A stretch of 57,625 nucleotides of DNA, counting the filler, from Sphacelaria rigidula (Eukaryota): assembly GCA_964200075.2 (NCBI GenBank). It is 4 parts of 4 records of this genome, joined end to end, with 100 filler letters (N's around TTAATTAATTAA, not from the genome) between each part and the next. Parts side by side here need not be neighbours in the genome. Positions count along the whole stretch, not along the records: positions 14,436 to 28,769 come from CAXNAA020002309.1; 3 more parts are not named here. The stretch is one strand, 5' to 3'. The translations under genes and the position numbers were made by a program. The notes under the pieces were generated by a model, which had not been told where the DNA came from, did not search any database, and saw only the letters and a program-made list of their open reading frames with translations. This document shows, one piece after another, positions 1 through 57,625 of this stretch (position 1 is the first letter of the stretch; each line of letters begins with the position of its first letter).

Positions 1-68
1 CAAGGGCAACCACAAACACAGCCCCCCCCCCCCCCCCCCCCCCTCGTCGTCTCTGCCCCCGCGCTCAC

Positions 69-341
69 CATAGGAACAAGCACGACATTAACGAAGATGA
101 GGGTCTTCAGCACATGTCCCGACAGCCAATTCGACGCGGTGCCGGTCTCGAGGCCCCGCAACCGGCCGAAGCACAGGCGAACGACGCACGAGTGCACCAT
201 GAACAGCACCGTCAGCCACACGTAGGCAAATACGGGCACGGTGCATCGCCAGCCCGCGACATCCGCGAAGGCATTGACGCACGGCAGGATCTCGCCCCAG
301 TGGGTCGACGCAGATAGGCACGTCTGGATCATCGTGTCGCC
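69..341 (-). CDS. Internal exon of an HRD1/gp78(AMFR)/RIN2-like ERAD E3 ubiquitin ligase, N-terminal membrane region (partial gene)
   Basis: Not in the ORF track. Minus strand reads cccctcctcgccAG|GGC GAC...CCT ATG|GTgagc; 273 nt, open, phase 0/0. Translation GDTMIQTCLSASTHWGEILPCVNAFADVAGWRCTVPVFAYVWLTVLFMVHSCVVRLCFGRLRGLETGTASNWLSGHVLKTLIFVNVVLVPM. The hydrophobic helix + FGxLRxxE + KxIFxxVL pattern matches my recollection of the HRD1/gp78/RIN2 N-terminus. Confidence 0.6.
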
Positions 342-1499
342 CTGGCGAGGAGGGGCGGGGGAGAATATAGTGTCATTTTCATATCATAGGTGAACAAGAA
401 TAACTCAAACATTACAGATACCTCAACCGGTGTTTTACTCCATCAGTTATGGAATATATGCTCAAAGGGGAGTGCCAAAGTATGTTCGATGTCAGCGTGG
501 CCAACTCACGACAAGTGTTCTTCGGTTTTTTCCCAACGGAGACAGCACAAACAGATATGTATCACGAACCAAGTGTGACATGACATGTTCACAGAGGGTG
601 GGATCAACAATTTTCCCTTTCCTGTGTTTCAAAGGAGCAACAGCAACAACAGATGCAGCAGCTCAACAACAGTACCAAGAATGACACGACCTACTACGCC
701 AAAGAACGGAGAAAGAATTAATCTCGAAAGGGCAGGGAAAGACCGGAGGGAACACAGGGTCACTTACGTACGGTACAGTGGCTACAGCTGCTTGGAAGAC
801 AAAAATCAAAACTGTTCCGAACTGGAACAGCGTTTGTAGTTTCATGTTGTGTTCTGTGGTACAGTTGAACTGAAAATACTCTATATTGTGAGAGAATATT
901 TCGAACTCACGCGCGTGAAGCATACTTCGTAACGAGGCGTCCACGAGATTTATTGCTGATTCTAGTGAGCAAGTTCCTCCGCACCCGCCCCGGGAGATGA
1001 CTGTTCGGGCCGATGCCAATGCTAGGAGTCCGGTTACCGGATTCGTGCTTTAAATCGTGCAGGGGTACACATCCGTTCGTGACCGTTCGAACGGACGCGC
1101 GATCGTGGTGGTCTTGCAATGTTTCCGGCGGGCATGAACATTTCGAGAGAGGATCTATTCTCACAAGGGCTTGGCAAGACAAGAATACCGAGACCCTCGA
1201 AAAAGACAGACGGGACCGGGGCGCAGCCCCTGGTCCCGTGCGGCTTGTACTGTATACAATACCAATAACACTTCCGAAGAACACAGCACCAGCATGAGTT
1301 GTCCTCGCATGCTCGCGGGTGCTTTGGGGAAAACTCTGGCAACATACTCTGCAGTCCGCGGGCAGTACGGTACAGCATGGCACAGCACTCATCTGCGCGC
1401 CTAGAGTGATTCTTCTATTATATCTGTTTATTTTCCTACTTATATGTACATGTTTTCCACCTTGCGTTGGTGAGCATAAACCATAAACACATGGTTTCC

Positions 1500-1815
1500 A
1501 CTTTTCGTCATACGAGGTGAATCAAGTGTACATGTATCTCCTCTTTCATCCATGCAGCATCAGTCACAAGCACGCGTTCCTGCACCGTCCATTCACACGA
1601 GGCGAATCACACGTACATGAACTCCAAATTTCCGTTCATGCAGCATGAATCATACGTACATGTTGTCCGCCTTCCATCCATACCAGGTGAATCAAGCGTA
1701 CATGTTTCCGAATCTCCGTTCATGCAGCATGAACCGTACGTACGTGTTCCCTACCTTCGATTCATACGAGACGAATCAAGTGTACATGTGTCCGACCCAA
1801 GATTCATACAGGAAG
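1500..1815. repeat. Degenerate 42-bp tandem repeat with an alternating A/B (84-bp) higher-order period
   Basis: ccgttcatgcagcat recurs at 1632 and 1716 (84 bp apart); gaatcaag(t/c)gtacatgt units alternate with gaatcatacgtacatgt units. Confidence 0.8.
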
Positions 1816-1936
1816 TGTGATTCGTGCGGTCATGGCCTTGAAGATCCAACTTCACCATATGTAATTCATACCGGACGACTCTTTGGTACATGATTCACAT
1901 TCAACATTCATGTGGAGTCGACCCGTATAAAGTCCG

Positions 1937-2128
1937 AGGCCGTGTCTTATCGAATTGTTTTCGACTCGAAAAGGTACGGTGGAATCGAATTTGCTCTTGC
2001 CTGATACGTCCACGGCATCCATGTTCACAACCATTTGAGAAAACAAAGAGCATGGGCAAATCGGAAACGAGCGAACTCGATTCGACCGCACGTTTTCGAC
2101 ACGAGGACATTTTGATAAGACACGGCCT
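1937..2128. repeat. Imperfect inverted repeat (~68-bp arms, ~55-bp loop), MITE/hairpin-like
   Basis: 1937-2005 aggccgtgtcttatcgaattg...ctgat versus the reverse complement of 2060-2128, aggccgtgtcttatcaaaatg...ccgat. Confidence 0.7.
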
Positions 2129-4599
2129 GATTCGTCCGAACCGCGCGACACTATCCTGTTATAGTACAATACACGCGCGACTTTGACGTTGGGGTTGTTT
2201 AGAAGTCATGATAAAACTGCACCGAACACACTTATCGCTATCCCTCAAATATCTTTAAAGAGGAGACCCCACAGGAAACCAAGAACCCAACTCTACACGA
2301 AACGGAGAGTTTTCGACACCCCCCCGGACTCTTTCGTGTGTGAAGGGTGGAGAAGACCAATTACATATGCACTGTGGCCAGCCTCGAACCCCCGACCTCC
2401 ATCGCATCAGGGATACGCTTTACCTTCCTGCCGTTGCTTTGCGGGACAGTCAACATCATTTCCACTCGAAAAAGGACTGAAAATGATGCGGGTTATTTAC
2501 ACACCTGACCAGTTTTGAGCCACAAGTCAAGTGCATACGCATGCATCGTCATTTCATGTCTTTGCTACGAGTAAGCAGTTTTCAGTTCTCGTAGGAGACA
2601 TATGCTTTCATGGTTTGCAGGTAGCGCACACTAGCAGCCGCCACTGCTGCAACATATCCACATAACATGCATCGTCTCCTCTTATCCATCTATCCTTTCG
2701 CAGCAGTCGTGGTATTTCCGAGGCAGGGCCGGCACACCTGGAGCGTGCTTTGATCCTGCACTCACGTCACACCGTCTCATCTGTACCCCCACGTTCACTG
2801 TTGGTACCGTCATCGTCGTTGTTGTTGTTGTCTTCACATTAAAAAGTCGTTTCGGTATCCGCGCAGTGTTGTACTGGGCATCTGACTCGGACGTCTTCCG
2901 TGGTCACAGGCTACCACTTCTTCCTGATCGCGTTGTGGACTTTCCGCCTGTATTTGGTAGCCCGGTGCTTGTCTCTGTTCCCAGGCAGGTGCGACTCTCC
3001 TGCTCTGTCCGTCTCTACTCCTTCACGGCATCTGGAATGCGTACCCACGTAGTGTACAGCCTCTCTACTCTTGCCTAGGTTGTCCCCACTACGGTCTCCG
3101 CTGCTACATAACCCTGGGGTCCATGCCAGGGCTTTCGGATTCAACCTCATGTAGCTGCCAAAACTGTTCCGAAATGAAGCACACGTTGATCTGGCGATCT
3201 CTGTGTTTCCTAACGCTCACCTCAGGCTCCCCGTGGATACGAGGCTCGGGACTGCCGCTACTAAACCGAATATACACGTAATGCAAAAAATTCGACGGTT
3301 CGGACAAATTATCGCCGGTTCGAACCACCAAATCCACGATTTTTCAGGCATGATTGCTCAAAAAGGAGAAAAGAAGTTGACCGCTTGTCAAAAAGATCTC
3401 CACTCAATGTTTGCGCCATTTCACGTGCCTGGGCTGCGCGTACCTGGGTTGCAACACTGAACACAAAGCCTAACAAATTGATTCGTACGGTACGAATCAA
3501 TTGCACTAAAATCAAGCAATTTCCAGACGAATCATTGATTCCTCCGACCTTTGCAAACTTCTTTCATCAGCTGATAAATACAACTGTACAAAACAGTCAG
3601 CGCGCAGTCGGTCTGCACTGAACACAGTCTACTGCCGGGGCAGGGGCTGGCACACCTCGAACGAGTTTCAATCTTGCACGCATGTCGCATCCTCTCAACT
3701 GTACTTCCTTTTTCGTCGTCTCTGCAGTGCTGCTGCTGCTGCTACTCTACAGTACATGTGGACTGTGCTCATCATCAGTGGCTGATCACGACGTCAAGAG
3801 ACAGTCAGCGTGTCACCTCAAAGCTACGGCTGGTTACCAGAAGAACAGAGATACAGAAGATAACACATCTCAACGCGACGCAGTGGGTAACGTCAGACGC
3901 CAGCGCAGCGCCTTAGCCCATTACGCGTCTTCGACAATCCTGCAACAGCAATCATTGCCCGATGAGCGCATCTCTGACTAGCAAATGCGCCTTAAACCCA
4001 AGTGAAAATAGAATACATTCAAAAGCAAAGTACAGACGCAATACTGGACTGTCTGCGCTCGAGAGATGGAATGCTGAGCTATCAGCAGCCCAGGGAATTT
4101 TCCCGCTGCGTTTCCAGGGAAAGTATGATTTCTACGAGTGCTGAGAGTAATAACTACAAATGGCCGGCCACTGCGATATGGTTTCTGGGAAAAGGCTTTG
4201 CGCAGTGAAACACATGCACTCATACACAATACAAAACGAAACAGTCCGTGGGAATAAATTGCAGCTCAGCTATTTCAGCTGTGCTATTTGGGCACGAACT
4301 TTCACCCTACTTCCTACGGAAGCGAGGCACCGAACTGCGACTGTGTAACACCGAGAGGAAAGAGAGAAAGATGGATAGTAAACAGAGAGAACGAAGGAGG
4401 GTAAACGGAGACGGTGAAACCTAGGACACAGTAGAGCATGTACAAAAGCACAACCAGGGAACGCCGCGCGACCACAGGCCACGGAGAAAATCAACAACCA
4501 ATAAAAGAGGTCAGGGGTACATCGGTTTTCTTGTTAACGCAGCTTCACCCACTCTAACCCAGCTTCACCGACTCATCCCTAGTCGGGTACAGAGCGGGT

Positions 4600-5480
4600 C
4601 AGTCTCTCGGTCATTTCCCGGATTCCTCGTGACTGAATGCTGCTGTTACGTCAGCGGTAGCGGCTCTCCGATCGGCGACTTTCGATGCAGCAGCCTCTTG
4701 ATCGTAGCGGAGGTCGACTGGCGTGTGTCTTCACGTCGCCACGCCTCCTCCAACTCTTCGGTCCCTTTCTCGATTCCTTCTTCACCGATGTTCTTCGCCG
4801 CAGTGACCCAATCATGTGCGTCTTTCATTACCACACCGTAGACAGACCATGTCCGCCGTTCTCCTTTGCGTCGAAGAGCCCCTAGCACACTTAGGTTCTG
4901 GAGGTTGTCCCTGTAGCGTCTGGGGGGGGCAGCCAGCTTCTGTAGGCCCATGAGCGGCTGACCGTCCGAGCATGACATGGTTTGGAAGGAGTGTTTTGTC
5001 CTGCCGGACAAAGGCCCCCGCTAGCCAGAAATAACGCTTGCGGGTGGTCACCTCGATACTTCCAAAGTTAGTCATCTCGAGCGCATATCTGTACGAAATA
5101 TTCTTGTAGCTAGCTCGCACCCCCCTACGGAATCCAACCACTCGCACTTAAACTGATGACGGGCACCGCGCAGACTATCAAAGTCCTCCCGATGCAGCGT
5201 CCATGAACAGCACATCCGTACAGCAGAATATTCACCCCCGCTTCAAGTAGCCGAATTTTTAGAGAGGTAGCTAGGTGTTTGGCCGATTGTAGAGTTGAGA
5301 ACTATACTCTCGGAGGCGTGCCCACGCAGCGCTGATGCAGCCGCTGATATCGATGGAAATATTCGCATCCGCGCTGACACCTCCACCAAGGTAGACAAAC
5401 TTAGCCGTCTGCTTTGGACGTTTAACGGCTGCGTTGATGGACAGTGCGATCTCTGTGGAGCTGGGTACTGACCACGTGCG
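4600..5480 (-). mobile_element. Decayed RTE-like non-LTR retrotransposon, 3' part (copy 1)
   Basis: Frameshifted fragments FVYLGGGVSADANISIDI...AAWARLREYSSQLYNRP, LRVVGFRR...YALEMT...SIEVTTRKR...LPNHVMLGR and DWVTAAKN, typical of the end of RT and the C-terminal region of RTE-clade LINEs. Confidence 0.75.
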
Positions 5481-5489
5481 CATGGACAC

Positions 5490-7400
5490 CTTTCTCCACC
5501 TTGGCGCTCGTTTTCCCCTTCCTCTCCTCCTTCTCTTCTTCCATATCGAAGGAATTGAAATCATCTTCGAGGTATTGCATCCAGTCGTCCTCTTGTCCCC
5601 CTCTGTCCCCCTCTTCTCCCTCCAACCTTCCCAGCATGACGCGCTTTGGACGTCGGACGTCTCCCGTGCTCATGACGAATCTCGCGAAGAGTAGTCTCCG
5701 CTTGCGCACGGTGGCCTCGATGGTCTCGGTGCAGTCAGCCATGTGACGGGTCTCGGCGTAGGACAGAGGGAGGTCCGTGCGCGTCCTCTTATTACACACT
5801 ATGCAGGGTGTGAGGAAACAGCGTTGACCCCGTTGAGTTTGATGTAGTGCTTCTTACTCAGGTTTCACGTCGTGCACCCGTACAGAGGTTTCCTGACCCT
5901 CTCGGCTTGGAGCAGTCGTACCTTGAGCCGGAGGAGAGCTCCCGACGATCGTACATCAATTGGTCATTGCACGCTCATGCTCCGGACAGACGAGTTGCCA
6001 TCTCCTTGTTCATCTTCCCATCCTCGCAAGTAGTCTCCCCGAGATACACAGACGTGATGGTTGACCGCCAGCGATAACCCTGGATGGGCGCTACTTAATC
6101 CCTGTCGGCAGCAAGTACATGATCTCCGTCTTTGGCTCCAACAACATCAGTCGAAACAAATGGAAACGAGCATAATGGGCCACATCATCTTCTCGACGCT
6201 CTCGGACGATGGCGAAACGATGCCCGCGTCGTCGGCTTATAGTATGGCCAACAGCGGCCTGTGCCCTCAGCCATCGTGACCTCCCCTTTTTTCCTTGCCT
6301 CTCTTGCCACCTTCACCATGTCCGCCGTCACGTCGTCGTCTTCGGCGAACTCGTCTACTGACACCATGAGCATGGATGGCGGTGAAGAAAAGATTGAACA
6401 GGAGCGGATTCAGGTTGCACACCTGTCGGAGCCCTTGGCTCATGTCGAACCAGTCGGAGCACGTCCCAACGTCCATCTGTACACGCGCCCTCATGCCGTC
6501 GTGAAACTGGCAAATGATCGCCAGCATCTTTGAAGGCACGTCCGAATCGCTTGAGCATGGCTCACAGCAACTCTAAGTCGTCAATGAAGTCGAATGCCTC
6601 GGAGAGATCGATCATACACGCGAGGGCGGTGTTGTCCTTCCGCGCCCGCTCATGGAGTTACTGGGTCACAAAAATCACATCGTAGGTCCAGCGGAATGGA
6701 CGAAAGCCGCTTGTTTCTCCGGGAGGATCCCTCGCGCTCGCAGTAGTTGCTCGAGCATGCGGCGACGAGCTCGAGTAGCAACTGCTAGCGTGTGCCACGA
6801 CAGAAATGCCCCGTTAGTTGCCACACTTTGCCGTATCCTTCTTGGACAGCACCTAAGGCGACCTTCCACTGCCTTGGCACCTCTCGCGTCGTCACATGGC
6901 CACGATGACGTCGTGAATTCGCCAAAAAATGTCTTGGTCTCCATCGAGGAATAGTTCAACTAGCTCCGCCGTTCGGCCCTGCTGCTTTCCTGATGGTCGT
7001 TCCCCGTATCGCTTCTTCGGCCTTGAACCTAGACGGTATACCGCCAAGAGGCACACACGTGGGGCACTGCTTGGCCTGCTCGATCATTCGCAGGTTGAGG
7101 GTTGGCGACTTTGGTGCCGAGATACGTGGGGGACTACCTGGCCCATCGCTCGAGGATGACCGCGGGATCTCGCAGCAGGTTGCCGTCCTCGTCTTTGGTG
7201 TTCTGCGAGGTGAAGACCGATTTCCTGTCACGTCCAGCCTCTCCATGTGTTGGTAAAAGCCGGCCATGTCTCCTTCACGACTTCGCTTCTCGAACTCCAA
7301 CGCATTAATCTCGAAGAACTCACACACGGCCCTGCCCCTCCGTCGGTTGGGCCCTTCCGAGGTTGTCTTCAGTTCTCTGCGGAGAGCGGTGTTCGTTAGG
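5490..7400 (-). mobile_element. Decayed RTE-like non-LTR retrotransposon with reverse transcriptase remnants (copy 2)
   Basis: Fragments [45 protein letters not shown]...[25 protein letters not shown], a frameshifted (Y)ADDAGIVS near 6230, and TIEATVRKRRLLFARFVM...PKRVMLGRL; many stops and frameshifts. Confidence 0.85.
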
Positions 7401-7404
7401 GCGC

Positions 7405-7725
7405 CGCAAAACTTTCGCCGCTGTAAGATCACGTCGACCAAGGCTGCGCGGAAGTTATTGAACAGCAGGGGAGACGAAACGCATTCTTGCCTGAGTCCCT
7501 AGTAGACATGGAGCGACACTGATCGTTCGCCATCATCCAGCTGTACTCAGGCCACATGCCATCGTGAAAAATGCGGATGACCTTGTTCATCCGCGGCGCG
7601 ACTCCAAACCGGGCGAGAACTTCCCACAGGAGCGTGCGGTCTACTAAGAGGTGGGCCTTCTGCAGGTCGGTGAAGCACATTCTTAGAGGAACCATGCTCG
7701 CCCTTCGTAACTCCTGTAGTCAACA
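7405..7725 (-). mobile_element. Third RTE-like RT fragment
   Basis: VPLRMCFTDLQKAHLLVDRTLLWEVLARFGVAPRMNKVIRIFHDGM covers the same RT segment that is also present in copy 2 near 6540-6640. Confidence 0.8.
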
Positions 7726-7919
7726 TACCACGAACATCACGTGTATGAGTGATGTCTAAACGGCACACCCTTGATAACCACATCCGGAGGTCATCGTACT
7801 TCTTCACCGCCCGTGCTCAGCGCGCCGCCGCCGTGGCGCAGACAAGAGGAATCCTCATCTCTCGCCCCAGCGTTACGCTGGACGCGCATGCCTTGGGGCC
7901 CATCCTTATATACACTCGA

Positions 7920-9012
7920 CAATCGCTATGCACTTCAAGACTGCGGTGATCAAGGGGGTCGCCTTACCCCAACTGCTGTTTGATGCCGAGATCCATGGCA
8001 TGACGGATATCACCCGCAAGATGCAAACGTTCCTCAACCAGATATGCCGAGTGTCTACGGGGATGGGCCCCAAGACACGCGTGTCCAGCGTAGCGCCGTG
8101 GCGACAGATGAGGACACCCCTTGTCTACGCCACGGCGGCGGCACGCCGAGCACGGGCGGTGAAGAAGTGCGATGACCGCCGTACGTGGATAAAGGTTATC
8201 AAGGGTGTGTCGTTTAGAACTCACAGTTGGACATGGGTCACGGGGGCTGGAAAGGGGTTGAACCGGGCAATCTCGGACTGCCTGAAAAAAGAAGAATGAA
8301 GAGGAGGGGTATACGGAGGAGATTGCACAACCTGGCGACTGGGCAACCCTGCTGCCGTAGGCCCTCGGCCAAAGTATTTCCAAGCTCACCTGGTGGAGGG
8401 AGGAAAGGCAAGCCCAGAGCAAGACCGGCAAGCGACATATCGAGGCCAACTACGAAAAAAGGCGGCTCACGACGCCAAGGGTACCTACAAGCCCTACGCT
8501 AGCCCCTGGCATCGCGTATATCGCGCGAAGCCGCGTTGGCGGCTTCTCGTCGGCCGGAAAGTTGACTGAATGTGATATACTGCCGGAACGATACCGCAGG
8601 GAATGCCCATTCTGCCGACGGATGGGGGGGCTGAGACCCTAAATCACATGCTGCTCACATGCAGTACGTAGGTGTTGCAACGCGACCTCCACCTCAGGGA
8701 GATTTTCAACAAGACCCATACGATCGTCCGGCACGCGATGTACGAGTTAAGGAGACGAAGGGAGGAAGTTTCTCCTCGGTGGGGAGATTAGTATGGGAGT
8801 GCCGAGATGGGACACACACGGCGCCTCCGACGGGGACACCAGTGACGGCTGACGAGCCAGACGTGACACCGGAAGAGGAGCTCGACCCAGATTCGGCGCC
8901 CCCCATGTCACCAAAAGAAGCGGCCAGTGGGTGTTTGCGAGTAGCCAAATGCTTCGCAGAAGTGATGCAGGTGCGAGCCTGCATCCTACGGGCACTAGAG
9001 GGAGGCCAGTAG
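7920..9012 (+). mobile_element. Decayed non-LTR retrotransposon of a second family, C-terminal region with CCHC zinc knuckle
   Basis: ORF 7928-8299 (...LPQLLFDAEIHGM...RKMQTFLNQICR...ATAAARRARA...WIKVI...WTWVTG) and a frameshifted CPFCRR..GG.ETLNHMLLTC motif at ~8603-8662, the CxxC-ET-xx-H-xxxx-C knuckle that follows RT in many LINEs. An inverted partial copy lies at 7755-7905. The 3' limit is approximate. Confidence 0.65.
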
Positions 9013-10575
9013 CGCCCCGCTGCCATCTAGGGTCGAAGCTCGTGAGAGCATGGCGGAGCGTGCACTCCGCCAACTTAGTTGATCAGGGGTTTGGGTGGGC
9101 GCAACCTACACACTGCCTTGAGCAAAGCTTGCTAACGCTCGAGGTGCCTCCCTCACATGACTGCCGCGAGGCAGTCTAGCCGAATCTTCGGATAATCGGC
9201 ACACGAACCCGCTTGCGGGGTAAGTGTTGGGTTAGGTTTCCTCCCTTCGTCAAGGAAAAAAAAACATCACGTCGGTGGTCGATTGCTACCATCGCAATCC
9301 GCACCTTGCTTCCGGGAAGACCCCTGGCTCCTTGCAGAAACTACCGAGCCTGTTGGCTACGGTTTTGGAGAGGGGTCCACCAGCAAGTGCCACGAGGAAC
9401 CGGAGAGGTGAGCTTGTCCCACTTACAACCTCCTGATATAGCATTCGCGTCTCCGTACTTGAATGCTTTGACAGTAACCGTGGTAGGTATAGCAAAAGGT
9501 GTGACTAGGGTATCTATCGTCTTGGCACTGCTGTGCCCGACAGTACGTACTCCCAGGGAACCGATCCGCCCAGGGCGAAAAAGGTGTACCCGCATCGCTC
9601 AGCCATGGGAAAATGATGCGCCTCCCTACTGAAGAAGACATTCTCTTCTTCTGAATCACTCTCGCCATGCGCCCATGTCCTCTTCGCGTCGATCTACGCC
9701 TACCAAAACTACCTTCAAAATCTCGCGGGACCGCCCACGGAAAAAAGGTAGGAGCAGAATCCCATGAGTTTAAACGATTAATGTGCCGACCGCTCTCGTA
9801 CGAGCTGGGCCAGCCTAAAAACGGATTTAATATCTCAAAGCAATATCTCATCGACATAGATGAGTTGGGCCATGATCCGCACATCGTATTAATCGGACAA
9901 TCAAGGGGAAGGTGCCCATCTGCTCAAAAATCTGGGCCAATATCTTTTTCGTTGATTAAACCCCATGTCTAGTAATTCCTATATCTAGCGGAGATAGAGT
10001 CCACACTAAAATCTATATGAAACCCCGGACGATGCATTCAGCGGATGAGGAGGATTTTTGATGCGGACCTTCCCTGGAGCACGGGGAGACGATATATACC
10101 CTCACCTTCGCCCAATTCGTAATCTATCTCGAGATATGGCGCGCATTGTTCCACACTAAAATCAATATATTACGAGCAGAGGCACCAGATGCCCTTAATC
10201 TAGATATCACGTCTCAGTTTTTGAGAGTTGTGTTATGAATTTTGGTATGGAGAACCGCTACGAGTGCCTTATGAAATAAGAAAACAGCTTCGTACTTTTT
10301 TCCCGTTTTCTTCATTTTTTTTGTGTTTTTAGGGGAGTTTTGAGGAGAAATGAACATCGCTCTCAGGCCTTATCTCAATTTTCCAGCTCAATCTCTTAAA
10401 ATGTGATTTGAAACTTAGCATGGAGGACGCCCGAACCTCTCCCCTCCCCCAAAAAATGGGCGTTCATTTTTGTTTTTTGTGGAAGAGGTTCGGGCGTTCT
10501 CGTAAAAGATGGTCGTTACCATACTAAAACGCCATAAACCAGTGAAAGAAAAATATTAAAAAACTGACCCACTGA

Positions 10576-10752
10576 GGCCAACTCTTACGGGAGCGTTTGA
10601 AATTTTATTTTGCAACAATTTCAGATAAAAAAAAATTTTCTTTGTCATCACGGTAAACGGGCACAAAATACACAACCACAGCGAAGAAGAAATAAAAAGT
10701 CGTTTAAAATTATTGCAAAATAAAATTCTAAACGCTCCTTTAAGAGTTGGCC
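10576..10752. mobile_element. MITE with ~47-bp TIRs and a 3-bp TGA target-site duplication (PIF/Harbinger/Tourist-like)
   Basis: tga|GGCCAACTCTTACGGGAGCGTTTGAAATTTTATTTTGCAACAATTTT ... AAAATTATTGCAAAATAAAATTCTAAACGCTCCTTTAAGAGTTGGCC|tga. Confidence 0.75.
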
Positions 10753-11333
10753 TGAATTTTGTGAATTATGCCCTAGCGAGGGCCCCCAAAAAATTTCAAT
10801 ACACAAAAACCAAACGTGNNNNNNNNNNGGTGAGTGGCCTGCGAAATACTGTTCCGAATTTCTACCGACCCGGTTTTTGAAAGGGGAATGCGCCGGTCAA
10901 TATTTTATAATACCAAATTTCACGCTCCAACTCTAAATATTGGCCGCCGCATTCCCCTTTCAAAAACATAATCAGTTGCCCATGACTCACCAAAAAATAA
11001 ATAAACTTGTGGTGCTTCTACAAAATTTATTTTCAAGTCCTATGCATTGTCCATACCGAATTTCACGCTCCAACTCTAAATAGTGGCCGCCGCATTCGCC
11101 TGCAAACTTCAAATCCGCCTGTAGGCTGGCCTAGCTCGTGGATAGTACAAACTACTGCTGTGCACTGTTGTCGCTGTATAGTACATGATAAACGGCCAGG
11201 CGGAAATTACAAATTTAACCGGCATTTGTGGTGGGTTGGCTCTCGTGCGATCGCATAGAAATGTACAACTTGATCAAGAAAGTCACGATGATATACAGTG
11301 GGTAAACGGTAAACCTATCGTGCGGGCGCGCGC

Positions 11334-11364
<31 letters not shown>

Positions 11365-12990
11365 AACAAAAAAGGGGCCAAGAGGGAAATTGGGGGGGGG
11401 GTTGNNNNNNNNNNTCACTTGGGGCGGGGGTCGGCGGGGGGGCGCGCGGGGGGGGGCGCGCGGGGGGGGGGCGCCGGGAGTGTGCTGGGGGAACCTAAAG
11501 CATGCCATATGTCAAAGTGAGTGAGTCGTTGCATTCATACACGGGGTACACGTCCAGCGGCTAATGATCCATGCAGGGGACGAGACAACACAGCTATTTT
11601 ACTGACGTTTCTGTCAACGGAGATTACCCCCTTTCACGCACATGGTGCATATATATTTGTGTAGATCCGCGTGCCGCGTGCGCAGCACAGACAACAGACC
11701 GTAGTCTCCTGCAGACTGACCGACTGCTGTGTGTTATGAACGGTGCTGACTTCGATTGCTACCCGGATCTCTTACGTACGACACCTACTTCCCCTCCACC
11801 CCCACCCCCCAACTCTTTAGAGGTCAACGTTAGTCAAAAGTACACAGTTCGGCGCAGTTTACTGCAGCTACTGCCTGTACAGCTCTCATGACATGGGGTA
11901 TGAGAACACGCTTCGATCCTGCCGCAACCGAAACTACTACGTTGTATGATACCTGCACTGACCGCTCACAAGTAAATATCTACAAGTCTCGTGACCAGTG
12001 TACAGTATCCTGTCTATTGCGCTGTTGCAGTGTATGTACTGTCCGTTGGGTCGCGCTGTTACTGCTACTGTTGCTTCGCTGCTCTCGTTGCTACAGCTAT
12101 TATTACTGCTGTTACTGTTGTTGTTGCTGCTGCTGAATGTCTCGATAGTACAGGGTAGCAGACAGTGCTGTAGAGTGTATAGGGAGCATCCTGAAATGGA
12201 AACAATTTCTCCTCTCTGTAGAACCGAGGTCGCATTGCTATACATACGATTGCGGCCCGCTGTGGTGATACAAAACATACATACTGGCTGTTGCTGTAGC
12301 CCTGAGCTAATCATAGTAGAAAATCTTAGAAAGAAAGACAAATGACTTTTACATACCTTGCCTGTGGCCATGCCTGAACCAGCATACACAACAGAAAATG
12401 ATACAAAGCGCCCGAAAGCCTCGCTGTAGATTTGCCCGACGCAAGCGACTGCCGGTGCTGTGCATGTACTCGATATGTTCTGACCCGCAGTCTGAAGATG
12501 CACGTAGTTCGACGGAGGTATTGAGTTGGGATAAGCTAACAAATTGTTGCACACTATAGATAGAGACTGCTTGGCGGGGGGGATCTATTGGTTCTAGTTA
12601 CCACAATTATTATTTCATCCATCTAGACTCTCCTGAGGTCAAAATCCATACCCCATGCTCTCTACTCACGACATTACTGAGCCTATAATTGAGATCCGCC
12701 GTCAAAAGATGGGCATTCTCAGGCAACCACGCATGCCAAGATTACACTTCTGGTTAGGGGGAATATCGATATCGGGTAAAGTGCAGATGTTACACTCGAA
12801 AGGTGAGAACAGGAAAATTCTGTATGCTTCCGTCGGTGCATGGAATTTGGAGCGTCCACAACGTGACCGACGGAACTTGAGTGAATGATAGTCTATTGTG
12901 ACAAGAGTAAACAAGAACAATCAGTGATCGATCCGTTCGTTACATCAACTCTAGGGTGGCACAGTGCGGAGAGAAGAGAGAAGGGCGGTG

Positions 12991-13915
12991 ATGACCGTAT
13001 CAGACGCACATACGCAGCGCAAAGTGCAGCTTGAAAGCCCAGCGACAATCGAAGAGGTAAAAAAAATCATACCGCACGCATTTATGATCTTTTGTTTTTT
13101 GCTGCAGATAGCTTTGACTCTTCTCGCGCAATCTCCCGCAATGTTGCCGTATAACACCCCCCCATCTACACTTGATGGTATGTTCAAAGTTGGTTTTTTG
13201 GCAGGCAAGGCCTCCAACCCGGCTCTCCCTGCAAATGTGCCGTTTTTCGAAGAATCTCGATTATATGCTGTCCATGATGTGAGGTTTTTTTGTCGGCGAC
13301 GCTGCAGGTTTGGAGAAAATCTAGTTTGGAACATGGATCGTGAGTATCCTCGTACCGGCTGGTCACTGAGATTGTTATACCGTGAAGCCTCTCGAGGTGC
13401 CCGCCTGAACCGTGCTCGCGACACCTCTTTCAAAGCAATTGATTGCAAGATTGCAGAGACGCCGACAGCAAGATGACGCTGCCGACTGTATCGTGCCGTG
13501 AAATGAACAAGAGATATATTCAGCCGACGAAATAAGGCTTTCACAACAAAAGCATGCCGTGCGGTGCTGGCACTTATTTTTTCAGGTGCGAGACACAGTC
13601 CATTTTGTCTTGAACTCGCCGGTCAACGCCCGAAACCCTCACAGCACTGTTGTTTTTCAACTCCCCCCGCCCCACCCCATCCCCATCCCCCATCCCCCAT
13701 CCTCTACCCCGCGCGGCAACTGCCAGGTAATATGTAATGCGAAAGGCACGGGCCATTTTGGCCAGCTCATGAAACTCGCAGTTGGTCTCGCAATAGGAAC
13801 GGACGGCATCGAGGTCACCCTGTTGAGTTACCTCGTACCGTGCGTGGCCGTGGACTGGGATCTATCGAGCTTGCAAAAGGGATCTCTGACCGCTTCCGTA
13901 TTCGCTGGAGAGTTG
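12991..13915 (+). CDS. MFS transporter, SVOP/organic-cation-transporter-like, first two coding exons (gene cut by the scaffold end)
   Basis: Exon 12991 (or acceptor at 12955) to 13056, MTVSDAHTQRKVQLESPATIEE|gtaaaa, joins in phase 0 to exon 13727-13915, ccAG|VICNAKGTGHFGQLMKLAVGLAIGTDGIEVTLLSYLVPCVAVDWDLSSLQKGSLTASVFAGEL|gtgaga. This matches the SVOP-type pattern TVEE..i..GfG.Fq....GL...D.mE..LLS.L.P....W.L......l...vF.G.l. Confidence 0.75.
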
Positions 13916-14335
13916 GTGAGAGGCGAGACACGGGCAGAGTCAAGGGCGGGCAAGGGGGAAAAGCACAGTACAATGCAGCAGTTAGCCCAGTCGCGGGTTT
14001 GCCCGTGCTTTACGTACGCGCTGTACTGACTGTTGTACTCTTGTATACTCTATAATGTTAGGTTGAGCATGCGGAGCAATTCTTTTTTTATTATTATGTT
14101 TCGTAGAGACACCGGAATCAGTTCGATGCCATTTGGGCACGGTTTTCCGAGATCGCATGCTGCAGTGCGGAGTTGAAGTTTGCAGGCCCACGCGCTGGCA
14201 AATATTCAGATTCGTAGCCTGAAATTTCGTATGAAAAATGCGCAGGGCATGAAAAAAAAAATACGAGTGCACCTTAGGCCGCTTCCTATAATGGACAAGA
14301 ATTTAAATCCAGAAAAATGTCTTTTTGGAGCTTTT

Positions 14336-14435
14336 NNNNNNNNNNNNNNNNNNNNNNNNNNNNNNNNNNNNNNNNNNNNTTAATTAATTAANNNNNNNNN
14401 NNNNNNNNNNNNNNNNNNNNNNNNNNNNNNNNNNN
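14336..14435. other. Artificial scaffold spacer N44-TTAATTAATTAA-N44
   Basis: Exactly 100 bp with a six-frame-stop 12-mer at 14380-14391; identical to the other two spacers. Confidence 0.98.
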
Positions 14436-14593
14436 GGGTGGAAGGGGGCGGTGGGTGGTTTTTTGTTTTTTGGCAAGTTTCAGTTTAGGGCCTTGTGGTT
14501 TTTTTGCCCCCCCCCGTCCCCCCCCCCCCCCCCCCCCCGCGCGCGCCTGCCTCTTTTTCAACGTACTGCCCCTTCTCTGCCCTTCCCTTCCAG

Positions 14594-17500
14594 GTGGACC
14601 TACCACGTAGACCTCGCGCAGATGACCCAAACGAACGTTTCGCATCCGGGGCGCAAGATCCGTCACATTCGGCGAAACTTCGGGCGCAAGCTTCCTAACA
14701 CTGCCCCCGGGTCGAGTAGCGGCAAGGTATGTGCTTGAAATTTGTGGGGGCTACTGCATCGCACAGCCTAGCTACTGTATTTTCAACTGGCTACTGCGGG
14801 CAGGCTTCATCATGCTCTTGTGTTCTAGTTTTAAGATTCTGGGTCCGTGAGTGTAGTGTGGAGCGTGCACAGGTTGATGAGTTCTGGAGATGGTGAGTCT
14901 ATCCTTGGGGGACTAAATAGACAGCCACACAACAGTATTACACACCCTGGACAAAATAATACATGATGAAAAAATATACTGCGTACAGTATCGACTATTG
15001 CGTCTATTGCAATAGACAATAGATTCCATGCTGTGTGCAGTACACTTTTTGACAATAGAATCTATATTGTCCAGGGTGTGCAATATTGTAGCAGATGTTG
15101 GTCCTGAGAAATGATCGTCGTCGATGTCGTCTGGGCGACGGGAAGGAAAATTCGGAGTCACCCAGGAACGTCGAGAACGTGCTTTTGAGAACCGTTGATA
15201 CGTCTTTGTGTTTTATTTCGGGTCGTTTTCCAGTGCTGACGATTTGTCATACTCCGGAGTATGATATTTTGAGAAAGTGGGGGATTTCCGGTTGGAGTAC
15301 CATTTAACGAACATTTCGGCATGGTTCGGTATGGTATCGAGCCCGGGTCCGAACACTCCGGTCTGGCCCGGAAGGATATTTGTTGGTAAAATTGCTCTCT
15401 TCACTTCTGTAAATATCAAACGTTACGCTCGTTACGCGTCACGTCGTGTCACGTTTCACGTCAAAAGTTAAGCCAGGCTAGTACTACGGTGGGGGACGGG
15501 GACCATGTGGGGAGCCCTGGTTTGACTTTACTTTTGAACATTGTGACAAAAAGTTAACACCCCCAACCACAATGCGCGGGCAGGCGGCGAGCGCCAAGGG
15601 CAAAGGCAAGGCCACGCCTCCAGTCCAAGGGAAAGGAAAAGGAAAAGGAAAAGGCAAAGGCAAAGGCAAAGGCAGTGCTGTCGCTGCGGCGGTCTCCACG
15701 GCCGAGGTGGATGTACACTGCCCCAAGGCCGGAAACAAGGGCGTGTCCGTCGTGGCGGGATACGATGCCAAGATGAACCAGACCAACATCTCGGCCAACA
15801 ACAACAAGTTTTACATCTTGCAGGTGTGTGCATAGGTGTAGGCGTGGAGGAGTCATGCTACGATAGGGGGAAAGGGGGGGGGGGAGGGGGGCGTACTCAT
15901 TTGGTGCTTGCCTTAGTCGTTTGACTCATTGACCACGCATCCCTCTCGAGACGGAGCACCGTTCGTACTCCTAGTAGAGACACCTCCAGCATCCCCGCGC
16001 TCATTACATTTCTTCCATATTTTACATTAGACAAAAACCTGTTAACATATCTTATCCCCGTCCTGTTTTGCGGTCTGTGGCCACCATCTATCTCCTAGTA
16101 CCGTCATCTCTCATGGGTGTGTCAGACGACCCAGTGCACTCGCGTTGCGCTTTTATTCGGGTAAAATCGGTGTCAAGCTGTATGGACGAGCATTATTTCT
16201 CGGTAACGAGCGCGCCCGAACAACCTTTGCTGCTTCCAACGAATATTAGAAGTGAAATGTCGTGGACGAAAGGGATCAAAATACCCCCCCCCCACCCCAC
16301 CCCCTCATCGTAGCATGACTCGGAGGTAGCTTCTGTTGACTTTGGTCATAGCGATCGACCCAACACGCGACTTTTGTACCCCTTTCGCGCCCGTGATTTG
16401 TTGAGTGGTTCTACTCTTGTGACCTTATCCAATGGGTTGAGTACTCGTAGTTGTAATCCAGTCTTGTGTATTTTGTTTCGTTGTACGTGCACATGTTAGG
16501 CTGCTTCTTATAACAGACAAAAATATATTTATGGAAAAGTGCATTTTTGGTGTTGTTACACCGTTTTACGCCCCAACAGAGAGCTAGGTGCAGTTTGACA
16601 CCTTGGAATGACTTGTTCTACTAGTTGAGGCGGTTCCAGGACCTCGTCCCATTTTCCGGTGGCCGCAGTTTTCATTTTGGCCAAACAAGAATTTCTGCCC
16701 AAGAACCGTAAAAAACAGTCAAATCTAGGGAAAATCGCCACTTTTCTCTGGACATGACTGTTTTTTGTCGTTCTTGAGCAAAAGTGTTTGGCCAAAATAA
16801 AAACTGCGGCCACCGAAAAATGGGAAGATGTTCTGGAACCGCCTCAAGTAGTAAAGCAATTCATCCCAAGGTGTCAAACTCTGCCCACCTCTCTTTAGGG
16901 ACGTGAAACGACGTGAAAGCTCCGAAAAGGGACTTTTCCAGGTTTTTATTTTTGTCTGTTATAAGAAGCGGCCTTACACGTACAGACGGAAGCAGCCACA
17001 ACACTAGGCAGGATATATTTTACCTATAGTCGATATGAATGTGCCTTGGATAAGTATGATAAGTGCTTGCTGCCTACCGTTTTTTGTTGGTGTACATATC
17101 ATTATCATAGTGTACATTTCGTCCCCTTTTTTGTCGCTTTAGTGCTGTTGTTGCTGAGGTTGGTAGTCGTGAAAGATTTGATTCTTGCTCTGGCTTTTTT
17201 GTGTACTGGTTTTTGGTTTTGCTCTTCCCACACAAAATAGGGGGGAGGGGGGGCGTACTCATGATCATGCATGCCATGATCATTAGACCATTGACGTCGC
17301 ATCTTTACAAAGTCGGGACACGGAGGGGACAGGGGGTGAATGTTGAGGGGAGGGAGTAGTTTTTGCTCCTGTTTTTTTTTTGTTCATGTTGCTGCTGAAC
17401 AGAGAATGCTTCTGTACCGCATTTTTCAACGACTACCACACCCAAAGGGCACGTGATGCGACGTTCCCCTTGAAATGTCTTCAGCTTGACGTTGGGTATC

Positions 17501-20500
17501 ACGTACACCAGGCTAAAAGTCATGTGGCCCACACTTTCCCCCTGAAACGTGCTCGTGCTCTGTGTCTGCTTCAGCGTATGTCGGATATTTTGACGTCAGA
17601 ATCCGTGACCTGAACTCAACCCTGTATCCGGATGGTGTCTGCGACGATTTACGTTACATAGTTTGCCTAGTTGAGGAAAGAGTGCATACTAAAGCTGGAT
17701 TCGTATGCATGAATGTGGGTCGGCATTATTGTCATCCTTTTACCCCGAGGGGACCCAAAGCAATGTTCGTACACAATGGTTGATGGGAAATATCATGGAA
17801 TGTTACAGATTAACGCTAACTCTAACCCTGACCCCGACCCCGACCCAAGGCGCACGAGACCCTCGGGCAAGGTGGGTGCACAGGCTCCCCTAGGCGAAGT
17901 GTGCGCGTTGGCAGACCTCAAATCGGCGCCGCAGGCACTGATTTCACCAAAAAATTGTTCTGGACGAGCTGGTCCACTGCTCACCTGCCCCGAACCATAA
18001 GTTTTCTCAGAACTGTCTTCAGTCTAAAAATCAAGTAGGCATCCCTGTCAACCAGTGTGTACGAATATTTCTTTAGATATACTGTTTACCCCCCCCCTCC
18101 CTTTCCGGAGGGTAAGTGTAGTCATGATCTTGCATCCGATAGACATTAGACAACTGACGTCGCATCCTACAAAGCCGGCGGGGGTCATCAATTGGGTTCT
18201 TCGTAGTCATTTTCCACGTGAAAAATTATGGCGATTTAAGAGATGACCCTACCCTGACGGTCCAACGGTTGGATGTCTGGTGCATTATATATATATGTAT
18301 ATATCTAAGATTACCATGTTTGTATTACCATATTTACCGTTCAGTTGACCTTCATCCATGCCATATTGGCACTTTGCCAGTCTAGTGAGCAGAGACGACT
18401 ACGCTAGTAATATGGGATGTCGTGTTACATTGCATCTTGTGGGGGTAGGGGTGAGGCACGGGAGGGGTCTTCGTCATCGTTTTCCTTGGATATATATATA
18501 TATATATATGTATATGCTGTTTTTAATAAATGTTCCGAAACGACCATCGTAATACGCGAATATGTAAATATATATATATTTAGTATATATATTTGTCAAG
18601 ACTTCAAAATGATGGATGATGGATGATGGTCATAATAGGGAGCATTTGAAAAATGAACCACCCATATTTCACGGATTTTTACTTCTTGATGTGTTTCTCT
18701 CTGCCACGCCACGAACGAACCTTGTGCCGTCCATGGACCACAGATGTGCCGCGACGACGGCCGCCGGAACTGGTTCGTGTGGTCCCGGTGGGGCAGAGTG
18801 GGGGAGAACGGAGCCTCGGCCGAACTCGGGCCGTTTTCCGACGAGGGAGATGCGTCCAAAGCGTTCGAGAAGAAGTTCAGGGACAAGACGGGCAACAAGT
18901 GGGAGGTGAGTAACGCGAGGGCGTGCCGTGTAGGGTATACCCGATATTATCTTATTTTTTAGAAGTGAAGGTTTGACCCGTGCCCACAGTAGCAGCCAGC
19001 CCAGTGCTGTGCTGTGCTGTGCTGTGCTGGGCTGTTGTTCCCCCCTCTATAAAACAAAGCCCGCACAAGTCATGGCGACTGACTTGGGCTGGTGATGTGC
19101 GACTTTTCAAAATGCCAACATATATCGGGTACACCCGATTTTGCCCGACACGCCCTTGGAGTAATGCTATCGACCGGCCGCACCACTTCTACACTCTACG
19201 GTGACTTCCCTTGACTCTTTGTCGGCCGGGCATGTGCTGCGCTGTTTCCCCGTCATGAATGAGTTGAGTATTCATTACTGTTGCCCTTCTCTCTTAGTAT
19301 ATGCTTATATGTAAATGTATATGTACTTTTAACGGTCTTTGTTTCAATATTTGTACTTCCTCGGAGACATAAGTTAGCTCGATTATGGTGCGCAGATCAT
19401 ATCTTTGAACGGAAGAGCGTGCGATGCGATAGTTAGATCCATTGCAAAGCTACAGTCACGGAGATGCTCATGATAAAAAACTAAAAAAGTCATATTTGCT
19501 ATTATTGAGAATCTGTGGGTTTTAAACACCCTGTTTTGGCCAATACTTTGGGATTGTTTTTAGAATGTTTTTGAAAATGTTCTCTGACACTTTTTTGAGA
19601 ACACTTGAAAAAACCGCGATGGAGACCATAAGCACCCCCCCCGCCAGCGGGGCGTTGAGGTTTCATTGGGCCGCCGCTATGGGCTGGCGATGGAGGTAGC
19701 GCTGGCCATTCCGCCAGGCAAAGTAAGGCTGCCCAAGGGCGTTGCAGGCCCCCTCGCCCAGCGCTACGGTGTCGACCCTGAATACCCCGCACAGCTTTGG
19801 AAAAGCTGGAAAGGGCAGACCTTTCAACCAAACCTCGTAGCGGGCGGCCGTCGCTGCTTACTCCAATGAAGAAGGCTACAGACACTGCGGACGGTAATAT
19901 GGTGTTTTTTCGCCCCCGGAAAAGGGGCGAAATATGGCCTTTTTTGGGCCGACTGTTTTCTTGGGCCACATGCCCATGCAGGAAGCTGCGCAAAAAAAGA
20001 AAAAAGAGAAGGGTTTGAACTCGAAAAATGACGAAGATTCCAAAAACATCATCGCCAACGGCATGGGGTACGGGCAAGGACCGGTGTAAACGTAATCGAG
20101 CTAATTAATGTGTTGGAGGAAGTATAAGCTGTTACTACCTACCAGAGGACACTAGTTATAGTTTTGGCCGGTGTATGTCGTGCGTTTGGATGCCGACGGT
20201 ACAGACGCAAGAGAGAGTCAGAGTCTCTTCTTGGATTTCGGTTTTAGAATGGTACTACGGTAGAGGGGTGCACACATATATTTTCTGAGGTTCGAATTGT
20301 TCGGAGCCCTCTACAGTATCCCATTCGGAAAAACAACTTGTGAAATAGGTTACAGCGCGCTACGATTGAATAACATTTCAATGAGTTAGGGATATCCCGA
20401 ATGACTCACTACTTTCGTGCAGTACCTATCTCCTACCCTGTGGTGGTGGAGGTTGGAGCGGGGTGGGAGTCGGGGGTTAGGTTGGAAGTTGCACGCACTT

Positions 20501-21422
20501 GAGATGGCGACTTTGATGAAGAAACACGGTGATATTGATGATGTGATGAAAAAACGAGTAGCTCTGTTCCCCTTGATCGGGGTGTCTCGCTCATCGTTCA
20601 CTCGTTGGTTTGCACACCAGGACTGCGGGGGATGCGAAACAGTATTCAAGGATAGTTTTGTAAGCTGGCCGCTGACTTGGTCTTCGTGTGCATGATTTGT
20701 GCGTGTCGCACAAATTATTATTGGGCTCTGTTCGCGACTTACTAGCTAGCTCCTTTGCGTCACTGCAAGTTGGGCATGCGGGGTAATGGTAAATCATGGC
20801 CCTTGGACTTTATCTGACCCATGGTCATTTTTTATCATTATTTTTTTGCCTTCTTGAACCTATGGTCATCGGATCTCTTCTTTAGAATCATCATCCAGGA
20901 TTAATTGTGATTCGTGCTAGCTGTGAAACAACCCCCCCATCCCCCTGAAGACATGAATGAAATGTGCTCCTACTCAGGACATGGTTGCCTCTGCTCTCGC
21001 TCTGGCGCGAATATCTATATGTTCCTCTGTTCTCCATCAGGACGCCAAGCAGGGGAATTTCACTGCCTACTCCGGAAAGTACGAGCTGATCGAGACCGAT
21101 AGCAACGATACCACGGTGCCGGCTGCTCTGGCCAACAGTGGAGCGGGTGCTGGCGGGAGCAGCGCGAGCTCTTCCGGTCCTCCCGCGAAAGTTTTGCCGT
21201 GCACGCTTGACAGCGCCACCAAGGCGCTAGTGGAGCTGGTCTTCAAGTGAGCGAGAGGGTCCCGAGATGTCGTGGACGTTTTTTGCTGAGAACGACGCTA
21301 CCCCATCTAGCATTGGTTGATATATCGCACGGTTAGGACAAATGGTCACCACTCAAAATCACCAATTTCACGATTTCTTCGGCCTGATTGCCCAAAAGGG
21401 AAACAAAAGTTGATCGCTGCTT

Positions 21423-21455
<33 letters not shown>

Positions 21456-24400
21456 GCTGCTGCTGCTGCTGCTGCTGTTATCTTCGTTGTTGTTTTTTAT
21501 TTTGGGCTCGTGTTTCAGCGAGGACATGTTCAAGTCTGCTATGAGCACCCTGAACGTGGACATCAAGAAAATGCCCCTCGGACAGCTCAGCAAGGCTCAG
21601 GTGCAGCGCGGCTACACTGTGCTGGAAGAGTTGGAGGACACGCTCAACAGTAACGGTCGCAACAGGGCTGCCATGTTGGAGGATCTCTCGGCTAGGTTTT
21701 ATCAGGTAGGAGTACCGTTCTCTAGTCTATGTATCTATGTATTTATGTATATGCTTGTGGCTTTCGTTGGGGGTGGCGGTGAAGCCATATACTTCGATTA
21801 TAAATGGGAAATATGACTTGTATGATCCCCCTGATCTGGATAAACGAAGGAGCCCGGTGCGTCAACCCCGTCCCCCCTCCCACCCCCCTACATTTTTGTG
21901 CTCTCATGTACGCAAATCAGGTCATCCCGCACTCGTTCGGTCGCCAGAGGCCACCGGTGATCAACTCCGCTGACATGCTCCGTGAAAAGGTGGGACTAGA
22001 GATGTATATTTCCGTATCAGACACGGCAAAACGTCCCGCAGGATATGTTACTTTTTACATAACCTCCTAAATTATAGTGTGTGCACTGCCATATATTCTG
22101 TGAGACTACACAGTAATATGTACTCACATTTATTGTGCGACCGGTTAGCGTCGTGAATACAGTACTCATTTGCATCTCTCCTACAAGAGAAGGGTAAGTG
22201 GATAATCTTTCCCGTGGGATGCTATGGTAGGGGTGCACAAATATTTTCTGAGGTTGGATTCGTTTGGAGCCCTTTCTCTAATCCAACACACAACTTATGA
22301 AATATGTGAGAGTACGCCAGGATTCCTATTCCAATGTGCTTGAGATGCCCCGAATGGATTTGCAAACGGGATTGCCCTGACCCATATTCGTGTGCATCTA
22401 GAATCGTGAGGAGCCCCCGAACTAGACATTTTTTTTCGCAAAAGTGCGCCCCTACCGTAGCATTGCTCTTCCGTAAGGATGTAATCGCGACTTCCTCTCT
22501 GGCCTTCTTGATACGGATTTTTTTTATCTGATACCCTCTGTCGTATAATTTTCGTTTTTCGTTTTTCGTTTGATTTTAGAGTCTCCAGGAGAGTCGGCTC
22601 AATGGGCTCTTCTGTCTGAATTTAAGGAATAGTAGTAGTGACGGTACTGGACAGGCGAGCCCACGTCGGTGACCGCGGGTTCGAGAGGTCGAGCTAATGT
22701 GTGGAAATTGTAATAATAATAATGTGATGTAGTATATAATACAAGGTTCCCCTTCAGGAGGTTGGTACGAGCCTCCCGGGGGTGACGCAAGTCGAAAACA
22801 TATGGTTAACCCTAAGACCGCGATGCGGGTAGTCCATCTGGATCACGCATACTTTTCCCAGTGACATTGATGCCGATTCAGCAGGTGACCTACCCTCGCG
22901 GTCAGAGGTTTAAAAGAGGTTGTTGTATCTCAGTGTACAGTGGTGATCGTGGCTGTACAAAACATCGCATGTGCTATCGCATGTCGTTCGGAAATATGGG
23001 AATTCGGACGGACGCCGACGGGGGAACCGCCGGCGTAAGACATGTGTGGTATTCTCGAGGTGCCAGAGTGCGAAGTAGCTCTAGTGCCACAAAGACACGA
23101 CAGCGGGAAGCACTTCCCGAAAAATTGGAATGCATGAAACATTCTTGGCATGTTCGTTGTACATCACTGTGGCTTCCACATCACCGGGCCTTTTTTTAAA
23201 ACAGGGTGATTATTTTTCGCGGCAAAACATTCCTGTGCTGCCGTGCTGCTGTGCCTTGTTCAACTCGCCAACGGCCCATTGCACGGTCTTGTGTTAGCTG
23301 GTGACTAAGGCCAAGGCAATGTTCAATTGTTTTCAACTGCTTTGCTCTCATGTTCTCGTGACATCGGCGGCACAACTGGTGTGTTCGTGCTCCCAAATGA
23401 ACGAGAACGCGACAAAGAGAAACACGGGGAAAAATACCTCGCCAAAAGTAATCCTGTTTGCAGTTTTCTATGATCTTCAACAGGCTTTTGTGGTTCGGTT
23501 TCCTGTTTCAAGTTTTCCATAATCTTGAAAAGGCTTTCGTGGTTTGGGATCCACACGCCGCAAAAAAGAGCCAGTTTGAACGACTTTCGGTGGTCAGAAC
23601 ACGCGCCACAGGTATCAGATGACACCCAAATCTGAACGGTAATGTACCGCTGAGCCCTCTTAGTGCGCTGCAAAAGAAGGAGCGGGAAAATATGCCTTGC
23701 CGCCAGAGAAGACTCGGCAAAAGTGGTGAAAAGTGTGAAATGATACATGTACATATAATAAAAGATAATATTAGTATTTATTTAATTATATCTGTATTTT
23801 TCTTGCCCACCTTTTTTTATTGGTTTACGTGTTTCGGTTTGTGGAATATTGAACAATCCAGGTGGAGCTGTTGAACGTGCTCCAGGACATCGACGAGGCG
23901 CAGTCCATGCTTTCATCCAAGGGCAGCGGCTCTTCTGGGAAGGCCAAGAGCAAGGGGGCCAAGGCCTCGGCTGTTCCCACGGTGCCTCACCCCACAAATG
24001 TCAACTACGATCTCTTGAAGGCGGACCTCAAGCTCGTCCCTTCCAAGTCTCAGGAGTACAAGACAATCAAGTGAGACGTTCGGCATCGATGTAGATGTTG
24101 GTGTATATTACGTGTCGTCGCATTCAGCATGAGTACGGAGGTCTCTCCCGGTGAACACTTCTCATGGAGGGACTGGGCACATTGGCAACGGTGTTGTATT
24201 CCCGCTTGATGAAGAGGAAATAATGTAGGCAGAAATAACCTCCCACAACGTCGCCGAACATTATGTTCATTCAGAACAAGTTCCCAAAATGTTGTCCAAC
24301 ATCTTGTTCATTCAGGACAAGTTCCCAAAATGTTGTCCAACGTCTTGTTTATTCAGGACAAGTTCCTAAAATGTTGATTCATGTAGAGCAACTTCCCCCC

Positions 24401-27102
24401 AACATTGACGAACATCTTTCAAATTTGGGACCCTTTTTTTAAACATTGTCTTGTCAGATATTGCACTCCGTTTAGAACAACGTCTCAAACGTTGTCAGAT
24501 GATGTATTCGTGTAGAACAAGACCCTTTTCAAAACAAATTGCCTGTATCTGAAAACACACGCAGATTGTTTTCTGTTCTGTCGGAGGAGGTATGCATATG
24601 TTTGTTTCATAACACGCTTCGACGTGCGTTACTGAATTTTGTTCTTGTATTCCATTCAAATTTGTTTTGTTTTTCGAAAACCTCGGGCCACAGTTTTCGG
24701 ATACCTGTTATGGACTATGCTCTGCTCACCCATGTTGCGAGGAATATTGACATAGCGGAGATGCGATTTCCAAACGCTTTTTTTTGGGAATTTGCAAGGT
24801 GATTCCCCTGTGACTTTCTCATCATCTGTGATGAATGAACTTTGAAGGCATCGATCGCCATCTTCCACGCTCCTCACCTTGGGCGCTCGTTCCTATATCA
24901 CTCACCAATTGAAACACCACTTGAATCAATAGGAGCTACTTGGAAAACACTAAGCCTGGATACGGCGATGTGGAGATGTACGACGTGTGGTCAGTGGATC
25001 GCGAGGGCGAGGCCGACCGTTTCGCGGAGCACGACAAGATCACCAACCGGAAGCTGCTGTGGCATGGGACCAACGGTACGAGGAGAATCTGTGTGTACAC
25101 TACAGACAGTATACACTTGCATGTTTCCATGCTCTTTGTTGTTTTTTGTTTCCGTTAGTGTTATTGTTAGTGTTAGGGTTATCGTTATTGTTATTGTTAT
25201 TGTTATTGTTATTGTTAGTCACCTTTGGTATGTTTGTTATATTTTTTGTTATATTGTTATTTTGTTATTTTGTTATTGTCATCGTTATTTTTTGTTATCT
25301 GTTGTTATTTTTCTTGTCATTTTCCTTTGTACTTACTATCATTTTTGTTATTGTTCTTATATTGTTCTTATTTTTGTTATCTCCGTGATTTATGTTTTTA
25401 TTTTTGCTTTTTTTAATTTCTTTTTTTTTGTTTCGTTGTTTTTGTTTTTCGTTGTGTTGTCTTGTAGTTGTCATCATTGATATCACTGACTATTCTTATC
25501 ATTGTCATCATCATTGTCATATAATAAACAACGCGCGTTCTACTATCGATGTGCAATCCTTGACATACAAGCAGGTGTGTCAGATATAATAGAGGGTGAT
25601 AATCGCAGTATTTTTGCTGTCAACTGTCTTGTGAATGTTTGCTGAAGACCCAACATGCGCTCAAAAGAGCAAGAATAGAGCAAATTACAAGTGTGTGATA
25701 ACGGTCTGCAAGGGTGTTTACTCACGACCAGCACTCCGCATCTTCTTTGTAAATAATGAAAATGGTATGTCACCATTTTCCAACGCCACGGCTACTCTTA
25801 TTCGTGTGCCATTTCCCGACTTCTACAGTTGCAGTGGTCGCTGCCATCGTGAAGAGCGGTCTCCGTATCATGCCCCACTCTGGCGGGCGGGTTGGACGCG
25901 GTATCTACCTGGCTTCGGAGAACGCGAAGAGGTGAACGGAATGTTCGACTGTACTGTACTACGTTCAATGTGATCTGTAGGGTTTAGAACATACTTGTCG
26001 TTCAGGATAATCTGTAGGGTTTCGAACATGCTTGTTGTTCAGGAAGATCTGTAAAATGTTCAGAACATCGTTGTCGTTCAGGATGATCTGTAGGGTTTAG
26101 AATTACGTGTCGTTCAGGAAGATCTGTACGGTGTGGAATATTACGTTTCTTGCTCAGGAGGACCTGCAGGGTTTAGAAAAATCGATTACAGGTGGCACGA
26201 AATCTGCCCTCGTCATGATGAACTATTATTTTCCCAAATCAGTCATGTGGCAGAGGCCGACCACTTTCATTTTTTTTTTGTCTTTGTCTACTCTGTTTTT
26301 CTTTATTTTGTCATGTCTTTGTTTCTTTGTTTTTTGTTTCCTTTTTTTTCTTTGTCCTTGTCTTTGTCCTTGTCTTTGTCTACTCTGTTTGGCTATTGTA
26401 CCTCTTCTGTGTTTCTTCACTTGTTTCAGCGAAACTTACAGTCTTGTTTTGTCTCGGATACGTCTATCTCGTGCATAATGACTACAACTGGATCATGACT
26501 ACCTGGGAGATTAAGTAGAGTGCGACAATCGAATCAATCAGTCAAGTGTCTCATATCACTTGTCATGTCGGTTGTGTGACAACTTGGGAGTGATGCTGCG
26601 GTAGGGGTGCACAAACATTTTCTGAGTTCAAAGTTGTTAGGAGTCCTATATCTCATTCAAAACTCGACTTATGAAAATATGTGAGAGTACGCCAGGATCA
26701 CTGTTCCAATATGCTGGGGATATCCCGAATGAGTTTGCAAACAGGGATGCTCTGCGACCCATATTTTCTTGTGCATCTAGAATCACTGGGAGCCCCTGAA
26801 TCGGACAAGACTTTGTACAAAAGGTGCATCCCTACTGTAGCGTTGCTCTTGGTTGCCTCATGTGATTGATCTCCACGCTTGAAAAAAATATCACCCTAGC
26901 TTGCGGTTGCATTTACTCATTTTCCCTCTGGCTCTTGAATTCCTCGTCGCTCGTTCTGGTGTCGATCAGCTTTGGGTACGTGCGGCCTGCCTACAGGGCG
27001 AAGGGGTCGAATAACGTGGGGATCATGTTTTTGTGCGAAGCGGCTCTCGGGAAGGAGGCCAGCATAACGGTCGACGACTGCAGGCTCACCGCGCCGCCCG
27101 CG
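14594..27102 (+). CDS. PARP3: PARP3-like ADP-ribosyltransferase with WWE-like, (GK)n, WGR, helical regulatory and catalytic regions; 10 exons, both ends missing
   Basis: Exons, all GT-AG with compatible phases: 14594-14726 (WTYHVDLAQMTQTNV...KIRHIRR, WWE-like); 15584-15823 ((GK)n, YDAKMNQTNISANNNKFYILQ); 18744-18905 (WSRWGRVGE...FEKKFRDKTGNKWE, WGR); 21041-21246 (GKYELIE...CTLDSATKALVELVF); 21519-21705 (EDMFKSAM...KMPLGQLSKAQV...LSARFYQ); 21921-21989 (VIPHSFGRQRPPVI); 23862-24070 (ELLNVLQDI...HPTNVNYDLL); 24933-25075 (YLENT...VDREGE...NRKLLWHGTN); 25829-25931 (VAVVAAIVKSGLRIMPHSGGRVGRGIYLASENAKS); 26970-27102 (GYV...GIMFLCEAALGKE...LTAPPA). About 1585 nt of coding sequence. HGTNxAVVAAIxxSGLRIMPHSGGRVGxGIY is the PARP3-type signature with the short D-loop. 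The His and Tyr of the H-Y-E triad are present; the Glu-bearing exon lies outside the scaffold. Confidence 0.93.
15886..15980. repeat. High-copy short interspersed repeat (core GGTGCTCCGTCTCGAAAGGGATGCGTGGTCAATGGTCAAATGACTAAGGC)
   Basis: Copies at ~15886-15980 and ~17250-17330 (reverse), ~28595-28715 (two tandem), ~31790-31865 and 43157-43198. Piece C ends inside a copy and piece B ends ~55 bp after one. Confidence 0.85.
16499..16973. mobile_element. 475-bp foldback MITE with TTA target-site duplication (PIF/Harbinger-type) in PARP intron 2
   Basis: tta|GGCTGCTTCTTATAACAGACAAAAAT ... ATTTTTGTCTGTTATAAGAAGCGGCC|tta. The arms stay complementary almost to the centre near 16735 (e.g. ggtggccgcagttttcattttggccaaaca versus tgtttggccaaaataaaaactgcggccacc). 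Confidence 0.9.
19356..20122 (+). mobile_element. Internally deleted Tc1/mariner element (767 bp) with TA TSD, ~31-bp TIRs and a transposase N-terminal HTH remnant, in PARP intron 3
   Basis: ta|CTTCCTCGGAGACATAAGTTAGCTCGATTA ... TAATCGAGCTAATTAATGTGTTGGAGGAAG|ta. Frameshifted internal peptide RYGLAMEVALAIPPGKVRLPKGVAGPLAQRYGVDPEYPAQLWK / DLSTKPRSGRPSLLTP (HTH followed by the GRP linker). Confidence 0.8.
21423..21478. repeat. (TGT)n(TGC)n microsatellite just upstream of PARP exon 5
   Basis: Read directly; it produces the poly-L, poly-C and poly-N ORF artefacts. Confidence 0.9.
22219..22463. mobile_element. ~245-bp MITE family with ATGCTACGGTAGGGGTGCAC-type TIRs; three copies in PARP introns
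   Basis: Copy 22219-22463 (atgctatggtaggggtgcac...gtgcgcccctaccgtagcat), copy 26593-26843 and a truncated copy at ~20250-20420 share internal attttctgag(g)tt...aacttatgaaa...gagagtacgccagga. Confidence 0.8.
22741..23757. mobile_element. Unclassified interspersed element with asymmetric ends, associated with TA-rich sites
   Basis: Begins ACAAGGTTCCCCT...GGGGTGACGCAAGTCGAAAA and ends GGTGAAAAGTGTGAAATGATACATGTACAT. Homologous segments at ~41436-41822, ~42520-42930 and ~40935-40990 in piece C. Confidence 0.7.
24255..24400. repeat. 41-bp minisatellite in PARP intron 7
   Basis: tgttcattcagg/aacaagttcccaaaatgttgtccaac recurs at 24264, 24305 and 24346. Confidence 0.85.
25972..26180. repeat. ~37-bp minisatellite (about 6 units) in PARP intron 9
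   Basis: gatctgtagggtttagaacat..ttgtcgttcagga repeated with degeneracy. Confidence 0.85.
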
Positions 27103-27267
27103 GTAAGGGCGGTTGGTTCAATGTGTTTTACTATCATCAACGGTTTCATTTTCCTTGGTGAAAATATGGTTGTCCTGTGTTCGGTATGTACGGTATACGG
27201 GCTGAAATTGGGGTATTTCAATAAGTATGATATAGTAGGTGTTATATATAATAGTAATAACAGTAGA

Positions 27268-27330
<63 letters not shown>

Positions 27331-27352
27331 GTAATAATAATAGTAATAATAC
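27268..27352. repeat. (AAT)n microsatellite
   Basis: Read directly; it produces the poly-I and poly-Y ORF artefacts. Confidence 0.9.
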
Positions 27353-28769
27353 CCTTCCGAACCGTACTGTACTAATTGTTCGGAACAGGGGTTAGATACC
27401 CTGCCGGACAACACCGGAATGTTTCGGTACACATTCGGTCAGTGTTATCCTCCTCGTGTTTACTTTTTTGCTACAGCTCGGAGATCAAACTGGGACATGT
27501 CATCAACGGCCAGTTCGGGTAACTTCCGTTGGAATCCCGAGATATGACCTTTTTCTCCACAAGAATTTGGTCTCTGTCGCCTGAAGCATGAGGGTATGAG
27601 GAAACTAGAATTATGAAATTCCACGACTGTCGAGACTCTCCGGGAGCGGTGATCCAGCGCTTTCGTTTTTGTTCAGTTTACCTCGTTTGTTCTGTATCCC
27701 CCCCCCATTTTGATTTTTTTTTTCGTGTTCTCTCCCTTTTTGTCGAATTTCCTCTTAGCCGTTGTTATTCGGTTTTATTCACCTCGGGTATATGGACCTT
27801 GTGTGACAACGGCTGGGGATCAGCTCGTGTGCGACAATCGATCGATAATTGAATTCATCAATGCATCAATGCATCAATGCATCAATTCATCAATTCATCA
27901 ATCAATCGGGCAGGTATCGAGGAAGATATACATGCGGTGTTTGTTGCCTTCAGACTACTGTCACGGACAGGTACAGCACCGATGTATGAATTGAAGGTCG
28001 GCACCGATAGACACAGATGGGCACACTACCAATATAGGCAGCGTCAGACATCAGTAGGCACGAACAGGCACAATTCCAATCGTCACCCCCTATCAGGTAT
28101 CACCCCTTATCGATACGTCACTGATTCAAAAAAAGAACATGATCTTGCAAAGTATGCTCGAGCAAGGGTTTCTGGTGGTGATTATTCGATATTCTGTGTA
28201 ACCGTTTGACCGCTCGGGTCACTTTGTTGGATGATGAACGGAGGGGAATTTAGGGCAGGGGGTCCCGGATACCTGTTTTTGGTGCAGAGACAACGCTTAC
28301 AACGAGAAGGCCGTTGCTACGCGTATGCTGCACGTCATGGTGCAGTTGTTCGTGCACAAAATACGACCGGGGAAGCAGTGACGTGGGAAGTACAGGAAGA
28401 CAGTATAGCGTTGGTCGCGCCAGCGGGACATGTGGCCATGCATGCGCGGAGATGTCATGGCTTGTGCATGATAGCTGTGGCGCGCAGCACATGTGTGACA
28501 GCATCCCTTTGTATGTAGGCGTTCTCTCCCTTACAAACGAACCTCCAACCCTCCCCCCCCGTTCTTGTTGGAGACGTCTCTAATAGGAACACGGACGGTA
28601 CTCTTTCTCGAAGGGGATGTGTCGCAAATGGTCAAATGACTTTGGCATGCATGCTCATGAGTACACCCCTAGTAGGAACGGTGCTCTGTCTCGAAAGGGA
28701 TGCGTGGTCAATGTGGAATAAGGTGGGATGAAGAAGTCGGGAAAGTGTGGAAGGAGATAGGCGGAAACC

Positions 28770-28869
28770 NNNNNNNNNNNNNNNNNNNNNNNNNNNNNNN
28801 NNNNNNNNNNNNNTTAATTAATTAANNNNNNNNNNNNNNNNNNNNNNNNNNNNNNNNNNNNNNNNNNNN
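28770..28869. other. Artificial scaffold spacer N44-TTAATTAATTAA-N44
   Basis: Same 100-bp structure as the spacer at 14336. Confidence 0.98.
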
Positions 28870-29184
28870 CCCCCCTACAAACGCAGTATGTGAAAGATAT
28901 ATATATACACACATATATATATATATATGGACTCTAGAATTGCCTGTGGCGGAATTTCAGCGTTACACCGCTGTGACTATACAAAGCTGAGTTTGATGCT
29001 GTTCAATGCGTGGTCTCGCGGCGGTCGGGTACTTGTGTGATGTGCTCCTTATCATCTCTTCAAGTTACTCAAACATTTCCGTCAATAACATCCACAATGG
29101 AGCCTTGGCAGTACCCTTGCTTTGTCGTCAACGAACGCAGTGCACCCCACTTGATTTTGTGTTTAGGACTGTAGTAAGTCTTAC

Positions 29185-29262
29185 CTCCATCTTTGGCAGT
29201 GTTGCTGGTGAAAGTTGTATCGCCATCGATAGTCATGCTGCTGTTAAATACGCTGACAGCAC
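29185..29262 (-). CDS. Pmp/adhesin-like beta-helix repeat exon (78 nt, phase 1-1)
   Basis: ctgcAG|GT GCT GTC AGC...GAT GGA G|GTaag, encoding (G)AVSVFNSSMTIDGDTTFTSNTAKDG(G), with the GGA(I/V) and FxxN motifs. Confidence 0.75.
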
Positions 29263-32200
29263 CTGCAGCGAGAACCCGACGCACGCAGAAGTTAGATGCA
29301 CCTGGGTGATGGGGTGTTACATCTGCAACACGACATTTGGAATGCGCTGGGTGAGGTGGAAATCTCCATGTTGACATTTCTCACCTCGCGATGCTCTTAT
29401 TTACGTACCCGCCATGTCTCAGCGATGGATGGAAACGTAGCATCGAAACGAAAACGACGGTGGTGAATGTTTCCGCACTGGAAATGCGGTGGATAGTTCG
29501 GAGCTCCGCGAACGTTGGTTTGAACGCGATTATTGCTGCCCCGTTCATCGATGCCTCCCTCTTCCGAGCTTCACCCAAACTTAGAGCGGTGCTATTATAT
29601 TGTAGTGCCACTTGCCGGACGACGCACGGTAGTGCTTCGTTCGAGCACGCAATTGGGGATCTGAGCAAAACGAGAATAGCTTAGGAATGCTCCATTTCCC
29701 TGTTGAAGGACCATATACGTCAACTTATCGGCGACACCCACCCGATTTCCAAACAGACGCCATGTGACGATGTCCTAGGTCACCATAAACTTTGGAAGGA
29801 TGGCCCCTGCGTGCGTCTTGGGGAGGGGGCTAATCTCAGGCGAGGTATCATCCCCTCAGACGATTCTTTTTCCAGAGCATAGTGGAGGGAGAGCTCCGCA
29901 TACTCAGGAAATGTCTGAGGGAATACGTCAATTCGAAACCTCCACCGTTATGGTGGCATCGCATGCGTATCTTGCCAACAATCAAAGTGCCGGAGTGCAT
30001 CACTGAAGCCGAACAAACACGTTTCTGATTTTATGGTAAAGCACGCCGACAAGCAACTAGAACAATTCCACCGAAACGGGGCGAACTTCACAGAGAGGGT
30101 TTTTCCTTCGGAAGCTCGGCATCCCGCACGGTAAACTTTCATCGCGCATTGATGGTCATGCCACACGTGAAGGAACAGCTCGCAAGATAGGACTGGCTAC
30201 GGAGGATTGTGACAAAACAAGTCCCCAGCAGCCATGAGGATCGTTCCGTGGTCCAAGAACAAAACACAGAACAGTCCTGTGCGTTGTGTAGTGTCTCCCG
30301 CATGTAGTTCCTTGAAAAAAAAAAAGGCGAGGCATGGAAATGAACACGTTGTGAAGGAGGAACGCCGAAAAGCGGGGGAAGGGCAAGCGTTGTGTCCAAT
30401 CGGGTGAGCTCCGTCCTCTCAAGGTCTTGTGCAGCCGTTGCATGTGCCTGGCAGACCGAAGGCACGTGTTTCGAGTGCAGTATGTTGGCCGTGCGGGGAA
30501 ACGCGAAGTAATCTCGCATGGGGTAGGCCAGGCATAACGTGCATTTGGTCGGTAACCATCAAACCCATTCGTTCCCGAAATCCTCCGGTAGTTCGTCCAC
30601 GGTAGCGTTCAGGATGAAGGGAGGAGCTTGTCCCCTACGTACACCACAAGAGCTCCCCCGCTGTCGTGTTTGACAAGTACAATAGGGACGCTATGACGTG
30701 AGATAGAAATCACTTACATTATATTTGGTGTCACGAGTGTCGATAAAAATACGGATATTAAAAAAAACTTCAACCAGCATAATGAACAAAAATCCCCCCG
30801 TGCAAGATAGAACGTGTGCACGACTAGATGAAACATTTTTTCAAGAGGCGAAAATATAAGCGCGGAAACAAGAGTATGCAGTTTCTCCTTCACATAGGAT
30901 AAGAATTTCTGACGGAACCTGATTAAGAACTTCGTACAGTAAGCAGCACGTTGCGGTACTACCTCCTGCGGTGAGGGCAACAGGTGCACACAGCTTGAAC
31001 GTAAGGAAGTGGCGCGTTTGTTCATTTGCACCAGTTTGCGGGCACGACGCGCGTTGAATGTGACGTGTTCAAGGTGAGGTACGCCTGACGCAGCAATGTT
31101 TGCCTTCTCGAACCTTAACTGATCTATGTGTTTACAGCGGGGCGCTGACTCTTAGCCTGGTTCGGATTTCAATTATAAATTTATGAACAGGGATAATCTT
31201 ATGGATTGGAATGGAGAAGGGGGAAGTAGAAGGGAGAAGGAAATTGGTTAGGTGACAGCAAACGTATCGGGAAGAGGTCATTCCTTGTGGTCGGCTAGGG
31301 GTTGTTTCGCTTAGCCCGCGGAAGGAATGAGATACAGCAGACGTGTGTTATCGTGCAAGCTGCCCTTGGTTGCTTGCTGTTTTCTCTTTTTCGTAGTGTT
31401 CCTCTCTCCGTCGATGCCAAGTGAGAAAAGATCATGCGAGCGGAGGATTTACGGCAGCTTTCAGCTGCAAAGATTCATCCTTGTAATTTCTCCGTACTTA
31501 CAGTTTTCAATAGTTTTGTCGCGTGCCATAGTTCATCCCAATGATCGTCTGATCTTGGAATTTGGGGATCGGAAGATACCACGCATCCGCTCCACATTCC
31601 ACAGCAAAAATCGTCTCTGCCCTCAATATTGAACGACTTACTGGCTGAATTGACAGGGGGTGTTTCATTGACCCCTTTGGTCCAAAACATGCTTTTCTCA
31701 CTTTAGCGCAATAAGTTGGCGAAACAAAGAAGAAAGGTGCGTAAAAATATTCACGAGGGCGACTGGGATTGGTTTTTCCCCCTCTTGCTCGGTGCTCCGT
31801 CTCGAAAGGGATGCGTGGTCAATGGTCAAATGACTAAGGCAAACAACAAATGAGTGCGCCCCCCTCTTGCTATGCAGAGCTCGGTTGGGCACTTTTCGTA
31901 GTTGGAGACTGATCTGAACTTTCCCGTATGGCGTCCTCCCTTCTCAATATAAGGTCCTAGCGTCGATAGATATTGCAGGGAAAAGGTGTGTCATGCTTAG
32001 AACACAATACTCAGTTTGTGTTGTCGGGGTGATACGGAGTAAACACAATGTGTATCAAGGGTGTTACCGATCGTCACTGGTCCAAAAGAGACATTTCTTC
32101 GTCTCAAAAGCAACAAATAGGCATGGCTTTGAAAAAATACTCCCCTTTACATTTGTTTACGAAAACGATCGGGGTTGCTTCAAACGGGCAAAAATACCCA

Positions 32201-32959
32201 AAAGGATCAGAATTCTGGGGATGGGTAGTTGTTGCACCCCCGAAAACAGGTCGTCCCCTTGGTCGTCCAACGATGAGTGCACGGATGATTTTGTTCCCGA
32301 ATATAGCGCGGATGCCTAGAATCTCCTACTCCTGCAAACTGTGGAACCAACGTTCCCCGGGATGAGGGACGGCATGCGAAAACTCAGAAGAAAATCACGA
32401 TAAAGTCACAGAAATCCCCTATATTTTAGCAGGTAACCATTGCAGGGTGAAAGTTCGACCGCATGCCTGAGGAGTCATGGTTGTGTGCTAGGTGTTATTC
32501 AACGCCGCTCCCCGCCTTTTCCTTTTTCCCGTATGCACAGCCAAAAATCACCTCCCTCCCCCATTGTTTCAGACTCCCTTAAAAAAAACGTGTACACACT
32601 GTCCTTGAGATAGTTTGTTCCTCCATATTCATCCACGAATCCTTTTAGGGTATGTCCGATTGTTCTCACGAGTCGCTCATACCTGACCACGCTCGACTGT
32701 CATGCCCAAGCGGCGAAATTTGTACGCGAACAGATTAAGCATGCTGTGGAGCAAAGACGTGCGCAATGGACACATGCATTATCGGTGAGCCCTTCAATCT
32801 TCACCGGGAATATGGCACCGTTCTCCTTGTAGCAGCCGAATTAAACCCTCGACACCGAGGTCGACTGACAACAGGCGGGCGGAAGTTCGCAACGCAGTCA
32901 TCTGTAAGGTGTGGAATTTTGTATACTCGAGATAATTTTACTTGTACTACTCTAACCTC

Positions 32960-33240
32960 ACAATTCTGCGACTTTTGTAACACTTCATACCAGTACCCGA
33001 CACTATTGTAACGTCAGTCAAACTGTCATACTCCTACCCGATTGTTCTGTGAGTTCTGCACCACAAGTCTCTCATAGCCGTACTCGATAAATCGGGGAGT
33101 TATGTAAACCTCTCATACCCTACCCGACAGGTTCTGTAACTTCTGTAAAATTACTATACCGGTACCCGATAGCTCCGTAAATTTTGTATGTTCTGCAAGT
33201 AATATCATACCCTACCGGAGATACTCGTACCTTGCAGAAT
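32960..33240. repeat. Degenerate tandem repeat (tcataccctacccg...ttctgt(g/a)a.ttctg)
   Basis: The motif recurs at ~32985, 33027, 33114 and 33206. Confidence 0.6.
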
Positions 33241-35563
33241 GTTGCCCTGGAAGTTTGCACCAGAGCTTCTGCGCTGTTCCACAAGTTTAAAGTAGGCATG
33301 ATGTGATTCTGTGTCTCACAGAGGCTTACTGCCAAGAGCTCATGGCCGCGCGAAGACTGTGGAAGGAATGGGAGTGTTTTTCAAATCAGCGAATGGAAAT
33401 TTCTGAAACTATCGCGGCAGTTGATCGATGTGACAGCGGGAAGGACGGACAAACGACATACAAATATCGGGTTCGACATGCCCGTGGTAATGGGCGCAGC
33501 TCCGAGGCCTGAGTACAGTAGACCGGCGGTTATGCTTCTTGTACTGTGCAGTTCCGAACTAGATGACATTCACAATGGCTGAAGGTGTCGACAGTCCATT
33601 TAGAATGGTGTAAAGCTCCGTGTCTTTCAAATTTGCGGGGAAAGGGCGCATACAAACCCACTTGACGTCACTCGTGCTCGTGGAATACGCCGAAAGAGAA
33701 AGTAGCGATGCTCACAGAGTTTATAACCTCTCTCTCGCCATGATGTAATTGAAATCATGATGGCGTGCACTTCAAAAAATCTAAAGGCGAAAAGAGAAAA
33801 TCGCGTTCGGAACAATAATACTTCGGTAACTTCATCAGGTTCAGCTTCAGCTCAATGCCACCTCTGACCGAAAAAGGTTTACAACGCTTCCCTTCACTGC
33901 TCTCCCTCTTCTGTTCCCGAACGCGCATTGAAAGAGTCAGCAAAGATCTGACATCGACCCCGCTCGAAACATGAATGTATGCACTTGCTGAGGTCGAAGT
34001 ACATAGCGTTTGGATGTGGTTTTACACGACGTGTGGCAAGCTAGATTTTTCAGCCATTGACGTCCTGAACTCTCAGGCGTTTGCACCAAAGTAAAGATGC
34101 AATGGTCGGCCTTAACGCAGTGCTTCACATGATGAAGTACCGTATGTATTTCATGGATGACGATTTCGAAGGTTCGAATGTCCAGTATACTCTTGAACAT
34201 TTCCGCAATCTTTCCCCGAGCTCTTCATGTTCCCTGGCTCATCGAAACGTACAGAGGTCAATACTTCCGGATCCAACGAGAACGGTACCGCACGGATACT
34301 TGTACTCAGAGGGCAAACACCCCAGTTCGGTGCTCGCTCCATCCGACGTGTTTCTTGTTTCCCCCGTATTTTGGATTTGTTGGATTGCGCGACGTAGCGC
34401 TACCTGCTGATGCGTCGAGCACGTCCGATGGCACTCGCTGTACCGAGAGATACTGACTACATTCCTAGTAATAAACCGGGTTTCACTCCGCAGAGATGTG
34501 CTGTCACAGGCACATCTTGTACAATACCTTTCGAAGATTGAATCGTATTTTTGTTTTGTTTTTTCCTTTTTTATTTCAGGTCCGCCATCTCTTTCTGGGC
34601 TTTACTTTTGTTTTTGGTGTTTTTTTACGTCATAATCGACTATGTCGTTGTATTCGACTCTTCTTTTTGCTCTTTCTTTTTCCTGAGCGAGTGTTTTAGT
34701 TTTGCTTTTTTTTGGTACGTTTATTATGCAACCATGGCTGGATCCATGGGTTGTCAGTTAAAGTGCGACAATCAAATCAAAGTCAAAATCAAATATGCAC
34801 CATCTGTTCACAGGAGACTACGTCGTCATTGTCAACAGGTACTTGATACAGGATGCAAAAGCATCGGCCATCATCACACCGCATGTCCAACCAAACGATA
34901 TACCGAAATACAATCAACAGAACATGAGCGGCATGCGTGTGGCGAGAACATGAAGCGGCGCCTAACTATCAGAGTGGAGCCACACTACACAAAGATCGAT
35001 CAATCTAGGTGCGTACAGTGATAGATGGCTGTTGGATTCGATAGTCACTCACTTCCATTCCAAAACATGAATCTATTCGGGGGTGAAAGGAGGGACCCGA
35101 CGTGATTCAATGCAAAGTCCCGCGGTTTCCGTTCACTTTCCCAATGCGCTCCTTATGACTCTTTTCCAAACTCTCAAGTTCCCCCAAACGTATTTGATAT
35201 TCACCGAGTCTCCCTCCAACCACACGACGTCCTGGGTGCCATTGTATGTGAGATACATACATGTAGATGAAAGGAAGTCGCGGTCGGCACTGCGTCATCA
35301 TGACGCACAGGCATATCTTGAACAAGCCGCCAACCTTCTTGAAGGTCAATCCTTCCTCTTTGTGTTTCGTTCGTGATTCAGCATCCAAACTAGCCGGCAA
35401 AGGCTAACAAGTGACGGCGAAACACGACGGGTCTACCATATTGTTCTGGTATAACTTTGCCGCGGTCTAGACATGTAGGGATCCCAGCTGCGCTTCCTAC
35501 CGCTCTCACAGAATGGTGCGATTCGAATGGTCGATTAATGACACGATTTTCTGGTGACATTAG

Positions 35564-35773
35564 TGTAGCGCGTGAGAGGACCGCGTACTTAGAGGACCGC
35601 ATCTGAATTTGAGCATCCCTATGTTAGGGTTAGGGTCAGGATCAGTGTTGGGGTTAGGGTCACGGGTGTGGTCCCTGCAAGGATTGGCTCGATTGGTTTC
35701 GAAAAACGTCGATCCTGGGTTTTCTTGGACTACGGCGCGGTCCTCCAAGCACGCGGTCCTCTCACGCATTACA
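35564..35773. mobile_element. 210-bp MITE with TGTA...TACA ends, ~37-bp TIRs, 5-bp ATTAG TSD and internal TTAGGG-like repeats
   Basis: attag|TGTAGCGCGTGAGAGGACCGCGTACTTAGAGGACCGC ... GCGGTCCTCCAAGCACGCGGTCCTCTCACGCATTACA|attag. A related reverse copy lies at ~39590-39780. Confidence 0.8.
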
Positions 35774-36783
35774 ATTAGGATTGGACAGATGAAGCCGTGC
35801 CTCTACCCAGCACAGAGGAGGTCAGTGGTGTACACTTAGATGTGCGAGAAACTGACAGTGACGAGGGTTGCCAAATTCGCATCGCCGATACTTGTACTCC
35901 TCGAAATGCCGAGGAGGGTCCTTGCAGACTCCATGTCTCCCTACATATGCAAGGGATTCATTTGAGCTAGGCTTCGGCATTGAACCAGGAACACACTGCA
36001 AGTAAGCCACAACAAGAGGACCAAACATATTTCCTCCATCCCGTTTTTGCTACTCTGTTTCGCTTACTCCACCATTTCTCGGTTCGCGCGACGGGATCGC
36101 TCCTCCGGGGAAAGAACAGCCGCAAACGGTGGCATGCAAAAACAAACCAACGAATGGAGCCGAACAACACTGATGACAACGTTTGCTGCAGTAACCCATG
36201 CTATGTCCCACCATAGAATTAAACATGGGGAAATATTTGTTGTCCTGCGTGCAAATGGTAGCTTAATGCATGCGGTCATATATCAGATTTCAAGTCGTCA
36301 GCATCATCATTCCGTGCCTCACACACTAGGGACGAGTATTCTCGGCTACCAGGCAGTACATTTTCCAAACGAGGCCAGCGTATTCGGAGCTCACTGCTAA
36401 CTGAAACCCGACCAAGCGAACACAAGCCACATGCGTTTGACAGAAACATGAAACGCTAAGTTAACGGCAAAAATCCCCGCAACAACGCATAACGATCGAC
36501 ACGTCAGGGCGTTTACAGCAATACATTGACGCTTGGACTAGTCGGCGTGTGGTTTTCGACCCTCAATCAACCCGGAGGTGAAAAACGGAGTCCGTTATCG
36601 CTCGGTGCACGGTGTCGTGGTGTTTGCGTGCTTGAATGATGACGTACGTCTCGATATCCTTTCGAATCCCTCACAAGTTCCCATCAACAATTTTCATGAA
36701 GGCGATTCGGAAGTACTACGTGGCTTCGTCATATCTACACATTGCTCTCACTTACATGTGCTTAGGGATGCTTAGTGTCTCAC

Positions 36784-36864
36784 CTCCAAAATTCCCGGCA
36801 GTGTTGATGGCAAAAGTCGTATAACCATCGATGTTGACGTCGCCGAAAAATACGGAGATGGCAC
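36784..36864 (-). CDS. Pmp/adhesin-like beta-helix repeat exon (81 nt, phase 1-1)
   Basis: ccgtAG|GT GCC ATC TCC...TTT GGA G|GTgaga, encoding (G)AISVFFGDVNIDGYTTFAINTAGNFG(G). Confidence 0.78.
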
Positions 36865-39029
36865 CTACGGCGTGAAAACGGACGCACCAAGCTTTCAACA
36901 ATGTTGCGCCAAAAAAACAAAAATGTTTCGGAACAGAATTTGACCGCTTTCCCCCCCTTGTGCGCACTGCTGCAACGCGCAGCACCAGAGATAGTGATGT
37001 GGCACTGTTGACTATGGTTCTCATAACATATGGCCGAAGTTACAGCACATTTTACCGTCTACAGCGCGCGTAAGGCCGTGCATCATGAACTGTGCACCTC
37101 TGCAGACAATATGCCCATTGGTACACTACCGATAGTCATGATTGAGAAAAGTGACGTATCTGCAATACGAAACTATTGGAATAAGGCTCGTGAGGTGGGG
37201 TATTCCTTCATGACATTTCTTGACTCTATGCGTTCATCTGCACAGCCATGCGTACTTAATCATGGATGGCAGCAGAAGATCGAAAGTCAAGCAAGTGGGT
37301 GTATGGACGTTTTCGCACCAGAGATACGGGGGGTAGAGATTGAGGTATATGCAACAGGATGGGTTGGAGGCAATGGCATCCCCCTGTTTACCGACGACAC
37401 TCTAAAGTATATTTTTCTCTACTCCATACATACTGGGGGCATAGTATATTTTGCGGCGTAGTGCAGTGTGATACAGCCGAGCAGGAATCTGGGGATCTGC
37501 TGGCTAGAGTAAGAAGGGTCCGCTCGCTCTCTTGGCGTGAAACACGTACCAAAATGTGCGGAGCTCTGCTGTCCCCTTCTTTCCTTGTCGCGAGAATGTA
37601 ACGTCGGGCCGTCCTCAATACGACATACTCTTTTCGCAGGGCCAGCGGTAACAACCTGCGGAGGCCGTAGGATTTCTTGTGTTTTCGAAAGATCAGAAAC
37701 TGACGCACTTTTGATGAAGGAGGGTCTGCGGCTACAGTCGCCGAGAGAGGATGAGCTCCCAGTCGAACACACACGTTGTGGGGTGTGCATATTCACAGAT
37801 GTCACCAACACGCCCAGCACGGTAGAAACCCCGCGGCGTATGAGTTGGTTCACGCTCATTACCTAAATAACTCTGATCGGCAAAACTTCACGCCATTTCC
37901 AGAAGTCAGACCCTGAACGTTTGCACAAATGTACTATGGGCCGTTGCACAACTTTCTCATGTCGAAGTTTTCTTGACGTTTTGTATTTTAAAACCTCGTT
38001 CATCCAAAGTTGCGCCATGACCTATAACACATTTGTGTAAAATTTCAGCATCTAACTCCGAAATGCGGCGTGAAGGTTTCCGAGTTTGTGCGACGAACGC
38101 CGCCGTGCCACAGTGAAACCGCGAACCACTCGATCTTAGGACGAAAATGGCGTTTTCGGGCCTTCTTTGACGTGGTCCTGAAACTTCAAGCACCAGGGAA
38201 TCGAGTGTCACCACGCAAGTTTGTGGGGCCCAACATTGAAAATCCTTCAGAGGATCATGAATACCCAAGATGCTCTAGGGGGATTTCAAAACGGACGGAA
38301 CCGAGGATGGCGTTTGTATATTCCTCTACAAGATAGCCGAATGGCCGCGTGTATGCCACTGAGGCCCTCGATACCCCTCAGTAGGATATCAACGTGTAGC
38401 TGTAAGCATATGGCAGTGATGAGACGACGAAAATCACACACGAAATGAAAAATTGGCCAAGTTAAAGCGAATGATCAAAGCCACTCTCAATCCGCACCCA
38501 ACTCTCAATCTCACGAAAACCTTGTTGAATGGGGTTCACCAATGTAACCACACAGCATCAAGTTATAGGCTGTCAGCACCAACCGTACCCAATACATTTT
38601 GGACGAGTGCTGTCTGGTCCGGCACAAAACCTCTTCCAAACGAGTAATTGCAATCCGATCTTACAGGATACTGATACAGTACCCAACCGAGCAAACATGA
38701 ACCACATATAGTCCTGGATCGAAACAATCACGGTACTTTCATCAAAATCCCAACAACACACGAAGATCGATCTAGGTGTTTCCAGCCATAGATCGACTCT
38801 TTGAGTAGTCGATCTGGCGGTGCAACATCGAGTACGTTGCCATTCAGCGTGTCGTGTCGTGCCATTCGGGTGCTTGAATGAGGTGTTTCTCCACATCTTC
38901 CCGCACATATGTTTCACAATTTCCCGTCAACTACTTTCTCGATAAGGGTTCGGCAGCACTGTCGCTTTACCTTTTATTACCACCACCTTGCCACCTATTG
39001 GATGTCCCTCGGGCCGCATCGTGTCTCAC

Positions 39030-39110
39030 CTCCCGTTTGTCCTGCACTGTTGCTGACGAAAGTTGAATTGCCGTGAGTGGTGACGTCGTCGTGAAGGACA
39101 CAGATAGCAC
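39030..39110 (-). CDS. Pmp/adhesin-like beta-helix repeat exon (81 nt, phase 1-1)
   Basis: ccgcAG|GT GCT ATC TGT...ACG GGA G|GTgaga, encoding (G)AICVLHDDVTTHGNSTFVSNSAGQTG(G). Not in the ORF track. Confidence 0.75.
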
Positions 39111-40513
39111 CTGCGGCGAGAGCAACAAGGACGCATCAAGCCTTCAGATGCGCTTGGGTGACGGGTTGCCACATTTGCGCTGATTTCTTCACGCAGAACA
39201 CTTCGAACGTGCCGCCTCGGGAGTGACTTACGCCACGGTTACCATACTTTCCTCCCTCGATGCTCTATTCTGTACACGGGTGCTCTCCTGGAGGTAGACG
39301 GCAGCATCACATCCGTACCAAACAAATACGGCCGCAAATGTTCCCGTACTGGATATATCTTGGGGTGATCAAGGCTTCGCATGGACACAGGATTCTGAGA
39401 AGAACTAAAATCGAACATAAAAATGAGGTTCAACTCCAAAAGTTGAACTCCAAAATAGCTGCTCTCCCTGACTTGACATCATTGCAGAAGACTCTCCTAT
39501 AAATCGTATTCCTGCCCGATCTCCCTCAAACTTCTTTGCGGGGTTTCCCGTCTTCCGTCGCCTCAGGGGCTGTGATGCGTGGGATAAACGCGTGCTTTCT
39601 GGACGGCATCGCTATTGAATACACCCCCAGCATCAACGTTTTCCAAGCCCAGTCGGGCCAGCCTCCGCGGGGACCGCACCCCCGACCCTAATCCCAACAC
39701 TAACCCCAACATTAGCACGAACCATAGGGGTGTTCAAACTCCGATGCGATCCGAAAAGCACGCGGTCCTCCCACACATTTCAGAGGGAGTGTGCGAACGC
39801 ACGCTATGAAGCACCCTTTCATTCACCCCCAGAAACGAGGCAAAGTACTGCTTCCACGAATACCTTTCTAGGAATCGAAAGCAGGAACCCTCCAAAACCA
39901 GTTTCAGGGAGATCTGGGAGGGGGGTGAGGTCGCCCATACGAATATCATTCGTTATGCCTTGGGGAACGTACAGGCCTCATTATCCTGTTACCACGAATG
40001 AGATTCACCAATGCAACCATGTTTCAAGTTACAGGTGATCAGCACCAATCGTACCTCAAACATTACTGGCGAGTAAGTGTTGCCTGTCACGGCACGAAAC
40101 CTCTTTCAAACGAGTAGTGCCATTCAGAGCTTGCAGGATACTGATACCCAAGCGAGCAAACATGAACCACAAATAGTCCTGGATCATCACAGTCATGGTA
40201 ACCATGTCATGATCGAAAAAGCACGCAAAGATCCATCGACCTAGATGTAGATCGACTCTTTGAGTAGTCGTCGAGGTGTTTCCAAGAGTGGCCCAACCTG
40301 CTCGTGCAGCATCGAGTACGCTGCCACTCAGCGCGTGGTGTCGTGCCGATCGGGTGCTTGAATGACTTGTTTCTACATAACTCCCCTCATCTATATTTGA
40401 CATATTCCCGTCACCCACTTTCTCGATAGCGGTTCGGCAGCACTGTCGCTTTACCTTCCATGGCCACCACCTTGCTACCTATTGGATGTGCTTGGGGCTG
40501 CATTGTGTCTCAC

Positions 40514-40594
40514 CTCCCGCTTGTTGTGCAGTGTTCCTGACAAAGGTGGTATACCCGTCAGTGATGACGTCGCCACCAGTCACATATATAGCAC
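40514..40594 (-). CDS. Pmp/adhesin-like beta-helix repeat exon (81 nt, phase 1-1)
   Basis: ccgcAG|GT GCT ATA TAT...GCG GGA G|GTgaga, encoding (G)AIYVTGGDVITDGYTTFVRNTAQQAG(G). Not in the ORF track. Confidence 0.78.
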
Positions 40595-41435
40595 CTGCGG
40601 CAAGATAGAAAAGGGCGCACCGAGCCGTCGAATACGCGTGAGTAACAGGTTGTCACACCTGCGCCGACTTCTTCACGCTGAACACTCAAAACGTCACGAA
40701 AGCAATGCTCACCTTTTGATGCTTTGTTCTCTATACCGGTATTGCCTTGATGGTCGACATCAGCTGCGCATCCGAATCGACTAGATACGCTTGCAAATGT
40801 TTCATGCCCTTGACAATACAATATGTTTTCAATATATATATATATATATCGGTCGATCATGTTGGAATTCCGCGATATATTGCCGGCGAAATATATATAT
40901 ATTGGTACCCCTGGACTGCACACGTATTGCGCGCCAAAGAAATCTCGGCAGAAGTGGTGGAAAATGTGAAATGATATATGTACATATATATTGCCCGCTC
41001 AACATGTCGGCGCATCGGGTGGTCAATATATATTGGGTGAGCAATACGATGGCTCGAGACAGGATCAATCTATATTGTGCCATCAATAAGTCAAGTCTAG
41101 AGACATGCAACGTATTTCGACCGAACAGTATATCACGACACGCGCCGCCTCAATATATATATATATATATTGGCCGAGTAATATGTTGGTGCGGTAAGGC
41201 ACCGATTTATATATATATATATATATATTATATTCGTCGAGTAATATATTGGCTGCCACACGAGGTCATTATATATTGGTGATTCGATACACTCAATAAC
41301 CAAAGCGCCAATATATATATATAACCGCCACAATATGTCGTGCGTCAATGCGTCCAATATATATATTGGGCGGACAATACACGAGGGAACGGACGGTCAC
41401 ACTACGTATTGGCGTAGTAATATATATATATATAT

Positions 41436-42930
41436 ACAAGGTTCCCCTCCGGGACGCTGATACGGGCCTTCCGGGGGTGACGCAAGTCGAAAAAATATAT
41501 TTTGTCAAGTTTCCCACAATCAGATTTGATTGATTGGTTGATTGATTAATTGTCACACTTTAAGTGACCCTCCAGAGGTCCAGCCGTGGTCTCATGATGA
41601 ACATACCCAACAAAAACGAAACCGCGCGAAAAAGGGCTAGTTTGAGCGACTTTCGGTGGCCAGAACACGCGCCACAGGTATCAGATGGCGCCCGAACTCG
41701 AACGGTAGTGTACCGCTGAGCCTTCTCGGTGCGCTGCAATAGGACGTGTGGGAAAAGATGCCTTGCCGCCAGAGGAAACTCGGCAAAAGCGGTGAAAATG
41801 TGAAATGATACATGTACATAATATACATCGCACGTGAAAGCACTGACGGCGCTTGCACGACCGTGCCTCCTGAAGTGAGTACCTCTACAGGCGATACCAA
41901 GATGGGTACCGCGAAAGATGGCATCATCCAGGGTGTACCCGATACGGATCGATGCTTGTTTGCCGGGGCGGGAGCCACACAGCAGGTCATGATGTGGAAG
42001 TGAGCGCATCTGCGTGTCTATATATGCATCCACTGACGTTTCACACAGTGTGGGCCGAGAGGACTCCGTTTTGAGGGCGTATCGATGGTATTGCCCATAA
42101 TCCGTATTCACTTCGTGGGTCCGGCGCACCACGTAAAGCGTGCCGCCGATCCGGGAATATGCTGTCTGTATTGTGGTCTACCTCTGTGCCAATTTTCAGA
42201 CTGGTTTGTTCAGACACGGCGGAGAAACCCACAAGCAAAGTAACGCTTGACTTGTACTGAAAATACAGTACTAAGCGGTCGAAAGATACATGAGGTGCGT
42301 ACTCGTATGATTCTCCCTATCATCCCTGTCACAAGGACAAACCTGTCAACTCTGTCACAAGGATATCCCTGCGCCAGTACTTCAAAGATGCATCCTACGG
42401 GTTGCATGATCACAGGGATTTCGGCACCCCGCTTTGCTGTTCTACACAGTCGACCCACAGTGGGGACGTTTGCCCACTTGTGTGCCTTGCTCAACTCGTC
42501 AAAGGCTCTGGTGTTTGCTGCTGACTAAGGTCAAGGCAATGCCCAATTGTTTTCAACTGCATCGCTCTCATGTTCTCGTGAGATTGGCGGCATAAGCGGT
42601 GAACTAGTGCTCCCAAATGAACGAGAACCCGACGAAGAGAAACACGGGGGGAAAATACCCCGCCAACCAACATCCTGCTGCTTGAAGTGTTTCATGAACT
42701 TGGGAAGGCTTTTGTGGCCCAGGATCGACACCCCGCGAAAAAGAGCCAGTGCGGGCGACTATTGACGGCCAGAACACGCGCCACAGTTATCAGATGACAC
42801 CCAAACCTGAAAGGCTATGTACCGCTGCGCCTCCTTCGTGCGCTGGAAAAGAAAGCGCGTGATGAGATGCCTTGCCGTCAGACAAAACTCGGCAGGAGTG
42901 GTGAAAAAAGCGAAATGACACATGTACATA
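41436..42930. mobile_element. Two tandem, partly deleted copies of the interspersed element seen at 22741-23757
   Basis: Shared left end tacaaggttcccct at 41436; the right-end motif gtgaaa..gtgaaatga(t/c)acatgtacata occurs at ~41790-41820 and ~42900-42930; flanked by (TA)n. Confidence 0.7.
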
Positions 42931-43198
42931 TATATGTATATATATATATTGATTTTCAACATGTAGATTGGAAAGTGTATCGAAATTAGTATGGCGGGCA
43001 GTTCTATGTTCGCGGGCGCCATTGAAAGATGTACCACCACATGCCGAAAACGCTCAATATGTTCCTCCGCGACCGTGTTCAAAATAGAGTGGCTGCACCA
43101 AGGGCGTCCGGAAAAAAAAATCCTGGACCCTATGTACCCCCCCCCCCCCTACCCCCGGTGCTCCGTCTCGAAAGGGATGCGTGGTCAATGGTCAAATG

Positions 43199-43298
43199 NN
43201 NNNNNNNNNNNNNNNNNNNNNNNNNNNNNNNNNNNNNNNNNNTTAATTAATTAANNNNNNNNNNNNNNNNNNNNNNNNNNNNNNNNNNNNNNNNNNNN
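43199..43298. other. Artificial scaffold spacer N44-TTAATTAATTAA-N44
   Basis: Same 100-bp structure as the other two spacers. Confidence 0.98.
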
Positions 43299-44000
43299 GT
43301 GGCCACCAATGTTTATTGCCAATCACACCAGGATCTACCACGCAGCCACCAATACATATTGTTGGTCACAAAAGGATACCAAATGCGCCCACCAATGTCT
43401 ACCGCTGGTGACAATGCAATTTGAATCGCGGCCACCAACATCTATTGCTGACCACAAAGGTAGCTGAATGGCGTCGATCACTAGCGCTATGTATGCACAT
43501 TTTTTAATTCATGTTTCCGCCTTACTCCACAGAAGCTATGACTAGCTATCGCCTCGGGTCGTTGCGTGTTCATGTGTAAGGGGTATTACCGTTGGTATCA
43601 TGAGCCCACTGCAGTGAGCAATTTATTTTTCAAAACCTATCGTTGGCGTCACTTGCTGTCAATGAGGTGCTCCCGAGACCAATCAATTGTTGACAGCAAT
43701 GCCCATATTGGTTGACACAAAAAAATGCATGGTTGGTGGCAGACGTCTCACCAAAACTATTGATGGCGGTAATAGGTATTGATGGATAACTCACTTAATC
43801 TATTGATGACGGCAATGACTATCGATGGATAGCTCACCAAACCCATCGATAACGGCAGTGACTATCGATGGATGGCTCACCAAACCTATTGATCACGGCA
43901 ATGGCTATCGATGTATACAACCCAGAATCTATTGCGGTACACGATATCCATCGATGGCGAGTGGTCTCTATCTATTGTAATTGTCAAAGGCTATCGATCG
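43299..44000. repeat. Degenerate ~42-43-bp tandem repeat blocks
   Basis: ccaccaat..tattg units at 43302-43460 and ctcaccaaacctattgat.acggcaatg.ctatcgatgga units at 43748-43915. Confidence 0.7.
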
Positions 44001-45454
44001 ACTATTGCAACATCTTTTGTCCCTCGCAATACATGTCAATAGATGTGTTTCACCATCTATCGTGTTCGATAATATATATCGATAAAAAAAATCCTGTGTC
44101 TATTGCTGAAGCAATGAACTATTTTTGTGCTTGTTGTCCAGAGTGTGGAAATTTCAGCAAAAACAAGATGATGTCATAAGTCAAGGAAAAAAACGAGAAT
44201 CTGAAGCTGCTTCAGTGATGTATCATTTCCTTGGGTGCAAAAGGTCTTCGCGAAATTTCATCTCAACAGTCGTCGAATTGGGTCGTGCGTGCAACGTTTT
44301 GCGTGACGCTGCTGCACCCCTGTAATTCAAGTGATATGAGACTCCAATTATGGAGGTCATGAGTTCGAATCCCGACATATTCTCTTTTTTTTTCATGCGT
44401 CGTTAAGGTCATATATTATGCAGTACATTTTTCTTCATTATTTTCTTTCACTCAGCGGCGGTGCCGTGTGTTACCAGGTTGGTCTGCACTTCACAGTGAT
44501 ATGCTTACATCGGGTTCATTCGGGAAACTGGGAAAGCTGTAGTGTGGACAAAGTTTGTCCGCTTTTAAGCTGGCCCGGCTCGTACCAGTTCAACTCTGCG
44601 TGCAAATCGCAACGGGAACACGACCCGCTGCCTCGCCTATGCAGAGCTGGGCAGAGAAATAGGTTGTATACCACACGGACGAGCACCTAGGGTGGATTTA
44701 CTACCCGGAACTTATGGTTCGGATAATAAAAAAACAACGATGTAGCTTCCCGCCGTGGTTGTATATACAGTGGGCGGTCTAACTATTCATTTTATGGCAT
44801 TTTGTGAGTTTTTCGTCATTGGCGATTATCTTGGGCTCTTTTTGCTTGCCACCGCGTATCACATCGGGCATCTGAAGATATTTGTTTCCGCTCCACATTC
44901 CAAGAAAAAAACCCATCGTTCCTCGATATTGAGTCACGTACGGGCTGCCCGGCTATCGGGGATCCTGCCATGTTTCAGCCCAGATTCTTACTTTTCGGTA
45001 TTTTCGGTCGATTGAGCCTGTGCCGATCATATTTGTGAAGGAATGTACACTTTTTTTTTTTTTTTCAAGTCTACCTACTCATTGCACTAGAGCCGAAAAA
45101 CTGTGTTTTACGGTCAATAACACCCTCCTGAAAAACGGGGGTTTCACTCGAATCGCCCGATACCACCAACTAACACTGACTTAGGCACTGTGTTTCGAGA
45201 AAGATCTGTTAATTGTTCCAAAATCTACCGACTCTGGTAATTTTGAGTTCTATCGAAGAGTAGTAGACGAGGAAAACCCCTTGACACCCCTGAATAGTTA
45301 GACCGCCCACTACTGTACTTCAAATTTCACTGTCATCATCTAACTCGCCAAACTTGCTCAAATATAGACTGCGAGAGTCTTCTATTAGCCTCATCATCAG
45401 CGACAGGAACTTATCTTTTGCACCATATTTCGGTAGTAAAAAAAAAAAAAGCAC

Positions 45455-47413
45455 CTGCAGGTAACCCAGGGCGATCAGGTTATCGACGTCCGGATCTCCG
45501 ACAGCATGCGCAAGCTGTGCTCTGGCTGCTTCCAGAAGCACGGGACTAATATCACTGGCGGCCAGAACTTCTGATAGACCCTCAACGACCACCCCGCCAC
45601 CCCCCTTGTTTGCCCGCAACGTCAATCGCCTCCCCGTCTCGTCTTCTTCTCCTGTCCATGTCATCTTTCCGCTTTTGTTACTTTTCCGTTTTTTCTTCTT
45701 CTTTTTTTTCTTCTGCCCCCCCCCACCTCCCACCGCCGAATCCCCTTCTCCTCCTTCCCCCCCTGCGGCACCAGCTTCCTTTGAGCCACCGCTGCTGCCG
45801 ACAGTGTCCGAGCTACCGTGTTCTTCCACCTTGCCTTCTTCCGCGCTCCCTTCTTCATATTCTTCCCCGACACTCATGTCTGCAACAGGAGCATGTGAAG
45901 CAGGAGCGGTACCATCAGCAGCAACGGCGCCGTCAGTGGCAGGGGCACCATCAGCTCCAGCAGCAGAAGAAGCGGGAGCGGGAGAAGGGACAGGTAGGTC
46001 TTCCTCATAGCTTTCTGAAGCCGCCGGGACAACCACTCCAAGCTCCTCTTGCTTCTGCTCTTGATTTGGCCGGGTATGCGAGGATGAGAGGATGTCGCCT
46101 TCGGCAAGATATCGTTGTTGAGGTTGTTGACCTTGGTCTGCCATCACGTCGTGAGTTAAGGTGGCCAAGAGATCGATTTCATCCGCCGTGCCCACATTTG
46201 TGGCGGCTGTGTCTACTACTGTGAACCCGCGGAAGCCACCACCAGTGCTCTTGTTACTGCTGCTACTGCTTGATCCATCGCTTGCATCGGACGGGACTAC
46301 TACTGCTGTTGATGATGTGCAAGTGCTCTTGGCGGGGTCGATCGTCGATGGCACGACATCCGTGCCAACGGGTGTTGTCACTGGTGGTATCTGTTTCAGA
46401 GCCTCCACAAGCTGCATAAACAGCAAAACATCGCCTCCAGCCTTGCCAGCGCGTATGCCTGCCTCAAACGCCTCCCTTGCTCGTGAATCCTTGCCTAGAC
46501 GCTGGTAGGCTTTGCCTATGGTACAGGGAGAAAGATGACTGGTTATAATCCGCCAGCGCGGTTAGAGAGTCTGCCGCCGGGACGACTCAACGGCTGGACT
46601 GATGTATGTTACGCAAGCACGTGCATCTTTTCATGAATCATTGACATACTGTGCTATAATGTTAGATATCATCCGGGGAACTACAGCTTCGGTACGCAAC
46701 GTCTCTCACAAACATGATGTATGTCCATGCTGTCACCAATTGCGGACAAATCTGGGCACCAAGGAATGTTGTTGACAAAGGTGAGACTATACTTACACCC
46801 GAGGTTGGAGAGGATGTGCATGCTCAAAAACGTTATTTTTTTTTGCTGGGCACTAGCGGGGTATAATCGTTAGCAGCAGTAGCAGCAGCAGCAGTAGCAG
46901 TAGCAGTAGCAGTAGCGAGCAGAACTTAAACGAAACTCCAAATCAGAGGCCCACTAGACAGGCGGGTATAGTTTCAACAGTACCCCAGTATTCAGTCAGT
47001 AGGGAGTACAACGCGGCAGGTAGATCTGCTCGGCGGGGGCATTAGCTATAGTGGGATCACTTCTACATACAAGCTTCAAATGGGTGGTAACCTTTGATAA
47101 AGTGTCCTCGGAGGCAGAAAGGGTCCATCTTGATAGCCTCATCGCAATCTCTCAGGCAGGATCTGCACATCTCCAACTCCAACTTGGCCGCCGCGCGGTT
47201 GCAAGCCGCGTATACTGCCAAGCTGCTACTGCTCCTCGGGAGTGGAAGAATCCCTGTACACGATTGGTTCGACAGCTCTTGCCGACACTCTACTGCAGCA
47301 GTATCGAACTCGCTCAAGGCCTCCGAAAATCTCCCAGCCATAAAAAGCTCTGCACCCGATAACGGCGTGGCCGATTCTTCATCAAGAAGAGCACACCCAT
47401 ACATGTTCTCCAT
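45455..47413 (-). CDS. TPR protein, SRFR1/TTC13-like, first two exons (3' part not found in this scaffold)
   Basis: Exon 1 47413-47092 (...ACNRAAAKLELEMCRSCLRDCDEAIKMDPFCLRGHFIK G|gttacc) joins in phase 1 to exon 2 46515-45455 (catAG|GKAYQRLGKDSRAREAFEAGIRAGKAGGDVLLFMQLVEAL...long acidic low-complexity linker, poly-K tract...DPDVDNLIALGYLQ|gtgctt). N-terminal TPRs, a disordered linker and a second TPR block starting D..ia.Gy.qV match my recollection of plant SRFR1 and animal TTC13. Confidence 0.7.
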
Positions 47414-47696
47414 GTCCGAATTTACGCTGGCTATACGGCCCTACCCGCACTATCACACCACTCATGTCCACATTAGCCCAGGATCAGATCCGTAATGGAC
47501 AGAGTAGAATGACATATACACCCAAGTGAAACCAAGCCTATCGTAACGGTTACGCCCAACGACCCAAGTCAGCAGTGCAATACAACACCGCCCCAGCGGC
47601 TGGGGCGTAACACCACAGAGAGACAAATTACTCCGATATTCTCTCAATTGTTCGACAATATTGCTCTTGGGGGAGGGAAATCCCTGTGGCAACGTC
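47414..47696. promoter_or_regulatory. Probable bidirectional promoter and 5' UTR region (283 bp between divergent ATGs)
   Basis: Predicted starts at 47413 (minus) and 47697 (plus); inferred from geometry only. Confidence 0.5.
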
Positions 47697-50600
47697 ATGG
47701 AGCCCACTTGTTTGTTAAGTACGTCCAACAATGCCACTACCGATTTGTCCGTTGTTGCTGGCCCGTCCGTTGTCGATGCCGGCAGCGGCGACGGCGGTGG
47801 TGAGGGACCAGCGTGGCGGGCGCCCCTTGAGGCGCAGACTAGTGGAAGTGTCGTCCGGAACTCTATGATTCTCCTGCCCGTGGAGAACATCGACGTGGGG
47901 AGAAAAAATGCGACGGGTAGTGCGGGAAGACTTTCTAGCGACCCCGTCATGGATTTGCAAGTCGATACAACGGTGGCGAACTCGCCATCGTCGTTGACGA
48001 ACCGTGTTACTGGCGATGTGACTGAAAACGATAGAGTTGAGGATGAAAGCCGACCTCTTGTTCATGAAGAAGATGTCTGCCGAACACAATTGGCTTCGAT
48101 GGAACGAGCTGAGTCTACCATCAAATTAAACGCAGGCATCGATTGCGCAGGCCAGTCGTCGCAAATTGAGCCACCAGTTAGACAAGAGGTGTTCGCCCGA
48201 GCAGGAAACATGGACAACGGTGAACAGGTCGTAGTAGCGGAGGCAGAATGCCCGGATGGTGGAGACATGTCGACTTCGATGCCAGGACTTGCCAAGGACA
48301 CTGCATGTGTTGTTGTGCGGGACGAGGATAATAATTTAAGGCCAGCAGAGACTTTCATGCTGACAGCAGGCACCGAAGACCCAGGCCAATCCATGAGAAC
48401 AGAAGGCACAATTGGCCCGCAAGATGTGCCGCAAGTCCGACAAGATATCGAGAGCAATGCGTTACCCGCTAGCATGGAAGATACCCCCGACTGTGTAGCG
48501 AGTGACAATTATGCTGTCACGCAGGATGCAAGTCCCGTGGTGTTGGCCCCGCCGCTGTCAACAGACTTGGCAGAGCCTACCGCTCTGACAATTGCAGAGG
48601 TTAACAGAACAGTCGACGGAGCGGGCCCGTCTCAACTAGCTGAGGGCGCAGCAGAGCAAGACGACGGGGTAGTCACGAAACTGGAGATTCCATCGAGCAG
48701 AGGCGGGGACATGGGAAACGACGGGCAGTTATTACATTCGATGGAGAATGTGAGCGTGCAGAGCATATTGAGCAATAAAAAACATAACGGCGTTGTCATG
48801 ATGGACGGTGGAGGTGATGTGGGTCGAAGGACATCGTTGGCGGAACCTGTTGGTTCTTCCCGTATTGAGGACCGTGGAAGAGATACTGACAACCTCGATC
48901 AGGAGGAGGGCGTGTTTTTGCCTTCCTTTACCTTCACCGGCGGCAAAGACGGGTACATATACAGGCTGGGAGATCGTGGACTCGGCTTTTACGTGGATGG
49001 CTATGTTGATAAAGCAATACAGAAATCGTGTATCCCCATCCACCGACCCTGGAACGCGGGACCTGGTGACATGGCTGTCAGAAGAGGTCCTCTCGGGCCG
49101 ACGCCCAAGCCGTTCAAAAAACTCAATACGTCCCGAAAGCGCAAGGAGGACCTACACGCAACCGAGGAGTCTGACATGTGAGCTCGCCGCCGTGGCCTTC
49201 TGATGTTCCTGCCAGCTTTTCCTGTCACGCCCATGACCTTATTAATGCCCGAATGATTAAACCGGTATATCGTCAGGGGTCATACTGGTTTCGCTCTACA
49301 TACAAATGTTTGCTTGACTTCAATGGCCTTGCCGTTTTTTTCTTCAGATCCCTTGCCTTCTGATCTGGCTGCGTGTATGCCGTGAACACCAGGCGACCGT
49401 TTATGGCGAGAATGGTGGCGCAGAGAAACTCTAGAGCATTCCAGTCCACTCTCTTGAATCGGGAACACGTGCTTGATGAGCACATTCTCTCGCTGCTGGA
49501 AAAGTTCAACGACCCTACATTTTTCAAGAAAAAACACGGCTATAACGTTCACGGGCAGATGCTGGGGAGAGACGGAAAGATGATCGTCAAGGTATGCGTG
49601 AAGGACCCTTGTTTTCCCACTTACTTCTATTCTTCTCGCGGGTAATCTCGTTCTCGCAAGCAATTATTCAGAATTGCTGAAGGCTGAAGTGTAACGGCGT
49701 TATATCGTCGGGGATTCCTTCCACACTGCTGACCAAAGCACTATCCACTCTGTTTTTACAAACAAACGCTACATCTAGCCTCCTGTGGAAAAGACGGAGG
49801 AGGAAAAAGCGAAGCTGTCCTGGTATCGGAAGGTGTATGAGGATCGGCTGGGGAAACATCTACCCAGCAAGCGCCTTGGAGACAGCATCGAAGCAAGGAG
49901 AGAGGCCTACGCATACTCTCGATATTTCACCGCTGAGTTGACCGACCGACAGAAAGCACTCAACGAGTCACTCGAGCACGCCTTGAAGGTGAGAGAGGGT
50001 TACTGAGACGGTGGGGCCGGGGAGGAAATTCGAATACTTTCGTCTGGGCGTTTCTGAGGTGAACGTGCCGTGCTAAGTACCCTGCTGGAATGCCGGGGGA
50101 CGATAGTGACCGTGTCATGAGTTATTCCAAGAAGACGTCACGATTTCATGACTTCCAGAAGCAACCGGATACACCATTCACCACCCGCTTCCAAGGTTGG
50201 CGTTTCCGTCGCGTTTTGTTGTAGCGCATGCATAACTACGCTGATTTCAAAACGTATTAACCTACTGCTTACACGCGACCAAGGACGATTGACCAAACAG
50301 ATTTCTGAGTTATTTTTTTGCCAGTCAGAGACGGCGTGTCATTTCCCGTCTTTCTGCGCACGCGAGTTCCTCGGTATACAGTTGTTTGCCGTGCCTGTTA
50401 CTGTTCGCCCACAGGGAGTGACAAAACTGGAGTTCGTGACGGAAGACTACCACTATCCCGGAGCCTACGACACGGACGGCAAGGTCATATTGGAAAAGGG
50501 GGCACCAGTGTCGAATGAGCTACACCGAACTGAAGAGCAAAAGGAAAGGGCATGCTCGTGAGTTCATTCGTGGGGTGTTGTTGGGACCGAGATGTGCACT

Positions 50601-53600
50601 AGACCCGATTTCCGACGCCCGATTACATCCGTTTTTTCATGAAAAAGAATACCCTCGGGGGTAACATCCCGTTCTGCAGTGTGCATACGTTAGAGGATGG
50701 CCAGGCACGGAGTACGTTTTTGTCGACACTATCCTGCTACGGTGGCCGCCCGATTGCTGCGTCATTGCGGAACAGATTATTACCCAACGACTGATCTGCA
50801 CCTAGAAACACTTGGACACAATCGTCGTCACCCCGTGCTTTCTCCGCCGATGATCAATCCACATGAGGTGCAACTTAGTTCTAGGATTAGGATAATTTTT
50901 GCATACGTTATTTCGCAAACAAGTGCCGCGGGCGCCTTGCTGATGTCGGAAGGTTTCGCTTCAAGGCCATCCAACGGTACCGTGCAGCACACGAGGATAT
51001 CAAAAACGCCATTTCGAATAAAGACAAGGCGCTACAGAAATTGATAAAGAAAACGGAGCCCGCCATCCTCCAGGAGATTGCCGACGAGGCTGTGGAGAGC
51101 TCTGGAAGGGCACTATACAAGCAGAAGAAACGACCTGAGGCGATCGATCACGGTCCGGAGGCGGGCAATTCCGGCGCAACCACCGGAACACCGACCCAGA
51201 GTCCAGAACAACTCCGAGATAATTTTGCCGAATCACTGAAGGTGCCGGAATCAAAGTGAACACACGAGGTTAGGTACTCCTTGCCGTTGAGATGCTGTTG
51301 GCAGTGTAGCGTTCTTGTCCCGTATCTTCCTGCAATGGTATGTAGCGAGCTGTCAGACCGGGCCCGTGCTCTCAGCTCAATCTGGTGCTATGCAGCCAAA
51401 TCTTCCGATGGTGGTGACAAACAAATTGGCAAAATCTCCTGCATACTGTCTGCAGGTGTATATCCGGGTGGATCGTAACCCTTGCTATTACGTTATTTGC
51501 AATGTGACGCGGAAGTATTGGTTCTACCCTCGGCCCTCCTGCCCTCGCAGGCCCAAATAAAAAGTAAGGATAAGGCTCTCATGAAGGAGGTGGCAGCATT
51601 TGCCGAGCAGGAAGCTGAGCAGGTGCGTTGTCGTCGGGCTGATGTGTGTAGGGGTAACCGTAAATCAATGGTACATGGGCTGTAGAGTCCTCGAGTTCGT
51701 ATGGGTAAGGCACCAAGCATCAAGTTTGTTCGCCTTGCGCAAGTGCCAATGGATATATCTTGCCAAACTACAACATTTTGTCAGCCTCGATCGCATCTTG
51801 GCTCTGATATACGTAGGGAGGTAATAATTTCGTGACGGCGCGTCCTCGTGGTTCGTTTTCGGTGTCTTGTGTAGCTGATTGTCGACTTTGGCCAGGGTGT
51901 GGAGATATATCCTGACAGCTGGCGACAGGACCCTGCCAATCTCAATCGGATGCAGAGGCGCCGGAAAGAACTTATTGCTGAAATCGAAGCGGATCGGCGG
52001 AAAGTCGTTTGCCCTTGGAGGCCTGGCGGTCAGCATATTGCGAGAGGACCTTGGCAACCCTTTCTTCCCCGGGACCGTGGGCCACCTGCACGCTCCGCAT
52101 CCGAAACTCACGCTTCCGCTAGCCGGCAAGATACCGAAAAAATGGACGGCAGTGGTGCTCAAGACAACACAAGAAGGGAGGCGATACGTGGATCCAACGC
52201 CGGTGAGAGTGGGACAAGGCTTGGTCCGAAGACAGATCGAGGCCCTCGACGACCCCACACGGCACCGACGTCCCGAAAGCGGGAGTTCATGGACCGAATA
52301 AGCGCTCGGGCTCGGCGGGTCCTGGCAGCGCAATCACCGGGCACCCCGCTTCACAATGCTTTCTCCACCTACAGCAGTGATCCATACCCGCTGGGAAAAT
52401 CTCAAAGATCCAGCCAAGGTGTAGCGGCGTCGCTAACAGGACGAGCACTGGGTGATTTTTCCCTTCCTGAAAGCCCCAGGGAACAGTCTTGGACCGTTGT
52501 CGGCGAAGGTTCGAAGAACGCCTGGGCCGAGATACCTGGGTCGCTGAGTTCAGCAGATCACTCTATTCCGCGGGCAATGAGGCATCAAAAGGGGGGGCCG
52601 CGACCACACTCTGCCACACCTGAAGGCCCCCGGCGGATTATCGCCTGCAAACGGCGGCCGTCAACAGCTTGTGGACTTCGTCACCCTAGCAATGAGAATG
52701 CCGACAGTGCATGCGGCTCTAACGTGACAAAGGTTACTGAAGACAACACCAGGGCTCCAAGAGAAGCTTCCCTGGAGGAGGTCAAGATAAGTGAGAACAG
52801 AGAGTGCGACGAGTCTCGGTGTATTCGGGTGCGAGGCGGGGCCGGGGTAACGGTGCTGTGTACGCGGCTATGCGGGCCCTCTGACATGGTATACAACAGG
52901 GCAGCCTGGCCATCGAGGCCAGAGGGTCTAACTCCTGCTAGGATGCCTGGACGGAGAGCTCGAAGGGCTCAGAACATGACGAAAGACCCTGCAGTCGCTC
53001 TCATGACACACCCAGACGAACGAGAGCATATACTCGGCGGCGGAGGTGGAGGTGGAACTGGGCTCGTTACAGGCGACGAAGATCAGATAGGATTTGAAAA
53101 TGATCCGGCAGAGGTCGGAGAAGGGACGCCCTCTGCTACTCTTGATGTCTTGGAGAAACGCCTTTCCGCGAGTAGCTGGCGGCGGGTCAAGCAAAGAAGA
53201 AAAGTATTCAGGTAAAACAGTTTCCTGTAAGGAACTACAAATGTGAACCGTGTACAAAAATTCAGCTCCCTCGTTGGCATGGCTTTTACGTACTTTGAGA
53301 GCTAGTCATTCCCACGTGTATCACATTCCTTCTTATTATCCAGGGGCCGATTCCTTCCTTGAAATTTGCGTTCATTATTTTTATTTGGACCGATGCTTGC
53401 CCCCTCTTCAACGTAGCATGAACACTGCCGAAACATGCTCTCCATACGCCCCAATCGCTCCCCCTGTCGTTGCTGTGCTGCATGTGCTTACAGGGGCTAC
53501 TCGGATCGATCGCGAAGAGAGCGCATATGGGATCCTGGCTCTGAGTTCTATGCTGATGGAGCCAGCAAGCATCACGGCTGCACCGGAGGAATCTGCGGAG

Positions 53601-55489
53601 AGGGTGGAGTTGGGAGGGAGGAATCGATGAATTCCGGTGGAAAGGAACGGGCTGTCAGCGAAGGGGGGCAGCCACGGCGACATCGTGGGCGCTGTGTACC
53701 CACCGAAGCAGAGGGCCCGGTGGATATGGATTGGACCAAGGTACGAGGGATCTCGGGTACTTCGGTATGGTGTAAAAGCTCACCGTGTTATGCCTCAAAT
53801 CTCGTCTGCTCATGTCGCCTGTTCCACTCGAAAACCAATGCCTCTCCGCGGTGTGTTCAAGAATCAGCGGCGATCGTTGGCTTGCACGTCTTGAAACCAC
53901 CACCCCTGTGCCCTCGTTGTCCGCTATATATTCAAGGTGGACGCGAAACGTTTATGTGACGCCGCAGAGGATATGAAGACGCAGTTGGAAGGGAAGCTCT
54001 TTGCCGTTGTCGCCAACGACGAAGATGGTGCGCAGCTTGACGAATGCTTTCGAGAAGCCCGAGGGATTCTTGACACTACGGGAGACTTGTTGGGATGGCC
54101 CCATGTCTTGCGTGAAAGGTGCGTGGAGGTATCTCGGTGAAACGCGCCGCTTCATGCCCAGGTCTGAAGGAGCACGTGCCATAGTGATCAAGCTGTCATT
54201 GGCCATGTTTGTCAAAGGAAGCTAGGCTTATGCGAGAGGATGATGACGCGTCGGAGAGAGAGGGACAGTCAGAGAGAGGTAGAGAGAGAGCTGTTTCTTC
54301 TGCGTGTATAAGTATGGGTCCCGTCCGTGCTACACGTGCTGACGTTGTTGAGCATTCTCGCGTCATGTCCCCGTTTTTCGTGGGCACCGAATATCATGTG
54401 TTCTGCGCAGATTTAAGGAAAAGTTCGGCGGGAGGTGCGCAATTGGAAACTACGTCGCGACCGTGTCGAGAGTGAGCCTTCTGTGGACAGCCACATGTGG
54501 CGTGATAGAAATATTGAGTATGATGGAACGCCGAAAGGAGCTGCTGGAGGTGAGCGCTCGTTTTGCACGGACGGTCGAACCTCGAAGAGGTTGAAGACGT
54601 TCTGTTCACATTGATGGATGTGTGAAGGATTCAGCATGGTTTTCACCCACCTTCATGTTTTTTTTCCAACTGTGACCCGCTGGTGTCGCAGGTATTGCCT
54701 GGCCTAGTCTTGTTGACCATTTGCGGTATCCATCGCTATTATGTCCTTGTACTCGTAGACGGAACGATCTCCACCGTCGCTCCGCACACCATTGATACTA
54801 TTTTAGAGAGGCAACCAGAATGCCACTCGCTGAATCACTCAGGACTGTACTTTTCCATTCGCAGTGAAATTCGGCTGGTCGGCGTAACGTTTTTCTGTAT
54901 GTGAACCTTGCAAGCATACCCATCTGTTCGACAGGAGTTCCTACAAGCACTTCCTGCTGGTACAACTGAATCGAGCGTTTTGGCCGTGGGAGCACCAGGA
55001 CGGCGGTGCCCGGGTAGTGTGGAATTGACTGGTGAATCTCGGCAAGATCGAGTGCTGGTGTTCGAAAAACGACTCGAAATCGCAGAATACGCCATCGCCG
55101 TCGCCGAGTCTGTAAAATTGTGGATAGCATATGTGCCCTGGCGCGTTTCTCCATTATGGGACGGCATGAACGTAATCTCCAGGCTTGGAGCTGAGGAAGA
55201 TGCGTTACCGTGGCCCCCAGAACCCGGACCGGATATAGGAATGGGTTTGTCTGCTGCTCCTGCTTCTGTTGAAGCGACACATTGCGCGGATGAAGACACG
55301 CTGGGTCCAATGTCTGAGCCAGGCGTCGGTCGCGGACCTGCGGGTAGTGCAGATAGAAGTGTGTCAGGTTGGGACCACGAGCACGGTTGTTCCCATGCGG
55401 AATATACTGAGTCTGAGAGAAAGGTCGAGGGTGTCGTGTTGCATGACGGCGTCGGCTTGATGGTCGATACGACCGATGGGACGATCTAG
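47697..55489 (+). CDS. Uncharacterised large multi-exon protein (~12 exons; disordered N-terminus, charged helical middle)
   Basis: Phase-compatible GT-AG exon chain: 47697-49177, 49393-49591, 49779-49988, 50415-50557, 50953-51241, 51551-51622, 51896-53211, 53494-53740, 53937-54118, 54411-54471, 54692-54725(?), 54915(?)-55489 (TAG). Supported by the 506-aa, 438-aa and 193-aa ORFs. The last junction is uncertain and no family was recognised. Confidence 0.75.
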
Positions 55490-56600
55490 CCGTTGCCGGA
55501 TCGTCCTTAACCCTATTGGGACCGGACTCTCCACAATGGTATGGTTGTGGCACTTTCCCCCCACAATCGTGCGTTAGTGGCAGATTTCGATTTGTATTGT
55601 TCTCAAGGCAAAATGATGCCGATTCGCCAAAAGGCCCCTACAGCATCATTTTGACTTGAAAACAACACAAATAGACACCTGCCGCTAACACGCTATTGTG
55701 GGGTAGAGGGTCCCAAAAGGGTCAATTCGACAAGAACATTCATCTTTAGAGTCTAAATCAGCACGTCTAAAAGCGTAGCCGATACTTGACCAGTCCCAGT
55801 TTCCCCACTCCATTGCCGTCAACTCTTAACGATTGTTCCGGTAGTGCTTTATGCTCTATATCGCGGTGCTTGGGGCAGCGCAGTCCTTAGCCTGTGCCGA
55901 TTGTTTTTCACGCGTCCTGTGTTGAAAAAAAGGCGCAGTGCGCAGATATAAACTGTACGATAGTACATCTGCACGCGTTTTTTTTCTTTCGTTCCTTGCT
56001 GTTGTTTTCATTGTGTAGATCATTATTCCACACACACATACACACATATATGTACTTTCGGGATGATAGGCCGATACTTGCACACGTAACTTGACGTGCC
56101 ATATCCCCCTGTCGCGGTCCCGGGCGCGAGCAGGGATTGTGTCGTCGATATAACGATAGCCATGATTATGCCGTTCGCCAGCTGACGAGAAAACCCGTTG
56201 TCTCTCGTAAGCGTTGATAACCACGTTGGGTCAGTTAACAATTCGCGATCATCAATTAATCGATCAATCAACTGCATGAGCCAGGCGTTGGCTTTTCGCG
56301 GTATCCTCTGGAAAAAAATCAGCAACTATGCGGGACTGAAATAGTCTTGGTTGCCCTTCCGCTAGATTGAGTCTAGCATTCGATTGAGAGTGAGCTTCTC
56401 AGCTGCTCATTCCTCAGTATTTTCACTTGAACAAGTGGAAATGATGCCGATTCCACGGCCGGACGTTCAGCCCTGAAGGTACCCGTTTGTAGAATCGGTA
56501 TCATTTTCACTTGGAATTACATCGCAACCCAGATTGCGAACCCTTTGACTTCCGAAGAGTTAATCGTTGGATATGTTATCCGAAAGCAAACACAAAAAAA

Positions 56601-57309
56601 CGGACTATTCAATAAAATGAGGTTGTGCGATGAAATGAGGTTCAAGCCCAAAACAGTGCTTTCCCCACACTTTCAGCGATGGTGCACGATGACTTTTTTG
56701 TCGGTCTAATGCTCCTCGATCGCGTAGATACTTTTTCAGCGCAATTCACCGATTCTGCGAGCTTACAGCGCTGACCGAAACCGTCATTTTCCCTGATTTT
56801 TTAGAGAGTGATATCAGGGGAAACGACGGTTAACAACGTTTTCGTGAAATTGAGAGTTGAAGGTACGACTGAGAGTGAAAAGCGGTCAAGTAGTGAATAA
56901 GCCCTTTCAGTTCCGAAATGCACCTCCACCAGGCCCAATATTCTCTCTGTAGTGACTTGTCACTGAGGCCCTCGATACCCGTGAGTAGGATATCGACGTG
57001 TAGCTGTAAGCACATGGTAGTGATGAGACGACGAAAAGCACACGGAATGAAAAATTAGCCAAGTTTAGGCGAAAGATCAAAGCCACTCTCAATCCGCACC
57101 CAACTCTCAATCTCACGAAAACCTTGTTGGTTTCGGTCAGCGCTGTAAGCTCGCAGAGTCGGTAACTTGTGCTGAAAAAGTATCTACGCGATCGAGGAGT
57201 ATTAAACCGACAAAAAGGTCATGTGCACCATCGCTGAAAATGTGGGGAAAGCACTGTTTTGGGCTTGAACCTCATTTCATCGTACAACCTCATTTTATAG
57301 AATTGTCTG
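56601..57309. mobile_element. Non-autonomous foldback/MULE-like element (~710 bp) with ~180-bp highly similar TIRs
   Basis: 56601-56782 (ataaaatgaggttgtgcgatgaaatgaggttcaagcccaaaacagtgctttcccca...gcttacagcgctgaccgaaacc) is the reverse complement of 57129-57309. The internal segment 56961-57129 also occurs at 38357-38527. No clear TSD. Confidence 0.85.
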
Positions 57310-57373
57310 TTCAAATATGACTATTGAAATCGCGATGGGTTAGGATCTCAGACTACATTCGTAGGGACTGATC

Positions 57374-57625
57374 GCCGCGCGGTGGCTCAGTTGGTAGCCT
57401 CGAAACCTTGTGGCAGTTGGGAAGTGGGTTCGAATCTAAATGAAGTCACATGAACTGGCATTTTTGCTCACATCATGCCCAACGGTGAAGAGCGACCCTA
57501 TCTTGGGTACAAACAAAACAACTTTACGGTCGACGAGGGAAAGGGACCGCTGAAAACAGCCGATTATCTATCTTGAGGATGGTGCTTTTCATTGAGGATG
57601 AGAACCCGGAGGATTAAAATCTTCG
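57374..57625 (+). mobile_element. tRNA-derived SINE, 5' head (runs off the window end)
   Basis: Pol III A box TGGCTCAGTTGG at 57383-57394 and B box GGTTCGAATC at 57427-57436; no acceptor-stem pairing, so not a tRNA. The 3' extent is assumed. Confidence 0.65.

Follow-up and report, generated by a model that had tools for sequence, protein, structure and literature searches.

Middle part of a PARP3-like gene of the brown alga Sphacelaria rigidula, with a WWE exon ahead of its WGR, regulatory and catalytic exons

Human PARP3 (PDB 3c49 for HD and ART; 2eoc for WGR) contains the same WGR-HD-ART core as the alga protein described here, and it shares motifs such as SGLRIMPHSGGRVG.GIY.ASEN.KS and SEYL.Y.ESQ with the Ascophyllum orthologue P0003. 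By homology, activation by DNA breaks would be expected of the alga enzyme as well. However, human PARP3 has a single WGR domain and is without a WWE domain. In human PARP2, two WGR domains belonging to two molecules bridge a break. Textbook accounts of the domain content of PARP1, PARP2 and PARP3 are mammal-centred, and the sequence-only reading of this locus had likewise taken WGR-type PARPs to lack WWE. This is true for the mammalian enzymes only, and is contradicted by database members and by section 3.1.1 of Perina et al. 2014 (PMC4245714), which places a WWE domain at the N-terminus of PARP2 homologues in bird, frog and fish. As presented in that section, these proteins resemble the alga protein in carrying WWE N-terminal to the WGR-PARP_reg-PARP core of a clade-1 PARP; they differ in being named PARP2 homologues there, whereas the alga protein is nearest PARP3. 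The PAR-binding WWE domains of RNF146, TRIP12, HUWE1, DTX1 and PARP11 reside in ubiquitin ligases or clade-3 mono-ARTs, whereas the WWE of the alga family stands behind a WGR on a clade-1 PARP. The nearest relatives of all are brown-alga orthologues listed at NCBI as 'unnamed protein product': P0003 (Ascophyllum nodosum, 745 aa), P0043 (Laminaria digitata, partial), P0002 (Ectocarpus sp. 6, 585 aa) and P0001 (Hapterophycus canaliculatus, partial). They share 67-69% identity across our 528-aa model, the same order of parts and the same bridging peptide between WWE and linker. However, the Sphacelaria copy is cut at both ends, whereas the Ascophyllum and Laminaria proteins show a WGR further upstream as well as the first half of WWE; the Ectocarpus model differs from these two in starting inside the WWE.

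The window, that is, the whole stretch of S. rigidula DNA analysed (57,625 nucleotides, filler included), consists of four scaffolds joined via N44-TTAATTAATTAA-N44 linkers. The PARP gene lies on the scaffold at 14436-28769, which begins directly behind one such linker. Judged by its sequence, this scaffold carries the middle part of one brown-alga PARP3-like gene, cut at both ends, with the following features.

14436..14593, plus strand: scaffold start and 3' end of an intron, G-rich with long poly-C tracts; pyrimidine tract and CAG acceptor before the WWE exon
14594..14726, plus strand: WWE exon, C-terminal half of the domain and a 17-residue tail kept in brown algae (Pfam, orthologue identity)
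14727..15583, plus strand: probable intron of 857 nt (GTATGT...GGGCAG), placed by colinearity with orthologues; contains ATG 15572
15584..15823, plus strand: Lys/Gly-rich linker and start of the PARP-proximal WGR (...NNNKFYILQ); Pfam WGR profile 1-21; tblastn 81% to P0002 81-122
18744..18905, plus strand: WGR core (...WFVWSRWGRVGE...); Pfam WGR E 7.4e-14, profile 24-73 of 79; tblastn 84% to P0002
21041..21246, plus strand: WGR end, low-complexity linker and PARP_reg start; tblastn P0003 334-399 and P0002 174-237; donor AA/gtgagc; no Pfam match for this exon alone
21519..21705, plus strand: exon of the helical regulatory domain (HD); Pfam PARP_reg E 9.5e-18, profile 18-79 of 135; 82% to the Hapterophycus protein
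21921..21989, plus strand: HD exon; PARP_reg profile 80-102 of 135, E 6.5e-5; tblastn 84% to P0003
23862..24070, plus strand: HD end and linker to the catalytic domain; tblastn P0003 485-550 and P0002 323-389; no Pfam match for this exon alone
24933..25075, plus strand: catalytic exon with the triad His (...LLWHGTN); Pfam PARP profile 10-57 of 199, E 1.1e-8; 89% to P0003 552-597
25829..25931, plus strand: catalytic exon (...SGLRIMPHSGGRVGRGIYLASENAK) with the presumed triad Tyr in GIYLAS; Pfam PARP profile 60-95 of 199; 94% to P0003 596-631
26970..27102, plus strand: last on-scaffold catalytic exon, phase 0, GTAAGG donor; Pfam PARP profile 103-134 of 199; 78% to P0003 635-675
27103..28769, plus strand: intron to the scaffold end; the exon or exons with the catalytic Glu and the rest of the final ~70 residues are off scaffold

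The ten exons splice into 528 codons with 0 stops, exactly the product of ~528 aa that had been estimated from the sequence alone, and the frame runs from the second half of WWE through roughly two thirds of the catalytic domain. Of the exon borders, the end of exon 4 was corrected to 21246; an end at 21247 was rejected because it leaves stops in the spliced frame, while 21246 gives none. Single window exons match WGR, PARP_reg and PARP in the correct order along each Pfam profile, with WGR directly upstream of the PARP_reg exons, then the PARP exons, and the last catalytic third off scaffold. With the WWE match described below, parts of all four of the expected Pfam domains match single window exons. 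The His (LLWHG) and Tyr (GIYLAS) of the H-Y-E triad lie in window exons, and the Glu is in the SEYLVY of the orthologues, off scaffold here; these are the positions that we take to form the triad on the basis of PARP1 numbering. The motif of the GIYLAS exon is common to human PARP3 in the alignment. A pseudogene was considered and rejected, as the ten on-scaffold exons are open, have canonical GT-AG borders and are 64-94% identical to orthologues. For this fragmented brown-alga PARP gene, a model verified exon by exon is now available.

The missing ends appear to lie beyond the window. No counterpart of the N-terminal 170 residues of the orthologue (WGR1 and first WWE half) was found in the whole window, the best non-paralogous tblastn match having an E of at least 0.45, nor of its C-terminal 70 residues, for which no tblastn match was better than E 0.8. 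The motif EY[LIVM][LIVM][YF] of the catalytic Glu region occurs in no frame of the window. The orthologue ends and the motif scan thus uphold the earlier placement of the first WWE half and the catalytic Glu outside the scaffold. Pfam matched none of eight long ORFs from other places in the window at E 1e-3 or better. The terminal intron sequence contains an (ATA)35 microsatellite at 27248-27351.

The affinity to PARP3 was scored with the orthologue P0003, which is 67% identical to the window model, and is expressed in bit scores: its HD and ART scored 386 bits (E 3e-114) against human PARP3, compared with ~197 against PARP1 and ~146 against PARP2 catalytic fragments. These scores bear out the 'PARP3-like' label originally given to the gene. 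In a tree of the second WGR, HD and ART, 26 of the 27 WWE-bearing rows form one group (SH-aLRT 96), inside which the window groups with two brown-alga proteins (SH-aLRT 100). The tree places the gene in a distinct WWE-bearing PARP subfamily.

Exon 14594-14726 encodes the second half of a WWE domain. The acceptor at 14593/14594 reads tctctgcccttcccttccag/G, the exon's first base being the end of a split codon, and the donor is GGCAAG/gtatgtgc at 14726/14727 in phase 0; inspection of the borders therefore agrees with the CAG acceptor and phase 0 donor first read there. Pfam WWE (PF02825) matches the translation of 14595-14735 with an E of 5.3e-4 (20.7 bits), residues 1-27 corresponding to profile 43-67 of 67. 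When the open frame is extended 16 codons upstream, the score is 22.4 bits vs. a gathering score of 21.1, for the second half of the domain only. Over 47 residues the exon peptide shares 77% identity with A. nodosum P0003 171-217 (E 6e-17), and it shares 74% with Ectocarpus P0002 13-54; it agrees with the family at every in-span position where conservation across 169 distinct WWE stretches reaches 95% or more. The profile span and the orthologue identity confirm the initial assignment of this exon to the C-terminal half of WWE; the full domain is matched by Pfam in P0003 (E 2.5e-7) and P0043 (E 2e-8). All four brown algae keep the 17 residues (RRN.G..LPNT.PG...GK) that lead from WWE to the donor. 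As the sole query in a word-indexed homologue search, the 44-aa exon returned no candidate.

Of 43 proteins related to the N-terminal part, 26 combine WWE, WGR, PARP_reg and PARP, as do 22 of 29 long representatives; diatoms, a pelagophyte and green algae are among the sources, and transcript-derived ORFs are included. Stramenopile proteins with all four domains come from Ascophyllum, Attheya, Cylindrotheca and Chrysophaeum, the Laminaria protein being a partial model without the catalytic domain, and those of Cylindrotheca and Chrysophaeum are already called 'Poly [ADP-ribose] polymerase' in UniRef. The sequence-only reading had regarded the combination as unusual, unless it proved common and already annotated in stramenopile PARPs; since it is both, the claim falls. 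Far from being a brown-alga oddity, the joining of a WWE reader to a WGR-type PARP is common in algae and protists, and it is known for non-mammalian animals; the Sphacelaria gene is a further case of this widespread form, already present in databases. The order WWE-WGR-HD-ART given earlier was right for these parts, but it missed a further WGR that relatives carry before the WWE. Because of this preceding domain, the full architecture in relatives is WGR-WWE-WGR-HD-ART. The first WGR is present in the two most complete brown-alga orthologues, and the corresponding Sphacelaria exons are off scaffold; going by the orthologues, and with indirect support from the place of the window inside the WWE-bearing group of the tree, the complete protein would consist of WGR, WWE, K/G-rich linker, WGR, HD and ART.

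We also examined how the WWE exon is linked to the PARP core. In the Ascophyllum P0003, Laminaria P0043 and Ectocarpus P0002 models the homologous peptide (...TGK or ...GGK) is directly joined to the K/G-rich linker and WGR, so that these three brown-alga models bear out the earlier view of the WWE exon and the WGR-HD-ART exons as one gene. Residues 1-527 of the 528-aa frame align through the WWE/linker junction, each time in a single HSP, with P0003 171-675 (66.7% identity), Ectocarpus P0002 11-515 (69.3%) and Ulva P0044 243-775 (41%). Uninterrupted four-domain ORFs are found on contigs of near-ORF length (P0144, 830 aa/3343 nt; P0179, 938 aa/2998 nt; P0135, 829 aa/2833 nt) and among transcriptome records (MMETSP P0174/P0230, and the TSA-derived P0047 labelled 'complete'). 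From the colinearity with orthologues, we infer the 14726/15584 junction and the presence of WWE and PARP core on one mRNA in the Sphacelaria gene. The brown-alga gene models, possibly products of one annotation pipeline, do not count as fully separate witnesses; the one from Ectocarpus begins inside the WWE, and such models can therefore err at the N-terminal end. In-frame AG acceptors near the linker exon are found at 15515, 15554, 15584, 15599 and 15611, and ATG 15572 is a possible alternative start for exon 15584-15823.

A reading that we regard as highly improbable has two genes here: an upstream WGR-WWE gene whose coding sequence finishes with exon 14594-14726, its protein ending ...SSGKVCA at TGA 14736-14738, and a PARP gene with its own start at ATG 15572. 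The frame does close 3 codons behind the proposed donor (GKVCA, then stop), and a PARP start without WWE at 15572 is physically possible because an in-frame stop at 15479 precedes that ATG and the acceptor at 15583, lacking a pyrimidine tract, is weak. Stand-alone WGR-WWE records also exist (P0064, P0071, P0072, P0074, P0079), most of which look like fragments. However, all three brown-alga models run from ...GK into the K/G linker and WGR, the spliced model aligns unbroken to orthologues as distant as Ulva, and single four-domain ORFs are the majority form in both counts of relatives given above. Two genes would also have to fit a 3'UTR, a promoter and a 5'UTR into just 834 nt, and GTATGT is a good donor similar to the others of this gene. 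A gene with both products, a long WGR-WWE-WGR-HD-ART protein from an upstream promoter and a short PARP3-like protein from an internal promoter in 14727-15571, seems quite unlikely to us; it would be compatible with our preferred reading rather than opposed to it. ATG 15572 lies in frame 12 nt before the acceptor and behind the stop at 15479, and the short product would start with a basic K/G tail, much as the WWE-less relatives P0004/P0005 start with K/A-rich tails, but nothing indicates a promoter in the 14727-15571 interval, and no WWE-less brown-alga model was among those retrieved (the Ectocarpus model is N-terminally short).

What the WWE domain may bind was approached through its fold and conserved residues. 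The AF2 model of the WGR-WWE pair has a pLDDT of 90.7 and a pTM of 0.80. Its WGR half matches the WGR domains of PARP2/3/1 with an rmsd of 1.4-2.7 A over ~99 columns, and its WWE half matches the ligand-bound WWE of TRIP12 (TMt 0.84), HUWE1 (0.79) and RNF146 (0.70). Taken together, RNF146 (3v3l, 4qpl), TRIP12 (9bks), HUWE1 (6pfl), DTX1 (8r5n) and PARP11 (2dk6) resemble the family WWE in fold (TMt 0.70-0.84) and in weak but consistent sequence matches (DTX1, E 3e-5; RNF146 and PARP11, E 0.009). When a family member is aligned with RNF146 (3v3l, E 0.009), Tyr144, Gln153 and Arg163 fall on positions at least 95% conserved; their equivalents are present in the window exon, and that of Tyr107 belongs to the off-scaffold first half of WWE. 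These four RNF146 residues are reported as essential for iso-ADPr binding in section 3.1 of PMC10793466. It is rather unlikely, in our estimation, that this WWE does not read poly(ADP-ribose), and instead binds terminal ADP-ribose or a free nucleotide or is only a structural partner of the first WGR. The closest PDB sequence match of the Laminaria WWE is PARP11 (E 0.063), for which a passage of PMC10450202 reports a preference for terminal ADP-ribose, in structure the top matches are crystals of TRIP12 WWE containing ADP or ATP, and the two-domain pTM suggests that WGR and WWE may form a fixed unit. However, the equivalents of Tyr144, Gln153 and Arg163 are conserved family-wide, and passages of PMC10793466 report the WWE domains of TRIP12, HUWE1, Deltex and PARP11 all to bind PAR in vitro.

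The best explanation, and one that we hold to be likely, is that the locus is a clade-1 PARP3-like ADP-ribosyltransferase gene of WGR-WWE-linker-WGR-HD-ART architecture, represented here by ten exons and 528 residues, with the following proposed roles. By homology with human PARP2/3, the HD-adjacent WGR would sense 5'-phosphorylated DNA breaks and would relieve the autoinhibition that HD exerts on the catalytic domain. The conserved Tyr, Gln and Arg, along with the predicted fold, suggest that WWE binds the iso-ADP-ribose unit of poly(ADP-ribose), in which case the enzyme would also be recruited to, or held at, sites where another PARP has already written PAR. More speculatively, the extra N-terminal WGR might provide a second DNA-end-binding site in cis.

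With a cut-off of E <=1e-10, the WGR-WWE unit turns up again and again, in ~300 protein clusters, both on PARPs and on Deltex-like ligases. As a recurring cassette, Deltex-like ligases included, the pair may be new; a full-text literature search of limited scope found no description of a WGR-WWE cassette or of the tandem-WGR architecture, and WGR packed against WWE is an unstudied unit. We put forward tentatively, as a reading with somewhat less than an even chance, that WGR-WWE is an ancient, rigid and mobile 'DNA-end plus poly(ADP-ribose)' sensor which defines a pan-eukaryotic PARP3-like subfamily that mammals lack, which is also found on Deltex-type RING-DTC ligases and on Myb, BRCT and R-S-E-type ART proteins, and which serves PAR-primed two-site break recognition and bridging in cis. 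Should the unit indeed recognise DNA ends and PAR jointly, it would offer a simple natural example of feed-forward between writer and reader in the signalling of DNA damage. A look-up of the WGR-WWE cassette in the ESM Atlas returned WGR clusters only, with scores <=0.77, which are leads only. The share of the window's words present in sequencing runs was 0.10 in four runs guessed to be RNA and 0.32-0.80 in four of DNA type.

The window is made up of four concatenated scaffolds of about 14.3 kb each, not a single locus, which explains why the sequence-only reading placed some of the gene off the scaffold. Three six-frame stop spacers of the form N44-TTAATTAATTAA-N44 link the scaffolds, and features are not to be read across them. 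The top protein matches were from brown algae (Phaeophyceae): Hapterophycus, Ectocarpus, Ascophyllum and Laminaria, which marks the source as one of this group.

1-14335, first scaffold
14336-14435, linker
14436-28769, second scaffold, carrying the PARP gene
28770-28869, linker
28870-43198, third scaffold
43199-43298, linker
43299-57625, fourth scaffold

Ten exons of the PARP gene were drawn by eye first and then by tblastn with orthologues. Spliced together they give 1584 coding bases (528 codons) free of stops, with GT-AG at all exon borders; ending exon 4 at 21247 introduced stops into the spliced frame, and the correct end is 21246. Single window exons matched, in the expected order, the Pfam profiles WGR (positions 1-21 and 24-73 of 79), PARP_reg (18-79 and 80-102 of 135) and PARP (10-57, 60-95 and 103-134 of 199). 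Residues 1-527 of the model aligned as a single HSP with proteins of Ascophyllum nodosum (P0003, residues 171-675, 66.7% identity), Ectocarpus (P0002, 11-515, 69.3%) and Ulva mutabilis (P0044, 243-775, 41%), and all three alignments cross the junction between WWE and linker unbroken. No counterpart of the N-terminal 170 or C-terminal 70 residues of P0003 was found anywhere in the whole window. Therefore, the upstream WGR, the first half of the WWE and the catalytic-Glu exon lie beyond the scaffold ends, where the sequence-only reading had already placed the latter two.

The exon at 14594-14726 is preceded by a pyrimidine-rich tract and CAG and ends at AAG/GTATGT in phase 0, so that acceptor, donor and phase all agree with the borders originally drawn. 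Its translation matched the Pfam WWE profile at E 5.3e-4 (20.7 bits), or 22.4 bits with 16 extra codons of open frame (gathering score 21.1). Exon residues 1-27 cover the final 25 positions of the profile (43-67 of 67), and a half domain of this size could hardly be expected to give more. The peptide shares 77% identity with the WWE region of an A. nodosum protein and 74% with an Ectocarpus protein. The claim that the exon codes for the second half of a WWE domain was thus borne out, and the WWE observation is confirmed as far beyond chance.

Comparative evidence argues that the WWE exon belongs to the PARP gene. The Ascophyllum, Laminaria and Ectocarpus gene models, which may come from a common annotation pipeline, have ...PNTPPG..(T/G)GK followed directly by a linker rich in K/G or K/A and then by the WGR, and all four brown algae retain the 17 residues between the WWE and the donor site. 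Relatives carry the four domains in uninterrupted ORFs (830, 938 and 829 aa, on contigs of 3343, 2998 and 2833 nt that barely exceed ORF length), and the four occur together in transcriptome records, namely two MMETSP transcripts and a TSA-derived ORF labelled complete. However, the reading frame closes three codons past the 14726 donor (GKVCA-stop), an in-frame ATG at 15572 follows a stop at 15479, and the acceptor at 15583 has no pyrimidine tract, as might be seen if the WWE exon were part of a separate upstream gene. Weighed against the continuity in relatives, a separate gene appears very improbable; a short isoform starting at ATG 15572 and made alongside the long one is also unlikely, if less so. 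The Ectocarpus model P0002 begins with MSQRVV... where Ascophyllum and Laminaria have ...GLSQRVV...; because this start falls inside the WWE, the model is imperfect at its N-terminal end, and it is probably 5'-truncated, without the first WGR (WGR1) and the first WWE half.

The gene so assembled, with its WWE exon, had been labelled PARP3-like, and this label held. When all PDB sequences were searched with the helical regulatory domain (HD) and catalytic domain (ART) of an orthologue, human PARP3 (3c49) scored 386 bits (E 3e-114), versus ~197 bits for PARP1 and ~146 bits for PARP2 catalytic fragments. The PARP3-type stretch SGLRIMPHSGGRVG.GIY.ASEN is common to the window and human PARP3. The second WGR (WGR2), HD and ART also went into a quick maximum-likelihood tree (47 rows, 488 columns, LG+G4, SH-aLRT only, unrooted). 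It united 26 of 27 WWE-bearing rows with support 96 and left all 20 WWE-less rows outside, the two sets having come from different queries and the program having warned about long branches. The window grouped with two brown-alga proteins (support 100), adjoined by Bryopsis (96), and the sole WWE-bearing outlier was a Cymbomonas row on a long branch. By this tree, the WWE-bearing PARPs are a distinct subfamily.

The Pfam layout of the Ascophyllum protein consists of a WGR within residues 1-110, WWE 122-197, a second WGR 261-338, PARP_reg 385-523 and PARP 543-744. A Laminaria partial protein, Ulva, Cymbomonas, two diatoms and others share it, with two or three WGR stretches each and the WWE placed after the first. 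The proposed order WWE-WGR-HD-ART was therefore incomplete, the extra WGR before the WWE having been missed. WGR1 is a paralogue of WGR2 (31% identity, E 4e-15).

With P0003 residues 1-215 as query, 43 of 874 candidates matched at E 1e-3 or better, and precomputed Pfam lists gave PARP, PARP_reg, WWE and WGR in 26 of the 43. Filter-free phmmer with P0064, a 417-aa WGR-WWE protein, against 1.84 billion cluster representatives yielded 964 matches at E 1e-3 or better (303 at 1e-10, 76 at 1e-30). We scanned with Pfam 29 proteins of at least 500 residues, not scanned earlier, among the 150 matches listed: 22 had all four families, one had a PARP core without a WWE match, three were Deltex-like (WGR-WWE-RING-DTC), and Myb-WGR-WWE, WWE-HMG box and a WGR-WWE-WGR fragment occurred once each. 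Named members include the brown algae Ascophyllum and Laminaria, the diatoms Attheya and Cylindrotheca, the pelagophyte Chrysophaeum, the green algae Ulva, Bryopsis and Cymbomonas, and the red alga Pyropia (partial).

Several relatives have other arrangements. P0105 (from an MMETSP transcript), P0117 and P0127 fuse the WGR-WWE pair to RING and a Deltex C-terminal domain (DTC), as Deltex-like ubiquitin ligases with WGR; in P0117 the DTC is followed by a PARP_reg fragment. P0085 (1573 aa) carries four WGR and four WWE stretches ahead of HD-ART, P0101 is Myb-WGR-WWE, P0213 combines WWE with an HMG box, P0056 has BRCT, PARP_reg and an R-S-E-type ART (PF01129) followed by WGR-WWE, and P0119 (Chrysophaeum) has a BRCT in front.

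Citarelli et al. (2010; PMC2964712) assigned WWE to clades 2 and 3 only and reported no PARPs in diatoms or 'brown algae'. Perina et al. (2014; PMC4245714) report PARPs in Ectocarpus and, in section 3.1.1, state that the PARP2 homologues of many animals other than mammals carry an N-terminal WWE. The premise that PARP1/2/3 lack WWE is thus true of mammals alone. The architecture proved common and already annotated in stramenopile PARPs, an outcome that the sequence-only reading had itself named as refuting its claim. The same section places WWE on bird PARP2 homologues, yet PARP2 is said there to be lost in birds; the animal proteins with a WWE may in fact belong to the PARP3-like type described here. 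In CC-licensed PMC papers and bioRxiv, we found no description of the tandem-WGR or WGR-WWE architecture, nor a paper that joins WGR, WWE, Deltex and DTC in a single architecture. At this locus a gene fragment of a known, widespread architecture was read correctly, and the remaining novelty is the undescribed WGR-WWE cassette, not the Sphacelaria locus.

An AlphaFold2 model of P0102, a 202-aa WGR-WWE protein (alignment of 73 relatives), had mean pLDDT 90.7 and pTM 0.80, a high pTM for a pair of domains, suggesting that they are fixed relative to each other. In Foldseek, its first half resembled the WGR of PARP2, PARP3 and PARP1 (rmsd 1.4-2.7 Å, ~99 columns) and its second half ligand-solved WWE domains (TRIP12, TMt 0.84; HUWE1, 0.79), including RNF146 WWE with iso-ADP-ribose (0.70). 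[quoted passage not shown] In phmmer, a Cymbomonas member aligned with RNF146 (3v3l, E 0.009; residue numbers are chain positions + 98), placing Tyr144, Gln153 and Arg163 on Y..VDL, M.Q.N and R.IRR. All three positions occur in the window exon and show at least 95% conservation across 169 distinct stretches of the family; the Tyr107 equivalent, left unaligned by the tool, falls in the missing WWE half. From sequence and model, we infer on good grounds that the WWE would read PAR. The top PDB sequence match of the Laminaria WWE was PARP11 (E 0.063), reported to favour terminal ADP-ribose (PMC10450202).

Domain content, domain order and subfamily are the observed part of a mechanism that may be sketched as follows. 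In human PARP2 and PARP3, the WGR beside the helical domain engages 5'-phosphorylated breaks and thereby lifts the autoinhibition of the ART; by homology, the HD-proximal WGR of the algal enzyme would bind such breaks and free the ART. The WWE would hold the enzyme on PAR made by another PARP. The enzyme's own product may be mono-ADP-ribose, as it is for human PARP3. More speculatively, WGR1 would add a second DNA-end site. In the only papers found on two WGR domains, the pair comes from two PARP2 molecules that bridge a break (PMC6294510 and PMC7608914).

Finally, four long stop-free frames on the fourth scaffold had no Pfam match at E 1e-3 or better, and the PARP-gene introns contain several repeats.

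45320-46561 (-), stop-free frame, 413 codons
47547-49181 (+), stop-free frame, 544 codons
51875-53215 (+), stop-free frame, 446 codons
54798-55637 (-), stop-free frame, 279 codons
21430-21480, intronic (GTT/GCT)n run, by eye
24257-24376, intronic tandem repeat, 41-nt x2.9
25972-26178, intronic tandem repeat, 37/76-nt x5.5
27248-27351, intronic (ATA)35

A long poly-C tract at the scaffold edge (14505-14540) is probably the cause of the assembly break. A dispersed repeat of ~230 nt (72-83% identity) occupies two introns of the PARP gene (22218-22444 and 26592-26823), with a third, more diverged copy seen by eye near 20260-20400. The 2.9-kb intron 3' of exon 15584-15823 holds an inverted repeat (16488-16687 / 16785-16984; 200-nt arms, 82% complementary, 97-nt spacing) that looks MITE-like.

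Follow-up and report, generated by a model that had tools for sequence, protein, structure and literature searches.

On its minus strand, the window (by which is meant the whole stretch of 57,625 nucleotides analyzed here) carries four micro-exons of nearly equal length, which are given below in the order in which they are joined in the transcript, together with the introns that separate them.

40514..40594, minus strand: cassette exon A, 81 nt, phase 1-1, one Pmp-type repeat (P0001), AG before and GT after
39030..39110, minus strand: cassette exon B, 81 nt, phase 1-1 (P0002), AG/GT borders
36784..36864, minus strand: cassette exon C, 81 nt, phase 1-1 (P0003), AG/GT borders
29185..29262, minus strand: cassette exon D, 78 nt, phase 1-1 (P0004), AG/GT borders
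39111..40513, minus strand: intron A/B, 1403 nt, GT-AG
36865..39029, minus strand: intron B/C, 2165 nt, GT-AG, with high-copy repeats at 37952-38907
29263..36783, minus strand: intron C/D, 7521 nt, GT-AG, with high-copy repeat insertions at 31738-32215, 34606-35083 and 35562-36039

The four exons had been proposed in a preliminary description of this DNA, the coordinates, lengths (78/81 nt), AG/GT borders and phase of which are all correct, as is its hand count for exons A and B, which differ at 22/81 nucleotides and 12/27 amino acids (56% amino acid identity). Exon D has one codon less than exons A-C, and its donor is GTAAG, as against GTGAG. With the split Gly codon counted in, the peptides are GAIYVTGGDVITDGYTTFVRNTAQQAG (exon A), GAICVLHDDVTTHGNSTFVSNSAGQTG (exon B), GAISVFFGDVNIDGYTTFAINTAGNFG (exon C) and GAVSVFNSSMTIDGDTTFTSNTAKDG (exon D), each containing one GA(I/V)xV…TFxxNxA…G unit. 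Alignment of the four units gives nine invariant columns; F18 and N21 are common to all of them, so that the FxxN tetrapeptide is present at regular spacing. Every exon starts with GT GCx AT/GTx, which together with the last G of the preceding exon reads G|GA(I/V), and all four end in GGA G, the GGA(I/L/V) tetrapeptide thus being present. An HMM scan had also been proposed; when a model of the four peptides is run against the six frames of the window, it recovers the four exons alone (63.2, 60.7, 56.5 and 55.3 bits), the best non-exon stretch reaching 4.6 bits, and the repeat signal of the four exons is far beyond chance.

The evidence for a transcript comes from assembled contigs of two samples (X1 and X2), a type of contig in which rare isoforms are dropped, and, the RNA label of X1-X4 being a guess of the tool, their RNA nature is deduced from absent introns and empty intron bins. 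Contig 8 of X2 (676 nt, depth 6.6) contains 40596-40511, 39107-39027, 36861-36781 and 29259-29183 back to back, a string equal to the canonical GT-AG join of exons A-B-C-D with AG and GT at its ends, and in contig 4 of X1 (217 nt) exon A runs straight into exon B (0 mismatches). Exon depth is very low (2.6-6.6), and X3 gives no cover of the four exons. Single-copy intron bins have zero depth in X1-X3, versus about 65-80 in the DNA run X5, whose contigs cross the exon-intron borders. As the exons are joined in intron-free contigs and the DNA run reads through the introns, they are not pseudo-exons; this possibility, which the preliminary description had named among those that could refute it, is answered by splicing in genomic order in contigs of two samples. 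Joined in the script, the four exons give a peptide of 106 aa with no stop.

The X2 contig differs from the exons of the window at 10 of ~321 bases, and might therefore represent another allele or a paralogue of very recent origin; its 20 nt upstream and ~331 nt downstream of the four exons fall outside the part aligned to the window, and the first and last exons of the transcript were not found. Exon D is also found in a 415-nt contig of X1 that runs 302 nt further downstream, a part not placed in the window. Since the transcript extends at least 300 nt past exon D in two samples, further exons exist, and neither a start exon with a signal peptide nor a C-terminal exon was recognized in 27.3-29.2 kb or 40.6-45.4 kb. 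Intron B/C also contains an expressed single-copy stretch at 37474-37951.

Repeat family and predicted fold

Up to now, the Pmp repeat family has been known chiefly from adhesins of bacteria. Run against 1.84 billion proteins, a profile of the four units retrieves 145 at E<=1e-3, and the peptide of 106 aa obtained by splicing aligns with these homologues end to end, with up to 48% identity and E values down to 2e-24. PF02415 (Chlam_PMP) lies above its 20.6-bit cutoff in 24 of the 25 top multi-repeat homologues scanned (PF13229, Beta_helix, also being present in 4 of the 25), and the units themselves carry GGA(I/V) and FxxN, so that the Pmp-type character originally ascribed to the repeats is borne out. 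A single exon has no match in Pfam at E<=10, while TIGR01376 (POMP_repeat) gives 13.4 and 13.1 bits (cutoff 15) in half-model matches to exon D (C-terminal half) and exon A (N-terminal half), and hence the model straddles the exon junction. The homologues contain 5-19 matched stretches, versus four repeats here.

One homologue, P0018, shares 47% identity with the spliced peptide; its structural model has a pLDDT of 88.3 and forms an all-beta solenoid, and the best matches of this model in the PDB are all right-handed beta-helices (TM 0.2-0.44), including PL6 alginate lyases, a mannuronan C5-epimerase, RbmB, tailspikes and polygalacturonases. The main wall polymer of brown algae is what alginate lyases and mannuronan C5-epimerases act on, and because the nearest solved folds include these enzymes, a role in relation to wall polysaccharides is worth considering alongside adhesion. 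One repeat per beta-helix coil has been predicted for Pmp proteins, where the GGA…FxxN repeat corresponds to one coil, as in residues 615-641 of PmpD (PMC11166332). From the model of P0018, each exon probably supplies, with its repeat, a single coil of a right-handed parallel beta-helix, a prediction to be read with the report that AlphaFold2 over-predicts beta-solenoids for repeats (10.1101/2024.10.30.621056). By analogy, the protein would be extracellular, with a putative binding or adhesion function at the cell surface or within the wall; this role is drawn from the homologues, since no signal-peptide or anchor exon was found.

With the chlamydial Pmp proteins, the exons share the GGA(I/V) and FxxN motifs and a period of ~27 aa, and there is homology, at the profile level, to proteins that carry PF02415. 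In contrast, the gene is eukaryotic and intron-split, has only four repeats, and its single exons score below the curated thresholds; neither the autotransporter beta-barrel nor the Pmp middle domain was detected in the 25 homologues scanned at E<=0.001. Membership of the chlamydial Pmp autotransporters (type V secretion) is unlikely for a spliced eukaryotic gene. The annotated brown-algal proteins P0006, P0009 and P0023, which combine LNR (Notch) domains with Pmp repeats, belong to the same lineage, have the same repeat type and ~27 aa period, and share 40-42% identity with the spliced peptide across 106 aa; the cluster of P0023 includes a protein of Ascophyllum nodosum, and the N-termini of all three are signal-peptide-like by eye. 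They differ in having 9-17 matched stretches and LNR domains, whereas no LNR exon was found in the window. The Pmp-like surface proteins of Trichomonas, for which a role in adhesion has been proposed (PMC6701047), are likewise eukaryotic and carry Pmp-type repeats, but their lineage is unrelated to that of the gene in the window.

Duplication and divergence of the cassettes

The copies resemble one another beyond the exons, and the following units can be delimited:

40028..40832, minus strand: youngest tandem cassette, upstream copy (exon A and flanking intron)
38562..39372, minus strand: youngest tandem cassette, downstream copy (exon B and flanking intron)
36639..37016, minus strand: envelope of cassette C (exon and conserved intron flanks), nhmmer E 8e-95
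29036..29411, minus strand: envelope of cassette D (exon and conserved intron flanks), nhmmer E 5e-96

When each exon is aligned with 150 nt on each side, blocks common to the copies appear on both flanks, and a DNA cassette profile (nhmmer, window) gives E values of 1e-95 to 1e-102 over the four copies. The homology of the introns, also claimed in the preliminary description, thus holds; the motifs quoted there for it are only partly general, as GTGTCTCACCTCC is present in 3 copies (0.08 expected by chance), GGACGCAYCAAGC in 2 copies, and GGGTGAYGGGT has 1 exact and 3 one-mismatch occurrences, with 2.1 expected by chance. Judging from these alignments, the unit of duplication is the exon with its flanking intron.

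The two tandem copies, 40028-40832 and 38562-39372, are ~75% identical, with a start-to-start spacing of ~1.48 kb, and in this youngest pair (A/B) the exon has diverged like the intron (22/81 or 27% against 173/699 or 25% differences, Fisher p 0.68). The whole-exon Nei-Gojobori dN/dS of the six exon pairs ranges from 0.24 to 0.88 and is always below 1, with 0.63-0.88 in the youngest pairs and 0.24-0.37 in the older ones, and the differences between copies lie mainly outside the nine invariant framework columns.

The layout is found in other genomic sequences as well. Single-repeat genomic reading frames make up 34 of the 145 profile matches, and the 16 of these traced to their source are all on short Logan or ENA contigs. 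In 28/34, GG[EK], which is how a GGTGAG or GGTAAG donor translates, comes after the repeat, with a unit length of 27 aa in 21 frames, 26 aa in 6 and 32 aa in 1; 27/34, from other contigs, therefore share the one-repeat layout of 27 or 26 aa, and when genomic reading frames are clustered at 50% identity, the same exon type turns up in no fewer than 27 separate clusters. This recurrence of donor position and unit length suggests that the layout is a rule of the family. The translated introns of P0044, P0051 and P0067, which come from unrelated short contigs, match the introns of the window.

Origin of the array and comparison with other exon-per-repeat genes

In our view, the gene is quite probably a nuclear one of a brown alga or close relative, weakly expressed and built by exon duplication, in which the four exons are internal and constitutively spliced and encode a short series of Pmp-type repeats, probably with one coil per exon. 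The second Gly codon of the GGA(I/V) motif is always interrupted by the intron behind its first base, as a result of which all exons are phase 1-1 and any number of complete cassettes remains in frame. The array has grown by tandem duplication of exon-plus-intron cassettes, the copies of which would then have drifted at an approximately neutral rate while keeping those framework residues that face inward (G, A, I/V, V, G, T, F, N, A, G), and transposon insertions would have stretched the introns to 1.4, 2.2 and 7.5 kb. Such a symmetric layout may allow the number and surface of the coils to shift over evolutionary time through exon gain and loss, although neither the X1 and X2 contigs nor the window give any sign of their changing within an individual.

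The preliminary description had gone further, proposing that subsets of cassettes are spliced or recombined. What stands of its interpretation is that the exons are real, spliced, of the Pmp type, with one repeat per phase 1-1 exon, and duplicated together with their introns; the combination of subsets is unsupported, with one exon order in two samples and no decoy cassettes. A diversity-generating system like that proposed for the ROCO-LRR and NB-ARC-TPR genes of brown algae, in which skipping, reordering or exchange between loci of symmetric Pmp cassettes would yield recognition or adhesion proteins variable in length and surface, is in fact unlikely, even though it would agree with four phase 1-1 exons of 81 or 78 nt, with the recurrence of the exon type in the clusters mentioned above, with differences situated mostly outside the nine invariant columns, and with a brown-alga-like lineage for which exon-per-repeat shuffling and alternative splicing are described in LRR and TPR genes (PMC3341825, PMC11378527). 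Against it, the X1 and X2 contigs have the same exons in genomic order, with no skipped join among the pieces listed; the protein HMM, tblastn with the 145 homologues and the DNA cassette profile reveal no further exon in the window, whether inactivated, extra or antisense; exons and introns have diverged to the same extent; none of the six pairs reaches a dN/dS of 1; and no signalling domain, the ROC-COR and NB-ARC domains of Pfam included, was found among the 25 long reading frames scanned in the window, a scan that small exons would escape.

It is also improbable that the exons are the transcribed remnant of a decaying Pmp-repeat gene, still spliced but yielding no functional secreted protein. 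Four coils are short for a stable beta-helix, which makes such a remnant conceivable, and the smaller number of repeats than in the homologues, the lack of a recognizable start, signal-peptide or C-terminal exon in the two flanking intervals, the very low RNA depth (none in X3), the introns swollen by high-copy repeats and the dN/dS of the youngest pairs would all fit; decay is nevertheless opposed by open frames with canonical AG/GT in 4/4 exons and throughout the spliced peptide, by the lower dN/dS of the older pairs, and by the continuation of the transcript beyond exon D in two samples. That the cassette is itself mobile, or is carried by a transposon, and spreads in this way through the genome, with the local array as a by-product, is very improbable: the intron flanks conserved in 4/4 copies and recognizable in unrelated contigs (P0044, P0051, P0067), and the many single-cassette contigs, would be expected of it, but conserved flanks are equally predicted by recent tandem duplication, all the copies in the window lie on one strand, in one phase and in one transcript, the repeat scan found no terminal repeats or target-site duplications, and the nhmmer cassette profile found no dispersed or antisense copy elsewhere in the 57.6 kb.

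The nearest parallels of the gene in architecture are the type I LRR exons of ROCO genes and the TPR exons of NB-ARC-TPR genes in brown algae (PMC3341825, PMC11378527), with which it shares the lineage. In both, a single structural repeat occupies each exon, whose length is fixed (72 nt for the LRR of ROCO, 81/78 nt here), the symmetric intron phase makes exon gain and loss frame-safe, and arrays grow by exon duplication, each exon adding one unit of a parallel beta solenoid. They differ in repeat family (LRR or TPR there, Pmp-type beta-helix here) and in phase (phase 2 reported for LRR exons, 1-1 here). Inactivated or antisense exons within introns, the decoys used as a hallmark by Zambounis et al. 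2012 (PMC3341825), are absent from this window; no ROC-COR or NB-ARC domain was found nearby in the long reading frames scanned; whole-exon dN/dS on four short sequences gives no signal of positive selection here; and alternative use of repeat exons is not seen in the assembled contigs of two samples.

The exon-per-repeat architecture of brown-algal LRR and TPR genes is already known, and what is new here is its Pmp-type variant. PMC3341825 describes that architecture as confined, in essence, to LRR and TPR genes, and takes it as the basis of a proposed adaptive-like immune repertoire; an expressed Pmp-type gene, with dozens of look-alike cassettes in public assemblies, indicates that the restriction is not complete, makes a second solenoid fold available for testing the idea of shuffling, and adds an intron-split eukaryotic branch to the repeat family. 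A bolder extension, which we hold to be doubtful, is that 81-nt phase 1-1 Pmp-type cassettes might constitute a large third class of exon-per-repeat genes in brown algae, hitherto undescribed, beside ROCO-LRR and NB-ARC-TPR, in which cassettes would be gained, lost or exchanged, and perhaps skipped in a regulated way, thereby adjusting how long the encoded extracellular proteins are and what surface they offer for binding wall polysaccharides or microbes.

The window also contains a PARP gene, which points to an origin in a brown alga or close relative.

Four spliced micro-exons on the minus strand

The preliminary description had placed four minus-strand micro-exons in the window, and a check of positions, splice sites and phase found them as claimed:

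Exon A, 40594-40514, minus strand, 81 nt, AG before, GT after
Exon B, 39110-39030, minus strand, 81 nt, AG before, GT after
Exon C, 36864-36784, minus strand, 81 nt, AG before, GT after
Exon D, 29262-29185, minus strand, 78 nt, AG before, GT after

Both borders are in phase 1, since the initial GT of each exon completes the Gly codon opened by the last G of the preceding one, and the counts made by hand between the 39110 and 40594 exons (differences at 22 of 81 nt and 12 of 27 aa) were also correct. Nine positions are invariant in all four translations (G1, A2, V5, G14, T17, F18, N21, A23, G27), and an HMM built from the four peptides, as had been proposed, and run in six frames on the 57.6-kb window gives 55-63 bits on exons A-D as against 4.6 bits for the runner-up, so that the signal lies well beyond chance, with four copies, no more, in the window.

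The evidence for splicing consists of assembled contigs, at low depth, from three small runs, X1-X3, which are RNA by guess (X1-X4 being marked "RNA?", and no run being recorded as RNA), in a read layout that excludes 27.4-28.9 kb and everything beyond 43.2 kb (N runs). Depth in X1-X3 is zero in single-copy intron bins (e.g., 29826-30303, 33650-34605, 35084-35561, 36040-36517 and 36996-37473), whereas the DNA run X5 has a depth of 65-80 in every such bin, with contigs that cross the exon-intron borders (35749-36981, 38820-39747, 40429-40839). An X2 contig of 676 nt (depth 6.6) carries 40596-40511, 39107-39027, 36861-36781 and 29259-29183 as one unbroken string, which a script check identified as the canonical GT-AG join of exons A-D, with AG before and GT after, the three-base offsets arising because exons and introns both start with GTG. 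The same contig carries 20 nt more upstream of this string and about 331 nt more downstream, both without a match on the mapped stretch. From X1 there are two contigs, one of 217 nt with exons A and B joined and 0 mismatches, the other of 415 nt with exon D and 302 nt further downstream; X3 covers none of exons A-D. In other words, two samples (X1 and X2) have exons A-D spliced in their genomic order, and no skipped exon join was seen among the contig pieces listed. These joins exclude pseudo-exons, the outcome that the preliminary description had named as contrary to its reading, and the exon status of the four segments is borne out by X1 and X2 contigs free of introns through which X5 reads. 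Compared with the window, the X2 contig has 10 mismatches in about 321 exon bases, and of the three differences listed two are synonymous, while the third turns T17 of exon C from Thr to Ala; the contig may stem from another allele or from a paralogue of very recent origin.

The encoded repeat and its relatives

The exons are too short for curated models, and Pfam finds nothing on them singly; TIGR01376 (POMP_repeat) reaches 13.1 and 13.4 bits on single exons, with a cutoff of 15; the model's end is matched by the first 12 residues of exon A and its start by residues 14-25 of exon D, which means that it spans the splice junction. A profile made from the four units, with a few read-through codons added to each, picked out 145 of 1.84 billion representative proteins at E<=1e-3, 13 of them at E<=1e-10, and in most it matched 5-19 stretches. 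Among the 25 top multi-repeat homologues scanned of these 145, PF02415 (Chlam_PMP) is above cutoff in 24, the remaining one being a DUF11 adhesin, while PF13229 (Beta_helix) occurs in 4 and LNR/Notch in 3; the cluster of P0023, an annotated brown-algal protein with LNR and Pmp-type repeats, includes a protein of Ascophyllum nodosum. The N-termini of the homologues are, by eye, hydrophobic and signal-peptide-like. LNR domains are extracellular in Notch, and by analogy with these two features an extracellular location of the Pmp-like product is plausible.

The spliced peptide, joined by script, has 106 aa and no stop, and its best full-length match is the homologue P0074 (48% over 108 aa, E 2e-24), with identities over about 100 residues of 47% to P0018 and 48% to P0011, two further homologues. 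P0074 comes from a JGI/IMG contig of 39.7 kb, where it is named "predicted outer membrane repeat protein"; it is maybe bacterial, and invites asking whether the algal Pmp-like family came from bacteria. A word-based search among longer proteins with the 57-aa frame around exon A returned 13 candidates, none of which scored, and the product of the gene is therefore absent from that protein collection.

The model of P0018 (15-row alignment) is an all-beta solenoid with a mean pLDDT of 88.3 and a pTM of 0.88. A search by sequence in the PDB gave 0 matches; the best matches by structure, at TM-scores of just 0.2-0.44, are all right-handed parallel beta-helices (GH110, PL6 alginate lyases, the mannuronan C5-epimerase AlgE, RbmB, phage tailspikes, polygalacturonases and the adhesin PfbA). 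In the predicted Pmp beta-helix, one coil is one GGA(I,L,V)…FxxN repeat whose motif residues point inward (PMC11166332). From this and the P0018 model, the correspondence of one exon to one coil is well supported by homology, and would by extension hold for the spliced product.

Statements on the family as a whole come from reading frames in public assemblies, where short single-repeat frames make up 34 of the 145 profile matches; the 16 whose sources were looked up all lie on Logan or ENA contigs of 0.6-8 kb. A translated GGTGAG or GGTAAG donor, GG[EK], directly follows the repeat in 28 of the 34, the other 6 falling outside this pattern, and before the repeat most have residues such as LAA, a read-through of the pyrimidine tract and AG. 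The unit in the 28 frames measures 27 aa in 21, 26 aa in 6 and 32 aa in 1, in which the pattern probably started too early, and translated intron sequence is common to the window and the homologues P0044, P0051 and P0067. Given the shared donor position and the units of 27 or 26 aa, the phase 1-1 exon of 81 or 78 nt appears, at the level of sequence, to be the usual unit from which a sizeable family is built and not a peculiarity of this locus. The DNA pattern of the cassette, i.e., of the repeat exon with its flanking intron, had 0 matches in metagenome contigs.

Exon-per-repeat genes are known in Ectocarpus, where Zambounis et al. report single LRRs on 72-nt exons of ROCO genes and single TPRs on exons of NB-ARC-TPR genes, and where a genome-wide screen found exon shuffling "overwhelmingly restricted" to ROCO-LRR and NB-ARC-TPR loci, the few non-LRR, non-TPR candidates of supplementary table 2, which might name Pmp-like loci, being dismissed as prediction artefacts (PMC3341825). 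Brown-algal ROCO LRR exons are 72 bp in phase 2, according to PMC11378527, whereas the Pmp-like exons here are 81/78 nt in phase 1-1. Titles and abstracts yielded no account of Pmp-type repeats carried one per exon; the sole brown-algal mention found is an RT-qPCR gene label in Saccharina (PMC10573767), and a 60-genome brown-algal preprint has no mention of polymorphic, PMP, beta-helix, Notch or exon shuffling. With no earlier description found, and with the LRR and TPR precedents, this suggests an apparently new instance of a known architecture.

Origin of the array and rival readings

Exon and flanking intron are homologous in all four copies of the cassette alignment, and a DNA profile of the ~380-nt cassette recovers the four at E 1e-95 to 1e-102 with no further copy on either strand of the 57.6-kb window, which upholds the earlier claim that exon plus intron was the unit of duplication. 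Exons A and B form a tandem unit, with ~800 nt of homology (38562-39372 and 40028-40832) and a start-to-start distance of ~1.48 kb, in which divergence is 27% in the exon (22/81) and 25% in the aligned intron (173/699; Fisher p 0.68). The Nei-Gojobori dN/dS of the six exon pairs is 0.24-0.88, and 0.24-0.37 in older pairs, values that indicate constraint, least strong in the youngest pairs, without any surplus of replacements. In the introns (1403, 2165 and 7521 nt) there are segments whose depth exceeds the single-copy level by factors of hundreds to thousands, so that repeat insertions account for the uneven spacing of the cassettes. Two of the four cassettes, those of exons A and D, share a GGTGAG donor-like motif ~120 nt upstream of the exon (40713 and 29390 region), which may be left over from a second exon of the ancestral unit or may be due to chance.

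It is probable that this is an ordinary, weakly expressed repeat gene, whose beta-helix would have been lengthened coil by coil, each tandem duplication of an exon-intron cassette adding one more, and the symmetric phase of the exons would be what lets such duplications persist. Symmetric exons and a large cassette family would also suit a system that generates diversity, and combinatorial splicing or recombination had been proposed from the symmetry; however, skipped joins are lacking among the contig pieces listed, the two samples have the same four exons, the window has no intronic or antisense decoys, the exons do not diverge in excess of the introns and dN/dS lies below 1, all of which leaves the proposal unlikely. 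The intact frames and splice sites, together with the low dN/dS of the older pairs, speak against a decaying remnant of a Pmp-repeat gene, which would be favored by the few repeats, the weak expression and the lack of recognised terminal exons, and to which we assign little probability, and a mobile cassette, for which there is no specific support, is very improbable.

Terminal exons, neighboring genes and other features

Two genes flank the array:

PARP gene, 15482-27375, plus strand, multi-exon, with WGR and PARP_reg exons
Separate gene, 45320-47440, minus strand, 413-aa low-complexity frame, CAG/GTG donor near 45455, phase 0

Between 40.6 and 45.4 kb, two candidates for a first exon (an ATG frame ending in AG/GT, phase 1) were found, both unconvincing, and between 20 and 28.8 kb two for the next exon downstream (AG/GT acceptors with a pyrimidine tract), none convincing, the one at 27797 giving, speculatively, the protein end after 7 codons; minus-strand frames at 27.3-29.2 kb look non-coding. 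The donor near 45455 mismatches the phase and last bases required of the exon before exon A, and the 45320-47440 gene is therefore distinct from the Pmp-like gene. Its 413-aa frame has a 99% identical frame on a Logan contig and 19 weaker relatives, all single-exon frames; the gene also has a TPR-looking frame at 47063-47440 and gives no Pfam match. On the other side, the PARP exon at 21388-21816 shares 76-78% identity with the PARP proteins of Ectocarpus sp., Ascophyllum nodosum and Laminaria digitata, which puts the window in a brown alga or a near relative, though probably in none of these three. A long (AAT)n microsatellite (27249-27362) separates the 3′ end of PARP from the Pmp-like gene. 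Among 25 long frames of the window, PARP_reg alone is above its Pfam cutoff, with WGR, EBNA2_Core and TIG_plexin below curated cutoffs; Rfam finds no family in the window.

The intron between exons B and C holds a single-copy segment at 37474-37951 (X5 depth 78), whose depth of 29-36 in X1-X3 is several-fold above that of the Pmp exons, with a loose end at 37894 in X2 and X3; its long reading frames match no Pfam family, and a nested transcript or a non-coding RNA may lie here. In the intron between C and D, an unspliced X1 contig of 223 nt (29491-29713, depth 2.5, 0 mismatches) may be pre-mRNA, DNA carry-over or an unrecognised exon.

The fillers between the parts (14336-14435, 28770-28869, 43199-43298) read 44 N, 12 bases and 44 N, and further N runs stand at 10819-10828 and 11405-11414. 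A 43-bp tandem repeat in four copies occupies 43747-43918. The last two of the three fillers are adjoined by a high-copy element, with 43156-43198 identical to 31790-31832 and 28679-28721 84% alike, whose bins have a summed depth of about 40,000 in X1-X3 and 790,000 in X5, as against about 65 for single-copy sequence.
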